In this document: positions 1 to 64,000 of the stretch, one piece after another
Numbering within the stretch: position 1 is the stretch's first letter
How the letters are laid out: every line of letters begins with the position of its first letter
NCBI GenBank assembly: GCA_038204165.1
Contig: JBBRDG010000003.1
Location: 929-64,928, forward strand
Source of the DNA: Elusimicrobiales bacterium
Lineage (GTDB): Bacteria; Elusimicrobiota; Elusimicrobia; Elusimicrobiales; UBA9959
DNA: 64,000 nt
Reading direction: 5' to 3'
Translations under genes and position numbers: made by a program
The notes under the pieces: model-generated
Seen by the model: the letters and a program-made list of their open reading frames with translations, nothing else
What the model was told of the DNA's origin: nothing
Database searches by the model: none

Positions 1-1245
1 GTGATATTAAACCCTGATATGTCTACAGAATTTTTTATTGCCCGCAGGTACTTGCTGGCGAAGAGGAAGGGCCTCTTCGCCATGATCACTACTTTTATAG
101 GCGTGGCGGGGGTGGCGCTGGGCGTGGCCGCGCTGATCGTGACGCTGGCCATCATGGACGGTTTCCAGTCCGACATCAAGAAGAAGATCATGGACGCGCA
201 GGCGCATATTACCGTGTACGGGCGCATGCAGCCGCGCGATATGGAAATAGCGCGGGCCGCCCTGGGCAAGGACAAGCGCATCGCCGCCGAATCACCTTTC
301 GTACTGGGCCAGGGCATCCTGACCTTCGAGAACCGCTCCACCGGAGTGGTGGTTAAGGGATTTGATCCCGCCGCCGAGTTCGCGGTTAACAATCTTGAAA
401 AGTCCCTGACCCGCGGTTCCTGGGACGCGCTGGAAAAGCCTGAGAAGGACGTTCCCCCGGCGGTGGTGCTGGGCGAGGAGTTGGCCAAAAATCTAGGGGT
501 CTGGGTGGGCGACGACGCCGTGCTTGTCTCCCCGCAGGGCGCTTCCACCGCCATGGGCCTGCTGCCCAAGATGCGGAAATTCAGGGTAGTCGGGCTGGTG
601 CGCACCGGTTATTACGAATTCGACAATACCATGGCCTACTGCTCCATCAAGTCCGCCGAGGATTTTTTCAACATGGGCGCCGGGGCCAACGGCTTCGGCC
701 TGAGGCTTAACGATATCGACGACGCCGGCCCGGCCGCCGCCGACCTGCGCAAGGCGCTGGGGTTCACCTATACAGTAAAAACCTACGCCGACATGAACCA
801 GACCCTGTTCGCCGCGCTGAAACTGGAGAAGTTCGTGATGTCTTTGGTGCTGGCGCTGATCATCCTGGTGGCCACTTTCAATATCGCCTCCAACCTGCTG
901 ATGATGAGCGTGGAGAAGCTGCGTGACATCGGCATCCTGCGGGCGATGGGCGCCGGCCCGGCTTTCATCCGCCGGGTCTTCTTCTGGGAGGGCAACCTTA
1001 TAGCGGTGACCGGCATTACGCTGGGCGTGCTGTTGGGCGTCGGCCTCTCCGTTTTCATCTCGGTCTACCCGGTGGTGGAGTTGCCGGCCGATATTTATTA
1101 CGTGACCAAGGTGCCGGTAGAACTTAAGTTTATCAACATTTTGTGGACCGTGCTGGTCAGCTATATCCTATGTATGCTGAGCGCGGTCTACCCCGCGCTG
1201 CGGGCTTCCAGGGTGAGCCCGGTGGACGCGATACGCTATGGATAA
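1..1245 (+). CDS. LolC/LolE-family lipoprotein-release ABC permease (MacB/FtsX-type)
   Basis: 414-aa ORF with an N-terminal FFIARRYL motif and TM helix, a large periplasmic loop, and three C-terminal TM helices. It overlaps the LolD-like ATPase by 8 nt. The ORF touches the window edge (GTG at 1); ATG at 19 (MSTEFFIARRYL) is an equally plausible start. Confidence 0.85.
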   Translation: MILNPDMSTEFFIARRYLLAKRKGLFAMITTFIGVAGVALGVAALIVTLAIMDGFQSDIKKKIMDAQAHITVYGRMQPRDMEIARAALGKDKRIAAESPFVLGQGILTFENRSTGVVVKGFDPAAEFAVNNLEKSLTRGSWDALEKPEKDVPPAVVLGEELAKNLGVWVGDDAVLVSPQGASTAMGLLPKMRKFRVVGLVRTGYYEFDNTMAYCSIKSAEDFFNMGAGANGFGLRLNDIDDAGPAAADLRKALGFTYTVKTYADMNQTLFAALKLEKFVMSLVLALIILVATFNIASNLLMMSVEKLRDIGILRAMGAGPAFIRRVFFWEGNLIAVTGITLGVLLGVGLSVFISVYPVVELPADIYYVTKVPVELKFINILWTVLVSYILCMLSAVYPALRASRVSPVDAIRYG

Positions 1246-1912
1246 AATAGTAGAGATCTCCGGCCTGAGCAAGGCTTATACCCAGGGACACGAGCAGATC
1301 CTCGTGCTCGAGAATCTCGATTTTTCCATTTCAAGAGGGGAGTTTATCTCTATCGTCGGCCCGTCGGGTTCGGGCAAGTCCACCTTTCTTAATATCATCG
1401 GCCTGCTGGACGACGTTTACAGCGGCGAGATCCGGCTTTTTGGCAGCCGTCTGGAAGACCTGGATGAGGCACAGAAAGCCGTGCTGCGCCTGAAGAATAT
1501 CGGTTTTGTTTTCCAGTTCGATTCGCTGCTGCCTGAGTTTACGGTGTTGGAGAATATAGAAATGCCGGCCCGCGTGCTTGGCGGCTATACCCCCGGCCGG
1601 GGCATGGAACTGTTGAAACGTTTTGAACTGGAAGTCATCGCCCACAAGTTCCCTATGGAGATCTCGGGCGGGGAGAAGCAGCGGGCCGCCATGCTGCGCG
1701 CGCTCCGCAACAATCCCGCGCTACTTATCGCCGACGAGCCCACCGGCAACCTGGACCGCCACAATTCAGGGGTGATCCTGGATGACCTGAAGCGCGCGGC
1801 GGCCTCCGGCACGGCCGTGCTGATGGTAACGCATAACGAAGAAGCTGCCCGCCGCGCAGACCGCATGCTGCGGATGGCGGGCGGGCGGCTGGAGAAACTG
1901 GGGGCGGTTTAA
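1238..1912 (+). CDS. lolD: Lipoprotein-releasing ABC transporter ATP-binding protein
   Basis: Walker A GPSGSGKST, ABC signature ISGGEKQR, Walker B LLIADEPTGNLD, H-loop VTHN. Translationally coupled to the upstream FtsX-type permease. Confidence 0.88.
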   Translation: MDKIVEISGLSKAYTQGHEQILVLENLDFSISRGEFISIVGPSGSGKSTFLNIIGLLDDVYSGEIRLFGSRLEDLDEAQKAVLRLKNIGFVFQFDSLLPEFTVLENIEMPARVLGGYTPGRGMELLKRFELEVIAHKFPMEISGGEKQRAAMLRALRNNPALLIADEPTGNLDRHNSGVILDDLKRAAASGTAVLMVTHNEEAARRADRMLRMAGGRLEKLGAV

Positions 1913-1941
1913 GCGCCGCTTCCGCGGACCTTTCGACTATC

Positions 1942-2460
1942 ATGAAACTTTGCGAAGAATGCAACAAGGCGGCCGCGTCCGTCTTTCTCAAACTCGCCGT
2001 TAACAATAAGGTGACGGAGACCCATCTTTGTCAGGCCTGCGCCGCAAAGAAAGGCATGGGCCTGGGGCTGGAGACCGGGGCTTTCAATATCTCCGATATT
2101 GTCGGCAACATTAACGGCTACTTTAAAGATTTCCTGCCGCCCGAGCGCCGGACGCTGCGCTGCGGTTCCTGCGGCCTGAAGTATTCCGAATTCAAGGAAA
2201 GCGGCAAACTGGGCTGCCTGGACTGCTATAAAAGTTTCGAGGCGCAGCTTACCGAGCTGATGACGCGCATCCACGGCGCCGCGCAGCACGCCGGCCGCGT
2301 TTACGACGGCGGCGCCAGGCTTAAGCTGTCGCGCGCCGAGACGGCCAGGCGGATGAAGGAACTGAAAGAGGCGCTGAAGGCGACATTGGCCAAAGAGGAT
2401 TTTGAAGGCGCGGCGCGCATTCGCGACGCTATGAAGGAGCTGGGCCCCCGCCATGGCTGA
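1942..2460 (+). CDS. mcsA: McsA-like protein arginine kinase activator (UvrB/UvrC-motif protein)
   Basis: 172 aa. Cys pairs CEEC...CQAC and CGSC...CLDC, plus a C-terminal UVR-like helix (EDFEGAARIRDAMKEL). Overlaps mcsB by 8 nt. Confidence 0.75.
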   Translation: MKLCEECNKAAASVFLKLAVNNKVTETHLCQACAAKKGMGLGLETGAFNISDIVGNINGYFKDFLPPERRTLRCGSCGLKYSEFKESGKLGCLDCYKSFEAQLTELMTRIHGAAQHAGRVYDGGARLKLSRAETARRMKELKEALKATLAKEDFEGAARIRDAMKELGPRHG

Positions 2461-3505
2461 CCTCGTAAAAGCTTTTCGTCCCTACATTACCTGGGCCAAC
2501 GCGCGCGGCGCCTGGCCCGACATGATTTTCTCCACGCGGGTCCGCTTCGCCCGCAACCTGGAGGGTTTCCCTTTTCCCAACCGCGCCGAACCGCGCCAGT
2601 TGGCGGAGATCCGCCGCCTGGCCCTGGCCGCCGCCCGGGACAGCGGGCTTTTTACGCGCGGGCATTTAATAAAGATTGAGGCGCTGGATCAGTTGGAAAA
2701 AAGATTTCTGGTGGAGCGGCATCATGTGTCGCACGCGCTGGCCGCCTCGGTGCTGCCCTCCGGCGCGGCGGTGTCTAACGACGAAGATTTTTCGGTGATG
2801 GTTAATGAAGAGGATCACCTGCGCCTGCAGTGCCTTAGCTCCGGTTTCGCCATTGAGGAAGCTTTCAGCGCCGCGTTGAAGCTGGACGAGACGCTGGGCC
2901 GGGCGCTGCCTTTCGCCTACCGCGCCAACTTCGGCTTCCTTACCGCCTGCCCCACCAATACCGGCACCGGCATGCGGGTCTCCTGCCTGGCCCACCTGCC
3001 GGCGCTTTCACGCCTGGGCAGGATGCCACAGGTGCTGGAAAGCCTGTCGCACCTGGGCGTGACCGCGCGCGGCATTTACGGCGAGGGCACCTACGTGCTG
3101 GGAGATTTCTACCAGATCTCCAACGCCGCCTGCCTGGGCCGCAGCGAAGAGGACTTCTGCCAGAACATCGACCGCGTGATCCGCAATCTGATCCGCCAGG
3201 AGATTTCCGCCCGCGAGGATATGCTTAAAGGGAGCATGAAGCTCAAGACCGAGGACGCGGTGTACCGGGCGCTCGGTCTGCTTAGACACGCCCGCTCCCT
3301 TTCCTACGAAGAATTCATGCAGAACCTCTCGCTGGCCCGCATGGGCGCCGCCATGGGTTGGGATATCGGAGTGGATTTCAGCACCTTCAACCAGATCACG
3401 CTGCTGCTGCAGCCGGCCCACCTGCAGGCCGCCGCGGGGCGCCCGCTGCCCCCGGAAGCCCGCGACGCTTTCCGCGCCGACTACCTAAGAAAAAAACTGG
3501 CCTGA
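2453..3505 (+). CDS. mcsB: Protein arginine kinase (ATP:guanido phosphotransferase)
   Basis: 350 aa. Guanidino-kinase signature CPTNTGTGMR and an EEDHLR motif; the length and pairing with McsA are typical. Confidence 0.9.
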   Translation: MADLVKAFRPYITWANARGAWPDMIFSTRVRFARNLEGFPFPNRAEPRQLAEIRRLALAAARDSGLFTRGHLIKIEALDQLEKRFLVERHHVSHALAASVLPSGAAVSNDEDFSVMVNEEDHLRLQCLSSGFAIEEAFSAALKLDETLGRALPFAYRANFGFLTACPTNTGTGMRVSCLAHLPALSRLGRMPQVLESLSHLGVTARGIYGEGTYVLGDFYQISNAACLGRSEEDFCQNIDRVIRNLIRQEISAREDMLKGSMKLKTEDAVYRALGLLRHARSLSYEEFMQNLSLARMGAAMGWDIGVDFSTFNQITLLLQPAHLQAAAGRPLPPEARDAFRADYLRKKLA

Positions 3506-3516
3506 CCTTTGGGCCC

Positions 3517-3544
3517 TTGACAATTATCTTTAATCTGCTAAAAA
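3517..3544 (+). promoter_or_regulatory. Sigma70-type promoter of the amylase gene (extended -10)
   Basis: TTGACA at 3517-3522, a 16-nt spacer, and TGc + TAAAAA at 3536-3544. Only 10 nt separate the -10 hexamer from the ATG at 3555. Confidence 0.5.
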
Positions 3545-3554
3545 ATAAGCAAGG

Positions 3555-4823
3555 ATGATAAAACGCCTCCTTGCGGTAATTATTTTTAGCGCGGGCCTGC
3601 TTTCGTGGCAGGGCCAGTCCCTTTGCGCCGCCACGGTTGGGTGGAGGCCCGAACAAACCAGGGGTGCCGGAGACCCTGCTGTTATGCTCCAGGGGTTCCA
3701 GTGGACTTCCTGGAAGACCGCTCCTTGGTGGGGGGAAGTTAAAAAGCGCGCCGGAGAAATTTCAAAGGCCGGGATAAGCCTGGTTTGGCTGCCGCCCTCC
3801 TCGGATTCAGCTTCTCCCGAAGGCTACATGCCGCGCAGGCTGGCGGTGCAGGATTCCAGCTACGGCACCGAAGAGCAGCTTGCGGCCGCCATAAAGGCCC
3901 TGCACGGCGGCGGGGTGAAAGTGCTGGCCGATATTGTGCTAAACCACAGGGTGGGAACCAAGGGCTGGGCGGATTTTACCGAGCCGGCCTGGGGCCCGGA
4001 CTCGGTTTGCTCGGACGATGAATGGGCCCAGGGCAAGGGCGCGGCGGATACCGGTAAGGGGGTGCCTTTCGCCCGCGACATCGACCATACCAGGGGTTAC
4101 GTGCAGAATTCTGTGAAAGCCTGGATGAATGGGCTTAAGAATACTACAGGTTACGACGGATGGCGCTACGATTACGCGCGCGGCTTCGCACCCGGCTACC
4201 TGCAGGCCTACAACAGGGCCACCAACCCTTCCTTTGCGGTGGCCGAGATCTGGGACGACCTGGACCTTAACAATACCGACGCGCACCGTCAGGCCTCGGT
4301 TAACTGGCTGGACTCGGTGAACGGTGAAATAAAGGTTTTCGATTTCACTACCAAGGGTATACTTCAGCAGGCCGTCGGTGCCGGGGAGTACTGGCGCCTG
4401 GCGGATTCCGTCGGCAAGCCTTCCGGCCTTATCGGCTGGTGGCCGGCCAACGCGGTGACCTTCATTGAGAATCACGATACCAGTCCCAGCTCCAAACCTG
4501 CGGCAAGGGCCTGGCCTTTTCCTTCGGACAAGGTGCTGGCGGGGTACGCTTACATCCTTACGCATCCCGGCATCCCCTGCATCTTCTGGCCGCATTTTTT
4601 CGACTGGGGTATTAAGGACTCTCTTTCCGCGCTGATAAAGATCCGCCGCGCTTCCGGCCTTACCTCCACCAGTTCCGTGAACATCCTTAAAGCCGAGCAG
4701 GGTTTGTATGCGGCCGTAATTGATGGTAAGGTGGCTATGAAGCTTGGTGATAAAACCTGGGATCCAGGCGCCGGCTGGAAGCCGGCCGCGGAAGGCCGAT
4801 CCTACACAGTTTGGACCAAATAA
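3555..4823 (+). CDS. Exported GH13 alpha-amylase (short, plant/archaeal-like type)
   Basis: Signal peptide MIKRLLAVIIFSAGLLSWQGQSLCA. GH13 regions DIVLNHR, GWRYDYARG, AEIWD, FIENHDT. Confidence 0.9.
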   Translation: MIKRLLAVIIFSAGLLSWQGQSLCAATVGWRPEQTRGAGDPAVMLQGFQWTSWKTAPWWGEVKKRAGEISKAGISLVWLPPSSDSASPEGYMPRRLAVQDSSYGTEEQLAAAIKALHGGGVKVLADIVLNHRVGTKGWADFTEPAWGPDSVCSDDEWAQGKGAADTGKGVPFARDIDHTRGYVQNSVKAWMNGLKNTTGYDGWRYDYARGFAPGYLQAYNRATNPSFAVAEIWDDLDLNNTDAHRQASVNWLDSVNGEIKVFDFTTKGILQQAVGAGEYWRLADSVGKPSGLIGWWPANAVTFIENHDTSPSSKPAARAWPFPSDKVLAGYAYILTHPGIPCIFWPHFFDWGIKDSLSALIKIRRASGLTSTSSVNILKAEQGLYAAVIDGKVAMKLGDKTWDPGAGWKPAAEGRSYTVWTK

Positions 4824-4894
4824 TCTGCCCTGCCCTGGCACAGAGCTCCACCTGCCAGTTGCATTGCGGCGCTATTTATAATTAAATAGTAACC

Positions 4895-5692
4895 ATGTAT
4901 CAGAAGCACTGGAACCTTAAGAAGCTGCCTTTCGAGAATACCCCCGACACCGAGTTCTTTTTCGAGTCAGAAGCGCACGAAGAAGCCTTCTCCAGGCTTT
5001 CTTACGTGATCGAGGAGAAAAAGGCCTGCGGCGTGCTGACCGGGGCCTACGGCACCGGCAAAACCCTTATCCTGAAATCACTCGAACGCCAGTTCAAGAA
5101 GAAAGGCTATGTGTTCTCCTCGGTCCAGAACCCGCGGCTCGACGACCTAGGGCTGCTGAAGATAATCCTGCACAATTTTACCGGCTACAACGTCCCGAAG
5201 AGCAAAGAGGACGTGCTGATGGGGATAGAGCGCTTCCTGCGCGATACTTTCCAGGACGGCAAGCACGTGGTGGTGGCTATCGACGAGGCCCAGCTGATCA
5301 ACGATGAAAACGTTTTCGAGGAGCTGCGCCTGCTGCTCAATTTTCAGACCGAGACCAGGTTCCTGCTCACGCTGATCCTCAGCGGCCAGCCCGAGCTCAG
5401 GGAAAAACTGGATTCCAACAAGCAGTTCAGCCAGCGTGTAACGCTGAGCTACCACCTGAAGCCTCTCAACTACGCAGAAACTGTGAAGTACCTGATGCAC
5501 AGGCTTGAGGTCGCCGGCTTGGCGGAGAATATCTTTGACGAAAAGGCCATGGAACTTATCTTTGAAAGATCAGGCGGCATTCCGCGCCAGATCAATAACC
5601 TGGCCAACATGAGTATGCTGGCCGCCTTCTCCAAGGGGGAGAAGGCGATTACCGAGGCGCTGGTGCAGGAAGGCTTTGAGAGCAGTAGGTAG
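4895..5692 (+). CDS. ExeA/GspA-like AAA ATPase
   Basis: 265 aa. Walker A GAYGTGKT and Walker B VVVAIDEAQ; the N-terminus (LPFENTPDTEFFFESEAHEEA) is typical of the ExeA family (COG3267). Confidence 0.75.
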   Translation: MYQKHWNLKKLPFENTPDTEFFFESEAHEEAFSRLSYVIEEKKACGVLTGAYGTGKTLILKSLERQFKKKGYVFSSVQNPRLDDLGLLKIILHNFTGYNVPKSKEDVLMGIERFLRDTFQDGKHVVVAIDEAQLINDENVFEELRLLLNFQTETRFLLTLILSGQPELREKLDSNKQFSQRVTLSYHLKPLNYAETVKYLMHRLEVAGLAENIFDEKAMELIFERSGGIPRQINNLANMSMLAAFSKGEKAITEALVQEGFESSR

Positions 5693-5707
5693 TTTGGGAA
5701 ATAAACT

Positions 5708-6337
5708 ATGAAAATACTCGGAATCGGCGCTCATCCTGACGACCTGGAATTCGGCTGCGGCGGCACTTTCTCTAAACTTTCGGCCGCCGGGCACAAGCTT
5801 CATATGCTGGTAATGACCCGCGGCTCCGTAGGCGGCGATCCGCGCCTGCGCCTGGCTGAACAGGAAAAGTCCGCCGCCGCGCTGAAGGCCAAGCTTTACT
5901 GGGGCGGGTTCGAGGATACCGGCGTAACGCTAACGCGGGAGCTGATCCGCGCCGTAGAGCTAAAGATAGACGCCATCCAGCCGGACATGGTCTTTGTGAA
6001 CCACGTCGCCGACACGCACCAGGACCACCGCAACGTTTCCCGCGCCGTAGAGACGGCCGCCCGCTATATGAAGAACCTCCTGTTCTACGAGGTTCCCACC
6101 ACAATGGGCTTCAACCCCTGCATCTTCGTGGACATTGGGCCGGTAATAACAAAAAAAGTGGCGCTGCTCAAGTGCCACCGCTCGCAGGTTTATAAGACGC
6201 GTGTAAAGAATCTTTCCATAGTTGAAAGCGCCAAGGCCGCGGCCATGTTCCGCGGCTATCAGGACCGGGTTAAATACGCCGAGGGTTTCGAAGCCCGCCG
6301 CCTGCTCCTTGATCAGGTGCTGGGTTCTAAAAAATGA
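5708..6337 (+). CDS. PIG-L/LmbE-family N-acetylglucosaminyl deacetylase
   Basis: 209 aa with the GAHPDDLEFGCGGT motif (AHPDD zinc site) and a downstream HQDH. Confidence 0.85.
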   Translation: MKILGIGAHPDDLEFGCGGTFSKLSAAGHKLHMLVMTRGSVGGDPRLRLAEQEKSAAALKAKLYWGGFEDTGVTLTRELIRAVELKIDAIQPDMVFVNHVADTHQDHRNVSRAVETAARYMKNLLFYEVPTTMGFNPCIFVDIGPVITKKVALLKCHRSQVYKTRVKNLSIVESAKAAAMFRGYQDRVKYAEGFEARRLLLDQVLGSKK

Positions 6338-7494
6338 CAAAGCGGCCGCCTGGTTTATTCTCCTTTTTCGTCTTGCTCGTTCTATTGGCCCTGCTGCCGC
6401 CGGGTGGTTTTTCGGCCTGGACCTGGACCGAGGGCCTGCGCTGGTTCTACCTTTTTCTTATAGCGATGTCCGCCGTGTTCGTGCTGGCCCCCGCCAGCGC
6501 CTGGCTAGCCGTGCGGATAGGCGCCATGGACATGCCCAACGCCAGGAAAGTGCACTCGGCCCCGGTGCCTCGCATCGGGGGCGCGGCGGTCTACCTGGCC
6601 TTCATGGCCGCCATGCTTCGCAATCAGCAGTTTCCGCGCGAGATCTTCGGCATCATGCTCGGCGGCACCATCATCTTCGCACTGGGGTTCATGGACGACT
6701 GGAAGGGCCTTTCAGCCGGAAAACGCCTCTTCTGGCAGGTTGCTGCGGCCCTCGTGGTCACGTTCTTCGGCCTCAAACTCAGCCTCCCGTCCTGGGTGCC
6801 TTTAGCCGACCTGGTATCCACCGTTCTTTCGGTGGTCTGGCTGGTGGGGATAGTTAACGCCTTCAACTTCATGGACGGTATCGACGGGCTGGCTTCCAGC
6901 ATGGGCGCGGTCTGCGCGCTGCTCTTCCTGGGCATAGGCTGGAATTCCAGCCAGTACCCGCTCTCCTTCATCTCGGCGGCGCTGGCCGGCTCCTGCGCCG
7001 GTTTCCTGCGCGTGAACTGGCGGCCAGCGCGCGTTTTCCTGGGCGATTCCGGGTCCACTTTTATCGGCTTTATCCTGGGCTGTCTGGCGCTTTACGGCAG
7101 CTGGGCTACCAATAACCCGGCCATTTCCCTGTCCACGCCGCTGCTGGTGCTGGGGATCCCGATCTTCGACATTATTTATACCACGGTGTCGCGAGTGCGC
7201 AACGGCAGCGTAACTAACGTTAAAGAGTGGCTGGAATACGCGGGCAAGGACCACTTTCACCACCGGCTGATGAAGCTGGGTTTGAATGTACAGCAGACCG
7301 TGGGTTTTATAGTGCTCCTGAATATCTGCCTGGGCCTGGGCGCGTGGACGATCCGCCACACCGTTTCCAGGCTGGGCACAGTGCTGCTGCTCACGCAGAG
7401 CGTGCTGATCTTCCTGATAGTGATCATACTGATGCTGCTCGGCCGGGAAAGGACCGAGCAAAAGGATAAACACCATGAAAGACTCGATCATTAA
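6334..7494 (+). CDS. MraY/WecA-family polyprenyl-phosphate N-acetylhexosamine-1-phosphate transferase (GT4)
   Basis: 386 aa, polytopic. Motifs NAFNFMDGIDGLA and FLGDSGSTFIGF. 4-nt ATGA overlap with the PIG-L gene. Confidence 0.85.
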   Translation: MTKRPPGLFSFFVLLVLLALLPPGGFSAWTWTEGLRWFYLFLIAMSAVFVLAPASAWLAVRIGAMDMPNARKVHSAPVPRIGGAAVYLAFMAAMLRNQQFPREIFGIMLGGTIIFALGFMDDWKGLSAGKRLFWQVAAALVVTFFGLKLSLPSWVPLADLVSTVLSVVWLVGIVNAFNFMDGIDGLASSMGAVCALLFLGIGWNSSQYPLSFISAALAGSCAGFLRVNWRPARVFLGDSGSTFIGFILGCLALYGSWATNNPAISLSTPLLVLGIPIFDIIYTTVSRVRNGSVTNVKEWLEYAGKDHFHHRLMKLGLNVQQTVGFIVLLNICLGLGAWTIRHTVSRLGTVLLLTQSVLIFLIVIILMLLGRERTEQKDKHHERLDH

Positions 7495-8560
7495 AAAATT
7501 CTCCGTTAAGGAGCTGGACGCCGAGCTGTTCACGCCGTTCACCATTTCTACCGGCAGCCACCGCAGCCTGGAAAACCTCGTGTTCACGCTGGAAGCGGCG
7601 GGCGGGGTGAAGGGTTACGGCGAAGCCGCCATCGCCACGCATATAACCGGCGAGACCCGCGAGCGCACCGCCAAAAGCCTGCGCCGGGCGGGGGAACTGC
7701 TGACCGGCCTGAATATGGATAATTACCTGGGCGCGCTCTGCAAACTGGAAGAAGCGCTCGACGGCAACAGGGCGGCCCTGGCGGCGGCGCAGATGGCCGT
7801 GCTGGACCTGACCTGCCGCCTGCAGGGCGTGTCGCTGTGGAAATTTTTCGGCGGCAGGACCCCCGCGCTGAAGACCGACATCACGGTAGTGATAGGCGGG
7901 GCGGACGCGGCCCTGAGCTTCACCAAAAAAATGCGCGCGCGCGGCTTCAAAATCTTCAAAGTAAAGACCGGCTCGGACATGGACGAGGACTTCAGGCGCC
8001 TGGAGGCCGTGAAGGCAGCGGCGCCCGGCTGTGCCATCTATCTGGACGCCAACTGCGCCTACGGGGCCAAAGAGGCGGAGAAGTTCATCGCCAAGCTGGC
8101 CGCTCGCGGCATCAGGCCCGCGGTGCTGGAGCAGCCCGTGGCCAAGGACGACCTGGACGGCCTCGCCTACCTTTCCCGCAAGCTCTCCATGCCGGTCTGC
8201 GCCGACGAGTCGGCCTATTCTCTCGACGACGTTTTTCGGATGATCCGCGCCGGAACCGTTACCGCGGTGAACATAAAACTTACGAAACTGGGCTTTCTGC
8301 GCGCCCGCGAGGTGTGGGCCCTGGCTCGCGCCAAAGGCGTGAAGCTGATGATGGGCGAGATGCTGGAGAGCGAGCTGGCCTCGGCCGCGGCCGCGGCTTT
8401 CGCCGGCGGGCTGGGCGGGATAGATTTTACCGATCTGGACACGCCGTTCTTCATCAAGGACAGCGGCATGACCGGCGCCGGCTTCCTTTCCCGGGACGGG
8501 GTTTATTCCCTGGACCGCGTTAAGGCCGGGATCGGCGTACTGCCCCGGGGAGAGAAATGA
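7475..8560 (+). CDS. Dipeptide epimerase (L-Ala-D/L-Glu epimerase-like, enolase superfamily)
   Basis: 361 aa. Enolase-superfamily metal and acid/base positions (KVKTG, YLDANCAY, LEQPV, CADES). The N-terminal capping domain is typical of MLE-subgroup epimerases. Confidence 0.8.
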   Translation: MKDSIIKKFSVKELDAELFTPFTISTGSHRSLENLVFTLEAAGGVKGYGEAAIATHITGETRERTAKSLRRAGELLTGLNMDNYLGALCKLEEALDGNRAALAAAQMAVLDLTCRLQGVSLWKFFGGRTPALKTDITVVIGGADAALSFTKKMRARGFKIFKVKTGSDMDEDFRRLEAVKAAAPGCAIYLDANCAYGAKEAEKFIAKLAARGIRPAVLEQPVAKDDLDGLAYLSRKLSMPVCADESAYSLDDVFRMIRAGTVTAVNIKLTKLGFLRAREVWALARAKGVKLMMGEMLESELASAAAAAFAGGLGGIDFTDLDTPFFIKDSGMTGAGFLSRDGVYSLDRVKAGIGVLPRGEK

Positions 8561-9216
8561 AGCTGACCCGGGCGCTTGCTTTCTTACTGGTCTGCGCCCT
8601 GGCGCGGGCCGCGGCGGCGCAGCCCGCCGCCCTGCCGGGGCTTGAGGACCTCCCCGAGCCCACCAGGTACCTGGCCGGGTACGTTACCGCCGGCGGAGGC
8701 GTGGCCGTGCCTTTCGCCGGGCACTGGGGGGACAAAGACGCCGGGTTCAAACCTTCCCGGGCTTTCAGCCTGGCCGCCTCGAAACGGGTAGACGAGGTGC
8801 TAAGCTACGGCGTAGAATCGGCGTATTCCCTGAAACACCAGAATCGCACCATTAAGGACCTGGAGCTCAGGCTGTTCTCCCTGACGCCTTTCGCCAGGGT
8901 CTCCTTTCCGCAGGGTGAGACGCTTTATTACGGCATCCTAGGCGCGGGTCTTTACCAGTGGCAGCAGCCGGCCTATACCGCCGCTGGCGCCAGGCACGCT
9001 TCGGATTCCGGCTCCAGCGCAGGGGTAAACCTCGGAGGCGGGGTTTCTTACCCGTTCTGGTGGGGGACAAGGCTGGGGCTTGACCTGCGCTGGCACCATG
9101 TCTTCAACATGAAGGGGAACACCTTCAACCTGAACGCCGCGGATAATATGACCGTCATGCTGGCCCTTCACTACGGGGTCTGGCGGAACAGGGCGGCGGC
9201 CGCCGCGGCGCAGTAG
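8557..9216 (+). CDS. Outer-membrane beta-barrel protein (small OMP)
   Basis: Signal peptide MKLTRALAFLLVCALARAAAA. Alternating amphipathic strands rich in G/Y/S/L; 4-nt overlap with the epimerase gene. Confidence 0.65.
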   Translation: MKLTRALAFLLVCALARAAAAQPAALPGLEDLPEPTRYLAGYVTAGGGVAVPFAGHWGDKDAGFKPSRAFSLAASKRVDEVLSYGVESAYSLKHQNRTIKDLELRLFSLTPFARVSFPQGETLYYGILGAGLYQWQQPAYTAAGARHASDSGSSAGVNLGGGVSYPFWWGTRLGLDLRWHHVFNMKGNTFNLNAADNMTVMLALHYGVWRNRAAAAAAQ

Positions 9217-9220
9217 CCCC

Positions 9221-9249
9221 TTGACAAGTCAAGGCTTTTGTGCTATACT
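9221..9249 (+). promoter_or_regulatory. Consensus sigma70 promoter with a palindromic -35 element
   Basis: TTGACA (9221-9226), a 17-nt spacer, TATACT (9244-9249). The -35 lies inside the inverted repeat CCTTGAC-aa-GTCAAGG, and the same palindrome plus promoter recurs at 28072. Confidence 0.6.
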
Positions 9250-9255
9250 ATCAGT

Positions 9256-9337
9256 GGACGCCAGCAAATGGCCTCCAAATGTGAACTCCTCGAAATAGAG
9301 GAAGCGAAAACCCGCCAAAAGCGGGTTTTCGATTTTA
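9256..9337 (+). ncRNA. Candidate ~80-nt small RNA (promoter-to-terminator unit)
   Basis: Bounded by the 9221 promoter and the 9305-9337 hairpin/U-tract. Three predicted hairpins: TGGAcGCC/GGCcTCCA, TCCTC/GAGGA, and the terminator. Exposed CCUCC and CUCCUC motifs are complementary to SD sequences. Confidence 0.35.
9305..9337 (+). terminator. Rho-independent terminator
   Basis: 11-bp stem CGAAAACCCGC / GCGGGTTTTCG with a 5-nt loop, followed by ATTTTAT. Confidence 0.6.
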
Positions 9338-9445
9338 TAGGCGTTTTATCGCCCTTTAGCCCCGGTTCTTCCAGTCCAACTCCCTAATTAGTATAATTAT
9401 CTATATTAAGGGCCTGCATGCCCGACTATTTTTGCTGGAGGACCT

Positions 9446-10936
9446 ATGGGTAAATTTGTTGAATGCGTGCCGAATTTCAGCGAAGGGCGCGATGTCGCCA
9501 AGATAAACGCCATAGTGGACGCGGCCAGGTCCGTGCCCGGGGTGCTGGTGCTGGACGTTGAGAAAGACGCTGACCACAACCGCACCGTACTTACTTTCAT
9601 AGCCCCGGTGGAAACCGCCGCCGACGCGATGTTCGCCGTCGCCAAGAAAGCCTCCCAGCTTATAGACCTTAACCACCATAAAGGCGAGCATCCCCGCATG
9701 GGCGCCACCGACGTGGCTCCCTTCATCCCGGTAATGGAATCCACGATAGAGGACTGCATAAAGCTTGCCGAAAAGGCCGGTGAACGGATAGGCCGCGAGC
9801 TGAATATCCCGGTCTACCTCTATGACCGCGCCGCCAAGTTTGAACACCGCCGCGATCTGGCCAAGGTGAGAAAGGGCCAGTTCGAGGGCCTGCGGGAAGT
9901 TATCGGCACGGACCCCGAGCGCGTGCCGGATTTCGGGCCCAATCATATCCACCCCACCGCCGGCGCCATAGCCGTGGGCGCCCGCAACCAGATCGTAAAT
10001 TTTAATGTGAACCTGGCCACCACCGACATGGAGTTCGCCAAGGGCCTGGCCAAGAAAATACGTACCTCCGGCGGCGGGCTGCCTGCCCTGCGCGCCAAGG
10101 AGATCTTCCTGGAATCCAAGGGCCAGGTGCAAATGTCCACCGTGCTGACCGACTACCATACCACCAGCATAAAGCGCGTGATGGACGAACTGGCCAAGGA
10201 GCTGGCCCCGAAGAACATCGCCATTACCGGCACCGAGCTTATCGGCCTCACCACGCAGGACGCCATAACCGACTACGCGGTGGAGTCGCTTAAGGTGCAG
10301 GATTTCAAGAAGGAAGAGCAGGTGCTGGAGACTAAGCTGCTGAAACTGCTCAGTTCCTGGCAGGCCGCGGCCAACCTGTTTGTGGACGCGCTCGCCAATA
10401 CCGACCCCACCCCCGGCGGCGGCTCGGCGGGGGCGGTTAATGGCGCCATGGGTTGCGCGCTGGGCCAGATGGCCCTGGGCATCAGCCTGAGGAGCAAAAA
10501 ACTCGACGAGGCGAAGAAGCCCGCGCTGCGCGACCTGGCCGAGCGCCTGGGCGCCCATAAAGTGGCGCTGCAGAACTGCGTGGCCGAGGATTCCTCTTCT
10601 TTCGACGGCTTCATGGAAGCCATGAAACTGCCCAAGGATAACCCGGAACGCAAGGTGAAGATGCAGGCGGCCCTTAAGCACGCTGCCGAAGTTCCCCTGA
10701 AGACCGCCAGGCTGGCTTCCGAGGCGCTGGCCGGGCTGCAGGTCTGCGCCGCCCACATCTCGCCGCAGGTCGTGTCCGATTACCGCAGCGCCGGTTACCA
10801 GCTGGAGGCGGCCATACGCTGCGCGGCAGAGAACGTTTTTATTAACGCGGAAGGCCTTGAGGACAAGGCTTACGCGGAAAAGATCATAGCCGAGGTAAAG
10901 GGCTACCTGCCCTCTTCCGAAGCGGTAAAGGCATAA
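9446..10936 (+). CDS. ftcD: Bifunctional glutamate formimidoyltransferase / formimidoyl-THF cyclodeaminase
   Basis: 496 aa. The N-terminus MGKFVECVPNFSEGRD is diagnostic of formiminotransferases, and the C-terminal ~170-aa helical domain is cyclodeaminase-like. SD GGAGGA lies upstream. Confidence 0.88.
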   Translation: MGKFVECVPNFSEGRDVAKINAIVDAARSVPGVLVLDVEKDADHNRTVLTFIAPVETAADAMFAVAKKASQLIDLNHHKGEHPRMGATDVAPFIPVMESTIEDCIKLAEKAGERIGRELNIPVYLYDRAAKFEHRRDLAKVRKGQFEGLREVIGTDPERVPDFGPNHIHPTAGAIAVGARNQIVNFNVNLATTDMEFAKGLAKKIRTSGGGLPALRAKEIFLESKGQVQMSTVLTDYHTTSIKRVMDELAKELAPKNIAITGTELIGLTTQDAITDYAVESLKVQDFKKEEQVLETKLLKLLSSWQAAANLFVDALANTDPTPGGGSAGAVNGAMGCALGQMALGISLRSKKLDEAKKPALRDLAERLGAHKVALQNCVAEDSSSFDGFMEAMKLPKDNPERKVKMQAALKHAAEVPLKTARLASEALAGLQVCAAHISPQVVSDYRSAGYQLEAAIRCAAENVFINAEGLEDKAYAEKIIAEVKGYLPSSEAVKA

Positions 10937-10946
10937 GGAGCACCGG

Positions 10947-12587
10947 ATGGCAAGCATCGACGCGATTTCACGTGGTTTAATGCTGGACAGTCTGAGGGAA
11001 TACGCCAAGCGGCGCATTCCGTTCGACCTGATCCGCGAGCTGGACGAGAAGAACGAGTTCCCGGCCGATATTCTTAAAGAGATGTACGACCCCGCGATTC
11101 TCGGCGTGCACCTGCTGATGATCCCGACCGAGTACGGCGGCGTTGCCGGCGGCAGCTTTGACATTTACAGGGTCTGCGAATTGCTGGCCCGGATAGACCT
11201 GGGGATAGCCACCGGCGTGTTCGCCACTTTCCTCGGCACCGACCCGCTCAATCAGGGGGGGACCGTGGAGCAGAAGGCCAAGTGGCTCACCCGTATAGCC
11301 AAAGAGAAGCTGCTGGTGGCCTACGGCGCCACCGAGGCCGACGCCGGCTCCGACCTGGTGAACCTACGCACCCGCGCCGAGCACGTGGTGAAGAACGGCA
11401 AGATCGTGGGCTACAATGTTACGGGCAACAAGCAGTGGATTTCCAACGGCGGCGTGGCCGACCTGTACACTATTCTCGCGCTGGCCCCCGGCGGCCCGTC
11501 CTGGTTCCTCGTGGAGAGGAATATGGAGGGCTTCTCACCCAACAAGCATGAGGACAAGCACGGCATAAGGCTTTCCAACACCGCCGGGCTGTCGCTCGAC
11601 AACGTTTACGTTCCCGCCGAGAACCTGATAGGTCTGGAAGAAGGCAAAGGCCTGCAGCAGGCCCAGGCCGTGTTCGGCTACACCCGCGTGATGGTGGCCG
11701 CTTTTGGCCTTGGCTGCGGTACCGAGGCGCTGGAACAGGCCGTGCGGTATAGTCAGCAGCGTATCCAGGGCGGCACCCCGCTTTCCGAAAAGCAGGGCTA
11801 TACCCACAAACTCATAGTGCCTAACGCCGTCAGGCTGGAGGCCTCACGCGCCTATATCGAGGAGACCGCCAACAGGCTGGACGCCGGCGACCACGGCCTG
11901 CAGACCGAGGGCGCCATTGCCAAGTATTCCGCTACCGAGGCCGGCAACAAGATGGCCGAGGACGCCATTCAGGCGCTGGGCGGCTACGGTTACACCAAGG
12001 ACTTTTCCGTAGAGAAGATAAAGCGCGACGTGAAAATCTGTCTAATTTACGAGGGGACCAGCGAGATCATGGAGATGACCATCTACCGCGGGCGCTGGCA
12101 GGAGCACCTTAAGAGCCGCGGCCGCTACTATCTGGAGCAGGCCGACAAACTGGACGAGCTGCACGCCAAGCAGCCCGGCACCGGGGCGCACGCCTCGGCG
12201 CTGGCCCTGCGCGCGCTCGGCGCCATCATGGAAGAGTGCCGCTTGCAGAAGCTGACCCGGCACCAGCATGTTACTTTTAAACTGGGCAAACTTATCGCCG
12301 CGGCTGAATGCGCCGCCTGCTTCTCCCGCGCCGCCGCGGCGGAAAGATACAGCGAAACCGTGCGTTTTGATAAGGCGGCCTGGCAGGCCATGGCCAGGAT
12401 TTTTGCCCGCGAAACCGCCCTCAGCGTCGCCACAGAAGGGCTGGCGCTGGTGCTCGGCGCCGCCGAGCAGGCCGGCAACCTGGCCGACGCTATGAACCTG
12501 GACGCGGTACAGGCCGAGCAGAAGGGCCTAGTTGCCGACATGGACCTCGTCGCGCTCAAGCTGAAACAGACGTTTAAGGCCAAGTGA
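10947..12587 (+). CDS. Acyl-CoA dehydrogenase with ~160-aa C-terminal extension
   Basis: 546 aa. ACAD core with catalytic-base motif IYEGTSEI (E369) and WISNGG. Residues ~386-546 are an extra Ala-rich helical domain. Confidence 0.85.
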   Translation: MASIDAISRGLMLDSLREYAKRRIPFDLIRELDEKNEFPADILKEMYDPAILGVHLLMIPTEYGGVAGGSFDIYRVCELLARIDLGIATGVFATFLGTDPLNQGGTVEQKAKWLTRIAKEKLLVAYGATEADAGSDLVNLRTRAEHVVKNGKIVGYNVTGNKQWISNGGVADLYTILALAPGGPSWFLVERNMEGFSPNKHEDKHGIRLSNTAGLSLDNVYVPAENLIGLEEGKGLQQAQAVFGYTRVMVAAFGLGCGTEALEQAVRYSQQRIQGGTPLSEKQGYTHKLIVPNAVRLEASRAYIEETANRLDAGDHGLQTEGAIAKYSATEAGNKMAEDAIQALGGYGYTKDFSVEKIKRDVKICLIYEGTSEIMEMTIYRGRWQEHLKSRGRYYLEQADKLDELHAKQPGTGAHASALALRALGAIMEECRLQKLTRHQHVTFKLGKLIAAAECAACFSRAAAAERYSETVRFDKAAWQAMARIFARETALSVATEGLALVLGAAEQAGNLADAMNLDAVQAEQKGLVADMDLVALKLKQTFKAK

Positions 12588-12603
12588 TTTTAAGGAGACA
12601 TCA

Positions 12604-13395
12604 ATGAATATCGTAGTCCTTGTAAAACAGGTTCCTGACACCACCGAGGTGAAGATAAACCCCGAGACCGGAACGCTGATCCGCGCCGGGGTGCCCAGCA
12701 TCATCAACCCTTACGACCATTTCGCTCTGGATGCGGCGCTGGAACTCAAGAAAAAGCACGATTTCAAGGTGACCATACTCTCAATGGGCCCTCCGCAGGC
12801 CAAGAGCGTGGTGCAGCTGGCTCTGGCACTCGGCGCGGACGAAGGCGTGCTGCTTTCCGACATGGCGTTCGCCGGTTCGGATACCTGGGCTACCGCTTAT
12901 GCGCTGGCCAAGGCCATCAATAAAATCGGCAAGGCGGACATTATCTTTGCCGGCATGCAGGCTATCGACGGCGATACTGCCCAGACCGGCCCCGGCGTGG
13001 CCCAGCAGCTGGGTATGCCCCAGATCACTTTCTGCGAGCATGTGGACGTGGACGGGAAGCGTGTGATAGCCCGCAAGCAGATCGACGGCGGCTATGAAGT
13101 GCTGGAGGCCAGGCCCCCGGTGCTGATCACGATGGTGATGACCAAGGACTATACACCCAAGTACCCTTCCTTCATGGCCGTGCACGCTTCGCTCAACAAG
13201 CCGTTCCACGTGTGGAGCGCGGCCGACATCGGCGCCGAGGCGCAGTACCTGGGGCTCAAGGGCTCGCCCACCCAGGTGAGCAAGATCTACCCGCCTCCCC
13301 AAAGGGAGAAAGCCACCATGTTCGCAGGCTCAGGCCAGGAGAGCGCCGAAAAGATACTCGAGCTGATGCGCAAGGAGCATTTCTTAGGGGAGTAA
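12604..13395 (+). CDS. etfB: Electron transfer flavoprotein beta subunit
   Basis: 263 aa. MNIVVLVKQVPD N-terminus. The AIDGDTAQTGP motif is associated, from memory, with bifurcating (two-FAD) Etfs. Confidence 0.9.
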   Translation: MNIVVLVKQVPDTTEVKINPETGTLIRAGVPSIINPYDHFALDAALELKKKHDFKVTILSMGPPQAKSVVQLALALGADEGVLLSDMAFAGSDTWATAYALAKAINKIGKADIIFAGMQAIDGDTAQTGPGVAQQLGMPQITFCEHVDVDGKRVIARKQIDGGYEVLEARPPVLITMVMTKDYTPKYPSFMAVHASLNKPFHVWSAADIGAEAQYLGLKGSPTQVSKIYPPPQREKATMFAGSGQESAEKILELMRKEHFLGE

Positions 13396-13437
13396 GCAGA
13401 GCGGTCGCGGATCTAAATTTTACTTCAGGAGAATACG

Positions 13438-14637
13438 ATGATAGAAGTTTCAAACAAGTGCATAGGCTGCAGCAAGTGCGTACCGGTCTGCCCTTTCGCC
13501 GCGATCAACATGATAGACAAGAAGGCCACCATGAACGAGGCCTGCACGCTCTGCGGCGTCTGCGTGCAGATCTGCCCGGTCAAGGCCATCACCATAACCC
13601 GCGAGGAAGCCTCAGCGCGGGATTTCTCCGGCTACAAGGGTGTTTGGGTTTACGTAGAACTTACCGAGACCGGCGACAAAACGCACCCGAAAAAGATAAA
13701 GCCCGTTACCTTCGAGCTGCTCTCAGAGGGGCGCAAACTGGCGGATGAACTTAAGGAAGACCTCTGCGCCGTGCTGCTGACGGATAAGAACCATAACTTC
13801 GAAAAAGAATTGGGCGCTTATGGCGCGGACAAGGTGTACATGGTAGAGCACGACGAGCTCTTTGAGTACAATACCGATATCTTTTCTACCGTGATCGTCT
13901 CCCTGGTGAACCGCCACAAGCCCTCCGCCATGCTTTATGGGGCCAGCATTCAGGGCCGTGACCTGGCCCCCCGGGTAGCTTCTACTTTGTACGTGGGCCT
14001 TACCGCCGACTGCACGGCGCTCGCTATTAAGGACGGTCTTATGCTGCAGTCCCGCCCGGCGTTCGGCGGCAATATCATGGCCGATATCCTCAGCCCCAAT
14101 TCCAGGCCTCAGCTGGCTACCGTGCGCCCCAATGTGATGAAACTGGCCGAGCCGGTGCACGGCCGCGCCGCGGTGGTGGTCCGCGAGGCCGCCAAACTCG
14201 ACAAGAGCCTGCGCCGCGTGAAAGTGCTGGAGCGCAAGATCGCCCGCGATTCCGGCGCGGTCAGGATAGAGAGCGCCGGCGTGATAGTTTCCGGCGGACG
14301 CGGCATGAAGACCAGGGATAAATTCAAGCAGCTGGAAGAACTCTCCGGGCTGCTGGGCGGCGTGGTGGGCGCTTCGCGCGCCGCGGTGGACCTGGGCTTC
14401 AAAGAAAAGACGCACCAGGTGGGCCAGAGCGGCACTACCGTGTCGCCCAAGCTGTACCTCTCTTTCGGCATTTCCGGCGCGGTGCAGCACGTAGTCGGCA
14501 TGAAAGCCTCCGACGTGATAATAGCCGTGAATAAGGATCCTAACGCGCCTATCTTCAACGTGGCCAAATACGGAATCGTCGGCGACGCGCATGAGATAGT
14601 GCCCAGGCTGATAGAGGCGCTGAAGAAGAATAAGTAG
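13438..14637 (+). CDS. etfA: Electron transfer flavoprotein alpha subunit with N-terminal 2x[4Fe-4S] ferredoxin domain
   Basis: 399 aa. CIGCSKCVPVCP and CTLCGVCVQICP motifs, then an EtfA core (GISGAVQHVVGM FAD motif). Confidence 0.9.
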   Translation: MIEVSNKCIGCSKCVPVCPFAAINMIDKKATMNEACTLCGVCVQICPVKAITITREEASARDFSGYKGVWVYVELTETGDKTHPKKIKPVTFELLSEGRKLADELKEDLCAVLLTDKNHNFEKELGAYGADKVYMVEHDELFEYNTDIFSTVIVSLVNRHKPSAMLYGASIQGRDLAPRVASTLYVGLTADCTALAIKDGLMLQSRPAFGGNIMADILSPNSRPQLATVRPNVMKLAEPVHGRAAVVVREAAKLDKSLRRVKVLERKIARDSGAVRIESAGVIVSGGRGMKTRDKFKQLEELSGLLGGVVGASRAAVDLGFKEKTHQVGQSGTTVSPKLYLSFGISGAVQHVVGMKASDVIIAVNKDPNAPIFNVAKYGIVGDAHEIVPRLIEALKKNK

Positions 14638-14698
14638 GCGTTTACAGCCGGCAGGCGTGGACGCCCCTGGTCCCCGTGCCAGCCGGACAGCGAATTTA

Positions 14699-16726
14699 AT
14701 GACCTTACTGAACAGACTACTCCTTATCGTCTTCGGGGCCGGGCTTATACCCATCATCCCCGCGGGAGTATTTTTATTCTATTTTCAGTCCCGCGCCAAG
14801 AGCGACATCTCCAGCCTGCAGCGGAACGTCTCGCAGATGGGTTCGCTGATGATGGAGCGCGAAGCTCAGGACCTCTCCCGCCGCTTCGAGAGAATGTGGG
14901 ACACCGACGCGTCTTACGTTAACAACGCCGCTCTCGAAAAGGCGCTGAAGCGCAACCCGGAATTTTTATACCTCGCTTTCACCGGCCCTGACGGCCGCGC
15001 GGTACTCAGCGGCGGAGCGCCGGAACTTAAAAGGCGCTTTGGCTTCCTGGACCTGCGCGGTGAGCCGCTATTTCTCAAGGCTTCCAGGGACGGCCGCGCC
15101 GCTCTGGGCCATTTCGAAATGATTTACGACATGCCGGTGTGCAGGCTGGTGTATCCGGTCGGCGGCGGTTACTACGCCTTCGCCGCGGTAAACCTCCGCG
15201 ACCTGTTCGAGAAGCTGCGCGCGCAGCGCCTCGGGGCCACCGGCGGCCTGCTGCTTTCCGACGCCGAAGGCAACGCGCTCCCGCTTTCTGGCGCCTTCGA
15301 GAAGTTTGACGGCAACGCGGTGCGGGACATGCTCAATAACGGCCAGGTCTTTGAACTGGGGGGGAAGAAAGGCGAGTATATCGGGGTTGCCGCTAAAGTG
15401 CGCGGGTTCGACTTGTTCGTGGTGGCGCTTGAGGACAAGGCCGAGGCTTTCTCGGGGATCAACCGCATTACCTGGCTGATGGCTTTCTTTCTGCTGGCTT
15501 TCGCCACGGCTTTTTATTTCTCCGCGCTGCTGTTCACCCGCAGGCTGGGCGTGCCGGTGGACGCGCTGATGGGCGGCGCAGTACGGGTTTCCGGCGGCGA
15601 TTTCAAGACCACTGTCAGCGAGGAGACCGAGTTCGCGGAACTGTCGGCGCTGCTGCGTTCCTTCAACTCCATGATGAGAGAAGTAGACCGCTACCACGGG
15701 ATCCAGGTGGAAAAAGTTTTCGAGGAAAAGCAGAAACTGGAACTACTGGTCAGCCTGATCCACGACGCCATCATTCTTTGCGATTTTCGCGGCGAACTGC
15801 TTTACGCCAACGCCGCCGCCAGGGCCTTACTGGAGACGGAGAACGGGGCGCCGGGCGAAGAGAACGAACTTCTGCGCCGGCGCATAGCCGAGCTGGTGTA
15901 TAAAAAAGCTCTTTCGAAGGGCGGCGTGGTAGAGTTGCAGGTGTCCGGGGAGAAGAAATATTACCGGGCCAGCGTGCAGACCCTTTCGGCCAGGACCCAG
16001 AACCCTGCCATCTTCATGGTGCTGCGCGATATAACGCTGGAACGCAAGATGCAGCAGATGAAGGAGGAGTTCTTCCACTCCGTGGCGCACGACCTGCGCG
16101 CGCCGCTGCTGACCATGCAGGGCTATATCAAGCTGCTCGAGAAGGAATTCCAGCCGGAAGCCCGGCAGGCGGGTTATGTCCGGAACGTTAAGGATTCCAG
16201 CGACCGGCTTTTTAAACTACTGGAGAATATTCTGGATATTTCGCGCATGGAGGCCGGCCAGCTGAAGCCCGACCTGCGCAAGGTTAACGCGGCGGAGTTC
16301 CTGTCTTCCTGCGCGGAAGGGTTCCGGGTATTGTTCGAAGAAAAGAAGATAACTCTAGCCGTGGAAACTTCCGGCGCGGAGAAAATAGAATTTGAGGCTG
16401 ACTCCTCCCTGCTGCGCCGGGTTATGGAAAACCTGCTGTCCAACGCCTGGAAGTTTACGCCAGAGGGCGGCAGCGTAACGGCCTCGGTCAAGGCAGATAA
16501 AGACGGGCTGGTCTTCTCGGTGGCCGATACCGGCCCCGGAGTCCAGACCGGGCAGCTGGAAGCGGTTTTCGAGAAGTACAAGCGGCTTAAGGACGGCGAG
16601 GGCGAGACAGGCTTCGGCCTGGGCCTGCCCATCGCCCGCAAGATAGTGGAGCTGCACGGCGGGAAGATCTGGGCGGAAGCCGCGCCCGGGGGGATGTTCA
16701 AGTTTACGGTGAATAGAGGGGTTTAA
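14699..16726 (+). CDS. Membrane sensor histidine kinase (periplasmic sensor, HAMP, HisKA, HATPase)
   Basis: H-box FFHSVAHDLRAPL, N-box LLSNAWKFT, G-boxes DTGPG and GFGLGLPIARKIVELHGG. Two TM helices flank a ~250-aa extracytoplasmic domain. The ORF opens at 14657, but ATG 14699 (MTLLNRLLL) precedes the first TM helix. Confidence 0.85.
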   Translation: MTLLNRLLLIVFGAGLIPIIPAGVFLFYFQSRAKSDISSLQRNVSQMGSLMMEREAQDLSRRFERMWDTDASYVNNAALEKALKRNPEFLYLAFTGPDGRAVLSGGAPELKRRFGFLDLRGEPLFLKASRDGRAALGHFEMIYDMPVCRLVYPVGGGYYAFAAVNLRDLFEKLRAQRLGATGGLLLSDAEGNALPLSGAFEKFDGNAVRDMLNNGQVFELGGKKGEYIGVAAKVRGFDLFVVALEDKAEAFSGINRITWLMAFFLLAFATAFYFSALLFTRRLGVPVDALMGGAVRVSGGDFKTTVSEETEFAELSALLRSFNSMMREVDRYHGIQVEKVFEEKQKLELLVSLIHDAIILCDFRGELLYANAAARALLETENGAPGEENELLRRRIAELVYKKALSKGGVVELQVSGEKKYYRASVQTLSARTQNPAIFMVLRDITLERKMQQMKEEFFHSVAHDLRAPLLTMQGYIKLLEKEFQPEARQAGYVRNVKDSSDRLFKLLENILDISRMEAGQLKPDLRKVNAAEFLSSCAEGFRVLFEEKKITLAVETSGAEKIEFEADSSLLRRVMENLLSNAWKFTPEGGSVTASVKADKDGLVFSVADTGPGVQTGQLEAVFEKYKRLKDGEGETGFGLGLPIARKIVELHGGKIWAEAAPGGMFKFTVNRGV

Positions 16727-16728
16727 AA

Positions 16729-18906
16729 ATGAGCAAAGAAAATAAAAAAACCAAAAAAAAATCGCTTTATATTATCGCCGCTATTTTTTCGGTAGTGTGG
16801 GTGTTCCTGGTGCAGTTGCCGGAGATTACAAAATCTTTCGACGATAAATGGAGCGATGCGCGCCTTATCCTTCCAATGTACCTTTCCGTCCCGTTCACCG
16901 CGGACGGCAATTATGCTTTTGCCTTCGGTAAGTATATAAACAAGCCGGCCGACCCGAGGATTACGGTAACAGCCATAGATGATTACACCGTCGATAAGTA
17001 TGGCTACCCTTTTAAGCGCAAATATTACGGCCAGCTTATTGAGAAACTAAAAGGCCTGGGCGTTAAAGCCATAGGAATGGATGTAATGTTCTTCGAGTCC
17101 GACAAGGATGAGCCTGCCAGTGACGCCAGGTTCCTTGCTGCTTCCGAAAAAGCCGGGATAGTTGTGAACCTGCTGGCCATAGAAAAAGACCGAATGACCA
17201 TTAAGAAACCCATGAAAGGAGTGGGGACGGCCAGCGCGTACATGGCTTATCCTAATTCCGACATTAGCCTTGACGGGGACGGGCATGCGCGCAAATTCTA
17301 TCTTTTCTTCCCGGGGCGGGATAATGATTTGGACGGGTTCGAGGACCAGCAGCTGCTTTACAAGAACCTGGAACTGGGCCGGCTAAAATGCAGCCCGTTG
17401 TGCGACGAGGTGAAGCTGGCGTCCCTGGGAATGGCTACCTACGCTGTTTATACCGGAAAGCCTCTTTTGGATTATGAACGGCTCTACAGTGAGAACCCGA
17501 TGACGCTGAACTACCGCTACCCTGTTTATAGAAAGGCGCATCCCGGTTGGGATAAAAATGCGCAGAACAGGACTGAATCCACGTTCCGGCATGTCTCTGT
17601 GGCAGATATCCTTGAAAACAGGCTTAGCCAGGAAGAAAAGGACAGCCTGAAAGGCGGTATGACACTGATTGGTTCCACGGCGCTGGGGGCATATGATCAT
17701 TTTCCCTCGCCTTTCTCCGCGCTTTTGCCCGGAGTAGAGATCCACGCGACCTGCATAGATAATCTTCTGCTTAAGGACTCGTTGCGCAGCGTTAGCGGCG
17801 GCTACCTTGCTCTGCTGATGCTTATCTTGCCCTGGATCCCGGTTTTCCTGAACCGGTACCCGCTCAACACCATGGTGGCGGTTTCCTCCGGGATAATGTT
17901 TTTAATGCTCGTGCTTGACTACGTCTTCCTCTGCAACCTTTATTCTGTCCCATTCATCTCAGTGGCCCTTTCTTTTCTGATCCCTTCCGTTTATGTAGCG
18001 GTCGACAAAGGGCTGTTGGAGGGCCGCGAGAAAAAGTGGATTAAGAACACTTTCGGCCAGTACCTGTCGCCCAAGGTGGTGGAGATCATTACTAAGGACC
18101 CGTCCAAGCTGTCGTTGGGCGGGGAAAAGCGCGACATGACGGCCATGTTCTGCGATATCGCCGGTTTCACCACCATCTCTGAACAGCTGACCCCCGAGCA
18201 GTTGACCGCGATGCTGAATACCTACCTGTCCGGGCTCACCGACGTAATCCTCCAGCAAGACGGTGTGGTGGACAAGTTTATCGGCGACTGTATTATGGCG
18301 TTCTGGAACGCGCCGTTGGACCTGAAGAACCACCGGACCAGCGCCCTGCTCGCCGCTGTGGACTGCCTGGCGGTTAACAATAAACTCAATGAACTGGGCA
18401 CGGACATGGTCGTAAAACCCTGTTTTCGCATAGGCCTTAACTCCGGGCCTATGACCGTCGGTAACATGGGATCTAAGAACCGCTTTTCTTACACGGTAAT
18501 CGGCGATGCCGTGAACCTGGCCTCGCGGCTGGAGGGCGCCAATAAATTCTTCCATTCGCGCATCATGGCCAGCGAAGATGTCTTTAACGAAGGCAAGGAC
18601 CAGTTAGAGGCGCGTTATTTGGGCCAGATCCGTGTGGTCGGCAAGGCTATTCCGGTGAAGGTCTATGAGCCCCTGACCCGCAAAGGCGGGGCTTCTCCGG
18701 AGATAATGAAGATGCTCCAACGCTATGGCGCGGGGGTGGAGAATTTCTCCGCAGGCAAATATATGGAATCTGCCAAGGATTTCAAGGCCGCGCTGGAGGC
18801 GAATCCTGGCGACGGTCCCTCGCAGTTCTACCTTGAGCTGGCGGAACAGTACAACAGGGAGATTCCAAAGGACTGGGACGGGGCGTTCAACCTGACCTCG
18901 AAATAA
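16729..18906 (+). CDS. CHASE2-domain class III adenylate/guanylate cyclase
   Basis: 725 aa. N-terminal TM helix, a large extracytoplasmic domain and a TM bundle, then the cyclase catalytic core (MFCDIAGFTTISE, GDCIMAFWNAP, VIGDAVNLASRLEG) and a C-terminal TPR-like tail. Confidence 0.85.
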   Translation: MSKENKKTKKKSLYIIAAIFSVVWVFLVQLPEITKSFDDKWSDARLILPMYLSVPFTADGNYAFAFGKYINKPADPRITVTAIDDYTVDKYGYPFKRKYYGQLIEKLKGLGVKAIGMDVMFFESDKDEPASDARFLAASEKAGIVVNLLAIEKDRMTIKKPMKGVGTASAYMAYPNSDISLDGDGHARKFYLFFPGRDNDLDGFEDQQLLYKNLELGRLKCSPLCDEVKLASLGMATYAVYTGKPLLDYERLYSENPMTLNYRYPVYRKAHPGWDKNAQNRTESTFRHVSVADILENRLSQEEKDSLKGGMTLIGSTALGAYDHFPSPFSALLPGVEIHATCIDNLLLKDSLRSVSGGYLALLMLILPWIPVFLNRYPLNTMVAVSSGIMFLMLVLDYVFLCNLYSVPFISVALSFLIPSVYVAVDKGLLEGREKKWIKNTFGQYLSPKVVEIITKDPSKLSLGGEKRDMTAMFCDIAGFTTISEQLTPEQLTAMLNTYLSGLTDVILQQDGVVDKFIGDCIMAFWNAPLDLKNHRTSALLAAVDCLAVNNKLNELGTDMVVKPCFRIGLNSGPMTVGNMGSKNRFSYTVIGDAVNLASRLEGANKFFHSRIMASEDVFNEGKDQLEARYLGQIRVVGKAIPVKVYEPLTRKGGASPEIMKMLQRYGAGVENFSAGKYMESAKDFKAALEANPGDGPSQFYLELAEQYNREIPKDWDGAFNLTSK

Positions 18907-18907
18907 C

Positions 18908-19621
18908 ATGATAATATTCTGGCGCCTCCTTCTCGCTCACCTGCTTTCGGACTTCACGCTACAGTTCGATGTAATCAACCGCATGAAGCGGGAGCATGTA
19001 TGGGGGATGTTGCTGCACTGCCTTACCCATTACGTGGTGTCGGCGGTCTTTACCTGGCCGTACCTGGGGCAGGTCTGGGTGCAGATAGGTCCGGCGGGAG
19101 TTACCGGCTGGTGGGCGCTGGCGCTGATGTTCGTGCTGCACTTCGTAGTGGACGAACTGCGTATTTACAGCATGAAGACCATGGGGTTCCGCGACGGGAC
19201 CGTCAGCTTCCTGGTGGACCAGTTCCTGCATTTCTACGTGCTGTTCATGATCGCGCCGATAGTAATCCCGGACCGGAATTTCCTGCTGGCGGAAAAATGG
19301 ACGGGCATAGCCGCCATGCTGGTGCTGGTCACCCATTTCACCACCGTACTGGTCTACTTCATCGAAAAGGACCTTTTCGGCAAGACCTTCCCCCATTTCG
19401 ACGAGAAGTATTTTCTTATCTTTGAGCGCGTGGTGCTCTGGGCTTTTTTTCTGACCGCGGGCTACTGGTGGATACTTTTTGCGGCGGCCTGGATCTACCA
19501 GATCTTCTATGTCAGGCACAAACGCGTCATAGATATGTCTCTGCTTAACGTGGTACTGAGCGTCGGGCTCACTGTCACGTTCGGTTTGTGGACGCGCTTT
19601 ATGTATTACGGTCATTTATAG
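18908..19621 (+). CDS. DUF3307-family polytopic membrane protein
   Basis: 237 aa, 6-7 TM helices. N-terminal LLAHLLSDFTLQ motif and several conserved-looking His/Asp. Begins 1 nt after the cyclase stop. Confidence 0.6.
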   Translation: MIIFWRLLLAHLLSDFTLQFDVINRMKREHVWGMLLHCLTHYVVSAVFTWPYLGQVWVQIGPAGVTGWWALALMFVLHFVVDELRIYSMKTMGFRDGTVSFLVDQFLHFYVLFMIAPIVIPDRNFLLAEKWTGIAAMLVLVTHFTTVLVYFIEKDLFGKTFPHFDEKYFLIFERVVLWAFFLTAGYWWILFAAAWIYQIFYVRHKRVIDMSLLNVVLSVGLTVTFGLWTRFMYYGHL

Positions 19622-19645
19622 CACGGTCGGGCTTTAAGGCATCAA

Positions 19646-20230
19646 ATGGGACAGACAGAGACTCTCAGGATAGAAGACGCGGTGTTTACCTTTATTGACG
19701 TGGAGACCACGGGGCTTTCCCCCAGGGCGGCGCGCGTCTGCGAAGTTGCCGCGGTAAGCTTCCGCGGCGAAGAGCGCGTGGGGACGCTGGCTGAACTTAT
19801 AAATCCCGGCCAGCCGATACCGGCTGAAGTCTCGAAGATTCACGGCATCACCGACGGGATGGTGAAGGACAGCCCCTCGTTCGACGCGGTGGCTCCCGGG
19901 CTGCTGGCTATCCTGGAAGGCGCCGTCATTGTGGCGCATAACGCCGAGTTCGACATCGGCTTCCTGTCGGCGGAGTTCGAGCGCGTGGGCTTGAAGTTTC
20001 CGTCGCTCCCCGTGGTGGACACGCTGGCGCTGGCCCGCAAGCACTGGAAGTTCAAGAGCAACAGGCTGGGCAGCATAGCGGCCGAACTGAATTTTTCTAA
20101 CGAGGGCTGGCATCGCGCGCTGAGCGACGTGGAGATGACCAGAAAGATCTTCGTGCATTTCATCACCGCCTTCCGGGCTGCCGGCGCGGTGACGGTTGCC
20201 GACCTAATCAAGAAAAGCGGAGGAAAATAA
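19646..20230 (+). CDS. DEDDh 3'-5' exonuclease (DnaQ/epsilon-like, stand-alone)
   Basis: 194 aa. ExoI FIDVETTGL, ExoII VAHNAEFDIGFL, ExoIII HRALSDVEMT. The stop overlaps the hutH start (TAATG). Confidence 0.85.
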   Translation: MGQTETLRIEDAVFTFIDVETTGLSPRAARVCEVAAVSFRGEERVGTLAELINPGQPIPAEVSKIHGITDGMVKDSPSFDAVAPGLLAILEGAVIVAHNAEFDIGFLSAEFERVGLKFPSLPVVDTLALARKHWKFKSNRLGSIAAELNFSNEGWHRALSDVEMTRKIFVHFITAFRAAGAVTVADLIKKSGGK

Positions 20231-21750
20231 TGAAGAATAAACCTTTTACCCTGGGCATGGCCCCGGACATCGTGGATTTCGCGGAAGTCGCGCACGGCTT
20301 CAGGAAAGTCGTGGTCCCTCCGAAGGCGCTTAAGCTGATAGAGTCCCGCAGGGCGCTGCTAGAGGGCATGCTCGCCGAGGACAAGGTGATGTACGGCATC
20401 AATACCGGCTTCGGCGAACTGGCCAGCCAGCGCGTTTCGCGCGAGAGCCTGAAAAGCCTGCAGGTGAACCTGATCCGCAGCCATGCCTGCGGCGTGGGCG
20501 CTCCCTTGGACGACGCGGAAGCCACGGCGCTGATGTTCGCCCGTGTGAACGAACTCGCGATGGGTAACTCCGGAGTAAGGCCCGTGCTGGTGAAAAGGCT
20601 CGCCGAACTGATAAACAAGAACGTAATACCTTTTATTCCTTCCAAGGGTTCCGTGGGCGCCAGCGGCGACCTGGCACCTTCCGCCCACATGGCGCTGGTG
20701 CTGATAGGCGAAGGTTTGGCCAAGTTCGCCGGTGAGCGCGACTGGCAGCCGGCCGAAACGGTGCTGAAAAAAGCCAAAATCAAGCCCATCGAACTTGCTG
20801 AAAAAGAGGGCCTGGCCCTGATCAACGGCACGCAGGCCATGAAGGCCGTAGGCGGGCTCGCGTTGTTCGAGGCGCTGAACCTGTTCTACTCCGCCGTGCT
20901 TACAGGCGCGATGAGCATGGAGGCCCTGAAGGGCACCCCGGTGGCCTTCGATCCCCGCATCCATGCGCTTAAGCCCCATGCCGGCCAGCTCGAGGTGGCC
21001 GAGATGCTGGAGGCCGTGCTCAAAGGCAGCAAGATCCGGGCGTCCCATTCCGCCAACGACAAACGCGTGCAGGACCCGTATTCCCTGCGCTGTATGCCGC
21101 AGGCCATGGGCGCCGCGCGCGACGCTATCGAGTACGCGCTGAACGTATTTGAGACCGAGTTCGGCAGCGTGACCGACAACCCCCTGGTGGTAGAGGGGAA
21201 GACCCGCGGCACCATAGACGTGCTTTCTGGCGGAAACTTCCACGGCCAGGCCGTCTCTTTCGCCTCCGACTTCGCGGCTATCGCTGTGACCTCGCTGGGC
21301 AATATCTCCGAGCGCCGCATAGCCCAGCTGGTCAGCGACTTCAAGATCCTGCCGCCCTTTCTGGCCCGCAACCCCGGCCTGGAATCCGGCTTCATGATCG
21401 CGCACGTCACCGCGGCCGCGCTCTGCAACGAGAACAAGATCCTGAGCCATCCCGCGAGCTGCGATTCCATCTCCACCTCCGCCAACAAGGAGGACTTCGT
21501 CAGCATGGGGATGAACGCCGCGCTCAAGTTCAAGACCGTAGTGAGGAACGTGGCCTGTATAATCGCCATAGAGATGATGGCGGCGGCGGAAGGCGTGGAA
21601 TTCCACCGCCCGCTGAAGTCCAGCGCCAGGATGGAAGCCGTCCTGGCCAAGCTGCGCGAGATCTCTCCCGCTTTCAAAGGCGACGAGGTATTCTCTGGCC
21701 GCATCGAGGCGGTGGCGGACGCCATCATGAGCGGCTACTTCGTGGACTAG
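20230..21750 (+). CDS. hutH: Histidine ammonia-lyase
   Basis: 506 aa with the MIO-forming [14 protein letters not shown] motif. Confidence 0.93.
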
Positions 21751-21763
21751 TTTTGGGAGGTCA

Positions 21764-23431
21764 TTGAAAATGAACCATAAGAACATACGCGCGGCGCGCG
21801 GCAATAAACTTTCGTGCAAGGGCTGGCAGCAGGAAGCGGCCCTGCGCATGCTGATGAACAATCTGGACCCCGAGGTGGCGGAACGCCCCGAGGAGCTGGT
21901 GGTTTACGGCGGGCGCGGCAAAGCGGCCCGTAATTGGGACTGCTACGATGAGATAGTTAATTCCCTCAGAAAGCTCGAGAACGACGAGACGCTGCTGGTG
22001 CAGTCCGGCAAGGCCGTCGGCATACTTAGAACGCACGAGTACTCCCCGCGCGTGATCATCGCAAATTCTAACCTGGTCGGCAACTGGGCCAACTGGGAGG
22101 TCTTCGACGAGCTGGAGAAGAAAGGCCTGATGATGTATGGTCAGATGACGGCCGGCTCGTGGATCTACATCGGCACTCAGGGCATCCTGCAAGGCACTTA
22201 CGAGACTTTCGCGGAATGCGCCCGCAAACATTTCAGGGGCGGCGATCTGTCTGGCAAGCTGACGGTAACCGGCGGGCTCGGCGGCATGAGCGGCGCCCAG
22301 CCGCTGGCCGTTACGATGAACGGCGGCGTGGCCATCGTGGTGGAAGCCGACGAGAGCCGCATCCAGATGCGCCTGAAGACCCGCTACGTGGACGTGATGA
22401 CCAGCAGCCTGGACGAAGCCCTTACCCTGGCCGGCAAGGCCATGAAGGCCAAACAGCCGCTTTCTATAGCGCTGCACGGCAACTGCGCCGAAGTGCTGCC
22501 GGAGCTGGTCCGGCGCGGCGTCAAGGTGGACGTGCTTACCGACCAGACCTCGGCCCACGACCCGCTCCGCGGCTACATCCCCAGGGGCTACACTATTAAG
22601 GCGGCCGACGAGCTGCGCCGCAGAGACCCCAAAAAGTACGTGCGGTTGGCGATGGAATCCATCGCGATCCACGTGGAGGCCATGCTGAAGCTGCAGAAGG
22701 CCGGCGCCGCCACTTTTGACTACGGCAATAATATCCGTACGATGGCCTTCAAGCAGGGCGTTAAGCACGCTTACGATTTCCCCGGCTTCGTGCCGGCCTA
22801 CATCCGCCCGTTGTTCTGCACCGGCAAGGGGCCGTTCCGCTGGGCCGCGCTATCCGGGGACCCCAAAGATATAGCCGTGACCGACGCGGCGATAAAGGAA
22901 ATGTTCCCCCGGGACGCCCACCTGAACCGTTGGCTGGACCTGGCCGCCAAAAAGGTGGCTTTCCAGGGCCTGCCGTCCAGGATCTGCTGGCTCGGTTACG
23001 GCGAGCGGCACCTGGCGGGACTGCGCTTTAACGACCTGGTTAAAAAGGGGAAGATATCGGCGCCAATTGTGATAGGCCGCGACCACCTGGATTCCGGCTC
23101 CGTGGCAAGCCCTTTCCGCGAGACCGAGTCCATGAAGGACGGCTCCGACGCTATAGCCGACTGGCCTATTCTTAATGCCCTGATTAACACGGCCTCGGGC
23201 GCCAGCTGGGTGTCTTTCCACCACGGCGGCGGGGTGGGCATGGGCTACTCGCTGCACGCCGGGCAGGTGACCGTGGCCGACGGCACCAAAGAGATGGCGC
23301 GGCGGCTGGAGCGCGTGCTGACCAACGATCCGGCCATGGGCGTACTGCGGCACGCGGACGCCGGCTATAAGATAGCTAAGGATTTCGCCAGGAAGACCGG
23401 GGTGAAGATCCCGATGCTGGGTAAAAAATAG
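21764..23431 (+). CDS. hutU: Urocanate hydratase
   Basis: 555 aa. The N-terminus [32 protein letters not shown] and the length are typical of HutU. Confidence 0.93.
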
Positions 23432-23453
23432 AATAATCTTTAAGGAGAAACTT

Positions 23454-23951
23454 ATGGCTTCAGAATTCAGCTTCGACGTGGTTTCCAAGGTGGAGTATAC
23501 CGTGGTGGACGAGGCTATCGCCATCGCCATGAAAGAAGTGATCAACCGCTACGACTTCAAGGATTCCAAATCCGAGATCAACTTCGACAAGAAGGCTAAC
23601 ACCATCATGCTGCAGTCTTCCGACGATTACAAGGTGAAGGCTCTCAACGAAGTGTTGATGATGAAGATCTCGAAGCGCGGCCTTCCGGTTAAGAATTTCA
23701 CCGGAGAGAAAGTGCAGAGCGCGCTTGGCGGGACGGCCAAAATGGTCGTAAAGGTGCAGCAGGGCATTCCGCAGGAGAAGGCCAAGGAGATAAGCAGGGC
23801 CATCAAGGATCAGAAACTGAAGGCCAACACCTCTATTCAGGGCGACACGCTGCGTGTTACTTCCAAGTCGAAGGACGAGCTGCAGAACGTGATGACGCTG
23901 CTCCGCGGCGGCGATTACGGCATTACGCTGCAGTTCGAGAACTTCAGATAG
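23454..23951 (+). CDS. yajQ: YajQ-family nucleotide / cyclic-di-GMP-binding protein (UPF0234)
   Basis: 165 aa. The N-terminus SFDVVSKV...EVDNA-like and the tandem ferredoxin-like repeats are typical of YajQ. Confidence 0.8.
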   Translation: MASEFSFDVVSKVEYTVVDEAIAIAMKEVINRYDFKDSKSEINFDKKANTIMLQSSDDYKVKALNEVLMMKISKRGLPVKNFTGEKVQSALGGTAKMVVKVQQGIPQEKAKEISRAIKDQKLKANTSIQGDTLRVTSKSKDELQNVMTLLRGGDYGITLQFENFR

Positions 23952-23976
23952 AAAGCCCTCGGGCTCCTTACTAAAT

Positions 23977-25227
23977 ATGGCGATATTGTTTACCAACATA
24001 AAGCAGCTGCTTACTTTCTCCGGCGAAGCGGGCCCCCGCGCCGGCGCGGCCATGCGCGAGATCGGGCTGGTCAGGAACGCCGCGGTGCTGGTGAACGACG
24101 GGATCATAGAAGCCGCGGGGCCCAGGGCTTCCGTAGCGCGCCATCCTTTGGCAAAGAAAGCCAGGACGGTGGAGGTGAACGGGGTCTGCCTGCCGGGTTT
24201 TGTGGACAGCCATACCCACGCGGTCTTTGCCGAGCCGCGCCTTAAGGATTTTTCGATGCGCACCGCCGGCGCCTCCTACCAGGAGATCAAGGCCGCGGGC
24301 GGGGGAATAATCTCCAGCATCGGCGCGGTGCGGGCCCAGGGCCAGAAAACCATGGCGGCTCAGCTGGCCGCGCGGGCAGTCCGCTTCCTCGAATGCGGCA
24401 CGACCACCGCGGAGGTGAAGAGCGGTTACGGGCTTAGCCTGGAGTCGGAACTGAAGATGCTCCGGGCCGTGCGCGACGCCCGGGGCTTTACTCCGTTGGA
24501 AATGATCCCCACCCTGCTGGCCGCCCACAGCGTGCCTCCTGAATTTAAAGGCGACGCGCAGGCCTACCTGGATTATGTTACCGCCGAGATCCTGCCAAAG
24601 GTTGCGGCTGAAAAGCTGGCCGTCTTCGCCGATATCTTCTGCGAGAAAGGCTACTTCACTCCCGAACAGACTACGGCTTATCTGAAAGAGGCCGCCCGCC
24701 TGGGTCTGAAGCCCAAGGTGCATTCCGAGCAGCTTTCCAATTACGGCGGTACCCGGGCCGGCGCGGCAGCGGGCGCCGTCAGCGCCGACCACGCCGACCA
24801 CGTTTTCGCCGAGGATATCGCCGCCATGCGCGACTCCGGGACTATCGCCACGCTGCTGCCGGCCTCAAATTATTATCTGGGACTGACCAAGTACCCGCCC
24901 GCGCGGGAGCTCATCGCCTCGGGCGTGCCCGTAGCGCTGGCCACCGACTTTAACCCCGGCACCTGCCCCTGCTGGAACATGCAGTTCGTGCTTTCTGTAG
25001 CCTGCACCCATTGCGGCATGACACCCGAGGAGGCCATCTGCGCCGCCACGGTGAACGGCGCCTGCGCGCTAGCCATAGGCGACAAGGTGGGCCGCGTGGT
25101 TCCCGGCATGCAGGCCGACCTGGCCTTTTTCGCCGCCGACGATTACCGGGAGCTGGCCTACTATTTCGGCGCCAGCCAGACCTTGCTGACGGTGAAAAAA
25201 GGGCATATCGTTCACCCGATTTTTTAG
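23977..25227 (+). CDS. hutI: Imidazolonepropionase
   Basis: 416 aa. Amidohydrolase with GFVDSHTHAVF and the EVKSGYGL motif typical of HutI. Confidence 0.9.
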   Translation: MAILFTNIKQLLTFSGEAGPRAGAAMREIGLVRNAAVLVNDGIIEAAGPRASVARHPLAKKARTVEVNGVCLPGFVDSHTHAVFAEPRLKDFSMRTAGASYQEIKAAGGGIISSIGAVRAQGQKTMAAQLAARAVRFLECGTTTAEVKSGYGLSLESELKMLRAVRDARGFTPLEMIPTLLAAHSVPPEFKGDAQAYLDYVTAEILPKVAAEKLAVFADIFCEKGYFTPEQTTAYLKEAARLGLKPKVHSEQLSNYGGTRAGAAAGAVSADHADHVFAEDIAAMRDSGTIATLLPASNYYLGLTKYPPARELIASGVPVALATDFNPGTCPCWNMQFVLSVACTHCGMTPEEAICAATVNGACALAIGDKVGRVVPGMQADLAFFAADDYRELAYYFGASQTLLTVKKGHIVHPIF

Positions 25228-25239
25228 TGGAGAATCACT

Positions 25240-26112
25240 ATGAAAATAATACTTTTTGACATAGACGGCACTCTGGTTAAAGCAGGCGGGGCCGGAGTGC
25301 GCGCGCTGAATCACGCCGTGCGGGCGATGACGGGCCATCCTAAAGCCTGCGACACGGTGGAGATTCAGGGCGCCACCGACAAAGCCAACTTCGCGAACGC
25401 CTTTAAGGTGGGGAAAGGCCGTCAGCCCGGCAAGAAAGAACTGGCGGAGCTTACGGCTAAGTACGTGGCGCGCCTGCCGGCTGAGTTGGAAGCCTCGTTA
25501 AAGGAAAAAAAATATTTAAAGGTGAAAGGTGTAGAGAAATTCCTCGAAAAACTTTCCGGCCTTCCCGGGGTCATGCTAGGCCTGGGCACCGGTAATCTGA
25601 AGGAGGGCGCCTTTATAAAACTGGGACCCTCCGGCCTGCTGAAGTATTTCGCGTTTGGCGGCTACGGCTGCGATTCGCACCACCGGAGCGAAGTGCTGCA
25701 GAAGGCGGTGCAGCGCGCCGCGAAACTGGCGAAGGCCGGAATTAAGCCGGGAGAGGTTTATGTGATAGGCGACACGCACCGCGACGTGGAAGCGGCCAAA
25801 GAAGCCGGCTATCATTCCGGCGCGGTTATGGACGGGTACGGCGAGCCGCGGGCCCTGATGCGCTCCAACCCCGAGCTGATGGCGAAGGATTTTTCCGATC
25901 TGAAACCGTGGTTCATCTGGCTGGGGCTTAAGGCGGACCCGCGCGGGATCAGCCGCGGCACTTATATCTGCCCAGACTCGCCGATAGAGCACGCCCATTA
26001 CGGCAGGACCGGCATGGACCTGAACGATATAGAGATTGGTATTCAGCGCCTGCGCGCCGAAAAGAACAAGATAACCGGCGGGAAGCGCCTGTCACCCAGG
26101 AAAAATAAATGA
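25240..26112 (+). CDS. HAD-superfamily hydrolase with C-terminal extension
   Basis: Motif I LFDIDGTLV, motif IV GDTHRDVEAAKEAG, plus ~80 extra C-terminal residues. Confidence 0.75.
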   Translation: MKIILFDIDGTLVKAGGAGVRALNHAVRAMTGHPKACDTVEIQGATDKANFANAFKVGKGRQPGKKELAELTAKYVARLPAELEASLKEKKYLKVKGVEKFLEKLSGLPGVMLGLGTGNLKEGAFIKLGPSGLLKYFAFGGYGCDSHHRSEVLQKAVQRAAKLAKAGIKPGEVYVIGDTHRDVEAAKEAGYHSGAVMDGYGEPRALMRSNPELMAKDFSDLKPWFIWLGLKADPRGISRGTYICPDSPIEHAHYGRTGMDLNDIEIGIQRLRAEKNKITGGKRLSPRKNK

Positions 26113-27107
26113 AAATAGAAGATACCCTTACCTACAAAGACATCGCCGAGATCCCCGCGCTGCTCGAGAAATTCTCGGCCGGGGCGGAGTCCCTTGTGAA
26201 ACTGGCCGCCAGGTCGAAGGAAAAAAGCGTCTACCTGGTGGGCCGCGGCTCCTCCGGCACGGCCACGCTGTTCGCCAAGTATATCTGGGAAGGTTATGCC
26301 GGCACCATCACCAATTTTATCCATCCGCACTCCATCTTTGAAGCGCACAAGCCGCTAAATTTCAAGGGCCAGGCCGCCTGGGCCTTCTCCCAGTCCGGCC
26401 GCAGCCACGACATTACCGCCTGCCTGGAGAAGCTGATAAAGTGGGGGGCAAAGGGTGTTGCCGTCACCAACGAGGCCGACCTTAAGAATAACCCCTTGGC
26501 CCGCCTGGCCGGTCGGCACATCCTGCTCTCTAATTCCAAAGAGCTGCCGGTGGCCGCCACAAAGAGCTTCGAACTTCAACTCTGGGCGGTGCTTTGGACC
26601 GCGCAGGTGTGGAGCCGCTGTTTCAGGTCTTCGGACTTCAAGGCCACAGTAGCCGGCGCGCGGGCCGAGCTGGCTTTGCGGCGTACCGATGAAAAACTGC
26701 TCCCGGTCCTGGCCAAGGCGGGCATGCTCGGCTTCGTCGGGCGCGGCGCGTATAACGCCATAGCGGAAGATTCCGCGCTTAAGTTCAGGGAGATGTCCCG
26801 CACGCACGCCCTGGGCTATTCCGCCGCGGAATTCCTTCACGGCCCCGTGGGCGCCTTCACGGCCAGGGATTTCGCTTTCCTGTTCTCGCCTTCTGATAAG
26901 GTGCCGGAGGATATTATGAAGGTGAAAAAGGCCCTGGACGAGCGCGGGACCGCCTACCTGATCGTTAAGCCGGGCAAGCTCAGGTTCCCTTTTAACTGCC
27001 TGCCGGTGGATATGAGGATGAAGACCCTGGCGCTCAGGCTGGCTCTGCATAAAGGGCTTAACCCTGACAGCCCTAAAGGGCTAAATAAGGTTACCCAGAC
27101 TTTCTAG
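26109..27107 (+). CDS. SIS-domain sugar-phosphate isomerase/deglycase-like protein
   Basis: 332 aa with two SIS repeats (VYLVGRGSSGTA; FVGRGAYNAIAEDSALKFREM), resembling the GlmS isomerase half/AgaS/FrlB. 4-nt overlap with the HAD gene. Confidence 0.75.
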   Translation: MKIEDTLTYKDIAEIPALLEKFSAGAESLVKLAARSKEKSVYLVGRGSSGTATLFAKYIWEGYAGTITNFIHPHSIFEAHKPLNFKGQAAWAFSQSGRSHDITACLEKLIKWGAKGVAVTNEADLKNNPLARLAGRHILLSNSKELPVAATKSFELQLWAVLWTAQVWSRCFRSSDFKATVAGARAELALRRTDEKLLPVLAKAGMLGFVGRGAYNAIAEDSALKFREMSRTHALGYSAAEFLHGPVGAFTARDFAFLFSPSDKVPEDIMKVKKALDERGTAYLIVKPGKLRFPFNCLPVDMRMKTLALRLALHKGLNPDSPKGLNKVTQTF

Positions 27108-27125
27108 CCTTCCGTACGGGAACTT

Positions 27126-27162
27126 CGCCGCCCCGCGGTCCTGACCGGACCGCGGGGCGGCG
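27126..27162 (+). terminator. GC-rich stem-loop ending the long + strand gene string
   Basis: Perfect 16-bp stem CGCCGCCCCGCGGTCC / GGACCGCGGGGCGGCG with a 5-nt loop. No clear U-tract follows. Confidence 0.4.
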
Positions 27163-27310
27163 TGTATTGCGGGCTAAAAGACCTACGTGGAGCGGTCCAA
27201 AAGATCCCGCCGCGGTAGTTCTTTCGCTCCATTCGCGGGTTAGTGTTTTTTTGATTAAATATCCTTAATCAAGATCTGTATCCCTCAGCCGGGATACCCG
27301 GAGAACGCTA

Positions 27311-28012
27311 ATGAAAAGAGTCCACCTGGCCGTCGGCGCGGCGCTGCTTGTTTTTGCCTGCAATACCGGTTTTGCTTTTGACCTGCCCGGCCTTAATAAG
27401 GATCAGGACCCGGTCGATCTTCCTTTTGTCAGCCTTCCCCGACCCGTAGGACCTGGCCTGACCGCGCTGGACGCGGAGCTTGAAGCGCTGCGCGCCGAAG
27501 CCGCAGCCGACCCCGACAAGTTTCTGGATGAGCGTACGCCCGAAGAGGTAAGCCTGGCTTTCGGCCTGCCGGCGCAGGAAGCAGAACTTTTTCCGTCCCG
27601 CGCCCTGATCGCCAACGCGCTGGCCCAGGCCGCAGAGGTCCGTATAACAGTGGACCTTTCAGCTCAGCGCCTGACCATGGAGACCGACACCTCGTCGCAG
27701 GCCTTTATGATCTCATCCGGCCTGGCCCCGGAACATGCCACCCCCGGCAGCGGCAAATGCTTCAGGCCTGATTTCATGGAGTCCATGCACTATTCCAGCC
27801 TGTACAATAAGGCGCCCATGCCTAATTCCGTTTTCTTCAACGGCAATATAGCCATGCACGCCACCGAGGCGGTAAAACTGCTGGGGAAGCCCGCCTCCCA
27901 CGGCTGCGTCCGCCTGTCCAAGACAGATTCCCGGATTATCTTTGAGGCTGTTTTGGCGCACGGACGGGCCAACACCAGCGTATGTGTGGTCGGAAAAACT
28001 CCGTTAAAGTAG
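27311..28012 (+). CDS. Exported L,D-transpeptidase (YkuD fold)
   Basis: Signal peptide, then the catalytic motif HATEAVKLLGKPASHGCVRLS. Confidence 0.85.
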   Translation: MKRVHLAVGAALLVFACNTGFAFDLPGLNKDQDPVDLPFVSLPRPVGPGLTALDAELEALRAEAAADPDKFLDERTPEEVSLAFGLPAQEAELFPSRALIANALAQAAEVRITVDLSAQRLTMETDTSSQAFMISSGLAPEHATPGSGKCFRPDFMESMHYSSLYNKAPMPNSVFFNGNIAMHATEAVKLLGKPASHGCVRLSKTDSRIIFEAVLAHGRANTSVCVVGKTPLK

Positions 28013-28032
28013 GACATCAAATTTATTTTAGC

Positions 28033-28070
28033 AAGGCCGGGTCCAAGAAAGGGCGCCGGCCTTTTATTTT
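28033..28070 (+). terminator. Rho-independent terminator
   Basis: Stem AAGGCCGG / CCGGCCTT with a 15-nt loop, followed by TTATTTT. Confidence 0.5.
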
Positions 28071-28071
28071 A

Positions 28072-28103
28072 CCCTTGACAAGTCAAGGGCCTGCGCGTAC
28101 ACT
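28072..28103 (+). promoter_or_regulatory. Sigma70 promoter with a palindromic -35 element (second copy)
   Basis: CCCTTGAC-aa-GTCAAGGG (28072-28089) contains TTGACA (28075-28080), followed by a 17-nt spacer and TACACT (28098-28103). Confidence 0.55.
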
Positions 28104-28131
28104 ATGGTAGTGGTTTATTAATGGTAACTAT

Positions 28132-29067
28132 ATGTCTTTTAAATATTTAGTCCCCTTATCTGCTTTGTTGCTCTGTCTGGCCGTTCCGGCTTTCAGCGAA
28201 GATAGTTTTTTCTCCGAACTGGAGGGGATACAGACAGAAAGCCGCGACCAGGGTGCGGCGATGCGGGCAGAGAACGTTAAGAGCCAGGCCGCGCTTAAAG
28301 TCGCCCCGCCCAAGGACGATATAAAGGCTTCGGTGATACGCCACCTGGACAGGGCCATAGCCTATTGTGATAAGAACAAGAAGGACTGCGACGGCGCGAA
28401 CGAGAGTATCCGGGATTTTTCAAAAGGCATAGGCGGCGGGCGCTGCAATAACCGCGGTTTTAACTGCGTGCACGAGGTGCTCGAGACCTGCCGCCAAGAG
28501 ATAAGCCGCAAAGAGATCACTCCCATGTACTACATGGCCTGCGCAGCCATGCTGGGCAAGATAGGCGAGCGCGACTGCGCCGAGGGGCGGGCTACTTGCG
28601 CCGCGCAACTGCAGGGGTCGGTCTATTTCGCGCTTCGCGCCGCGGCTGGCTGCCACAAGAGCTTCGAAGGAAACAAGGCCAGGCTGGCTGAGGCGGACGC
28701 TCTTGCCAAACGGTTTGCGGTCAAGGCCGGCCAGGATATAAAGGCTGTTTACGTGCAGGACGCGGAGGCGGAACAGGCACAGACCATCGGCCACCACCTG
28801 ATCTGGCATGTCGGCAAGGAAGGCGGCGTTATCGGCACTGAGAAAGTGTTGGAGTTCGCTTTTGAAAAACTCGCTCTGCACGGTGCTTCGGCGGCGGTAG
28901 AGGTTGCCGGCGGGCCGCTGTTCATCTTTTCTACTTTTATGCTGTTCCACGAGATAGCCGCTTCGGAGATGAACGACCAGGTTTGCACCGAGTGGAGTCA
29001 TTCATACAACGGCAGTTACGCCAATGCGGCCTCTTCGCTGGATAAGATGACCCGCAATATAAAGTAA
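28132..29067 (+). CDS. Hypothetical secreted Cys-rich protein
   Basis: 311 aa. Signal peptide MSFKYLVPLSALLLCLAVPAFS, at least 12 Cys in the N-terminal half, and a hydrophobic segment near the C-terminus. No family recognised. Confidence 0.6.
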   Translation: MSFKYLVPLSALLLCLAVPAFSEDSFFSELEGIQTESRDQGAAMRAENVKSQAALKVAPPKDDIKASVIRHLDRAIAYCDKNKKDCDGANESIRDFSKGIGGGRCNNRGFNCVHEVLETCRQEISRKEITPMYYMACAAMLGKIGERDCAEGRATCAAQLQGSVYFALRAAAGCHKSFEGNKARLAEADALAKRFAVKAGQDIKAVYVQDAEAEQAQTIGHHLIWHVGKEGGVIGTEKVLEFAFEKLALHGASAAVEVAGGPLFIFSTFMLFHEIAASEMNDQVCTEWSHSYNGSYANAASSLDKMTRNIK

Positions 29068-29081
29068 ATCAGTACGGGCAT

Positions 29082-29118
29082 AAAAAAACCGCGGCTTTTA
29101 AGGGCCGCGGTTTTTTTT
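29082..29118. terminator. Bidirectional rho-independent terminator
   Basis: A7 + CCGCGGC / GCCGCGG stem + T8, between convergent genes. Confidence 0.8.
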
Positions 29119-29130
29119 ACGTTAGTCCGG

Positions 29131-30456
29131 TTAGAATTTCTTCCAGAGTTTCTTTGCCAGTTCCAGGGACTTGCGCGAGATTTCCTCCTCGTCCAGGTCC
29201 AGCTTCAGCACTTTCTTCTCCATCAGTACTTTGCCGGCGGCTATAGTGGTGTCCACCGTGCTCTGGCTGATGCCGAACACCAGGTGGCCAAGGAAAGAGC
29301 CCTCGTCCAGCGGCGTAGGCGGCAGATAGTCGATTATCGCTATGTCGGCCGCGAAGCCTGCCGTAAGCTCGCCCAGTCCTTTAAAGTAGCGGTTGGCGAT
29401 AACGGCGTTATTAGTTACCAGCGCGCCGGCTTCTTCCATGAAGCCCTGAGAGGGGTCGGTCTTCAGGTGTTGCAGCCAGAGGCCGCAGCGCACTTCCTCC
29501 AGCATGTTCACGGTCATGGCGTCGGTGCCGAGGCCTACCAACACGCCCCGGGCGGCCATGCCCGTAACGTCTGCTATGCCCACGGAGTTGTTGGCGTTGG
29601 ACTGCGGGTTATGCACCACCGCGGTCCCGGTTTCCCTGAGGATCTCAATTTCCTGTTCGTTAATGTGCACGCAGTGCGCGGCGATGGACTTGCGGCCAAG
29701 TACGCCGTAGTCGCGCAGGCGCTCCACCACGCGCACCTTGTGCTGGGCTTCACAATCCAACTGGTCCGCCTGGGATTCGGCGGTGTGCACGTGGAACCCG
29801 GCCCCCAGTTTATGGCCGCGGTAGGCGGCTTCTTCCAGGGTTTTGTCCGAAAGCGTGAAGGAGGCGTGCAGGCCGAACAGGCCCTTTATGGTGTTGTCGT
29901 CTTTGGCCTGGGCCGCGGCGATAAAAGCCGCGTTCTCCTCTATGCCTTCCTTAGCTTTTTCCTCGCCGTCGCGGTCGGAAACCTCGTAGCAGAGAGCGGC
30001 GCGCAGGCCGGTCTCCCGCACCCCCTTCTCGATGGCGGCTAGCGAGCCGGTGATAGCGAAGGGGCTGGCATGATGGTCGATGATGGTGGTGGTGCCCTTT
30101 CTGATGGCGTTTATCAGCGGAATTACAGCGCTGTAGTAAGAATCGGCGTTTGTGAGGTGCTTGTCCAGCTTCCACCACAGGTTATTCAGTATCTCCAGGA
30201 AGTTCTTGGAAGGCGCGGCTTTGCCGAGCCCGCGCGCGAACGTGCTGTAGAAGTGCATGTGGGCGTTGATGAAGCCCGGCATCACTATTTTGCCGGCCGC
30301 GTCTATAACCTTGCTGTACTTGCCCCTGAAGGTTTTCTGCGGGGCTATCTTTTTAATCAACCCGTCCTCTATCAGCAGCGCGTTGCCGTACAGCACCTTG
30401 TTCTTCGCGCCGAGCGTGGCGATGATGCCGTTTTTGATCAGTATAGTTTTAGCCAT
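29131..30456 (-). CDS. ssnA: SsnA-family aminohydrolase (amidohydrolase superfamily)
   Basis: 441 aa. Motifs PGFINAHMHFYS, LNNLWWKLDKHL and IDHHASPFAITGSL match my recollection of E. coli SsnA. Confidence 0.8.
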   Translation of the reverse strand: MAKTILIKNGIIATLGAKNKVLYGNALLIEDGLIKKIAPQKTFRGKYSKVIDAAGKIVMPGFINAHMHFYSTFARGLGKAAPSKNFLEILNNLWWKLDKHLTNADSYYSAVIPLINAIRKGTTTIIDHHASPFAITGSLAAIEKGVRETGLRAALCYEVSDRDGEEKAKEGIEENAAFIAAAQAKDDNTIKGLFGLHASFTLSDKTLEEAAYRGHKLGAGFHVHTAESQADQLDCEAQHKVRVVERLRDYGVLGRKSIAAHCVHINEQEIEILRETGTAVVHNPQSNANNSVGIADVTGMAARGVLVGLGTDAMTVNMLEEVRCGLWLQHLKTDPSQGFMEEAGALVTNNAVIANRYFKGLGELTAGFAADIAIIDYLPPTPLDEGSFLGHLVFGISQSTVDTTIAAGKVLMEKKVLKLDLDEEEISRKSLELAKKLWKKF

Positions 30457-30459
30457 AGT

Positions 30460-33018
30460 TTATTCCGGGCAGACCTTGAGTTCGGCCGCCGTGCGTTTGC
30501 GCATCTTTATCGCCCCGGCGAAACATTTTTTGGCGCAGAGCGAGCAACCTACGCACTTTGAAGCGTCGAAGTGCGGGATCTTGTCGCCGTCGAGCTTTAC
30601 GGCCAGATAGCCGCAGCGTTCGCAGTTGCCGCAATGCTGGCACAGGTCAGCGTCCACAGAGGGGAGGCCTTTTACCGGGGTGAGTCCCATGAAACCTGTC
30701 ACGGGGTCAGGCAGCGCGCAGCCGATGAATTCTTCCACCGACTTATAGCCTTTCTCCTCCAGCATATGGCTCAGGCCCCAGTTAAGTTCGTCGATGACGC
30801 CGTAGCCATACTTCATCACTACGGTGCAGAACTGCACGGATTTGGCGCCCAGCGCCAGAAAATGCGCCGCGGCCTTGTAGTCCATTGGCCCGCCGTTGCC
30901 AGAGATAGGCACGCCGAGGTTCACGGCCTTGGCGATGGTCAGGTTGCTGATCGGGGCCACGCCCTCGCCGCTCATGCCCACTATCATGCCTTCTTCCCAG
31001 TCGCCCTTGCCGGAAAGACGCTCGCGGAAGGCCAGCGCCGGGAAAGAATTGGCGAGCGTGATGCCGGCCTTCTTGTGCGGGTACTTGGCGTACACCTGCT
31101 TTATGGCGTTTACCACCTGCCAGATGGCGGTGACGGCGCCGGTCAGCTTGAAGAGCTTCGGAATCTCGGGGTTGGAGACTTCCATCACCCAGCCTATAAT
31201 CTTGGCGGTAAGTTCCGGGTCCTGGGAAACAATGTCGCCCTTGGTCCCGTCGCCGCCCTGCGGGCAGGAGAGGGAGTACTCTATGGCCATAGCGCCGGCT
31301 TTCTCCAGCTTAAGGGTATTGGACTGCCAGCCCTTCCGGTCAAACTCGTCGTTGCCGGTTACGGGGCCGCCGGTGGAAGCGGCGGTAAGGCGGTCGGGGT
31401 ATTCCTTCACCAGTTTCGCTACTTCTTTGCAGACGCGGTCGAGCGAGTGGCCCGAGACGTTGTCCGAATTCCCGTAGGTGTTTTGGTCGAAGGTCACCAT
31501 GTATTCGGCGGGGATGTGTATGTCGAGCCCGTCAAAGGCGGTCTTCATCACCACGCCGGGCCAGCCAGCCTCATAGGCTTTTTTCACCTGTTCGTACCCG
31601 TCCGAATGGGGGGAGGCGGATATAATGAAGGGTGAGCTGAGCTTGCGGCCGAAGAAGTCGGTGGCGAGGTCTACCGGCAGCATGTTTCTGCCTTTCAGGA
31701 TCACCGCGCTCTTTTTGTCGGTGGACCAGGCGTCGGTAAGGCCGCACACTTTTTTTGTGTAGGTGAGTTCGCCGTCTATAATGCTCCGTTCGTAGGCGCT
31801 GACACTTTCCGGGAAGAGCTCGGCGCGCGGTCCTTTGCCGCCCATAAAAGCGTGCGCGGTCAGCGCGGCGTTCTTGGCGGAGGCGACAGATTCCACCACG
31901 GTGGAGGCGCCGTTGCGGCAGTCACCGGCAAGGAAGACGCCTTTGGTCTGCTCGTCTTTAAAGACCGGGATATTCTTTATCGCCAGTACCACAAAGTCTA
32001 TGTCGGAGCGGACCTGGCCGGAGCCTTTGATGTCGTTGGCTTTCTCGTCCAGGCGGGCTACGGTGATGCCCTTTACCTTTTTGCCATCGGCCAGTATGCC
32101 GGTGATGCGCGACTTGGCGTTGATGTTGATGCCTGAGCTGAGGATGTCATGCAGCTCTTTTTTTGGCAGCTGGATGTGGCCGATGTTCTTGCGGGTGAAG
32201 ATTTCCGCCTTATGCGCGCCGGCTTTCAGCGCTATCACGGCGCAGTCGGCCGCTACTGCGCCGCCGCCTATTACGGCCACGTTCTTCCCCTTAAGGGGGT
32301 ATTTTTTTATATTTGCCAGGAATTCAAGGCCTTCCACGCCCAGGTTCTCGTTCGGGATGTTCAGCTTGATCTGGTCCGCCACGCCGGCGGTAACGATGAC
32401 CGCGCCGTACTTCTTCAGCAGCGCGGCCGGGTCTTTAACCGCGGAACCGGTTTTAATGGCGATGTCACCCAGGGTTTTAACCCATTCAATCTCGGTGCGG
32501 AGGACTTCTTTCGGAAATCGTTTTTCCGGGATCAGGCCCGCGGCGCCGCCGGCTTTTTTATCCTTCTCGAACACGTCCACTTTATAGCCCAGCTGCGCCA
32601 GCACTCCCGCCGCGGCTAGCCCTGCGGGGCCCGCGCCGATTACGGCGGCTTTCTTGCCGTTGGGTTTGGCTTTTTTGAACTTCGGCATAACGCCCAGTTC
32701 TTTGGCCTTCTGCACTATGGCGGCCTGGGCGGCGGGGATGTTTATCGGATTATCGAAAATTTTACGGGAGCAGGCTTTAACGCAGAACCAGTCGGGGCAG
32801 ATAGCGCCGCATACACCGCCGAAAGTGTTATGCCCCATGATCAGGGCGGCTGAACGCTTAATGTCGGACTTGGCCATGCCGCGCGCGGCCATCAGGAAGT
32901 CAGCCGGAGAGCAGTCAGCGGGGCAGGCCGTTTTGCAGGGCTTCTCCTCGCAGTACAGGCAGCGCTCCGCCTCGGCTTTAAGCTGGGCGTCCGACAGGAA
33001 GGTTATTTTTCTGGTCAT
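30460..33018 (-). CDS. Fused dihydropyrimidine-dehydrogenase-like flavoenzyme (PreT/GltD-like + PreA/DHOD-like TIM barrel + 2x[4Fe-4S])
   Basis: 852 aa. N-terminal FeS helical domain (CLYCEEKPCKTACP), FAD (VIGAGPAGLAAAG) and NADPH (VIGGGAVAADCA) folds, a TIM barrel with the SLSCPQGG catalytic-Cys loop, and C-terminal CQHCGNCERC / CVGCSLCAKKC. Confidence 0.8.
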   Translation of the reverse strand: MTRKITFLSDAQLKAEAERCLYCEEKPCKTACPADCSPADFLMAARGMAKSDIKRSAALIMGHNTFGGVCGAICPDWFCVKACSRKIFDNPINIPAAQAAIVQKAKELGVMPKFKKAKPNGKKAAVIGAGPAGLAAAGVLAQLGYKVDVFEKDKKAGGAAGLIPEKRFPKEVLRTEIEWVKTLGDIAIKTGSAVKDPAALLKKYGAVIVTAGVADQIKLNIPNENLGVEGLEFLANIKKYPLKGKNVAVIGGGAVAADCAVIALKAGAHKAEIFTRKNIGHIQLPKKELHDILSSGININAKSRITGILADGKKVKGITVARLDEKANDIKGSGQVRSDIDFVVLAIKNIPVFKDEQTKGVFLAGDCRNGASTVVESVASAKNAALTAHAFMGGKGPRAELFPESVSAYERSIIDGELTYTKKVCGLTDAWSTDKKSAVILKGRNMLPVDLATDFFGRKLSSPFIISASPHSDGYEQVKKAYEAGWPGVVMKTAFDGLDIHIPAEYMVTFDQNTYGNSDNVSGHSLDRVCKEVAKLVKEYPDRLTAASTGGPVTGNDEFDRKGWQSNTLKLEKAGAMAIEYSLSCPQGGDGTKGDIVSQDPELTAKIIGWVMEVSNPEIPKLFKLTGAVTAIWQVVNAIKQVYAKYPHKKAGITLANSFPALAFRERLSGKGDWEEGMIVGMSGEGVAPISNLTIAKAVNLGVPISGNGGPMDYKAAAHFLALGAKSVQFCTVVMKYGYGVIDELNWGLSHMLEEKGYKSVEEFIGCALPDPVTGFMGLTPVKGLPSVDADLCQHCGNCERCGYLAVKLDGDKIPHFDASKCVGCSLCAKKCFAGAIKMRKRTAAELKVCPE

Positions 33019-33064
33019 GTTGCGTCTCCGTGGCTCATGGAATGCTGATAATAGATTCTATAAT

Positions 33065-34000
33065 TTATCGTGCCGCGAAATTAAGCAGCGAAAAAGGCCT
33101 GGCGGAATTTACCGTGCAAAGGAGTTTTTTGTCCCTGAAGGCTGAAACCCCGTTTTTGCCTGCGGCAAGGGCGTTGCCGGCCGCCAGCTTTTTTACTATC
33201 GAGCCGGGCAGCAGGCTGTATGGAGCGGCCAGGCGGCTATAGCGGGCTTTGCCGTTCTTTGCCGTCCCGTCCAGGACCACGTATTCATATTTGTCCCTGA
33301 ATAGCACCGGCTTCGCCAGGTATTCACGCAGCACGGCCGCTCGCCCGGGAAGGTACTCCTGCAAGAAGGCAAAAATTTCTTTAGCCACTGCCACGCTGTG
33401 CCGGCAGTCGTAGGCGCAGGGGTGCCAGCTGATTACCTGCAGGGCGGCAAGGTCTAGGCCCTTATTGGCAGCCCTTATACGGGCGAAGGCGTCCATGTCC
33501 GCGGGTTTACCCGTAAGGCGGGAAAAATAATTAAAGACATTGTTCAAACCAAAATACAATTTTTTGTTGGCCTGCGTATTGGCTGAAGTGTGGTTCACCA
33601 GGTCGGTGGTCTCCGCCACGGAACGCCAGCCTATATACGCTTTTACGCAGCATTCCGGATAGCCGAGCAGCACGCCCCAGTCCGGATCGGTGGGGGAACG
33701 GTACCAACTCTTTGCTGCCTGTTTCAGGGCGGAGAGAGTTTTTCCTATGAGCAACATCCGCTTGCCGGCCCGGGGGATGGCTTTGAAGCCTTCCCTTCCG
33801 TAGAGCGCCTCCGGCATCAGGTATTTAAGTTTTAAAACTTCGCACAGGTTCTTTATGTAAGGCCAGCTGTCAGCGGTAAAATCCGTATAGAGCACCGGTT
33901 TGCGGCCTATCAGCAGGGCTGAAAGATCGGCCAGGCCGGGGTCGAAGTCGCGGAGTTCTTTAAGACCGTTAAGCGGTTTTCGTAATTTCAGATATGGCAT
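33065..34000 (-). CDS. Hypothetical protein with GYPECC and WHPCAYDC motifs
   Basis: 311-aa ORF and first gene of the minus-strand operon, 46 nt upstream of the DPD-like gene. No family confidently recognised. Confidence 0.6.
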   Translation of the reverse strand: MPYLKLRKPLNGLKELRDFDPGLADLSALLIGRKPVLYTDFTADSWPYIKNLCEVLKLKYLMPEALYGREGFKAIPRAGKRMLLIGKTLSALKQAAKSWYRSPTDPDWGVLLGYPECCVKAYIGWRSVAETTDLVNHTSANTQANKKLYFGLNNVFNYFSRLTGKPADMDAFARIRAANKGLDLAALQVISWHPCAYDCRHSVAVAKEIFAFLQEYLPGRAAVLREYLAKPVLFRDKYEYVVLDGTAKNGKARYSRLAAPYSLLPGSIVKKLAAGNALAAGKNGVSAFRDKKLLCTVNSARPFSLLNFAAR

Positions 34001-34105
34001 AGTACCCGCGTATTATTTTACAACAATTAGACAGGGTTCAAATCCGTCTCAAAATTTTAGATAATATTAGTACAAACTCTGAATTCAGCAGCGAAGGCCC
34101 GAGGA

Positions 34106-35488
34106 ATGACAATGGCTAACAAATCTATGCTTATCCGCAACGCCCTGGTCCTGGCCACCATGGACGGTCAGGGACGTGAAATAAAGGGCGGCGATGTCTA
34201 CATCGAAGGCCCGGAGATAAAAAAAGTCGGAAAAAACCTCAGGGTGAAGGCCGATACCGTCATTGACGCCAAGGGCTGCGTAGTGCTGCCCGGCTTTGTG
34301 AACACCCACCACCACCTATACCAGACCCTGACGCGCAACCTGCCCAAGGCGCAGGATTCCAAGCTTTTCGACTGGCTGATCTACCTTTACGACATCTGGA
34401 AACACATCAACCCCGAGGCTGTGTACGCCAGCACGCAGGTGGGCCTGGGCGAGCTGCTACTGACCGGCTGCACCACCAGCACCGATCACCTGTACCTGTT
34501 CCCCAAGCAGAACAGCGGCCTCTTCATCGACACCCAGATTGAGGCGGCCAGGGAACTCGGCATGCGCTTTCACCCGACGCGCGGTTCAATGTCGCGCGGG
34601 CGCTCCAAGGGCGGCCTGCCGCCTGACAGCGTAGTGCAGAGTGAAGATTTTATTATGAAGGATTGCGAGCGCCTGGTGCATAAGTACCACGACGCTAAAG
34701 ATTTTGCCATGACCCGGGTGGCGCTGGCGCCGTGCTCGCCATTTTCCGTAACCACCGAGCTTCTGAAGCTTACCGCGGTGATGGCCAAGAAATGGGGCGT
34801 GCGGATGCATACCCACCTGGCCGAAACTATCGACGAAGAGGACTTCTGCAAAAAGCTCTTCAAGATGCGGCCGCTGGACTACATGGAATCCGTAGGCTGG
34901 GTGAGCGAAGGCAATGCCTGGTTCGCTCATTGCGTTTATATTAACGAGGCCGAAGCTAAAAGGATGGGGAAAACCCATACCGGCGTGGCGCATTGCCCCT
35001 GCTCCAACCTGCGCCTCGGTTCCGGCATAGCTCCCATACGGATGTTCATGGAGCACAATGTGCCTGTGGGCATTGCCGTGGACGGCTCCGCCTCCAACGA
35101 TTCTTCCGACATGCTGGGCGAAATACGCCAGGCCATGCTGGTGCAGCGCGTTAAGGCGGGCGTGGAAGCCATGCCGGCGCGCGACGCTTTTAAGCTCGCT
35201 ACCCTGGGCGGCGCTTCCGTGCTGGGCCGCACGGATATCGGCTCTATCGAACCGGGTAAAGCCGCCGACCTCGCCATCTTCGACGTGAGCGGGCTGGATT
35301 TTGCGGGCTCCAAGTCGGACCCGCTGGCCTCGCTGCTGTTCTGCGGCGCCTCGCACCGGACCAAGTACACCGTAGTGAACGGCAAGGTGGTGGTGAAGAA
35401 CGGCCGCCTGGTCAACGTGGACGAATTCAAACTGGCCGAGCGCGCCAACAAAGCCGCCGCCTCGCTTTACAGAAAGGGCGGCTGCTGA
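34106..35488 (+). CDS. Amidohydrolase of the 8-oxoguanine deaminase / ATZ-TRZ family
   Basis: 460 aa. The N-terminus LIRNALVLATMD...GDVYIEG...VLPGFVNTHHHLYQTL is typical of this deaminase subgroup. Confidence 0.8.
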   Translation: MTMANKSMLIRNALVLATMDGQGREIKGGDVYIEGPEIKKVGKNLRVKADTVIDAKGCVVLPGFVNTHHHLYQTLTRNLPKAQDSKLFDWLIYLYDIWKHINPEAVYASTQVGLGELLLTGCTTSTDHLYLFPKQNSGLFIDTQIEAARELGMRFHPTRGSMSRGRSKGGLPPDSVVQSEDFIMKDCERLVHKYHDAKDFAMTRVALAPCSPFSVTTELLKLTAVMAKKWGVRMHTHLAETIDEEDFCKKLFKMRPLDYMESVGWVSEGNAWFAHCVYINEAEAKRMGKTHTGVAHCPCSNLRLGSGIAPIRMFMEHNVPVGIAVDGSASNDSSDMLGEIRQAMLVQRVKAGVEAMPARDAFKLATLGGASVLGRTDIGSIEPGKAADLAIFDVSGLDFAGSKSDPLASLLFCGASHRTKYTVVNGKVVVKNGRLVNVDEFKLAERANKAAASLYRKGGC

Positions 35489-35511
35489 GAAAACTGTACT
35501 AACGGAATATC

Positions 35512-36462
35512 ATGTCAGGCTTAATGCTGAGGTCACTTCTTATAATGCTTTTCTGCTCGCCCCTGGCGGCGCAGGGCGGTACGCGCGCCGCCGATTCCGA
35601 GCTGCTTAACTATATCCGGAGCAACAGCGCCGACCCCTCCTGCGGTGTCTGTCTTAACTCCGCGCACAAGCAGACCGCTAAAGCTGAACCGGCCATACAG
35701 CCGGAGAAATATCCAGGCATGGCGCTGGTGCCGGGCGGGGCCTACCGTCTCGGTTCCCCGGCCGGGACCGGCGACCCGGACGAACTACCCGCGGCAGATA
35801 TCAAGCTGGCCGCTTTCTACATGGACAAGACGGAGGTTACCATCGGGGAATACCTGAAGTTTTCCAGCGCCACCGGCGACAATTATCCAGAATGGAAAAA
35901 ACCGGGCGACAAGTTTAACGTCGATACCGGTAAAGATAAATACTACGAGCATCTTGAAGGGCTCATCCTGACCTGCCCCGGCTGCCCGGTGTTCGGCGTG
36001 AATTGGGAAGACGCCGACGCGTACTGCCGTTGGAAGAACAAACGCCTGCCCACGGAGGCCGAATGGGAGGCCGCCGCCCGCGCGGGGTCCGCGGATAAAT
36101 ATTCTTTCGGCAATTCTGCCGCCAGGGCTGAGGATTACGCTTGGCTGGAGACTAATTCAGATAAGACCCCGCACCCGGTGGGGACCAGAAAACCCAACAA
36201 GTACAGCCTCAGCGACATGCACGGCAATGTTTGGGAATGGGTGTCCGACTTTTATGACAAGGCCTATTACGCCCAGCGCCCGGCTATGGGGCCGGAAGGT
36301 CCTGAAAAGGGTAAAGAGCATGTTATACGCGGCGGCTCCTGGAATTTTGACGCCGACTCTGCGAGGTCCGGCAATCGGGCCAGCACGGACAGCCCTAACG
36401 ACGACATCGGTTTCCGCTGTGCCCAGTCCGAGGGCGGCCGTTCGAAAGATATTAAGCTGTAA
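35512..36462 (+). CDS. Exported formylglycine-generating-enzyme (SUMF1) family protein
   Basis: Signal peptide, then motifs MHGNVWEWVSDFY and IRGGSW. Confidence 0.8.
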   Translation: MSGLMLRSLLIMLFCSPLAAQGGTRAADSELLNYIRSNSADPSCGVCLNSAHKQTAKAEPAIQPEKYPGMALVPGGAYRLGSPAGTGDPDELPAADIKLAAFYMDKTEVTIGEYLKFSSATGDNYPEWKKPGDKFNVDTGKDKYYEHLEGLILTCPGCPVFGVNWEDADAYCRWKNKRLPTEAEWEAAARAGSADKYSFGNSAARAEDYAWLETNSDKTPHPVGTRKPNKYSLSDMHGNVWEWVSDFYDKAYYAQRPAMGPEGPEKGKEHVIRGGSWNFDADSARSGNRASTDSPNDDIGFRCAQSEGGRSKDIKL

Positions 36463-36594
36463 CCCTGGTATACCACCATTCCCTAACTATCGAAAGTTTT
36501 ATCCGGGCTGAAAGGTCTGATGAACCGCGGTTAAAATTTATAATAGTTCGCTCATTTTGTTATCATAGATTACTGGGGAGTAAACCATTTCGCT

Positions 36595-37197
36595 ATGCTT
36601 TCAGCAATCATACTTGCGGCGGGTGAATCTAACAGGATGGGGAAGCCCAAGGCGCTGCTCCCGTGGCGGGGCCGCCCTTTCCTGGAACATGTCTGCGATT
36701 CGCTCCGCCGGGCCGGGGTAGAGGACCGGGTGGTAGTGCTTGGCCAGTCCTCGCACGAGATCCTGGGCGGCTGGGTGCCGGCCGGGGAGAAAGTGGCAGT
36801 AAATCCGCAACCGGAGCACGGCCAGCTTTCTTCGCTGCGCACCGGGCTTGCCGACATTTCCGAATTTTCCGAAGGCTTCATGGTCTGCCTGGCCGACCAG
36901 CCTACTATCGATCCCGACACCTACAGTAAGCTCATAGCCTGCTGGCTTTCCAACAGGGAGTCCATCGTAATTCCGCGCGTTTTCAGAGCTTCAGATTCCC
37001 GCCTGAAGCGCGGGCATCCCATCATCATCCCGGCCGCTTATAAAGCGCTCTGCTTTGAAGGGCCGCTGGACAAGGGCCTGCACTGGGTAACCCACCATCC
37101 CTCCGTTAAGGTCACCGACCTGGAAGTTAAAGACTCCGGCATCATCCGCGACTTCGACACGCCGGAAGAGTACGAGGCGCTCGTTAAGGCCGGCTGA
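36595..37197 (+). CDS. mocA: Molybdenum cofactor cytidylyltransferase (MobA-like NTP transferase)
   Basis: 200 aa. The N-terminus LSAIILAAGESNRMGKPKALLPW is typical of MocA/YgfJ. Confidence 0.8.
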   Translation: MLSAIILAAGESNRMGKPKALLPWRGRPFLEHVCDSLRRAGVEDRVVVLGQSSHEILGGWVPAGEKVAVNPQPEHGQLSSLRTGLADISEFSEGFMVCLADQPTIDPDTYSKLIACWLSNRESIVIPRVFRASDSRLKRGHPIIIPAAYKALCFEGPLDKGLHWVTHHPSVKVTDLEVKDSGIIRDFDTPEEYEALVKAG

Positions 37198-38432
37198 TGT
37201 TGACGCTGCTTATCCTCCTGGCCGTTTTTCTGCTGATCGCCGTGCGGGAAGTGGGGCGCTTCCGTTTTGAGATCTGGCAGGTGATGTCCGCCGGCGCCGC
37301 CGCCGCGCTGCTGACCGGCGGAATAAAGCCGGCCGCGGCCCTCAGGGCTATCGACCCCGACGTGATGCTCTTCTTGTTCGGCATGTTCGCGGCGGGCCAG
37401 GTGCTGGAACTCAGCGGTTGGCTGGCGCACGCCAAATACGAAATTTTCAAGCGCGTTAACACCGAGAGGTCGCTCCTGCTGCTGTTGGTGTTCTTCATGG
37501 GTATCGCTTCGGCTTTCCTGATGAATGATACGCTGGCTATCATCGGCACGCCGGTAGTGCTGCTAATCGCCCGGAAACACGACATCTCTCCCAAGGCGCT
37601 GCTGCTGGCGCTCGCTTTCTCCATAACCGTGGGCAGCGTTATGAGCCCGATAGGCAACCCGCAGAACCTGCTGGTGGCCGTTAACGGGGCGATACAGTCG
37701 CCTTTCCTGACCTTCCTGAAATATTTGGCAGTGCCAACGCTACTGAACCTCGCCGCGGTCTTTGTGCTGGTGCGCCGCTTTTACCCGGAGGAATTTACCA
37801 GCTGCCCGCTTAAGAATTCCCGGGAGCCGGTTAAAGACAAAGAGCTGGCCCGGCTGGCGAAAGTGACGGTGTTTATCCTGGCGGTGATGATCGCCGCTAA
37901 AATAAGCCTGGTGTGGCTGGACCCGGCGCTGGATTTCGGGCTTATCTGGATAGCGCTGGCCGCGGCGGCGCCCGGCCTGCTGTTCAGCCCGCGCCGCGTC
38001 GAGATCCTTAAGAAAATAGATTGGAGCACGCTGGCTTTCTTCGCCGCCATGTTCGTGCTGACGCGGGCGGCCTGGGATACCGGCTTTTTCCAGGGACTGA
38101 TAGCCGGTTCGGGGGCGGACATAACCGGTTTGGGCGCGGTAATGGTGGTAAGCGTGGCGCTTAGCCAGCTAATCTCCAACGTGCCGCTGGTGGCGCTCTA
38201 CCTGCCCGTGCTGAAGCAAGCGGGCGCGGGGACCCCGGCCTTTATGGCGTTGGCCGCGGCTTCTACTTTCGCCGGCAACCTTTTCATCCTGGGCGCGGCC
38301 AGCAACGTGATAATAATCCAGGCCGCGGAAAAAAAGGCCGGAGTCACCATTACGTTCCGCGAGTTCGCCCGCATAGGAATACCGCTTACTTTTATAAATG
38401 CCATAATATACTGGATTTACCTGAAAATATAA
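37197..38432 (+). CDS. ArsB/NhaD-superfamily (SLC13-like) anion permease
   Basis: 411 aa, ~10-12 TM helices with repeated MSPIGNPQNL-type re-entrant motifs. The start overlaps the mocA stop (TGATG). Confidence 0.7.
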   Translation: MLTLLILLAVFLLIAVREVGRFRFEIWQVMSAGAAAALLTGGIKPAAALRAIDPDVMLFLFGMFAAGQVLELSGWLAHAKYEIFKRVNTERSLLLLLVFFMGIASAFLMNDTLAIIGTPVVLLIARKHDISPKALLLALAFSITVGSVMSPIGNPQNLLVAVNGAIQSPFLTFLKYLAVPTLLNLAAVFVLVRRFYPEEFTSCPLKNSREPVKDKELARLAKVTVFILAVMIAAKISLVWLDPALDFGLIWIALAAAAPGLLFSPRRVEILKKIDWSTLAFFAAMFVLTRAAWDTGFFQGLIAGSGADITGLGAVMVVSVALSQLISNVPLVALYLPVLKQAGAGTPAFMALAAASTFAGNLFILGAASNVIIIQAAEKKAGVTITFREFARIGIPLTFINAIIYWIYLKI

Positions 38433-38440
38433 GAGGGGAC

Positions 38441-39967
38441 ATGCTGAAAACCAGCACTAAAAACGAAAGGCGGACCAAGCTTAAAGGGCTTACTTCTATA
38501 GCCGTAATTCCGATCTATCTGCAGTTCGTGGATGGCGCCTTTTTTAATATGTACACGGCAGTTTTCGGCGACCCGGCTGGTACGGCGGCGGCCCGCCACG
38601 GGTTCAGCGTCATGCTGACCTCAGGGCGTTTCCTGTCCGCAGGCCTGATGACGCTGCTGATGTACCTGTGGGTTAGGCCGGCCATCCTGTATCCGGCCGA
38701 TCCCCGGCCTCGCTACCTGGAAACAATGCGCCGGCGCATAGGGAACCTCTACCGTGACGCCGGCATCATGCTGGGGGCCGCGCTGACGGCGCGCCTGCTC
38801 TTGCTCTTTTTCAGCGGAACTGCGGGGGGAGCGCTTACGCAGGTTCTGCCCGCCTTGCTGGTCTCCTACGTGGCGCAGGCCTGCGCGCTGCTGATCTACG
38901 TGGATTTTAACTTCTCGATGAACCAGGATTTTATGGAGCTGCTGTTCACGAGGGAAGAACTCTACTCGCCGCGCAGAGGCGGCTATGTGCCCCTGTATGT
39001 TAAAGTCGGGGGCCTGGTGTTCTCTTTTGCGCTGCTGCCGTTCGTGTTCGTTTACGCGGCCCTGCATAAAAGCATAGCCGCGGATTCGCTCGTGGAGCCC
39101 GCCAGCTCGCTGCTCTTCCTGTCCGCTATCACTCTCTTTGTCGGGCTTAGGTTCGTGTTCCACGGCATCCAGAAACCGCTGAACGGGCTTATAGACAAGA
39201 TGCGCCGGGTTTCCGAAGGCGATTTCGATGTTAAGACGCGGGTGTATTTCTCTGACGAAGTGGCCAGGTTGAAAGCCGGTTTCAATGAAATGGTGGACGG
39301 GCTCAAGGAGCGCGCCGAACTGCAGGATACCTTCGGCAAGTATATGTCCATAGAGATCGCGCGCGAACTCATCAAGAACAAGAAGGTTAACCTTGGCGGC
39401 GAGGACATGGAAGCGGCGGTGATGTTCTGCGACATCCGCAACTTCACTTCGCTAAGCGAGAAGATGAGTGCCTCCATGCTGGTTGAATTTCTTAACGGTT
39501 ATTTCCACTATATTACCCCGCCCATCGCCGCGCATCACGGCGTGATAAGCAAGTTTATGGGCGACGCGGTGATGGCAATTTATACGCCGCTGATGGGGTC
39601 CGGCGACTACGCCGCCGATGCGGTGCGCGCGGCCGTGGACATGCGCAAGGCCCTGTCGGAATATAACGATTCTGGCAAGCTGCACGGGCGGGTGGAGTTC
39701 GGCATAGGCGTACACTGTGGCAAGCTCGTGGCCGGGAATATCGGTACCGCGGCCCGGCTCGAATACACTTTTATCGGCGACACGGTCAATATCGCCTCGC
39801 GCCTGGAGTCAAAGACCAAGGATTTTAACACCGACATCATCGTCAGCGAGGCCGCCGTAGTAAAAGCGAGCGGGTCGCTGGGCGGCTCCGTGGCCTTTGA
39901 GCCCCTGGGCAAAGCCGCCCTGAAGGGGAAGAGCGAAATGATGGAACTTTACAAGGTGGCAAATTAA
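38441..39967 (+). CDS. Membrane-bound HAMP-domain class III adenylate/guanylate cyclase
   Basis: 508 aa. Polytopic N-terminus, a HAMP linker, and the catalytic motifs VMFCDIRNFTSLSE, GDAVMAIYTP, FIGDTVNIASRLES. Confidence 0.85.
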   Translation: MLKTSTKNERRTKLKGLTSIAVIPIYLQFVDGAFFNMYTAVFGDPAGTAAARHGFSVMLTSGRFLSAGLMTLLMYLWVRPAILYPADPRPRYLETMRRRIGNLYRDAGIMLGAALTARLLLLFFSGTAGGALTQVLPALLVSYVAQACALLIYVDFNFSMNQDFMELLFTREELYSPRRGGYVPLYVKVGGLVFSFALLPFVFVYAALHKSIAADSLVEPASSLLFLSAITLFVGLRFVFHGIQKPLNGLIDKMRRVSEGDFDVKTRVYFSDEVARLKAGFNEMVDGLKERAELQDTFGKYMSIEIARELIKNKKVNLGGEDMEAAVMFCDIRNFTSLSEKMSASMLVEFLNGYFHYITPPIAAHHGVISKFMGDAVMAIYTPLMGSGDYAADAVRAAVDMRKALSEYNDSGKLHGRVEFGIGVHCGKLVAGNIGTAARLEYTFIGDTVNIASRLESKTKDFNTDIIVSEAAVVKASGSLGGSVAFEPLGKAALKGKSEMMELYKVAN

Positions 39968-39983
39968 GTAAAATTATAATGTT

Positions 39984-40811
39984 ATGAAAGAACAAAAAAA
40001 CCTGATAAAAATGCTTTCCGAGGCCATAGACTCGGGCCGCGGGGCGGCCTTCGTCACCGTGATTTCCGTGGGTGGTTCGACTCCGCGCGAAGCCGGCGCC
40101 AGAATGCTGGTCTACGCCGACGGCTCCATAGAGGGCACGGTGGGCGGCGGCACTATCGAGATGCTGACCATAAAGAAGGCGGTCGAGTGCATAGCTAAAG
40201 GCGAGGGCGGAAAATTTAATTTCGAACTTAAGCCCGGCGGCAATACCGGCATGATCTGCATGGGCAGCATGGAAGTGTATATCGACGTATATACCAACCC
40301 GCTCAAGGTGCTGATCCTGGGCGGCGGCCACGTGGGTTTGAAGATCGCCGAGGCCTGCCGGCTGGCCGGCTATCCCTATTGCGTGGCGGACGACCGTAAG
40401 GAGTTCGCCAACGCCGAGCGGTTTCCCGGAGCTATAGCCGTTATAAACCAGGAACCGCATAAGGCGGTAGCCGCGGCGGGTGTGGATAAGGACACTTACG
40501 TGGTGATAGTCACTCGCGGGCACTCGCTGGACCGGGAATGCCTGGAAGCCGTAATGCGCACCCCTGCCGCCTACATCGGCATGATAGGCAGCGCCGATAA
40601 GGTGCGCGAGATCTTCCGCCTGCTCGGCAAGAAGAAGCTTTATCCGCACAAGGACCAGCGCGTGCATTCGCCCGTCGGGCTCAACCTGGGCGGCAAGTCG
40701 CCGGGCGAGATAGCCGTTTCCGTGCTGGCCGAGATCATACAGCTGCACTACAAGCGCGACGCCAGGCATATGCGCGTAACCGACGCCGGTCCCGCTAAAG
40801 CCGGTAAGTAA
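39984..40811 (+). CDS. xdhC: XdhC/CoxI-family molybdenum-hydroxylase maturation factor
   Basis: 275 aa. N-terminal XdhC_CoxI region (FVTVISVGGSTPREAGARMLV) plus a Rossmann-like half (VLILGGGHVG). Confidence 0.85.
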   Translation: MKEQKNLIKMLSEAIDSGRGAAFVTVISVGGSTPREAGARMLVYADGSIEGTVGGGTIEMLTIKKAVECIAKGEGGKFNFELKPGGNTGMICMGSMEVYIDVYTNPLKVLILGGGHVGLKIAEACRLAGYPYCVADDRKEFANAERFPGAIAVINQEPHKAVAAAGVDKDTYVVIVTRGHSLDRECLEAVMRTPAAYIGMIGSADKVREIFRLLGKKKLYPHKDQRVHSPVGLNLGGKSPGEIAVSVLAEIIQLHYKRDARHMRVTDAGPAKAGK

Positions 40812-40865
40812 GCGGTTAACTTTAAAATAGAAGGCGGTTTTTCTTGCAATGACCGGGTCCGCGCT

Positions 40866-41639
40866 ATGACAGATATTCAGGACCGCTACCGGCGGCAGGC
40901 CGCGCTGCGCGTGGTCGGGCCGGAGGGCCAGCGCAAGCTAGCCGCCAGCACCGTGCTGGTGGTCGGCTGCGGCGGCCTGGGTAGCGCGCAGGCACAATTC
41001 CTGGCCCGGGCCGGCGTAGGCCGGCTCATCCTGGCCGACAGGGATATAATCCAGCTTTACAACTTGCCTTACCAGTTCATCTACGACGAGAAAGACGTGA
41101 CGGAGCGCATGCCCAAGGCCGAGGCCGCCGCGCGCCGCCTGCGGGCGGTGAATTCCGGCATTACCATTGAACCGGTCGTGGTTAACGTCACCGCCGCTAA
41201 TGTGGAGGAGCTGCTGGCGCGGGCCGACCTGCTGATGGACGCCACGGACAATTTTGAGACCCGCTACCTTCTGAACGACGCGGCTGTTAAGGCTGGTAAA
41301 CCCTGGGTTTACGGCGGGGTGCTGGGCACCGACGGCACGGTGATGGCCGTGCGCCCGGGCGGGCCCTGCCTGCGCTGCCTCTTCCCGGAGCAGCCCGCCG
41401 AAGGTCTGCTGCCCAATTGCGACGCGTACGGGGTGTTGAACACCGCCGTGGCCTGGGCGGCCGCGCTGCAGGTTACCGAGGCGCTCAAATTTCTTACGGG
41501 CGCGCCCGACAAAGATTTTAAGTTCCATACGCTGGACATCTGGCAGGGTTCGGTCTCGGCGGTCTCGGCAGAGCGCCGCGCGGACTGCGTCTGCTGCGGC
41601 CAGCGCCGCTTCGAGTTTCTCAAAAAGGATCAAGTATGA
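40866..41639 (+). CDS. ThiF/MoeB/HesA-family E1-like adenylyltransferase
   Basis: 257 aa. RYRRQ, VVGCGGLGS nucleotide loop, DATDN, two CxxC pairs (CLRC, CVCC), and a conserved active-site-region Cys (NCDAYGV). No rhodanese domain. NLPYQ replaces the canonical NLQRQ. Confidence 0.85.
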   Translation: MTDIQDRYRRQAALRVVGPEGQRKLAASTVLVVGCGGLGSAQAQFLARAGVGRLILADRDIIQLYNLPYQFIYDEKDVTERMPKAEAAARRLRAVNSGITIEPVVVNVTAANVEELLARADLLMDATDNFETRYLLNDAAVKAGKPWVYGGVLGTDGTVMAVRPGGPCLRCLFPEQPAEGLLPNCDAYGVLNTAVAWAAALQVTEALKFLTGAPDKDFKFHTLDIWQGSVSAVSAERRADCVCCGQRRFEFLKKDQV

Positions 41640-43030
41640 CGAGTTTTATTCTTAATCAACGCGTGGTACATACTGACGAGCGCCCAGGCATGGTCCTGCT
41701 GGAATATATCCGTGGCGTGGCCTGTCTGTCCGGCACCAAGGAAGCCTGCCGTGAGGGCGAATGCGGCGCCTGCACCGTGCTGGTTGGAACGCGACAAGCG
41801 GACGGCACCGTGGCTTACAAGGCCTGCGCCTCCTGCCTGCTACCCATCGGCGACGTGGATGGCTGCCATATTGTTACCGTGGAGGGCCTTATCGGCGAGC
41901 CCCTTACGCTGGTGCAGCGGCTTATCGTCGAGAACAACGCCTCGCAGTGCGGGTTCTGCACCCCCGGCATAGTGCTGTCGCTTACCGGGTTCTGCCTTGG
42001 CAGTTCCACGCTTTCTTACGAACACGCTGTTGATGCGCTGGATGGCAATATCTGCCGCTGCACGGGTTATGTTTCCATCCGTAACGCGGCGCGCACGCTG
42101 TGCGAAAAATTAGCTTCAGTGGGTTCCGACCCGGCCGAACGGCTGGGCGCGCTTGTGTCCGCCGGAGTGGTGCCCGAGTACTTCCGCGCTATCCCGGACC
42201 AGTTGGCGCAGCTCCACGCCGACCCGCGGCCTGCCTGCGAGGGCGCGGTGCTGGTGGCCGGTGGCACGGACCTGTTCGCGCAGCGCCCCGAGCAATTGCT
42301 GGAAAGCGACCTTTGCTTCTTATCCGATCGCTGCGATCTAAATTATATCCGTGTAGATGGCGAGTTCCTGCGTGTTGGCGGGGGGGTAACTATCGAAGAT
42401 TTCCGCCGGTCTGCCCCGGTGCTTAAGCATTTTACTGAAGTAGCGCAGGACCTCCTGCGGCATTCCTCCACGATTTTGCGCAACAAGGCCACGCTCACCG
42501 GCAATATCGTAAACGCTTCTCCCATCGGCGACGCCAGCATCATTCTGCTGGCGCTCGGTGCGCGGCTCATTATCGAGGGTCGTGGCGGAGCCAAACGGGA
42601 AGTGCCGCTCTCGAAGTTCTTCCTAGGCTATAAGAAAACTGATCTTGCATGCGGTGAGCTTGTGGCCGAGATTATAATTCCGCTGCTGCCGGCCGGCGCC
42701 AGCTACCATTTTGAGAAGGTCTCCAACCGGGCCACGCTCGATATTGCGGCGGTAAACACCGCGCTGCGTCTGGCCATCGGGCCAGACGGGGCCATCACCG
42801 GCCTGAGTCTTGCCGCCGGAGGCGTGGGGCCGACCCCGCTCCTGATAGGCGGCCTTGAGGTTTTTTACGGCCGCAAGCCGGACGCTGGCACTGTAGATGC
42901 TATAGCCAAGACTGCCGAGGCCGCGGCTAAACCTATAGACGATATCCGCGGCTCCGCCGCTTACAAGAAATTACTGTTGGGCCAATTGGTGCGCGCTCAT
43001 TTTACCGCCACCGCCGGGGAGGCCGTATGA
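41636..43030 (+). CDS. xdhA: Xanthine dehydrogenase small subunit (2x[2Fe-2S] + FAD domain)
   Basis: 464 aa. Motifs CREGECGACTV, CGFCTPG, CRCTGY and the FAD domain LVAGGTDL. 4-nt overlaps on both sides. Confidence 0.88.
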   Translation: MTSFILNQRVVHTDERPGMVLLEYIRGVACLSGTKEACREGECGACTVLVGTRQADGTVAYKACASCLLPIGDVDGCHIVTVEGLIGEPLTLVQRLIVENNASQCGFCTPGIVLSLTGFCLGSSTLSYEHAVDALDGNICRCTGYVSIRNAARTLCEKLASVGSDPAERLGALVSAGVVPEYFRAIPDQLAQLHADPRPACEGAVLVAGGTDLFAQRPEQLLESDLCFLSDRCDLNYIRVDGEFLRVGGGVTIEDFRRSAPVLKHFTEVAQDLLRHSSTILRNKATLTGNIVNASPIGDASIILLALGARLIIEGRGGAKREVPLSKFFLGYKKTDLACGELVAEIIIPLLPAGASYHFEKVSNRATLDIAAVNTALRLAIGPDGAITGLSLAAGGVGPTPLLIGGLEVFYGRKPDAGTVDAIAKTAEAAAKPIDDIRGSAAYKKLLLGQLVRAHFTATAGEAV

Positions 43031-45270
43031 AGAACGAAGACATGAACATGCACGTGCGCGGCACTTCGCGCTTTGTGGACGATATCCCGGTTGCCGAGAA
43101 CTGCCTGCACGCCGTTCTTTATGCGTCGCCTGTGGCCCGCGGTAAAATAATTTTACTGGACGTCTCCAGGGCCGCCGCCGCCGAGGGCGTGGCCGCGGTC
43201 TATACGCACCGCGACGTGCCCGGCCTTAACCAGGTTGGGCATGTGCTTAAAGATCAGCCTTTGCTGGCCATCGATAGTGTGGAGTACATAGGTCAGCCCA
43301 TAGCTTTGGTGGTGGCCGATACGGAGCGCAACGCCCAGCGCGCCGTTAAACTTATCAGCGCCGACATTGAGAAGCTCCCGGCGGTCTTCGACCCGCGCGA
43401 AGCGGCAGCCAAAGGGCTGGTCCACGGGGCCAAACGCGTCCTCGTGAACGGCCAGCCGGAAGCGGCTTTCGCTAAATGTAAGTATATCGCCGAGGGGCGG
43501 CTTTCGAGCGGTCCGCAGGAACACTTCTATTTTGAAACCCAGCGCGCGCTGGCGGTGCCCGGTGAGCATGACACCATCAAGGTGCATGCCAGCGCCCAGT
43601 CGCCCGGCGCTTACCACCGGCACCTCGCCGAAGTGCTGGGCATCCCCATGCACAAGGTGGAACTGGATATCCGCAGGCTCGGCGGCGGGTTCGGCGGCAA
43701 GGAATCTACGGCGGTCTGGATAGTAGCGCCGGCCATGGCCGCTTTCCTTCTAAAACGCCCGGTTAAACTTGTATTGAGTCGCAACGAAGATATAGCCACT
43801 AGCGGCAAACGCCACGCCTACGAGTATGACTATAAATTGGGCCTGGACGCCGAGGGCAACATACTTGCCTACCAGATAGACCTGTTCCAGCATGCCGGCG
43901 CTTGCGCCGATATTTCGCTGGCCGTGCTCGGCCGCTCGTTTCTGCATGTTTCGGGTTCTTATAATATCCCCAATATTCGCGTAACCGCACTAAGCTGCCG
44001 CACCAACATTCCGCCGAACAATGCCTTCCGCGGTTTCGGCGTGCCTCAGGGCACTTTCTCAATCGAAGCGGCGCTGCACCATGCCGCCGAACTGATGGGC
44101 GTGGACGCGGAAACCCTTAAACGCAGGAACCTGCTGCGCGACGGGGACACATTACCGTACGGCGTTAAGCTGGACGGCGTGAACGCCGTGCGCTGCTGGG
44201 AAACGCTGGATAAGAATATTAATATCGCCGGGCGCCGCGCGGCGGTTGAGGAATACAACCGGACGCATACGGACACCCGGCGCGGGCTTTCGGTGGTGCC
44301 GGTCTGCTTCGGCATCTCTTTCGCGCAGATGGCGCTTAACCAGGCGAGCGCGCTGGTGAATATTTACGTCGACGGCAGCGTTGCGGTAAGCACCGGCGCG
44401 GTGGAGATGGGTCAGGGGGTCAACGCCAAGATCCGTATTGTCGCCGCGCGCACGCTGGGCATTCCCGTAGAGAAGGTGCGGGTGGACACCACCAACACTT
44501 CCCGCATCCCTAACGCTTCTCCTACTTCGGCCAGTACCGGGGCCGATCTTAACGGCATGGCCACCAAGCTGGCTTGCGAAAAGCTCCGCGACCGCCTGCG
44601 CGAGTTCGCCGCCCGGCACCTGGCCTGCGGCGACCCCGCCTCCGTCGCTATCCGCGACGGAGACGTCTGCGTGGCCGAAAAGCGCTCGGACCTTGGCTGG
44701 GAAAAGCTGGTGGCGGCCGCGCAGTGGGCGCGCGTGGATCTGTCCGAACACGCTTTCTACGCCACGCCTAACCTTAGCTACGATCTAAAGACCGAACGCG
44801 GACAGCCTTTCGCCTACTACAGTTACGGCACCTCGCTTACCGAAGTGCTGCTGGACTGCGTGCGCGGCACCTATGTTGTAGAGTCGGTAGATGTTGTGCA
44901 AGATGTAGGCGAGTCGCTTTCCCCGGAGATAGACCTGGGCCAGATACATGGCGCGGTGATCCAGGGCATCGGCTGGGCCACGCTGGAGCAAATCCGCTAC
45001 GGCGCCGAAGGCAAAGTACTCACCGGCGTTAACGCCTACAAAGTGCCGGACATCAAATTCTGCCCGAAGCGCTTCGAGGTCACCCTTCTGAAAGACTCCG
45101 TGAACCCTTACGCCGTGTGCAACAGCAAGGCCATCGGCGAGCCCCCGTTCGTGCACGGGCTCGGTTCATACTTCGCCATCTTGCAGGCGCTCCGCAGCGT
45201 GCGCCAAGACAAGCCCGCCCCGTCGCTCCCCATCACCCCCGAAAAAGCCTTCATGTACCTGCACGAATAG
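43027..45270 (+). CDS. xdhB: Xanthine dehydrogenase molybdopterin-binding subunit
   Basis: 747 aa with LGGGFGGKE, FRGFGVPQG and the catalytic-Glu loop SKAIGEPPF. Confidence 0.88.
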   Translation: MKNEDMNMHVRGTSRFVDDIPVAENCLHAVLYASPVARGKIILLDVSRAAAAEGVAAVYTHRDVPGLNQVGHVLKDQPLLAIDSVEYIGQPIALVVADTERNAQRAVKLISADIEKLPAVFDPREAAAKGLVHGAKRVLVNGQPEAAFAKCKYIAEGRLSSGPQEHFYFETQRALAVPGEHDTIKVHASAQSPGAYHRHLAEVLGIPMHKVELDIRRLGGGFGGKESTAVWIVAPAMAAFLLKRPVKLVLSRNEDIATSGKRHAYEYDYKLGLDAEGNILAYQIDLFQHAGACADISLAVLGRSFLHVSGSYNIPNIRVTALSCRTNIPPNNAFRGFGVPQGTFSIEAALHHAAELMGVDAETLKRRNLLRDGDTLPYGVKLDGVNAVRCWETLDKNINIAGRRAAVEEYNRTHTDTRRGLSVVPVCFGISFAQMALNQASALVNIYVDGSVAVSTGAVEMGQGVNAKIRIVAARTLGIPVEKVRVDTTNTSRIPNASPTSASTGADLNGMATKLACEKLRDRLREFAARHLACGDPASVAIRDGDVCVAEKRSDLGWEKLVAAAQWARVDLSEHAFYATPNLSYDLKTERGQPFAYYSYGTSLTEVLLDCVRGTYVVESVDVVQDVGESLSPEIDLGQIHGAVIQGIGWATLEQIRYGAEGKVLTGVNAYKVPDIKFCPKRFEVTLLKDSVNPYAVCNSKAIGEPPFVHGLGSYFAILQALRSVRQDKPAPSLPITPEKAFMYLHE

Positions 45271-45300
45271 GGGAAGGGGAATCTGATTGGAGGAAAGGGG

Positions 45301-45351
45301 AAATAGGGGACAGCGCCCTATATTTCCGAAATAGGGCGCTGTCCCCTATTT
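45301..45351 (+). terminator. Strong hairpin terminator after xdhB
   Basis: Perfect 21-bp stem AAATAGGGGACAGCGCCCTAT / ATAGGGCGCTGTCCCCTATTT with a 9-nt loop, followed by TTTT. Confidence 0.7.
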
Positions 45352-45386
45352 TTCCCCGGAGTTTAGTCCAGTAGCAACTTCAATCC

Positions 45387-45416
45387 TTGACAGGCTTGAG
45401 CGGCCGCTGATACAAT
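45387..45416 (+). promoter_or_regulatory. Sigma70 promoter abutting the moaD start codon
   Basis: TTGACA (45387-45392), an 18-nt spacer, TACAAT (45411-45416). Only 7 nt lie between the -10 and the ATG at 45424, with no SD. Confidence 0.6.
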
Positions 45417-45423
45417 TCTTAAG

Positions 45424-45669
45424 ATGAAAAAGAAAATTATGGTCCGCTATTTTGCGCTTATCGGCGAGCGGCGCGGCACGCAGACCGAGGCCTATGAGAC
45501 CTGCGCCGAGACGGCGCGGGAGCTGCTGCACGAGCTGCAGGCCGGCAAAGTTATTCCCCTTACCACCAACATCTCCAAGGCCTCCATAAACGACAAGTTC
45601 GTGGACTGGGACGCCCCCATCCAAGACGGCGACCTGGTCACCCTGCTCTCCCCGTTCTCCGGCGGTTGA
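45424..45669 (+). CDS. moaD: MoaD/ThiS-family ubiquitin-like sulfur carrier
   Basis: 81 aa ending in ...LLSPFSGG (C-terminal Gly-Gly). MVRYFALIGERRG aligns with MoaD N-termini, so an alternative start is the ATG at 45439. Confidence 0.85.
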   Translation: MKKKIMVRYFALIGERRGTQTEAYETCAETARELLHELQAGKVIPLTTNISKASINDKFVDWDAPIQDGDLVTLLSPFSGG

Positions 45670-45684
45670 GACAATCCGGATAAA

Positions 45685-45726
45685 AGAAAACCGCCGCCGC
45701 ATAGGGATATGCGGCGGCGGTTTTCT
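45685..45726. terminator. Bidirectional rho-independent terminator
   Basis: 19-bp stem AGAAAACCGCCGCCGCATA / TATGCGGCGGCGGTTTTCT with a 4-nt loop, between convergent moaD and the minus-strand Mo subunit. Confidence 0.8.
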
Positions 45727-45741
45727 GTTGTTCCAGGTCTG

Positions 45742-48078
45742 TTACTTCTTGCCTACGGCCTGGATGGCCTTCAACACTCTTTCGGGGGTGAAGGGGAACT
45801 CGCGCACGCGGGCGCCGGTGGCATTGTATAGGGCGTTAGCCAGAACTGGGGCCGCGCCGTTGATGGAGATCTCCGACACGCTCTTGGCGCCGAAGGGGCC
45901 GGTGTCCTCATAGGAGGGCACCAGGATGGACTTCACCGGCGGGCGGTCGCGCATGGAGTAGATGTGGTAGTCGGCGAAGGACGCGTTCATCATCTTCCCG
46001 TTCTCGAACAGGTACTCCTCGGTCAGCGCGTAGCTGATGCCGTTCAGGGTGCCGCCGTCGGTTTGCCCCTCGCAGAGCTGCGGGTTGATGGCGGTGCCGC
46101 AGTCTATGGTGGAGATATAGTTCAGTACCTTGATGAAGCCGGTCAGCGTGTCCACTTCTATCTCGGCGAAGTGGGCGGCGAACGGCGGGGGGGACTTCTT
46201 GGTGATATGCGAGGCCGTGCCGATAATCTGGTACTGGTTCTTCTGGTACAGCGTGTACTTTGCTATGTCGCCGTAAGAGACCTGCTTGCTGCCGTCGGCA
46301 TTGCGCACGGAGGAATCCTCGCAATGCACTTCGGAGACGGAGAGCCCGAGCATTTCCGCGCCGGAGGCCAGAATCTGCCGCTTGGCGTCGGCCGCGGCCT
46401 TGCGGGCGGCTTCGCCCGACAGGTAGGTGGTGGACGAAGCGTAGGCGCCCACGTCGAACGGCGTCATGTCCGTATCGGAAGAGTACACGATCATCTTGTC
46501 GGTAGTGGTCTCCAACTCTTCGGCGGCTATCTGCGCCAGTACGGTGTCCGAGCCGGTGCCCAGGTCGGTGGCCCCGACGTTAAGGTTGAAAGAGCCGTCG
46601 TCGTTTATCTTTATCATCGCGCCGCCCATGTCGATGTCCGGAATGGACGAGCCCTGCATCAGGCAGGCCATGCCGAAGCCGCGGCGGAAACGGCCGGTCT
46701 TGCCGCGCCAGTCGGCGCGGTTCTTCCAGCCCACGGCTTCCGCGCCCTGCACTATACATTCGGCTAGCGCGTTGGACCCTACGGTCATCGGGGTGCCTTC
46801 GCGGCCTTCGCCGAGCGCCGCGAAGATGGGCGAGCCCTCGCCCGACTTAATATGGTTCATCTGGCGGAAAGCCATGGGGTTCATGCCTATGGCCTCGGCC
46901 ATTTCGTCCATGACGGATTCCATAGCAAAGAAGGCCTGCGTGGCGCCGAAGCCGCGGTAGGCGCCGCCCACGGGCAGGTTGGTGTAATAGGACTTGCCGT
47001 CAAAGTGAATGTTGTCACAATGGTAGAGCGGCAACACTTTGGAGCCCGCGCAGGACACCACGGTGAGGCCGTGGCCGCCGTAGGCCCCGGTGTTATTGGC
47101 GCAGTCCATGCCAATAGCGGTAATGGTGCCGTCCTTCTTAACGCCGGCGCGGATGCGCACGCGGAAAGGGTGGCGGGTGCGGCCGGTGCGGAACATCTCT
47201 TCTCTGTTAAACTGCCAGAAGCAGGGGCGGCCGGTGCGCAGGGCGAACATGGCCACCACGTCTTCCAGCAGAATCTCCTGCTTGCAGCCGAAGCCGCCGC
47301 CGATTCTGGGTTTTATAACACGAATCTGCTGTACCGGGATGCCCAGGGTCAGCGCCACGATGCGGCGGCAATGAAAGGGAACCTGAGTTGAAGTGGTGAT
47401 GACGATGCGCCCCGAAGGAGCTCTCTGGGCCAGTGATGTGTAAGGCTCGATGGGGCAATGCTGGGCGTAGGGAGTCTCGAAGGATTCGTCGAAGGTGAAG
47501 TCCGCGGCCTTCATGCCCTTCTCAAAGTCGCCGGCTTCGCAGCCCACCTGGGCCACCAGGTTCTTTTTGGGCTCGTAGGGAATAGGGATGGGGACGTGGG
47601 CTTCTTTCTCGTCGTGGATGATGGGGGCGTTCGGGGCCATGGCCTCGTCCAGCGAGAAGACCGGCTGGAGCACTTCGTACTCCACCTTTATCGCTGCGAG
47701 CGCGGCCAGGGCCTGTTCCTCGGTCTCGGCGGCTACGGCGGCCACGCGGTCGCCCACAAAGCGCACCTTGCTGTCGAACATGAAAGTGTCGTAGGGAGAG
47801 GGCTCGGGAAAGCCCTGGCCGGCGGTGCAGTGCACTATGCGCGGCACATTGCCATGCCACAACACGCCTTTCACCCCGGGCATCTTCTCGGCGGCCGAGA
47901 TGTCCAGTGACTTAATGCGGGCGTGAGCGTGCGGGCTCCAGAGCATCTTTACTATAAGAGTGTTGCGCGGTACGAAGTCGGCCACGTACGAGTCCTTGCC
48001 GAGAGCGAGCTGGAGGGCGTCGATCTTGGTGACGGAATGATTTACCTGCTTAAATTTGCTGGTGCGTTCGTCTTTCAT
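45742..48078 (-). CDS. Xanthine-dehydrogenase-family molybdopterin subunit (XdhD / purine-hydroxylase-like)
   Basis: 778 aa with IGGGFGCKQE, YRGFGATQ and the C-terminal loop FGAKSVSEISINGAAP. Confidence 0.85.
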   Translation of the reverse strand: MKDERTSKFKQVNHSVTKIDALQLALGKDSYVADFVPRNTLIVKMLWSPHAHARIKSLDISAAEKMPGVKGVLWHGNVPRIVHCTAGQGFPEPSPYDTFMFDSKVRFVGDRVAAVAAETEEQALAALAAIKVEYEVLQPVFSLDEAMAPNAPIIHDEKEAHVPIPIPYEPKKNLVAQVGCEAGDFEKGMKAADFTFDESFETPYAQHCPIEPYTSLAQRAPSGRIVITTSTQVPFHCRRIVALTLGIPVQQIRVIKPRIGGGFGCKQEILLEDVVAMFALRTGRPCFWQFNREEMFRTGRTRHPFRVRIRAGVKKDGTITAIGMDCANNTGAYGGHGLTVVSCAGSKVLPLYHCDNIHFDGKSYYTNLPVGGAYRGFGATQAFFAMESVMDEMAEAIGMNPMAFRQMNHIKSGEGSPIFAALGEGREGTPMTVGSNALAECIVQGAEAVGWKNRADWRGKTGRFRRGFGMACLMQGSSIPDIDMGGAMIKINDDGSFNLNVGATDLGTGSDTVLAQIAAEELETTTDKMIVYSSDTDMTPFDVGAYASSTTYLSGEAARKAAADAKRQILASGAEMLGLSVSEVHCEDSSVRNADGSKQVSYGDIAKYTLYQKNQYQIIGTASHITKKSPPPFAAHFAEIEVDTLTGFIKVLNYISTIDCGTAINPQLCEGQTDGGTLNGISYALTEEYLFENGKMMNASFADYHIYSMRDRPPVKSILVPSYEDTGPFGAKSVSEISINGAAPVLANALYNATGARVREFPFTPERVLKAIQAVGKK

Positions 48079-48090
48079 GTATTACCTCGG

Positions 48091-48603
48091 TTAATGCTTG
48101 TGATCGTGGGGTTCGGGTACGGGTTTGCCGGCTTCGCGGCGGTCCAGCACCTTGCGCAGCGCTATCCAGATCTTCTCGTAGCCGGTGCAGCGGCACAGGT
48201 TTCCGTCCATATATTCTCGGACAATCTCGTCCTCGAACACGGTCTCGGTCTCCATCAGCGCGGTAGCGCTCATTACCATGCCGGGGATGCAGTAGCCGCA
48301 CTGCACGGCGCCGGCCGCTATAAGTTCCTTCTGGAATTCGGCGGGCTCTTCGAAGGTGCCGGCGCTTTCGATGGTGCGCACACTGCGGCCTTCGGCCTGC
48401 TTGGCGTAAAGAAGGCAGGAGTAGACGGCCCGGCCGTCCATGATCATGGTGCAGGCGCCGCAGGTACCCTGGCCGCAGCCGAACTTGGTGCCGCGGTAGC
48501 CTTCGCGGCGCAGCAGCGCTAGCAGCTTCTCGTCTGGCTCGGTGACAAAGGTCTTAACCTCGCCGTTAAGGGTAAAGGTGACGGTGTTGGGATTCTCTTT
48601 CAT
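48091..48603 (-). CDS. (2Fe-2S)-binding small subunit of Mo hydroxylase
   Basis: 170 aa with CGQGTCGACTMIMDG, CGYCIPG and CRCTGYEKI. Confidence 0.9.
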   Translation of the reverse strand: MKENPNTVTFTLNGEVKTFVTEPDEKLLALLRREGYRGTKFGCGQGTCGACTMIMDGRAVYSCLLYAKQAEGRSVRTIESAGTFEEPAEFQKELIAAGAVQCGYCIPGMVMSATALMETETVFEDEIVREYMDGNLCRCTGYEKIWIALRKVLDRREAGKPVPEPHDHKH

Positions 48604-49454
48604 TATTCGGCCCTCTCTTTGGCGAACGCCGCGGCTTTTTCCAGCGCGTCTACCAGCGAAACTTCAGCCAGCTGTTTAATGTAGTCCGCGCTCATCCCTT
48701 CGCGCACGCACCAGCGGGCGTCGGCGGAGGCCACGTTGGCGGCTTCCTTGAAGACCTCGGTTGTGGCCTCGCGGCCGACCAGCGCGGCCTCTACGGAGGG
48801 CAGGCGGTGGGGAAAGGGGATGGCGCTGCCGGCGGAGACGCGCGCGGACTTTATTTTGCCGTTCTGCAACTCAAGCAGGGCGGCGATTGTAACCAGCGAG
48901 AAAGCTGCGGCGTTGCGCGTGGCTTTTACCGCACCGAAGCCCTGGTGCGCTTTCAGCACGGGCACTTTAACGGCGGTAAGTAGGTTGCCGCCCTGGAAGC
49001 GTTTGGCGGGCTGGGCCGCGAAGTAATCGTCGGCGGCTACTTCCTCTTCTTTCTCGGAGCCGGTGTAGATCAGCATGCGCGCGTTCAGGGCCAGCAGCAC
49101 CACGGGCAGGTCGGCCCAGGGGAAGATGCGGCAGATATTGCCGCCTATGGTGGAAACGTTGCGGATCTGGTGGGTGGAAATGTTGCGGGCTATCTCGTGC
49201 ATCACCCAGCCGTGGCCGCGGTGGCGCTGCAGGTCGGAAAGCGGGGTGGTGGCGCCTATGGCGAAGAAATCGCCTTCCTGGCGGATGAAGGAAAGGCCCA
49301 GGCGGGTAATGTCAACCGCGGTGACGGGGGTCTTGGTCGGCATGAAATGCAGCGCCGTGCCGCCGGCGAGGGGCATACCTTTGGGACCCAGTTCGCGCAG
49401 CGTATCGCGCGCCTCTGACAGGCTGGCGGGACGGATAAATTCACATAGCTTCAT
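48603..49454 (-). CDS. FAD-binding medium subunit of Mo hydroxylase (CoxM/YgfM-like)
   Basis: 283 aa with PLAGGTALHF and the TIGGNI motif. The stop overlaps the start of the 2Fe-2S subunit. Confidence 0.85.
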   Translation of the reverse strand: MKLCEFIRPASLSEARDTLRELGPKGMPLAGGTALHFMPTKTPVTAVDITRLGLSFIRQEGDFFAIGATTPLSDLQRHRGHGWVMHEIARNISTHQIRNVSTIGGNICRIFPWADLPVVLLALNARMLIYTGSEKEEEVAADDYFAAQPAKRFQGGNLLTAVKVPVLKAHQGFGAVKATRNAAAFSLVTIAALLELQNGKIKSARVSAGSAIPFPHRLPSVEAALVGREATTEVFKEAANVASADARWCVREGMSADYIKQLAEVSLVDALEKAAAFAKERAE

Positions 49455-49772
49455 AGACGTTCCTTAAGGTGACGGTTTAATTTCCTAATTAAAAATATAG
49501 CAGATTCTGCGCCGCCCATAAAGCGCCTTTTTTAACCGGGAATAAAAGTAAAGCGCGCTGACCCACGGGGAGGCGCAGAAAGTCTCAACCACAGCACTAC
49601 CACAAACAAACCAGAATATGATATATTTTTACTATGCAAATATAAGCGGGGCTTATCGTGCTCAGGGGCATGAGCCGGTCCCGGTTACAGGTGGCTGCTG
49701 TGGCGGCCGATACTGTATCAGGAAAAAGATTTTGGTTGGGAACTAATAGGGTTAAATAAGAGGGGAGCGAAA

Positions 49773-51068
49773 ATGAAAAATATAACAAAAACCTTGGCCA
49801 CAATGCTGTTGTTCATGGCTTTTACGTCAGCCGCGCATGCTGTAGACGGCTACCAGCAGCTGGCGAACGAGATCAGCGAGGCCGGCGCCTCGATCCAGGG
49901 GAAGAAAATAGCGATTATCCCTTTCTCCTACGCCGACGGGCGCACCGGGGCCACCAAGGATGGCGCGGTAATCTCCGAACGTCTTACCATCAAGATGATC
50001 AACATGCACAAGTTCGAAATCATCGAACGCTCCGTGCTGGACAAGGTGATGGCAGAACTCAAGCTCCAGGCTTCCGGCATGATAGACGCTTCCAGCGCGC
50101 AGCAACTGGGCAAGGTGCTCGGTGTTGAAGCCATAGTGACCGGCACACTGGTCGAGACTTCCGGCGGCCAGATAGAGGTTAACGCCCGCCTGATCAAGAC
50201 CGAGACCGCGCAGGCCATAGGCGCCTCGCAGGTCGCGCTGGATAAAAACTGGATAGGCGACGCCGCCACCGCCCAGCAGCAGCCCGCGTACCAGCAGGCG
50301 GCCTACCAGCAGCCCGCTTACGAGGCGCCGGTAAAGCAGCATCCTCCCTACGCGCGCGGCAAGAATGAATACGGTTTTTTCGATATTTTCATGGGGTTTG
50401 GTTCCCCCAAAATGGATATGGAGTTCAGCAATTCTAACGGCAATATCACTCTGGACAGCACCTATGGCAACGACCTTGGCATAGCGGTCAGCGGCCTGAT
50501 TATTCCCAAGGATTATAAGACCGTTACCTGGAAGGGGCTTAAGACCGAGGGCGTAGGCCCGATAGCTTTCCGAGTTGGCGGTTTCGGCAAGCAGGCGCTG
50601 GGCGGCGACCTGGAAATATCATATGAGAAGCGCAACATAGCGGTGCAGGATACCACTTGGTCTCTCAACGGCGGTGCCGCGAATAAATTCAAGTTCGACA
50701 CCAACGATTACGCCACGGTTAAGACCTTCGGCATCAGCGGCGATCTGCTTATCAGGCACGCCGGAAATAAAGTGGACCCGTACTTCGGCATCGGGCTCGG
50801 AATGTCGCTCAACGCTATTGAACTTCCCTATGTCAAAGGGTTTACAGACGGCTCTTTTGTGCGGCCTACGAATGATCTTGGGCTGGGGCTGATGTTCAGG
50901 ATCCCCGTCGGTTTGCGCATACGGATTGGTGACAAGACTCAACTGGTCGCGGAAGCGCGTTATGAGATTAATTCTATACATTTTAACCGCGGCAGCATCA
51001 GCGGCGAGTCGGATAATATAACCCTTAGCGGGGTTAAATTCAACGTGGGCATGGGCTTCCTGTTCTAA
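49773..51068 (+). CDS. Outer-membrane protein: FlgO/CsgG-like N-terminal domain + Q/P/A/Y linker + beta-barrel
   Basis: Signal peptide ending AHA. The N-domain (KKIAIIPFSY...IERSVLDKVMAELKLQASG...VEAIVTGTL) resembles FlgO/LpoB/CsgG-type lipoprotein folds. Tandem PAYQQ-like repeats follow, then a C-terminal barrel ending GMGFLF. Confidence 0.55.
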   Translation: MKNITKTLATMLLFMAFTSAAHAVDGYQQLANEISEAGASIQGKKIAIIPFSYADGRTGATKDGAVISERLTIKMINMHKFEIIERSVLDKVMAELKLQASGMIDASSAQQLGKVLGVEAIVTGTLVETSGGQIEVNARLIKTETAQAIGASQVALDKNWIGDAATAQQQPAYQQAAYQQPAYEAPVKQHPPYARGKNEYGFFDIFMGFGSPKMDMEFSNSNGNITLDSTYGNDLGIAVSGLIIPKDYKTVTWKGLKTEGVGPIAFRVGGFGKQALGGDLEISYEKRNIAVQDTTWSLNGGAANKFKFDTNDYATVKTFGISGDLLIRHAGNKVDPYFGIGLGMSLNAIELPYVKGFTDGSFVRPTNDLGLGLMFRIPVGLRIRIGDKTQLVAEARYEINSIHFNRGSISGESDNITLSGVKFNVGMGFLF

Positions 51069-51174
51069 AACACAAGGTGTTTGGGCTGCTGGTACGCCGC
51101 TGCGCGATGGGCGGCGTGCCGTTAGGGTGCGCCCGCACCTCTTTCAAGCCTTGAGTATTATCGGAGATAAAAAA

Positions 51175-52860
51175 ATGAAAAAAATTATTGCCGCCGCATT
51201 GCTGGTTTTTCCCTGCGCGCTCGCCGCACAGACGGCTACCGCCGACCCGCTGCTGGACGCCATGAAAACGGAGCTGAACCGCTCCGCGCAGAAGCTTAAG
51301 AACGCGGAAGCCACCCCGCTCTATTACATCGGCTACGAGGCTTACGACAAGACCTCCTACAGCCTGTCCGCACAGGAAGGTTCCGTTTACAGCGAGGACG
51401 ACCGCCGCGGCAGGACGCTGGACGTGGACGTGCGCGTCGGCTCTACGTCCCTCGATAATACCCACGAAATAAAAGGCAACAACTCTTCCGGAAACTCCAG
51501 CCGCCAGGAGGCTTTCAGTCTGCCGGTAGAGAACGACCCCGCCCCGCTCCGGGCCGAGCTCTGGAACCTAACTGACCGCGCCTATAAGGCCGCCGAGGAC
51601 CAGTACGCCAAAGTGAAAATGAACAAGAGCGTCACGGCCGAGGAGGAGGACAAGTCGGACGATTTCTCCAAAGCGCGGGCCGACAATTTTTATGAGAAAT
51701 CCTTTTTTCCGGCCATCGACAAGGCCAAGTTCCGCGGCATGGCGCGCAGGCTTTCCGATAAGTTCAAGGCTTCCGACTTTATCTATGATTCCAGTGTGCG
51801 CTTTACCGTGGATACCGTGAACCGCTATATGGTCAACTCCGATGGTGCCAGCATTGTGACCGGCAATACCTACGTGCGCTTCGTCTATTCCCTCTATACG
51901 CGCACCAAGGACGGCATGGACCTTTCCCGCGTGAAGATCTACGACTCCGACACTCCCGACGAAATTCCTTCCGAGGCTGTAATCGCCAAAGACATCGACG
52001 TTTCGATCGCGGAGCTTAAGGCCCTGCGGAACGCCCCGCCCGAGCAGCCTTATAGCGGCCCGGTGCTGATTGAAAGCCGCGCCGCCGGAGTTTTCTTTCA
52101 CGAGATCCTGGGCCACCGCCTGGAAGGGCACCGCCAGAAGAGCGAGGAGTCCGGCCAGACCTTCGCCAAGAAAGTGGGGCAGCCGATTATGCCCGCCTTC
52201 CTTTCTATCTACGACGACCCCACCCAGTACCGGTTCGGCGGTCAGTTCCTGCGCGGGTCCTACCGTTACGACGACGAGACCGCGCCCGCCACGAAAGCGG
52301 TGCTGGTTGAGAGCGGCGTGCTGAAGGGCTTCCTGATGGGTCGCTCGCCGATCAAGAATTTCCCGGAGTCCAACGGGCACGGGCGCAGGTCGGAGGGCCA
52401 CGTCTCCGTGGCGCGCATGGGGAACCTGATCGCCGTGTCTACCAAGATGGTTCCTTACGCGGAACTCCGCAAGCGACTTGTAGAAGAGGTAAAGAAGGCA
52501 GGCAAGCCTTACGGCCTTATAGTGACCGATATCGCCGGCGGCTTCACCATTACCCAGCGCTACCTGCCGCAGAGCTTTTCCGTGAATGTGACGATGGGCT
52601 ATAAGGTGTTTCCCGACGGCCGGCCGGACGAGGCCGTGCGCGGCCTGAACCTGATCGGCACCCCGCTGCAGACCTTCTCAAGGATCCTGGAGACCGGCGA
52701 CGATTACGCGGTCTTTAACGGCTCCTGCGGCGCGGAGTCCGGCTGGGTGCCGGTTTCTTCCGTGGCCCCTAGCCTGCTATTCTCCGAGATGGAAACCGAA
52801 AAGGTGCAGAAATCCAATACCAAGCCCCCGGTGCTCAAGCCGCCGTTCACGGATAAATAG
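51175..52860 (+). CDS. Exported TldD-family metalloprotease
   Basis: Signal peptide MKKIIAAALLVFPCALAAQTA. HEILGH zinc motif and GHGRRSEG typical of TldD. The ORF opens at 51127, but ATG 51175 has an SD (GGAGA) and begins the signal peptide. Confidence 0.8.
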   Translation: MKKIIAAALLVFPCALAAQTATADPLLDAMKTELNRSAQKLKNAEATPLYYIGYEAYDKTSYSLSAQEGSVYSEDDRRGRTLDVDVRVGSTSLDNTHEIKGNNSSGNSSRQEAFSLPVENDPAPLRAELWNLTDRAYKAAEDQYAKVKMNKSVTAEEEDKSDDFSKARADNFYEKSFFPAIDKAKFRGMARRLSDKFKASDFIYDSSVRFTVDTVNRYMVNSDGASIVTGNTYVRFVYSLYTRTKDGMDLSRVKIYDSDTPDEIPSEAVIAKDIDVSIAELKALRNAPPEQPYSGPVLIESRAAGVFFHEILGHRLEGHRQKSEESGQTFAKKVGQPIMPAFLSIYDDPTQYRFGGQFLRGSYRYDDETAPATKAVLVESGVLKGFLMGRSPIKNFPESNGHGRRSEGHVSVARMGNLIAVSTKMVPYAELRKRLVEEVKKAGKPYGLIVTDIAGGFTITQRYLPQSFSVNVTMGYKVFPDGRPDEAVRGLNLIGTPLQTFSRILETGDDYAVFNGSCGAESGWVPVSSVAPSLLFSEMETEKVQKSNTKPPVLKPPFTDK

Positions 52861-52874
52861 GACGGGAGAAAACC

Positions 52875-54584
52875 ATGAAAAATATATTTAACCTTATATG
52901 CGTTCTTTTCCTGGCGGCGGCGCCCGCGGCGGCCGGGGATACCGTGCTTAAGGCCATGACCGACGAGATGCAGCGCACCGCGCAGCGCCTCCGGATGGAT
53001 AATCTCGATAGGCCGTACTTTGCTTCTTACTACGTCACCGACTCCACCGACACGTCCCTCTCGGCCGTATTCGGTTCGCTGCAGAACGACAAGTCCTCCA
53101 TTACGCGCTCCGCTTCGGTGGACCTGCGCGTGGGGGGTATGGACTTCGACAGCTCCGGCTACGTGGGGCAGGATTTTAACGGCTATGAGCCCGGCAACGA
53201 CCAGCTGAACGAAGAGGACGGCTACGACGCGCTCCGCTTCTCGCTCTGGTCGCTGACCGACGACGCTTACAAGAAAGCGCTGGAAAAATATTCACAGAAG
53301 AAGGCCTACCAGAAAAAGAAGAACATCACCGAGCTGTACGGCGACCTTTCCCCCGAAAAGAAAGTGTCTTTTTTCGAGGACCGCAAGTCGGTGGAGCCGC
53401 TGGACGTGCCGGCCTGGAGGGAGACCGTAAAGAAGCTTTCTGCCGTATTCCGGAAGTATCCAAAGATACAGTCTTCCCATGTGGGCTTCAACCGCTCGCT
53501 GCGCACTGTGCGTTTTGTAAATAGCGAGGGAACTGCCTATCGCTACTGGTGGGACAATATAAGCCTTGATATCAGCGCCAATATACAGGATAAGGCAGGC
53601 CTGAAAATAGGGGACGAAAGGAATTTCGCCTGGCGCTCGCTGGCCGCAGTGCCGTCGTACGAAAAGCTGGAAGCCGTGGCCGAGGCCTTCGCCAGCGACA
53701 TGAGCTACCTGGTGGACACCTCCACCGCCGAGGTTTACCTGGGGCCGGTGCTCTTTGAAAACCAGGCAGCCGCCGAGTTCCTGAACCAGCTGTTCGTCAG
53801 CAATATCTCTTTTGCGCGCACCCCCTGGGCCGATCACGAGGACTGGATCCGCTATTACATAGCTTCCGGCGATCTTACCAAGAAGTTGAATATGCGCGTG
53901 CTTCCCGGTTTTATCGGAGTGAGCGACAACCCGCTGCTTACCGCCTACGACGGGCAGCAGCTTAACGGCAGCTACCCGATAGATAACGAAGGCGTGCGCC
54001 CCGGGCCGCTGGACCTGGTAAAGAATGGTAGGCTGGTTAACTTTTACATGAGCCGCGCCCCGGTGAAAGAATTCCGTAAATCCAACGGCCACGCCCGCGG
54101 CGCCACGGGCGAGTTCGCCACGCCGCGCCCCGGCAATGTGCTGTTCACCGTGCAGCCGGAGAAGCGCGCCCCGCTGGCCGAGCTTAAGAAAAAGCTCCTC
54201 CAGATGGCCGCCGAGAACGGTCTGGAATACGCCGTGATCGTCCGCCGCCTGGACGGGGCGGGCGAAAAGAAGACCGAGGACCTGCTGGCCGGGCCGGTGC
54301 TGGCCTATAAGGTCAGCGTTAAGGACGGCTCGGAGACCCTGATAGGCGGGTCGGAATGGACCGGCGTGACCTTCCGCGCGCTGCGCGACATCCTGCTGAC
54401 CTCGGACGCAGACCAGGTATACAACTATTATCAGCCCGGCCCCTTCTACTACAACCGCGGCTACGTGCCGGCTTCCATTGTGGCCCCGTCCGCGCTGCTG
54501 GTGCAGGAGATGGAGCTTAAGCCTACCGACAGGAAGCCTGACCGCCAGCCTTACCTGCCGCATCCGTATTTCGAGAAAAATTAG
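52875..54584 (+). CDS. Exported TldD/PmbA-family protein (non-catalytic PmbA-like partner)
   Basis: Signal peptide MKNIFNLICVLFLAAAPAAAG. Shares the NGHARG motif and overall layout with the upstream paralogue, but no HExxxH motif was seen. Confidence 0.7.
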   Translation: MKNIFNLICVLFLAAAPAAAGDTVLKAMTDEMQRTAQRLRMDNLDRPYFASYYVTDSTDTSLSAVFGSLQNDKSSITRSASVDLRVGGMDFDSSGYVGQDFNGYEPGNDQLNEEDGYDALRFSLWSLTDDAYKKALEKYSQKKAYQKKKNITELYGDLSPEKKVSFFEDRKSVEPLDVPAWRETVKKLSAVFRKYPKIQSSHVGFNRSLRTVRFVNSEGTAYRYWWDNISLDISANIQDKAGLKIGDERNFAWRSLAAVPSYEKLEAVAEAFASDMSYLVDTSTAEVYLGPVLFENQAAAEFLNQLFVSNISFARTPWADHEDWIRYYIASGDLTKKLNMRVLPGFIGVSDNPLLTAYDGQQLNGSYPIDNEGVRPGPLDLVKNGRLVNFYMSRAPVKEFRKSNGHARGATGEFATPRPGNVLFTVQPEKRAPLAELKKKLLQMAAENGLEYAVIVRRLDGAGEKKTEDLLAGPVLAYKVSVKDGSETLIGGSEWTGVTFRALRDILLTSDADQVYNYYQPGPFYYNRGYVPASIVAPSALLVQEMELKPTDRKPDRQPYLPHPYFEKN

Positions 54585-54630
54585 TGACGGCGCGTGTTGC
54601 AAGCGCTTAGCCATAAAACTTAAACAATCC

Positions 54631-54678
54631 TCAAACTAGTCTAAAAGTGTTGACTTTTAGGCTAGTTTGATGTATATT
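54631..54678 (+). promoter_or_regulatory. Glutamine synthetase promoter embedded in a 40-bp AT-rich palindrome (candidate operator)
   Basis: TCAAACTAGTCTAAAAGT-gttg-ACTTTTAGGCTAGTTTGA (17 of 20 arm positions pair). Within it, TTGACT at 54650-54655, a 17-nt spacer, TATATT at 54673-54678. Confidence 0.5.
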
Positions 54679-54713
54679 TACTGTATAAGCACTACTAATA
54701 GGAGAAATGACCT

Positions 54714-56165
54714 ATGAAAAATGATGCGTCCGGAGACTGCGCCCCTCTGAAGAACTTTCTCGAGATTCCTTACGATGAACTGGAAACCCTGAACCTTGAG
54801 GCCGCGGAGGCCGCCGAAAAGCTTTCTCCCGCGGAGCTGGAAAAGAAGTACTGCGCCTACCTGCAGAAAGAAAAACGCCTTAAGGCGGTAACGGTCTGCT
54901 TTACCGATATCGAGGGCCGCTTCCAGATGCTGGACTACGATAAGCAGTATTTCCTGCGCTCCAACGACAACCTTACTTTCGACGGCTCTTCCATTCGCGG
55001 TTTCTCCGCGCAGAAAGAATCTGACCTGCGCCTGGGGATAGACTGGGGGAGCATCGTCTGGCTGCCGTCCGACGTGTTCGGCCCCGGCAAGGTCATCATG
55101 TTCGGCACGGTGCTCGGCCGCGACAAGACCATGTACGAGTCCGATTTTCGCGCGCGTCTGGTAGCCCTGGCGGCGGAGATGAAGAAGACCCGGGGTATTA
55201 CCGCCAACGTGGCGGGCGAAGTGGAAGGCTTTGTGGTGAAAGGGCCCAACGCTGAGCAGGCATACAACGAGGTAAGCGGGTTTGAACTTATCTCCACCGG
55301 CGGCTACTTCCATTCACTGCCGCTGGCCCCGCTTAAGATCTTCATCGACACCGCGGCCGAGGCACAGCGCGCGATGGGCTTCCGCAACGAGAAAGATCAC
55401 CCAGAAGTGGCCCCTTCGCAGTTCGAGCTGAATTTTTCCCATGCCGGTGTGGTGCGCGCTTGCGACCTGGTGCAGCTCTACAAACTGGTCTGCCGGCAGG
55501 TTGCCGCCAACATGGGCATGACCGCCACGTTCCTGCCTAAGCCTGTTTCGGGAGTTAACGGCAGCGGCATGCACCTGAACCTGTCTTTCTCCAAAGGGGG
55601 GAAGAACATTTTTTACGACGCCAAGGGCGAGGACGGTCTTTCCAAAGCGGCGTGGGAAGTTGTCTCCCGCATCCTCAACCACGCGCAGGAACTCTCGCTG
55701 ATCCTGAACCCCAGCGTGAACGCCTACCGCCGCCTGGACCCGCATTTTGAGGCGCCCAACCAGATAAAGGTCTCGTCGGTAGACCGCGGCGCCATGATCC
55801 GCATTCCGGCGGGCAATGAGAAATCCGCCCGGCTGGAGATCCGCTCAGTTGCTCCGGACGCCAACCCCTACCTGGCGCTGTACGCGCTGCTGCGCACCGC
55901 GCTGGACGGCGAGCCCGTTACCAAAGACGAAGGCAAGCGCGACCGCGTGCGCTTTCTGCCCGGGAATATTTACGACGCGCTGCGCATTTTCCGTGGCAGC
56001 GACTTTATCAAGAATATCCTGGGAGCGGCCCCGCACGAGAAGTACGCGGCGCACAAGCAGGCGGCCGCGGACCGCAGCCCAAGGGAGCTGGGCACCATAG
56101 TGAAAACCTCCGAGGTCCTGTTTCATCACGACGTGACCACGCAAATGCTCTGGCATAAGTTCTAG
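54714..56165 (+). CDS. glnA: Glutamine synthetase family protein (type I-like)
   Basis: 483 aa. Motifs FTDIEGRF, NGSGMHLNLSF, VDRGAMIRIP and RLEIRSVAPDANPYLA. SD AGGAGA lies upstream. Confidence 0.85.
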   Translation: MKNDASGDCAPLKNFLEIPYDELETLNLEAAEAAEKLSPAELEKKYCAYLQKEKRLKAVTVCFTDIEGRFQMLDYDKQYFLRSNDNLTFDGSSIRGFSAQKESDLRLGIDWGSIVWLPSDVFGPGKVIMFGTVLGRDKTMYESDFRARLVALAAEMKKTRGITANVAGEVEGFVVKGPNAEQAYNEVSGFELISTGGYFHSLPLAPLKIFIDTAAEAQRAMGFRNEKDHPEVAPSQFELNFSHAGVVRACDLVQLYKLVCRQVAANMGMTATFLPKPVSGVNGSGMHLNLSFSKGGKNIFYDAKGEDGLSKAAWEVVSRILNHAQELSLILNPSVNAYRRLDPHFEAPNQIKVSSVDRGAMIRIPAGNEKSARLEIRSVAPDANPYLALYALLRTALDGEPVTKDEGKRDRVRFLPGNIYDALRIFRGSDFIKNILGAAPHEKYAAHKQAAADRSPRELGTIVKTSEVLFHHDVTTQMLWHKF

Positions 56166-56230
56166 AAGCTGGGCCCGGGAGGCCCTGCAAGCCTGACCCG
56201 GTGAAGGCGCAGAGTCGCGAATAGTTCCGT

Positions 56231-56261
56231 AAAAAAAGCCCGCTCTTCGGCGGGCTTTTTT
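56231..56261. terminator. Bidirectional rho-independent terminator
   Basis: A7 + GCCCGC / GCGGGC stem (TCTTCG loop) + T6, between convergent glnA and the rhodanese gene. Confidence 0.8.
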
Positions 56262-56275
56262 ATTTCTAAGTGTAT

Positions 56276-56749
56276 TTACTTTGCGACGGGCAGCCCAGCC
56301 GCGGCCCAGGCTGTTATGCCGCCCTCGATGTCGTGGATATCTGTAAAGCCAAGTTCCTTCATAATGCCAAGGGCCAGGCCGCTGCGGTGGCCGCTGCGGC
56401 AATAGATCAGGTAAGTCGCGCCCTTGTCTAGCTTGGCCAGCTGTTCTTTGAAATCAGGGGCGTAGTAATCCAGCTGCCTGGTGGCCGCTTCCAGGTGGCC
56501 GGCGGCGTACTCTTCGGGTCTGCGGATGTCTATTACCACCGGTTTCACGGCAGCCAGAAAAGATTTTGCTTCGATAGGTTTTATGTTCAGCGGGAAGTCC
56601 GCTCTAGCGGGGGCGGAAGCCGCCGGTATCTGGGCCGTGGTCAGTTCTTTAAGGGCCGCCGGTTTTATTCCCAAAAGGGAGGAGAAATCGAAGGCGTGGG
56701 CGCCTGCGCCCGGGAAAATTAAAAGGGCGATAACCAATAGTGTCTTCAT
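56276..56749 (-). CDS. Exported single-domain rhodanese sulfurtransferase
   Basis: Signal peptide MKTLLVIALLIFPGAGAHA and active-site loop YCRSGHRSG. Confidence 0.85.
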   Translation of the reverse strand: MKTLLVIALLIFPGAGAHAFDFSSLLGIKPAALKELTTAQIPAASAPARADFPLNIKPIEAKSFLAAVKPVVIDIRRPEEYAAGHLEAATRQLDYYAPDFKEQLAKLDKGATYLIYCRSGHRSGLALGIMKELGFTDIHDIEGGITAWAAAGLPVAK

Positions 56750-56829
56750 AAGGTTATTTTATCAAAATATCAAGACTGCTAATACCACGGAGGGGGGGAT
56801 TTGTTTTTTTTGTATTATATTTACAAGAT

Positions 56830-58536
56830 ATGGTACAAAAACACAGGCTTTACGTGATCCTGGCCGCCGCGGCGCTGGTTTTTCACCTGTTCGAGGGGTT
56901 CGGATTTATAAATTCCGCTTCGCCCACTTACGACGAGACGGTGCACCTGTCCAGCGGCTACTCCTACCTGGCCACCGGCCTTTACCGGATGAACGTGATG
57001 GACCATCCGCCTTTTTCCGAGATGCTCTCGGCGCTGCCGCTGCTGGCCCTTAAGCCGCAGTCTTTTGCCGGGCACCCTTTCTTTCTGAACCTCCAGGCCT
57101 ATCATTACGGCGACTTGTTCCTGTATCACAACAACAGCCCCGCCGAACGCCTGCTCAACACCGCCAGGCGCTTCACTTTCGTGATCTGGACGGTCCTGCT
57201 GGCCATTTTCATCTGGCTGTTCGCCTCCAGGCTGGAATCGGCGGAGGCGGCGGGGCTTTCCATAGCGGTCTTCTGCCTGATGCCGGTCTTTATTTCCAAC
57301 GACGCGCTGGTAACTACCGACGCCGCGGCCGCGGTGTTCTATTTTGGTTCTTTTGCGCTGGCCTGGCGTTTTGTCGACGCCGGTACTGAAGCCGGCAAGG
57401 GTGGTAAACACCCCGCGCTCCCTGAAGGCAAACTGCGGCTCTGGGCCTGCCTCTCCGGCGCGGCGGCCGGGCTGGGCATGGTCTCCAAGTTCAGCCTGTT
57501 CATTATCCCGCCCCTGGTGGCCGTTTTCTGGATAGCAGACAACCTGCGCTGGCCGCGGATGAAATTTTCAAAGCTCGCCGGCTATCTCGGTCTGTTCGCC
57601 GCGGCCTGCCTGCTTACGGTGCTGCTGGTCTACAAGTTCGACCTGAAGCTTTATTACGACGGCCTTTACGCTACGCTGACGCGCCTGGACGCAGGCCGCT
57701 CTTCGTTCGCCATGGGCCGCCACACGCTGAAGGGGGTCTGGTGGTACTTCCCCTTCGCCCTGGCGGTAAAAACCCCGCTGCTGGCGCTTCTTGGCGCCGC
57801 CGCGGGGCTTGTGCTTATTTTTAAGAACTTCCGCAAAGGCTATCTGTGGCTGCTGGTGCCGCCGGCTATCTTCTTAGCGGCTTCGTTTACCGTGAAGGTG
57901 CAGATAGGCTACAGGCACATCATGCCGGTGATGCCTTTCCTGGCCGTGCTGGCCGGTATAGCGCTGGCGCGGCTGCTGCAGGTTAAGAAAGGCGCCTGGC
58001 TCGCCTGCGGGCTGCTGGGGCTTACCGCGGTTTCCGTTTCACGCGCGCACCCTTACTACCTCGCTTATTTCAACGAACTGGCCGGCGGGCCGGCCGGGGG
58101 CTACAAACTGTTCGTGGATTCGAACCTGGATTGGGGGCAGGACGTGAAGGGCGTGGCGGAGTATCTGCGTTCGCGCGGCAACCCGCCGGCGATCTTCTCC
58201 TATTTCGGCGTGGCCCGCCCGGAGAGCTACGGCGTGGATTATGTGCCCCTGGGCATTGTTTCCAACGTGGAATTCCCAGGCAGCGGCGCGCAGGTCTGCG
58301 CTATGAAGGAAATGCTGCTGGCGGTTTCGGCCACCAATCTGCAGGGGACCTATTATTCCGACCATAACACCTTCTCCTGGCTGAAAGACAGGAAGCCTGT
58401 CTACACGGCCGGCTATTCTATCTTCGTTTACGACCTAACCGCGGATAAGGATGGATTGGAAAAACTCGCGGCGCTGTTCGACCGCGAAGGCCGTAACGTC
58501 GAGGCCGACTGCCTTTACGCCCGCGCCGGTAAATAA
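56830..58536 (+). CDS. GT39/ArnT-PMT-family glycosyltransferase
   Basis: 568 aa, polytopic. First-loop YDETVH (DE motif) and a large C-terminal periplasmic domain. Confidence 0.75.
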   Translation: MVQKHRLYVILAAAALVFHLFEGFGFINSASPTYDETVHLSSGYSYLATGLYRMNVMDHPPFSEMLSALPLLALKPQSFAGHPFFLNLQAYHYGDLFLYHNNSPAERLLNTARRFTFVIWTVLLAIFIWLFASRLESAEAAGLSIAVFCLMPVFISNDALVTTDAAAAVFYFGSFALAWRFVDAGTEAGKGGKHPALPEGKLRLWACLSGAAAGLGMVSKFSLFIIPPLVAVFWIADNLRWPRMKFSKLAGYLGLFAAACLLTVLLVYKFDLKLYYDGLYATLTRLDAGRSSFAMGRHTLKGVWWYFPFALAVKTPLLALLGAAAGLVLIFKNFRKGYLWLLVPPAIFLAASFTVKVQIGYRHIMPVMPFLAVLAGIALARLLQVKKGAWLACGLLGLTAVSVSRAHPYYLAYFNELAGGPAGGYKLFVDSNLDWGQDVKGVAEYLRSRGNPPAIFSYFGVARPESYGVDYVPLGIVSNVEFPGSGAQVCAMKEMLLAVSATNLQGTYYSDHNTFSWLKDRKPVYTAGYSIFVYDLTADKDGLEKLAALFDREGRNVEADCLYARAGK

Positions 58537-58540
58537 AGAG

Positions 58541-58565
58541 GGCCGGGACTCCCCGGCCTTCTTTC
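58541..58565. terminator. Hairpin terminator between convergent genes
   Basis: GGCCGGG / CCCGGCC stem with a 4-nt loop, followed by TTCTTTC. Confidence 0.6.
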
Positions 58566-58579
58566 TGATCTAAGCCGCT

Positions 58580-58741
58580 TTAATTCACTACTTCGAACTC
58601 TTCCTTACCCGCTCCGCAGACGGGGCAGACCCAGGCTTCGGGCAGCTTGTCGAAGGCGGTGCCGGCGGGGATATTGGCGTCAGGATCGCCCACGGCGGGG
58701 TCGTAGATGTAACCGCAGAGTTTGCAGACGTATTTATTCAT
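58580..58741 (-). CDS. Rubredoxin
   Basis: Hand-translated 53-aa ORF, below the track's length cut-off: [53 protein letters not shown]. It has both CxxCG knuckles. Its ATG directly follows the stop of the upstream gene (TAAATG). Confidence 0.92.
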
Positions 58742-59245
58742 TTAGTTCTCCTGGCTGGCTTTCATTCTTTTGAGCAGGGCAGCAAGGATGGAAATGTGGC
58801 GCATCTCTTCCTTTATGATCCCGCCCAGTTTGTCGGCTTCTTCCCTGTCTACCACAGCTTCCTGAAGTCCCAGGTAGAAGATAACTGAATCTTTCTCGAT
58901 GCCTAGCGCGAATTCAACGGCTTCTTTGGACGAACGCTTGCCGCCGAAGAAGGAGGCATAGTCGGCGCTCAGGCTGTAGACCCCGGCGTCGGCCATTTCC
59001 CTGATGGAGGCGGCGTACTTCCCTTGAGGGTCGTTCAGGAAAAGGCTTTCCCGCTGCTCCAGGGCGAGGGACAGGGCTTTGAAGTAGCCTCTGTGCTCCT
59101 CTTCCATGGCTGCCAACTTCAGGAAGATATCTGCGGCATAGGGATCAGTAGACCCCTCTGCCGCCTTCCTGTAGAAAAGCGCGCCGTTCTCCTCTACCCT
59201 GACGGCGGCCGCCAGGGCTTCGGCGAAGGACAGCGAAAAACCCAT
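58742..59245 (-). CDS. Ferritin-like (rubrerythrin-family diiron domain) protein
   Basis: 167 aa. Paired E...ExxH-type helices (AAMEEEHRGYF; IKEEMRHISIL); no rubredoxin domain. Confidence 0.7.
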   Translation of the reverse strand: MGFSLSFAEALAAAVRVEENGALFYRKAAEGSTDPYAADIFLKLAAMEEEHRGYFKALSLALEQRESLFLNDPQGKYAASIREMADAGVYSLSADYASFFGGKRSSKEAVEFALGIEKDSVIFYLGLQEAVVDREEADKLGGIIKEEMRHISILAALLKRMKASQEN

Positions 59246-59625
59246 CAGGCCTTCCAGAGCCCGTGCAGGTTGCAGTATTCGCGGGCTTCCAGGGTCTTGG
59301 GCGTGAAGCAGAGGCAGAAGGTGGCTTCGGGCGCCATACCGGGCTTCAGGAACTCCCTGAAGATCTTGCCGTCAGCGACCAGCTCGATCCATTCTATGAA
59401 ATGTTTATCTTCCATAGGGTGGGGGATGGAGCCTATCTTTACCGTTATGCCCTTCTCGGTCTTCTCTATAACCGGTACATGTTTTTCTTTAGCGGCGTCG
59501 GTAGTGTTCTCTTTCATCAGTTTCATGTCCTGACCGCAGCAGACCAGTGTGCCTTCGCCGCCGTGCAGTAACTCAACAATGTTTCCGCAAAGTTCGCATT
59601 TGTAAACTTCTCTTCTTTCAGCCAT
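59245..59625 (-). CDS. dfx: Desulfoferrodoxin (2Fe superoxide reductase)
   Basis: 126 aa. N-terminal desulforedoxin motif CELCGN...VCCG and the SOR centre residues ([26 protein letters not shown]). Confidence 0.92.
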
Positions 59626-59661
59626 AAATATTGTCTCCTTTAATTTAACTTCGACCTTAGC

Positions 59662-60210
59662 TTATATCAGAGCCTTAAGCGCGTTGAGTATATCCTCATA
59701 GTTGGGCTCGGACGCCACTTCCGGCACTATCTGCGCGTACTTCACTATGCCGTCTTTGTCTACAATAAAGACCGCCCTGGCCAGCAGGCGCAGGTCCTTT
59801 ATCAGGACGCCCCAGGTCTTGCCGAATTCGGCCTTCTGGTAGTCCGAGAAAGTGCGCACTGCCTTAACTCCGGCGGCTCCGCACCAGCGCTTCTGCGCGA
59901 AAGGCAGGTCCATGCTGATGGTCAGCACTCCCACGTCGGGGCCGAGGGCTTCGGCTTCCTTGTTAAACCGGCGGGTCTCCAGGTCACAGACCGGCGTGTC
60001 CAGCGACGGCACCGCGATAATTACCGCCAGTTTGCCGCCGTAGGTGCGGGAGAACTTCATGGGCAGCATATCGTTGTCGATCACTTTGAAGTCAGGGGCG
60101 GTCATGCCCACCTTGATCTCGTCGCCGGCAAGGACCATCGGGCGGCCCTGCATGGTGACGGTTCGCTTTACGGCTTCTTTCTTGGTCTCATCGTTGATAT
60201 TTTCTTCCAT
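59662..60210 (-). CDS. tpx: Thiol peroxidase
   Basis: 182 aa. Peroxidatic Cys motif PSLDTPVC and resolving Cys context FAQKRWCGA. Confidence 0.88.
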   Translation of the reverse strand: MEENINDETKKEAVKRTVTMQGRPMVLAGDEIKVGMTAPDFKVIDNDMLPMKFSRTYGGKLAVIIAVPSLDTPVCDLETRRFNKEAEALGPDVGVLTISMDLPFAQKRWCGAAGVKAVRTFSDYQKAEFGKTWGVLIKDLRLLARAVFIVDKDGIVKYAQIVPEVASEPNYEDILNALKALI

Positions 60211-60231
60211 AGTGTCCTTTTGTTTCCGGAT

Positions 60232-60804
60232 TTACCAGTTCTCGGCCAGCACTTCGAAGTAAGCCTTGGGGTGGGCGCAGGCCGGGCAGTTTTCCGGGGC
60301 CTCTTCGCCTTCGTGCACGTAACCGCAGTTTATGCAGCGCCATTTGGTTTTCTGGGCCTTCTTGAAAACCTTGCCTTCCTCGAGGTTCTTCAGGAAGCCG
60401 AGGTAGCGGGCCTCATGCTGTTTCTCTGCCACGGAAACTGCTTCGAAAGTTTTTGCTACCGGCTCAAAGCCCTCTTCGCGGGCTATCTTGGCGAAATCGG
60501 GGTACATGGAGCCCCATTCATGGTTCTCGCCGGCGGCGGAGTTCTTAAGGTTGGTCTTGGTGTCGGCGATAGTGCCGGCCGGAAAAGTAGCGGTAATCTC
60601 AACATCTCCGCCCTCGAGGAACTTGAAGAAGCGCTTGGCGTGCTCCTTCTCCTGATTCGCGGTCTCTTCGAAAGCCATGCTTATCTGTTCGTAGCCCTCT
60701 TTCTTGGCTGCGCTGGCGAAATAGGTGTAACGGTTGCGGGCCTGCGACTCTCCCGCGAAAGCGGCAAGCAGGTTTTTTTCGGTCTTCGAACCTTTAATTT
60801 TCAT
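60232..60804 (-). CDS. rbr: Rubrerythrin
   Basis: 190 aa. N-terminus GSKTEKNLLAAFAGESQARNRY, diiron EExH motifs, and a C-terminal rubredoxin-like domain CINCGY...CPAC. Confidence 0.93.
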   Translation of the reverse strand: MKIKGSKTEKNLLAAFAGESQARNRYTYFASAAKKEGYEQISMAFEETANQEKEHAKRFFKFLEGGDVEITATFPAGTIADTKTNLKNSAAGENHEWGSMYPDFAKIAREEGFEPVAKTFEAVSVAEKQHEARYLGFLKNLEEGKVFKKAQKTKWRCINCGYVHEGEEAPENCPACAHPKAYFEVLAENW

Positions 60805-60871
60805 GTTTCCTCCTGTAGTTTGCTGGCACCGCCGGACCCCACCGGACAGCGTTTAGAGAACTTATATTCTA

Positions 60872-61633
60872 CTAAATCCTTACATTGTTTCTGCGTATAC
60901 CGGCACGGGTGAGCGCGAAGTCATACTTCACCGGGTCCGCCGGCTCGATCCTTCGGAAAAAAGCGGTTATCTCGGCGGCGGTCTTCATTGAAGTGTCCTT
61001 CCTGCGCGTGATCCCTGCGTTCATGGAAACTTGCCGCATGTGGGTGTCGAGCGGGATCAGCAGTTTGGCCGGGGAGACTCCCTTCCACACCCCCGGGTCC
61101 ACGGAATCATTGCGGACCATCCAGCGCAGGAAGAGGTTGAGTCTCTTGAAGGAACTCTTGTGCTCCGGGCAGGGGGTTAGCGAGGGCGCGCAGCCTAGCG
61201 CATTGAAAGCGTTTATGAACTTGTAGAGCGCCTCTTCCACCGTGGGGGCGGCCGGGTCGTAGCCCAGCAGGAAAAGTTTCTCCAGCGAACCGTGTTTTTC
61301 TCTGGCCTGCTTGATGTTCTGCAGGAAGACCGCCATTTCGGAGCCGGTGGTGAAGCGGTGCTTGAACGCGGTGAAGGTTTTTTTAATAAGAGCCTTGTCG
61401 GCTTTCTTCAGCCAGGCCGCGGGGGACGGGCCCATCGGGCCGAGCACTTTCTCCACGCTCTTGAGGATCTGCGTAACGTTGCCGTAGGCCAGGCAGCCCG
61501 CCACCAGTCCCGCTATCTCCCGGTCGGCTCCGCTCTTGTAGCGCCAGACGAATTCAAGCGGGTCGGGGTGGATGAACTCCGGCCTGTTGAAATCCTTGTA
61601 AGTCTTCTCTAATTCGGTCTTGGTTGGCAGCAT
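60872..61633 (-). CDS. TIGR02757/DUF2400-family protein (HhH-GPD-like fold)
   Basis: 253 aa. The FIHPDPLEFV and GLVAGCLAYGN motifs match my recollection of DUF2400; not verified by search. Confidence 0.5.
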   Translation of the reverse strand: MLPTKTELEKTYKDFNRPEFIHPDPLEFVWRYKSGADREIAGLVAGCLAYGNVTQILKSVEKVLGPMGPSPAAWLKKADKALIKKTFTAFKHRFTTGSEMAVFLQNIKQAREKHGSLEKLFLLGYDPAAPTVEEALYKFINAFNALGCAPSLTPCPEHKSSFKRLNLFLRWMVRNDSVDPGVWKGVSPAKLLIPLDTHMRQVSMNAGITRRKDTSMKTAAEITAFFRRIEPADPVKYDFALTRAGIRRNNVRI

Positions 61634-61639
61634 AGGTGG

Positions 61640-61668
61640 ATTATAGCCGTAAAAACGTACGTTGTGAA
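61640..61668 (-). promoter_or_regulatory. Sigma70 promoter abutting the DUF2400 start codon
   Basis: On the minus strand: TTCACA (61668-61663), a 17-nt spacer, TATAAT (61645-61640), then 6 nt (CCACCT) and the ATG (61633-61631). Confidence 0.55.
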
Positions 61669-61710
61669 GAGGGCTGGGGGAGAGCGGCCCGCCGCCAGCC
61701 TTTATTTAGC

Positions 61711-62139
61711 TCAAATTTTCTTCGGTACTTGTTTCTTGCCACGTTTCGCTAAGTCCGAGATCTTTTGGTTCAACACAACCTCGAACCGATGATTGGTTTC
61801 CTCAAGGAAGCGGCCCAGCATGCAGGCGCGGCCCAGGCAGACCTTGGCCTTCATAAGGCAGTTGTGCGTAGAGTGGGGGGCGTCTATGGCTCCTATGAAA
61901 TCCCGTACGCTCGCTTTTTTACCGGCGGCGGAAAGTTCGAACCCGCCTTTGGGCCCGCGCGCCGGCCGTATTAGCCCGGCACGGGTAAGCTGCTGCAGCA
62001 CCTTGGAAAGGTGATTGTAGGAAACGTTCAGGTCGTCCGCTATGGTGGCCGCGGAGCTTAGCCCTTTGCGACAGGCGAGGTAGTCGGCGGCGTGCAGCGC
62101 TATGGCCGCTGCTTCCGAGATGTTAACAATGCTGTGCAT
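61711..62139 (-). CDS. Rrf2-family transcriptional regulator (probable Fe-S cluster binding)
   Basis: 142 aa. N-terminal wHTH (SYNHLSKVLQQLTRAGLIRPARGPKGGFEL) and a Cys triad C-x6-C-x4-C (NCLMKAKVCLGRAC). Confidence 0.85.
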   Translation of the reverse strand: MHSIVNISEAAAIALHAADYLACRKGLSSAATIADDLNVSYNHLSKVLQQLTRAGLIRPARGPKGGFELSAAGKKASVRDFIGAIDAPHSTHNCLMKAKVCLGRACMLGRFLEETNHRFEVVLNQKISDLAKRGKKQVPKKI

Positions 62140-62168
62140 GTTGGTCGTCCTTAAGGTAATGTGGTACT

Positions 62169-62197
62169 ACTATACCAGAACATGCCGGTTCTGTCAA
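62169..62197 (-). promoter_or_regulatory. Promoter of rrf2 with an inverted repeat in the spacer
   Basis: On the minus strand: TTGACA (62197-62192), a 17-nt spacer containing CAGAAC-cggcat-GTTCTG, and TATAGT (62174-62169). SD AAGGA precedes the ATG. Confidence 0.6.
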
Positions 62198-62219
62198 GTT
62201 CTGCGTCAGCGGTGGGGGG

Positions 62220-63326
62220 TCAGTGCTGCGCGGCTGCGGGGAAATAAATGGTAAAGACCGCGCCGCCCTCGGGGCGGTTGGCGGCGAAAATATGGCCGTT
62301 GTTCTGGTGTACTATGCCGTATACGGTGGAAAGGCCCAGACCTGTTCCCTTGCCTTTGGGTTTGGTGGTGAAAAAGGGCTCGAAGATGCGCGGCAGGACC
62401 TGTTTGGGGATGCCTGGACCGGTATCGGAGATCTCGAACGCTGCGTAGCGGCCGGCCGGCATAGAAGAGGGCAGTCCTTCAGGGCCGGCGTTGAACGTGC
62501 GGACCATAATCCCGCCGGTACCGTTCATCGCGTCCCTGGAATTGACCGCCAGGTTCATGATGGATTGCTTGAAGTGCTCCGCCTCCAGCTTTACCTGCGC
62601 CAGGTCTTCTTCCAACGAATAGGTCACGCTGATATTGCGGCCCAGAAGTTTGTCGAAAAGGATTTTCATCTCCCGGACAGGTTCATTTAGCTGGGTGACT
62701 ACCGGGTTGGACTCTTGCCTGCGCGCGAAAATAAGGAGCTGCTTGATAAGGTTTGCGGACTCCCTGGAAGACCGCAAGGTTTCCGTGGCCAGCTTGAGAG
62801 CAACGCTGTCAGGCTTGAGTTCTTCGGAGATGAGCTCCATGGAACCTATTACTATGGTCAGGAGGTTGTTGAAGTCGTGGGCAAGCTGTCCGGCCAGCAG
62901 GCCCATTGATTCCATTTTTTGGCTGTGCGAAAGCTGCGCTTCCAGCTGTTCTTCCCGGGCGATGTCGTGGCGTACCGCCAGGAAGGACTTAATCTTTCCG
63001 TCGGGGCCGGTGATGGGCGTGATTCTGACCTCTTCGGCGTAGAGCGCTCCGTTCTTGTGTCGGTTCACGAGGCGGCCGCTCCAGTGCCGGCCCGCCTTAA
63101 TGGTCGTCCACATTTCCGCGTAAAATTCAGCGGTATTTTCGCCGCTCTTAAGGATGCTGGGTTTCTTCCCAATAACCTCTTCACGGGAATAGCCGCTTAA
63201 CCGCTCGAACCCCGGGTTTACATAAAGGATAGTGCCGTCGGGTGCGGTAAGGAAAAAGGTTTCTTCGGTTTGCTCTATGGCTTCTAGCAGAATGGCACTG
63301 GTTTCGGTAGAGATTCCCATGGGCAT
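62220..63326 (-). CDS. Cytoplasmic PAS-domain sensor histidine kinase
   Basis: 368 aa. PAS ([21 protein letters not shown]), H-box [10 protein letters not shown]-boxes DTGPGI and [11 protein letters not shown]. No TM helix. Confidence 0.88.
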
Positions 63327-63419
63327 ATTGTAGCAAAACTTTCATTGAGCGCAGACAAGAACTGTTAACAGGTTTTTCAAAAAATGCTATTATTAAAAGC
63401 GCAGTACTTACCACCTTTT

Positions 63420-63491
63420 GCCGCGGTAGCTCAGTGGTAGAGCACTGGTCTGAAAAACCAGGTGTCGTTGGTTCGATCCCAACCCGCGGCA
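63420..63491 (+). tRNA. tRNA-Phe (GAA)
   Basis: Hand-folded cloverleaf: acceptor GCCGCGG/CCGCGGC, D arm GCTC-AGTGGTA-GAGC, anticodon arm CTGGT-CTGAAAA-ACCAG (anticodon GAA), variable GTGTC, T arm GTTGG-TTCGATC-CCAAC, discriminator A. CCA is not encoded. Confidence 0.93.
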
Positions 63492-63562
63492 AATTCTTTT
63501 TAAAGCCAAGGCTAGCGTCAGATTCACTCCCTCGTTTTTAATCCTCTGTCCTGTTTAACTAT

Positions 63563-63934
63563 ATGCCTCTTCACAATAAAATCCTTATCGCCGACGATGA
63601 TACCGAAATGCTTGAGATCCTCAGCGCCATGCTCGAGGAGGAAGGCTACGCCATCATACGCGCGGAGAACGGGCAGGAAGCCGTGGACCTGGCCCGCAAG
63701 GAATTGCCGGCCCTGGTCATGTTGGACATCCACATGCCCAAGATGGACGGCCTGACCGCCTGTAAGGAAATCAAGTCCGACAAAGTCACCAAGGGCGTGC
63801 CTGTGGTGATGCTGACCGTAGAGGGCAGCATAAACGAAATCCAGCAGGCCATTAGCTACGGCGCCAAGACCTATATAACCAAGCCTTCAAGCAAGGCCGA
63901 GATCCTGAAAGTGGTAAACAGCATACTTTACTAG
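63563..63934 (+). CDS. Single-domain (CheY-like) response regulator receiver
   Basis: 123 aa with ADDD, phospho-acceptor LDIHMPKMDG, and the conserved T and K (KP). Confidence 0.9.
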   Translation: MPLHNKILIADDDTEMLEILSAMLEEEGYAIIRAENGQEAVDLARKELPALVMLDIHMPKMDGLTACKEIKSDKVTKGVPVVMLTVEGSINEIQQAISYGAKTYITKPSSKAEILKVVNSILY

Positions 63935-63956
63935 GGTTCCCCGCGTTAGCGGGAAA

Positions 63957-63991
63957 TAAAAAAACCGGGGCCGTGAGGCTCCGGTTTTTTT
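63957..63991 (+). terminator. Rho-independent terminator
   Basis: A-tract + ACCGGGGCC / GGCTCCGGT stem (one mismatch) + T7. Confidence 0.75.
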
Positions 63992-64000
63992 ATGCTTCCT

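Follow-up and report, generated by a model that had tools for sequence, protein, structure and literature searches.

The stretch of DNA analysed here (the window: 64,000 nt of an Elusimicrobiales bacterium of UBA9959, assembly GCA_038204165.1, contig JBBRDG010000003.1, positions 929-64,928, forward strand) carries a xanthine dehydrogenase (XDH) unit in which an MoeB/ThiF-type E1 and a MoaD-like sulfur carrier accompany the genes for the enzyme and its chaperone (Table 1). Open reading frames and domain matches agree with the gene order and coordinates proposed in an earlier note on this DNA, namely xdhC, the E1 gene, xdhA, xdhB and an 81-aa MoaD-like gene, with the stop codon of the E1 gene and the start codon of xdhA sharing an ATGA (4-nt overlap). 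XdhC combines the N-terminal XdhC_CoxI and C-terminal Rossmann (XdhC_C) domains of this chaperone family, and scores 246 bits against NF045664 (XdhC_rel_AOR) and 125 bits against TIGR02964, both under the cutoffs. XdhA contains two 2Fe-2S domains, an FAD domain and CO_deh_flav_C, with TIGR02963 as its best match (306 bits, under the cutoff of 467), while XdhB best matches TIGR02965 (725 bits, under the cutoff of 849), scores 526 bits with bovine XO and 512 bits with R. capsulatus XdhB, and aligns its FYFETQ, FRGFG and KAIGEPP motifs with bovine Glu802, Arg880 and Glu1261. In both domain order and catalytic residues XdhAB corresponds to an R. capsulatus-type XDH. Further upstream, the block runs mocA - CitMHS permease - adenylate cyclase - xdhC with mocA at its head, an order shared by loci L001-L003, L006, L019, L027 and L041; the top NCBIfam match of the MocA-like protein is TIGR03310 (MocA/YgfJ; 146 bits, cutoff of 186 not reached). 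By Pfam and synteny, the permease and cyclase are conserved neighbours of the xdh unit. The earlier note was silent on this MocA-like gene, as well as on the second xanthine oxidase (XO)-family enzyme encoded convergently after moaD.

Table 1. Features of the xdh region (window coordinates).
Feature	Position	Strand	Basis
MocA-like Moco cytidylyltransferase (MobA-like NTP transferase)	36595-37197	+	PF12804, E 8e-32
CitMHS-family permease	37197-38432	+	Pfam
HAMP adenylate cyclase	38441-39967	+	Pfam
XdhC-family Moco insertion and sulfuration chaperone	39984-40811	+	PF02625 (E 9e-20), PF13478 (E 6e-37)
MoeB/ThiF-type E1 adenylyltransferase, short form, 257 aa	40866-41639	+	PF00899, E 2.5e-72
XdhA, XDH small subunit (2Fe-2S + FAD)	41636-43030	+	Fer2, Fer2_2, FAD_binding_5, CO_deh_flav_C
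XdhB, molybdopterin-binding subunit, true XDH type	43027-45270	+	hammerhead + MoCoBD_1/2 domains
Hairpin then T-run, terminator-like insert between xdhB and moaD	45297-45357	+	dG -48.4 kcal/mol, z -8.6
Sigma-70-type promoter for moaD, predicted	45387-45416	+	TTGACA-18-TACAAT, 11/12 matches, extended -10 TG
MoaD-like sulfur carrier, 81 aa, C-terminal Gly-Gly	45424-45669	+	PF02597 (ThiS family), E 6.5e-10
Bidirectional terminator hairpin, common to moaD and the convergent second XO-family operon	45678-45733	.	dG -42 kcal/mol, z -8.3
Second XO-family molybdoenzyme, convergent with moaD	45742-49454	-	Pfam + NCBIfam matches
Second XO-family enzyme, Mo subunit	45742-48078	-	
Second XO-family enzyme, 2Fe-2S subunit	48091-48603	-	
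Second XO-family enzyme, FAD subunit	48603-49454	-	

That moaD has a promoter of its own, as previously proposed, is borne out because both a hairpin and a predicted TTGACA-18-TACAAT promoter sit between xdhB and moaD. The hairpin (19-bp stem; arms 45306-45321 and 45331-45346, with no other copy of the arms in the window) is absent from most relatives, where xdhB and moaD instead overlap by 4 nt.

The linkage itself recurs widely. Among uncultured Elusimicrobia, an E1-xdhA-xdhB-moaD arrangement is present in all six related genomes, in loci L019 and L020 and in many metagenome loci. Of 53 dereplicated lineages, 31 have moaD after xdhB, mostly with the two genes overlapping by 4 nt, and in most loci that extend far enough the E1 gene lies immediately 5' of xdhA. 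The placement of the pair within the xdh unit is therefore not due to chance, and the pair is indeed built into that unit. In most relatives the second XO-family operon, too, converges on moaD, also at loci without xdhAB (L014, L040, L049, L053, L055 and L099), and the E1/moaD pair still stands beside it at L049, L053, L055 and L060, where xdhAB is absent; this enzyme probably draws on the same cofactor supply as a second client. A similar arrangement is known from clusters in which MoaD, often with MoeB, strictly adjoins a pterin-dependent oxidoreductase, sometimes apart from the main Moco operon, and which have been interpreted as client-specific supply of molybdopterin (MPT) (Iyer, Burroughs and Aravind 2006, PMC1779556). 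In those clusters tungsten aldehyde:ferredoxin oxidoreductase (AOR) is the client, whereas here it is an XO-family Mo enzyme with XdhC and MocA; xanthine dehydrogenase does not occur in that paper, nor is an E1 devoid of the Arg discussed below described in it. Strict adjacency conserved across lineages, the hallmark of client-linked MoaD/MoeB, is found here with XO rather than AOR as the client family, and by analogy the XDH-linked pair most likely corresponds to the AOR-linked clusters and serves local Moco supply.

The E1 has a full-length ThiF domain (PF00899, 243 bits, cutoff 28; residues 8-241 cover profile positions 1-236 of 238) and ThiF (130 bits) and MoeB (117 bits) as its top PDB matches. 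It reaches no curated equivalog cutoff, scoring 228 bits with TIGR02356 thiF (275), 136 bits with TIGR02355 moeB (377) and 237 bits with PRK12475 (510), its top NCBIfam match. As in E. coli MoeB, it possesses a Rossmann GxGxxG motif, the arginine finger (Arg14), equivalents of Asp62, Lys86 and Asp130, and four zinc Cys in two CxxC pairs. In the PDB alignment with E. coli ThiF, NLPYQ of the E1 falls on NLQRQ, therefore Tyr69 replaces ThiF Arg70 (MoeB Arg73) and the ATP-phosphate Arg of the NLxRQ motif is not present in the window E1, as the earlier note had observed. MoeB residues were assigned by alignment with an E. coli MoeB sequence, and the ThiF alignment from the PDB agrees with this assignment.

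The E1 of the pair belongs to a lineage without the ATP-binding Arg, and the altered motif is a trait of that lineage. All 75 E1s devoid of the MoeB Arg73 equivalent fall on a single branch, a separate XDH-linked clade in the E1 phylogeny, and all 32 with readable context adjoin xdhA or moaD. To our knowledge, the Arg lost by this lineage is otherwise universal. Within the clade its position is occupied by T (49), S (19), Y (4), A (2) or G (1), while the equivalents of Asp62, Lys86 and Asp130 and the two CxxC zinc pairs do not vary. The arginine finger is kept in 73 of the 75 members and falls in a gap in the remaining two, and MoeB position 77, four residues after the lost Arg, is Tyr in all 75 but Phe in the sister group. 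Mean pairwise identity is 0.69 in the clade and 0.68 in the Arg-bearing sister group; together with the invariant residues, this shows that the Arg-less clade experiences normal purifying selection. Taken together, the invariant catalytic and zinc residues and the invariant Tyr at position 77 suggest compensation rather than decay.

An impaired or regulatory E1 is nonetheless conceivable, if unlikely. Arg73 stabilises the gamma-phosphate/PPi (PMC12355090), and mutation of its equivalent in yeast Tcd2 (Arg-to-Ala) costs ~91% of activity (PMC13139853). An E1 adenylating inefficiently alone might act as a non-catalytic partner of a canonical E1, like Tcd1 for Tcd2 or the adenylation domains that are inactive in eukaryotic E1s, or else as a MoaD-binding scaffold that hands the carrier to XDH maturation. 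Such a role would fit the variability of position 73, as in a disused site, the retained Arg14, the dispensability of the E1 in some operons, and the precedent of Tcd1, a non-catalytic paralog in which Thr occupies the Arg73 position and Lys, Asp and the arginine finger are retained (PMC13139853). The Tcd1/Tcd2 heterodimer differs in acting on tRNA t6A rather than on a Ubl carrier. Against such a role, a second E1 that could serve as partner is not found in any locus of the clade. The invariance of the remaining catalytic and zinc residues and of Tyr77 also speaks against disuse, and the ~9% of activity left in the Tcd2 mutant could suffice for low-flux Moco synthesis.

The genomic context of the sister group is informative as to origin. 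Arg-bearing sister E1s are located in operons for general sulfur relay, with cysteine desulfurase, MnmA and ThiGHS, and the nearest of them, 63-70% identical, are encoded for example in the gene orders Rrf2-NifS-E1 and NifS-MnmA-E1-ThiG-ThiH-ThiS. These housekeeping Bacillus-type MoeB/ThiF proteins (PRK12475 type) share a ~85-aa C-terminal domain with the long XDH-linked E1s, but keep NLQRQ and general sulfur-relay neighbours, whereas the window E1 is truncated, Arg-less and XDH-linked. At L020 and L024, cysteine desulfurase, E1, xdhAB and moaD form one operon, headed by an orthologous desulfurase (67% identical to that of L016) that precedes the E1. The E1 thus probably descends from a sulfur-relay module of general purpose, 'cysteine desulfurase-E1', and would have lost the Arg73 equivalent once tied to a narrower job, while its other catalytic residues stayed; the lineage of the window would also have lost the ~85-aa C-terminal domain.

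The carrier is a beta-grasp ThiS/MoaD protein of about 80 aa (PF02597 match over residues 7-81) ending in FSGG. Its top PDB matches are all MoaD (1vjk, E 5e-5, then 1fm0) and it is ~31% identical to E. coli MoaD, with scores under the curated moaD cutoffs (TIGR01682, 32 bits against 66; TIGR01687, 33 bits against 49.5). Columns invariant in the 114-sequence alignment of its family also hold in the two most divergent members (59-60% identical), one of which, P0233, follows pckG. The carrier clade is not XDH-specific: in 7 lineages it is found after pckG with no XDH within 10 kb, and in 4 it stands alone.

As the earlier note had stated for moaE, moaA, moaC and cysteine desulfurase, the core machinery is not encoded here: Pfam scans of all large ORFs, and HMM, phmmer and tblastn searches covering every ORF of at least 50 aa (positive controls, loci L087-L098), found no moaA, moaC, moaE, moeA, mogA or cysteine desulfurase gene in the 64-kb window. 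Nor were moaE, moaA, moaC, moeA or mogA found within ~10 kb of the moaD/E1 clade at some 70 loci, moaE being sought there by HMM search, while more distant MoaDs from the same scan do lie in moaA-moaC-moaD-moaE clusters (L087-L095). Both protein families are those of E. coli MoeB-MoaD and MPT synthase (MoaD2-MoaE2), and the 81-aa GG carrier resembles its counterpart there; unlike that system, the pair has no adjacent moaE in any lineage, lies inside the operon of a client enzyme, and combines an E1 without Arg73 with a carrier below the moaD cutoffs. A moaD-moaE neighbourhood is a core conserved pair in bacteria (PMC1779556). As a precedent for the arrangement proposed here, moaD, moaE and moeB are scattered in Methylorubrum extorquens (PMC13197769, Table 1). 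Least probable of all, in our estimate, is that the carrier serves another pathway (thiamin, tRNA thiolation, CysO/HcyS-type Cys/Met synthesis or Ubl-like tagging) and merely adjoins xdh. Sister E1s do serve ThiS- and MnmA-type pathways and the carrier is found after pckG too, but ThiG/H, MnmA/TtuA, CysM, a JAB protease and an E2 were not found near any clade member, the carrier is closer to MoaD than to ThiS or CysO, and the translational coupling of moaD to xdhB, seen in more than 30 lineages, argues for a functional link.

It had also been proposed that a carrier thiocarboxylate feeds XdhC. In such a dedicated sulfuration relay, the Arg-less E1 and the carrier would give the terminal, cyanolysable Mo=S sulfur to XdhC-bound Moco, replacing or supplementing the direct NifS4/IscS persulfide route. 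A donor of this kind is undescribed, since a 2026 review of the sulfido ligand covers XdhC and NifS4 only and does not mention MoaD. The repeated, tight linkage of the pair to XO-family enzymes, XdhC and MocA and never to core Moco genes would suit this proposal, as would the separate E1 clade with its altered active site and the single operon of L020 and L024; an E1 with all of its other catalytic residues retained lends it no support. Linkage to a client enzyme is, however, equally expected under MPT supply, and the carrier clade also occurs after pckG with no XO enzyme nearby. The E1 is moreover missing at L039, L042 and L043, where the xdh operons do have XdhC and moaD, and a CsgG-like gene parts XdhC from E1 in many relatives. 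The XdhC-NifS4 system of R. capsulatus shares with the present loci the XdhC of the block and, at L020 and L024, a desulfurase at the head of the operon; there, however, the desulfurase persulfide acts directly on XdhC-bound Moco and needs neither E1 nor carrier, while the window has no desulfurase. With a MoaD-like carrier, pckG loci and E1-less xdh operons, we regard the relay as very unlikely and do not favour it over MPT synthesis. The same holds for the selenocarboxylate variant: selD, yqeB and yqeC are absent from the Pfam matches of the window, and the cutoffs for Se-dependent molybdenum hydroxylases are not reached by the second enzyme (TIGR03313, 688 bits against 1102) or by XdhB (TIGR03311, 317 bits against 830).

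We therefore consider it reasonably probable that the E1 and carrier constitute a client-linked MoeB/MoaD module for MPT synthesis. Counted in favour of this reading were the exclusively MoaD family and PDB best matches and GG end of the carrier, the full ThiF/MoeB domain, the recurrent client linkage, MocA and XdhC in the same block, the origin of the E1 and a carrier that is not XDH-specific, and against it the lack of core Moco genes nearby, the carrier scores under the moaD cutoffs and the loss of Arg73; AOR-linked MoaD/MoeB clusters have likewise been read as local MPT supply (PMC1779556). In such a module, the E1 would adenylate the C-terminal Gly of MoaD, a cysteine-desulfurase persulfide would turn the adenylate into a thiocarboxylate, and MoaD-COSH, with MoaE encoded elsewhere, would form the dithiolene of MPT, after which Mo would be inserted, MocA would cytidylylate the cofactor, and XdhC would assist its sulfuration and insertion. 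The pair shares a transcription context with what would be its main clients, the two XO-family enzymes, beside the late maturation factors MocA and XdhC. Co-transcription with xdhAB would couple cofactor supply to apoenzyme synthesis, and in relatives moaD is coupled to xdhB translationally as well.

An earlier note had read a run of xdhC, a MoeB/ThiF-type adenylyltransferase (E1) gene, xdhA, xdhB and moaD from the sequence, and open reading frames and domain matches bear out each gene and its position (table below), as well as the 4-nt E1/xdhA overlap, in which an ATGA is common to stop and start. XdhB aligns with bovine xanthine oxidase (XO) at 526 bits and with R. capsulatus XdhB at 512 bits, the equivalents of Glu802, Arg880 and Glu1261 align, and on these alignments it is assigned as a true xanthine dehydrogenase (XDH)-type subunit. 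Ahead of xdhC, a MocA-like cytidylyltransferase gene is followed by those for a CitMHS permease and an adenylate cyclase, and the remaining window genes are for histidine utilisation, for amidohydrolases and a DPD-like protein, or unrelated. As the earlier note had observed for moaE, moaA, moaC and cysteine desulfurase, none of these genes, nor moeA or mogA, was found in the 64-kb window, the local queries being E. coli MoaA, MoaC, MoaD, MoaE, MoeA, MogA and MoeB, with clear positive controls. Two amidohydrolases and an 852-aa dihydropyrimidine dehydrogenase/glutamate synthase fusion-like protein just 5' of the Moco/XDH block suggest a larger purine/pyrimidine catabolic island, and the second XO operon of the related locus L014 is also flanked by amidohydrolase homologs. 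Separately, a CsgG/FlgO-like lipoprotein gene follows the second XO operon; many relatives carry such a gene between xdhC and E1 (e.g. L001:8643-9953), and L026:10922-14602 comprises three tandem paralogs.

Features of the XDH block and its surroundings in the window
Feature	Position	Strand	Remarks
Two amidohydrolases and fusion-like protein	29131-35488		
XdhC	39984-40811	+	XdhC_CoxI and XdhC_C domains
ThiF/MoeB-type E1, 257 aa	40866-41639	+	PF00899, E 2.5e-72
XdhA	41636-43030	+	two 2Fe-2S domains and FAD domains
XdhB	43027-45270	+	Mo-binding domains
Hairpin-plus-promoter insert	45297-45416		
MoaD/ThiS-family protein, 81 aa	45424-45669	+	PF02597, E 6.5e-10; C-terminal FSGG
Second XO-family enzyme	45742-49454	convergent with moaD	
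CsgG/FlgO-like lipoprotein gene	49773-51068		

The E1-xdhA-xdhB-moaD arrangement is more than a chance juxtaposition. The best homologs of the window E1 come from uncultured Elusimicrobia, and in a scan of species-representative genomes the arrangement recurs in 6/6 Elusimicrobia loci, in all of which moaD overlaps the xdhB stop; L019 reproduces the window order throughout (mocA-permease-cyclase-xdhC-E1-xdhA-xdhB-moaD) and L020 reads cysteine desulfurase-E1-xdhA-xdhB-moaD. A MoaD-family metagenome scan added 77 loci. Clade members occur in 73 loci (window included), which collapse into 53 lineages at 97% moaD nucleotide identity. Here moaD follows xdhB in 31, nearly always with a 4-nt overlap, stands directly after E1 without xdhAB in three, lies alone near a convergent second XO-family operon in four, and follows the PEP carboxykinase gene pckG in seven, with neither an XO-family enzyme nor an E1 within 10 kb; the contig is too short to place moaD in the remaining eight. 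Three xdh operons (L039, L042, L043) lack the E1. No core Moco gene lies near this moaD/E1 clade in about 70 loci or in the window, and MoaDs at 31-36% identity from the same scan sit in moaA-moaC-moaD-moaE(-moeA) clusters. On unrelated metagenome contigs, ORFs of about 600 aa that match both MoaE and E1 come after moaA-moaC-moaD (L087:6896-9034, L090:9723-11837, L091:3624-5756) and look like MoaE-MoeB fusions.

Most relatives have the 4-nt xdhB/moaD overlap in place of the window's insert, and two other loci have longer gaps. The insert consists of a hairpin 3' of xdhB (19-bp stem, dG -48 kcal/mol, z -8.6), the arms of which have no other copy in the window, followed by the near-consensus sigma-70 promoter TTGACA-18-TACAAT and then moaD, in keeping with the own promoter that had been ascribed to this gene, so that a translationally coupled moaD would have become a separate transcription unit. 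A bidirectional terminator 3' of moaD is common to moaD and the convergent second XO-family enzyme.

The best family and PDB matches of the carrier, the 81-aa moaD product, are all MoaD (P. furiosus 1vjk, E. coli 1fm0), at about 31% identity to E. coli MoaD and with a score below curated moaD cutoffs. A word-based search recovers a small family of 113 proteins with at least 59% identity and 15 invariant columns. These columns are kept by the two most divergent members (59-60% identical), including P0233, encoded after pckG, and there is thus no sign of a functional split between pckG-linked and XDH-linked copies. The pckG-linked moaD follows a GTP-dependent PEP carboxykinase gene and often overlaps its stop (L012:8205-10240; also L047, L057, L059, L065, L066, L068-L070, L072-L074 and L076). 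A candidate second ThiS/MoaD gene at L051:3486-3701 was rejected as only a duplicated moaD fragment (RGVQTDDYETEAATAR), lying some 1 kb past the intact gene.

The most informative remark of the earlier note concerned the E1 motif NLPYQ, which places Tyr69 at the position of Arg73 in E. coli MoeB (NLQRQ). The gamma-phosphate/PPi is held by this arginine in MoeB, by Arg70 in ThiF and by Arg515 in human UBA1 (PMC12355090; PMC13139853). Among the best 120 E1 homologs, 60 bear the arginine (NLQRQ, NLHRQ, NLPRQ) and 60 do not; together with the E1s of fetched loci, the latter yield 75 unique Arg-less sequences (Thr 49, Ser 19, Tyr 4, Ala 2, Gly 1), which form one monophyletic group inside the Arg-bearing family in a neighbour-joining tree. 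The phylogeny and co-occurrence count proposed in the earlier note separate the XDH-linked E1s from their Arg-bearing sister group and place xdhA or moaD beside every Arg-less E1 with readable context (32 loci, not dereplicated), those of L019, L022 and L038 being XDH-linked by gene maps. None of the Arg-bearing E1s with readable context is XDH-linked: their settings are Rrf2-NifS-E1 (L016), Rrf2-CysK-ThiI-XdhC-NifS-MnmA-E1-ThiG-ThiH-ThiS (L017), NifS-MnmA-E1 (L018) and unlinked (L021).

The Arg-less clade is as conserved in mean identity as its sister group, keeps the arginine finger, Asp62, Lys86, Asp130 and all four zinc cysteines without variation, and shows no sign of general decay. This last point, together with the absence of a second E1 near any clade member, argues against a weakened or non-catalytic partner role for the Arg-less E1, for which Tcd1 offers a precedent (PMC13139853). 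The only change tightly coupled to Arg loss is Phe to Tyr at the +4 residue (Tyr in 75/75 Arg-less E1s, Phe in 90% of Arg-bearing ones), and this Tyr, one helical turn off, could reach the pocket vacated by Arg73. A literature search returned no paper on MoeB R73A, and the Tcd2 Arg-to-Ala mutant at the equivalent position retains about 9% activity (PMC13139853). Long E1 forms (about 340-350 aa) continue into a C-terminal domain that the window's lineage has lost. This conserved domain of about 85 aa (residues ~255-340 of the homolog P0008; also L004-L006, L019, L020) is present in Bacillus-type MoeB/ThiF, and Pfam gave no significant match.

In L020 and L024, the xdh operon opens with a class-V cysteine desulfurase gene (L020:8856-10007, L024:2529-3680) whose end overlaps the start of the E1 gene, in the order desulfurase-E1-xdhA-xdhB-moaD. 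The encoded enzyme is 67% identical to the L016 desulfurase, which precedes an Arg-bearing E1 in other phyla. No named Elusimicrobia are among the best 120 homologs listed for the L020 desulfurase, and about 20 of these 120 come from contigs equal in length to those of Arg-bearing E1s from other phyla, which is suggestive only. From these relatives, the E1 would derive from a general 'cysteine desulfurase-E1' module still kept in L020 and L024, the desulfurase later disappearing from the operon in most lineages and the C-terminal domain in some. A general sulfur-relay operon in a PVC-group MAG (GCA_043804695.1) includes an XdhC-family protein (L017:6813-7760), 36% identical to the window XdhC and 35-40% to those of the window's relatives, with no molybdoenzyme within 10 kb; this is a hint that XdhC and a desulfurase may work together beyond XDH maturation.

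Family membership and gene context make a client-linked MoeB/MoaD module for molybdopterin (MPT) synthesis the most likely function of the E1 and carrier. The E1 would adenylate MoaD, a cysteine-desulfurase persulfide would convert it to the thiocarboxylate, MoaD-COSH and a MoaE encoded elsewhere would form the MPT dithiolene, and MocA and XdhC from the same block would finish the cofactor and insert it into the two adjacent XO-family enzymes. Loss of Arg73 may be tolerable for an E1 restricted to low-flux Moco synthesis, given the residual activity of the Tcd2 mutant. The earlier note had also raised another role, in which the carrier thiocarboxylate supplies the sulfur of the XdhC-dependent Mo=S step. 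The pairing with XDH is indeed conserved and looks dedicated, and the idea is kept alive by the missing core Moco genes, by the loss of the arginine and by an E1 clade linked exclusively to XDH or moaD, but nothing supports it positively, and pckG-linked carriers, stand-alone carriers and E1-less xdh operons speak against XDH-specific chemistry. A 2026 sulfido-ligand review names XdhC and NifS4 only, without mention of MoaD. The broader proposal, that the Arg73-less E1 and carrier form a second, specialised relay apart from an as yet undetected canonical MoeB/MoaD/MoaE set, with an operon-encoded cysteine desulfurase in some lineages, delivering the terminal sulfido ligand or otherwise acting in XdhC-dependent maturation of XO-family enzymes, we regard as very improbable. 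If true, it would constitute a so far undescribed Ubl-type thiocarboxylate route to Mo=S, a step for which XdhC and a cysteine desulfurase are at present the only explanation in bacteria. Should these genomes encode a second, canonical set, the operon would become a strong contender for dedicated maturation of the Mo=S centre. The selenium context also raised in that note was rejected, as selD, yqeB and yqeC are not among the window genes.

The client-linked module has a parallel in tungsten AOR clusters, where MoaD, often with MoeB, lies strictly beside the AOR genes, in some cases even where a main Moco operon also exists, an arrangement read as client-specific MPT supply (PMC1779556); the dispersed moaD, moaE and moeB of M. 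extorquens provide a precedent for scattered genes. Our literature search found no paper describing an E1 or MoaD within xdh operons and nothing on Moco genes in Elusimicrobia; the paper on groundwater Elusimicrobia, supplements included, is likewise silent on them. What is new here is that the probable clients of the linked MoaD/MoeB are XO-family enzymes and that the E1 belongs to a clade without Arg73. If the client-linked MPT reading is true, the theme would extend from tungsten AORs to xanthine-oxidase-family enzymes, and a natural, well-conserved E1 lineage would operate without the near-universal ATP-phosphate arginine, the invariant +4 Tyr offering a testable idea for how adenylation persists.
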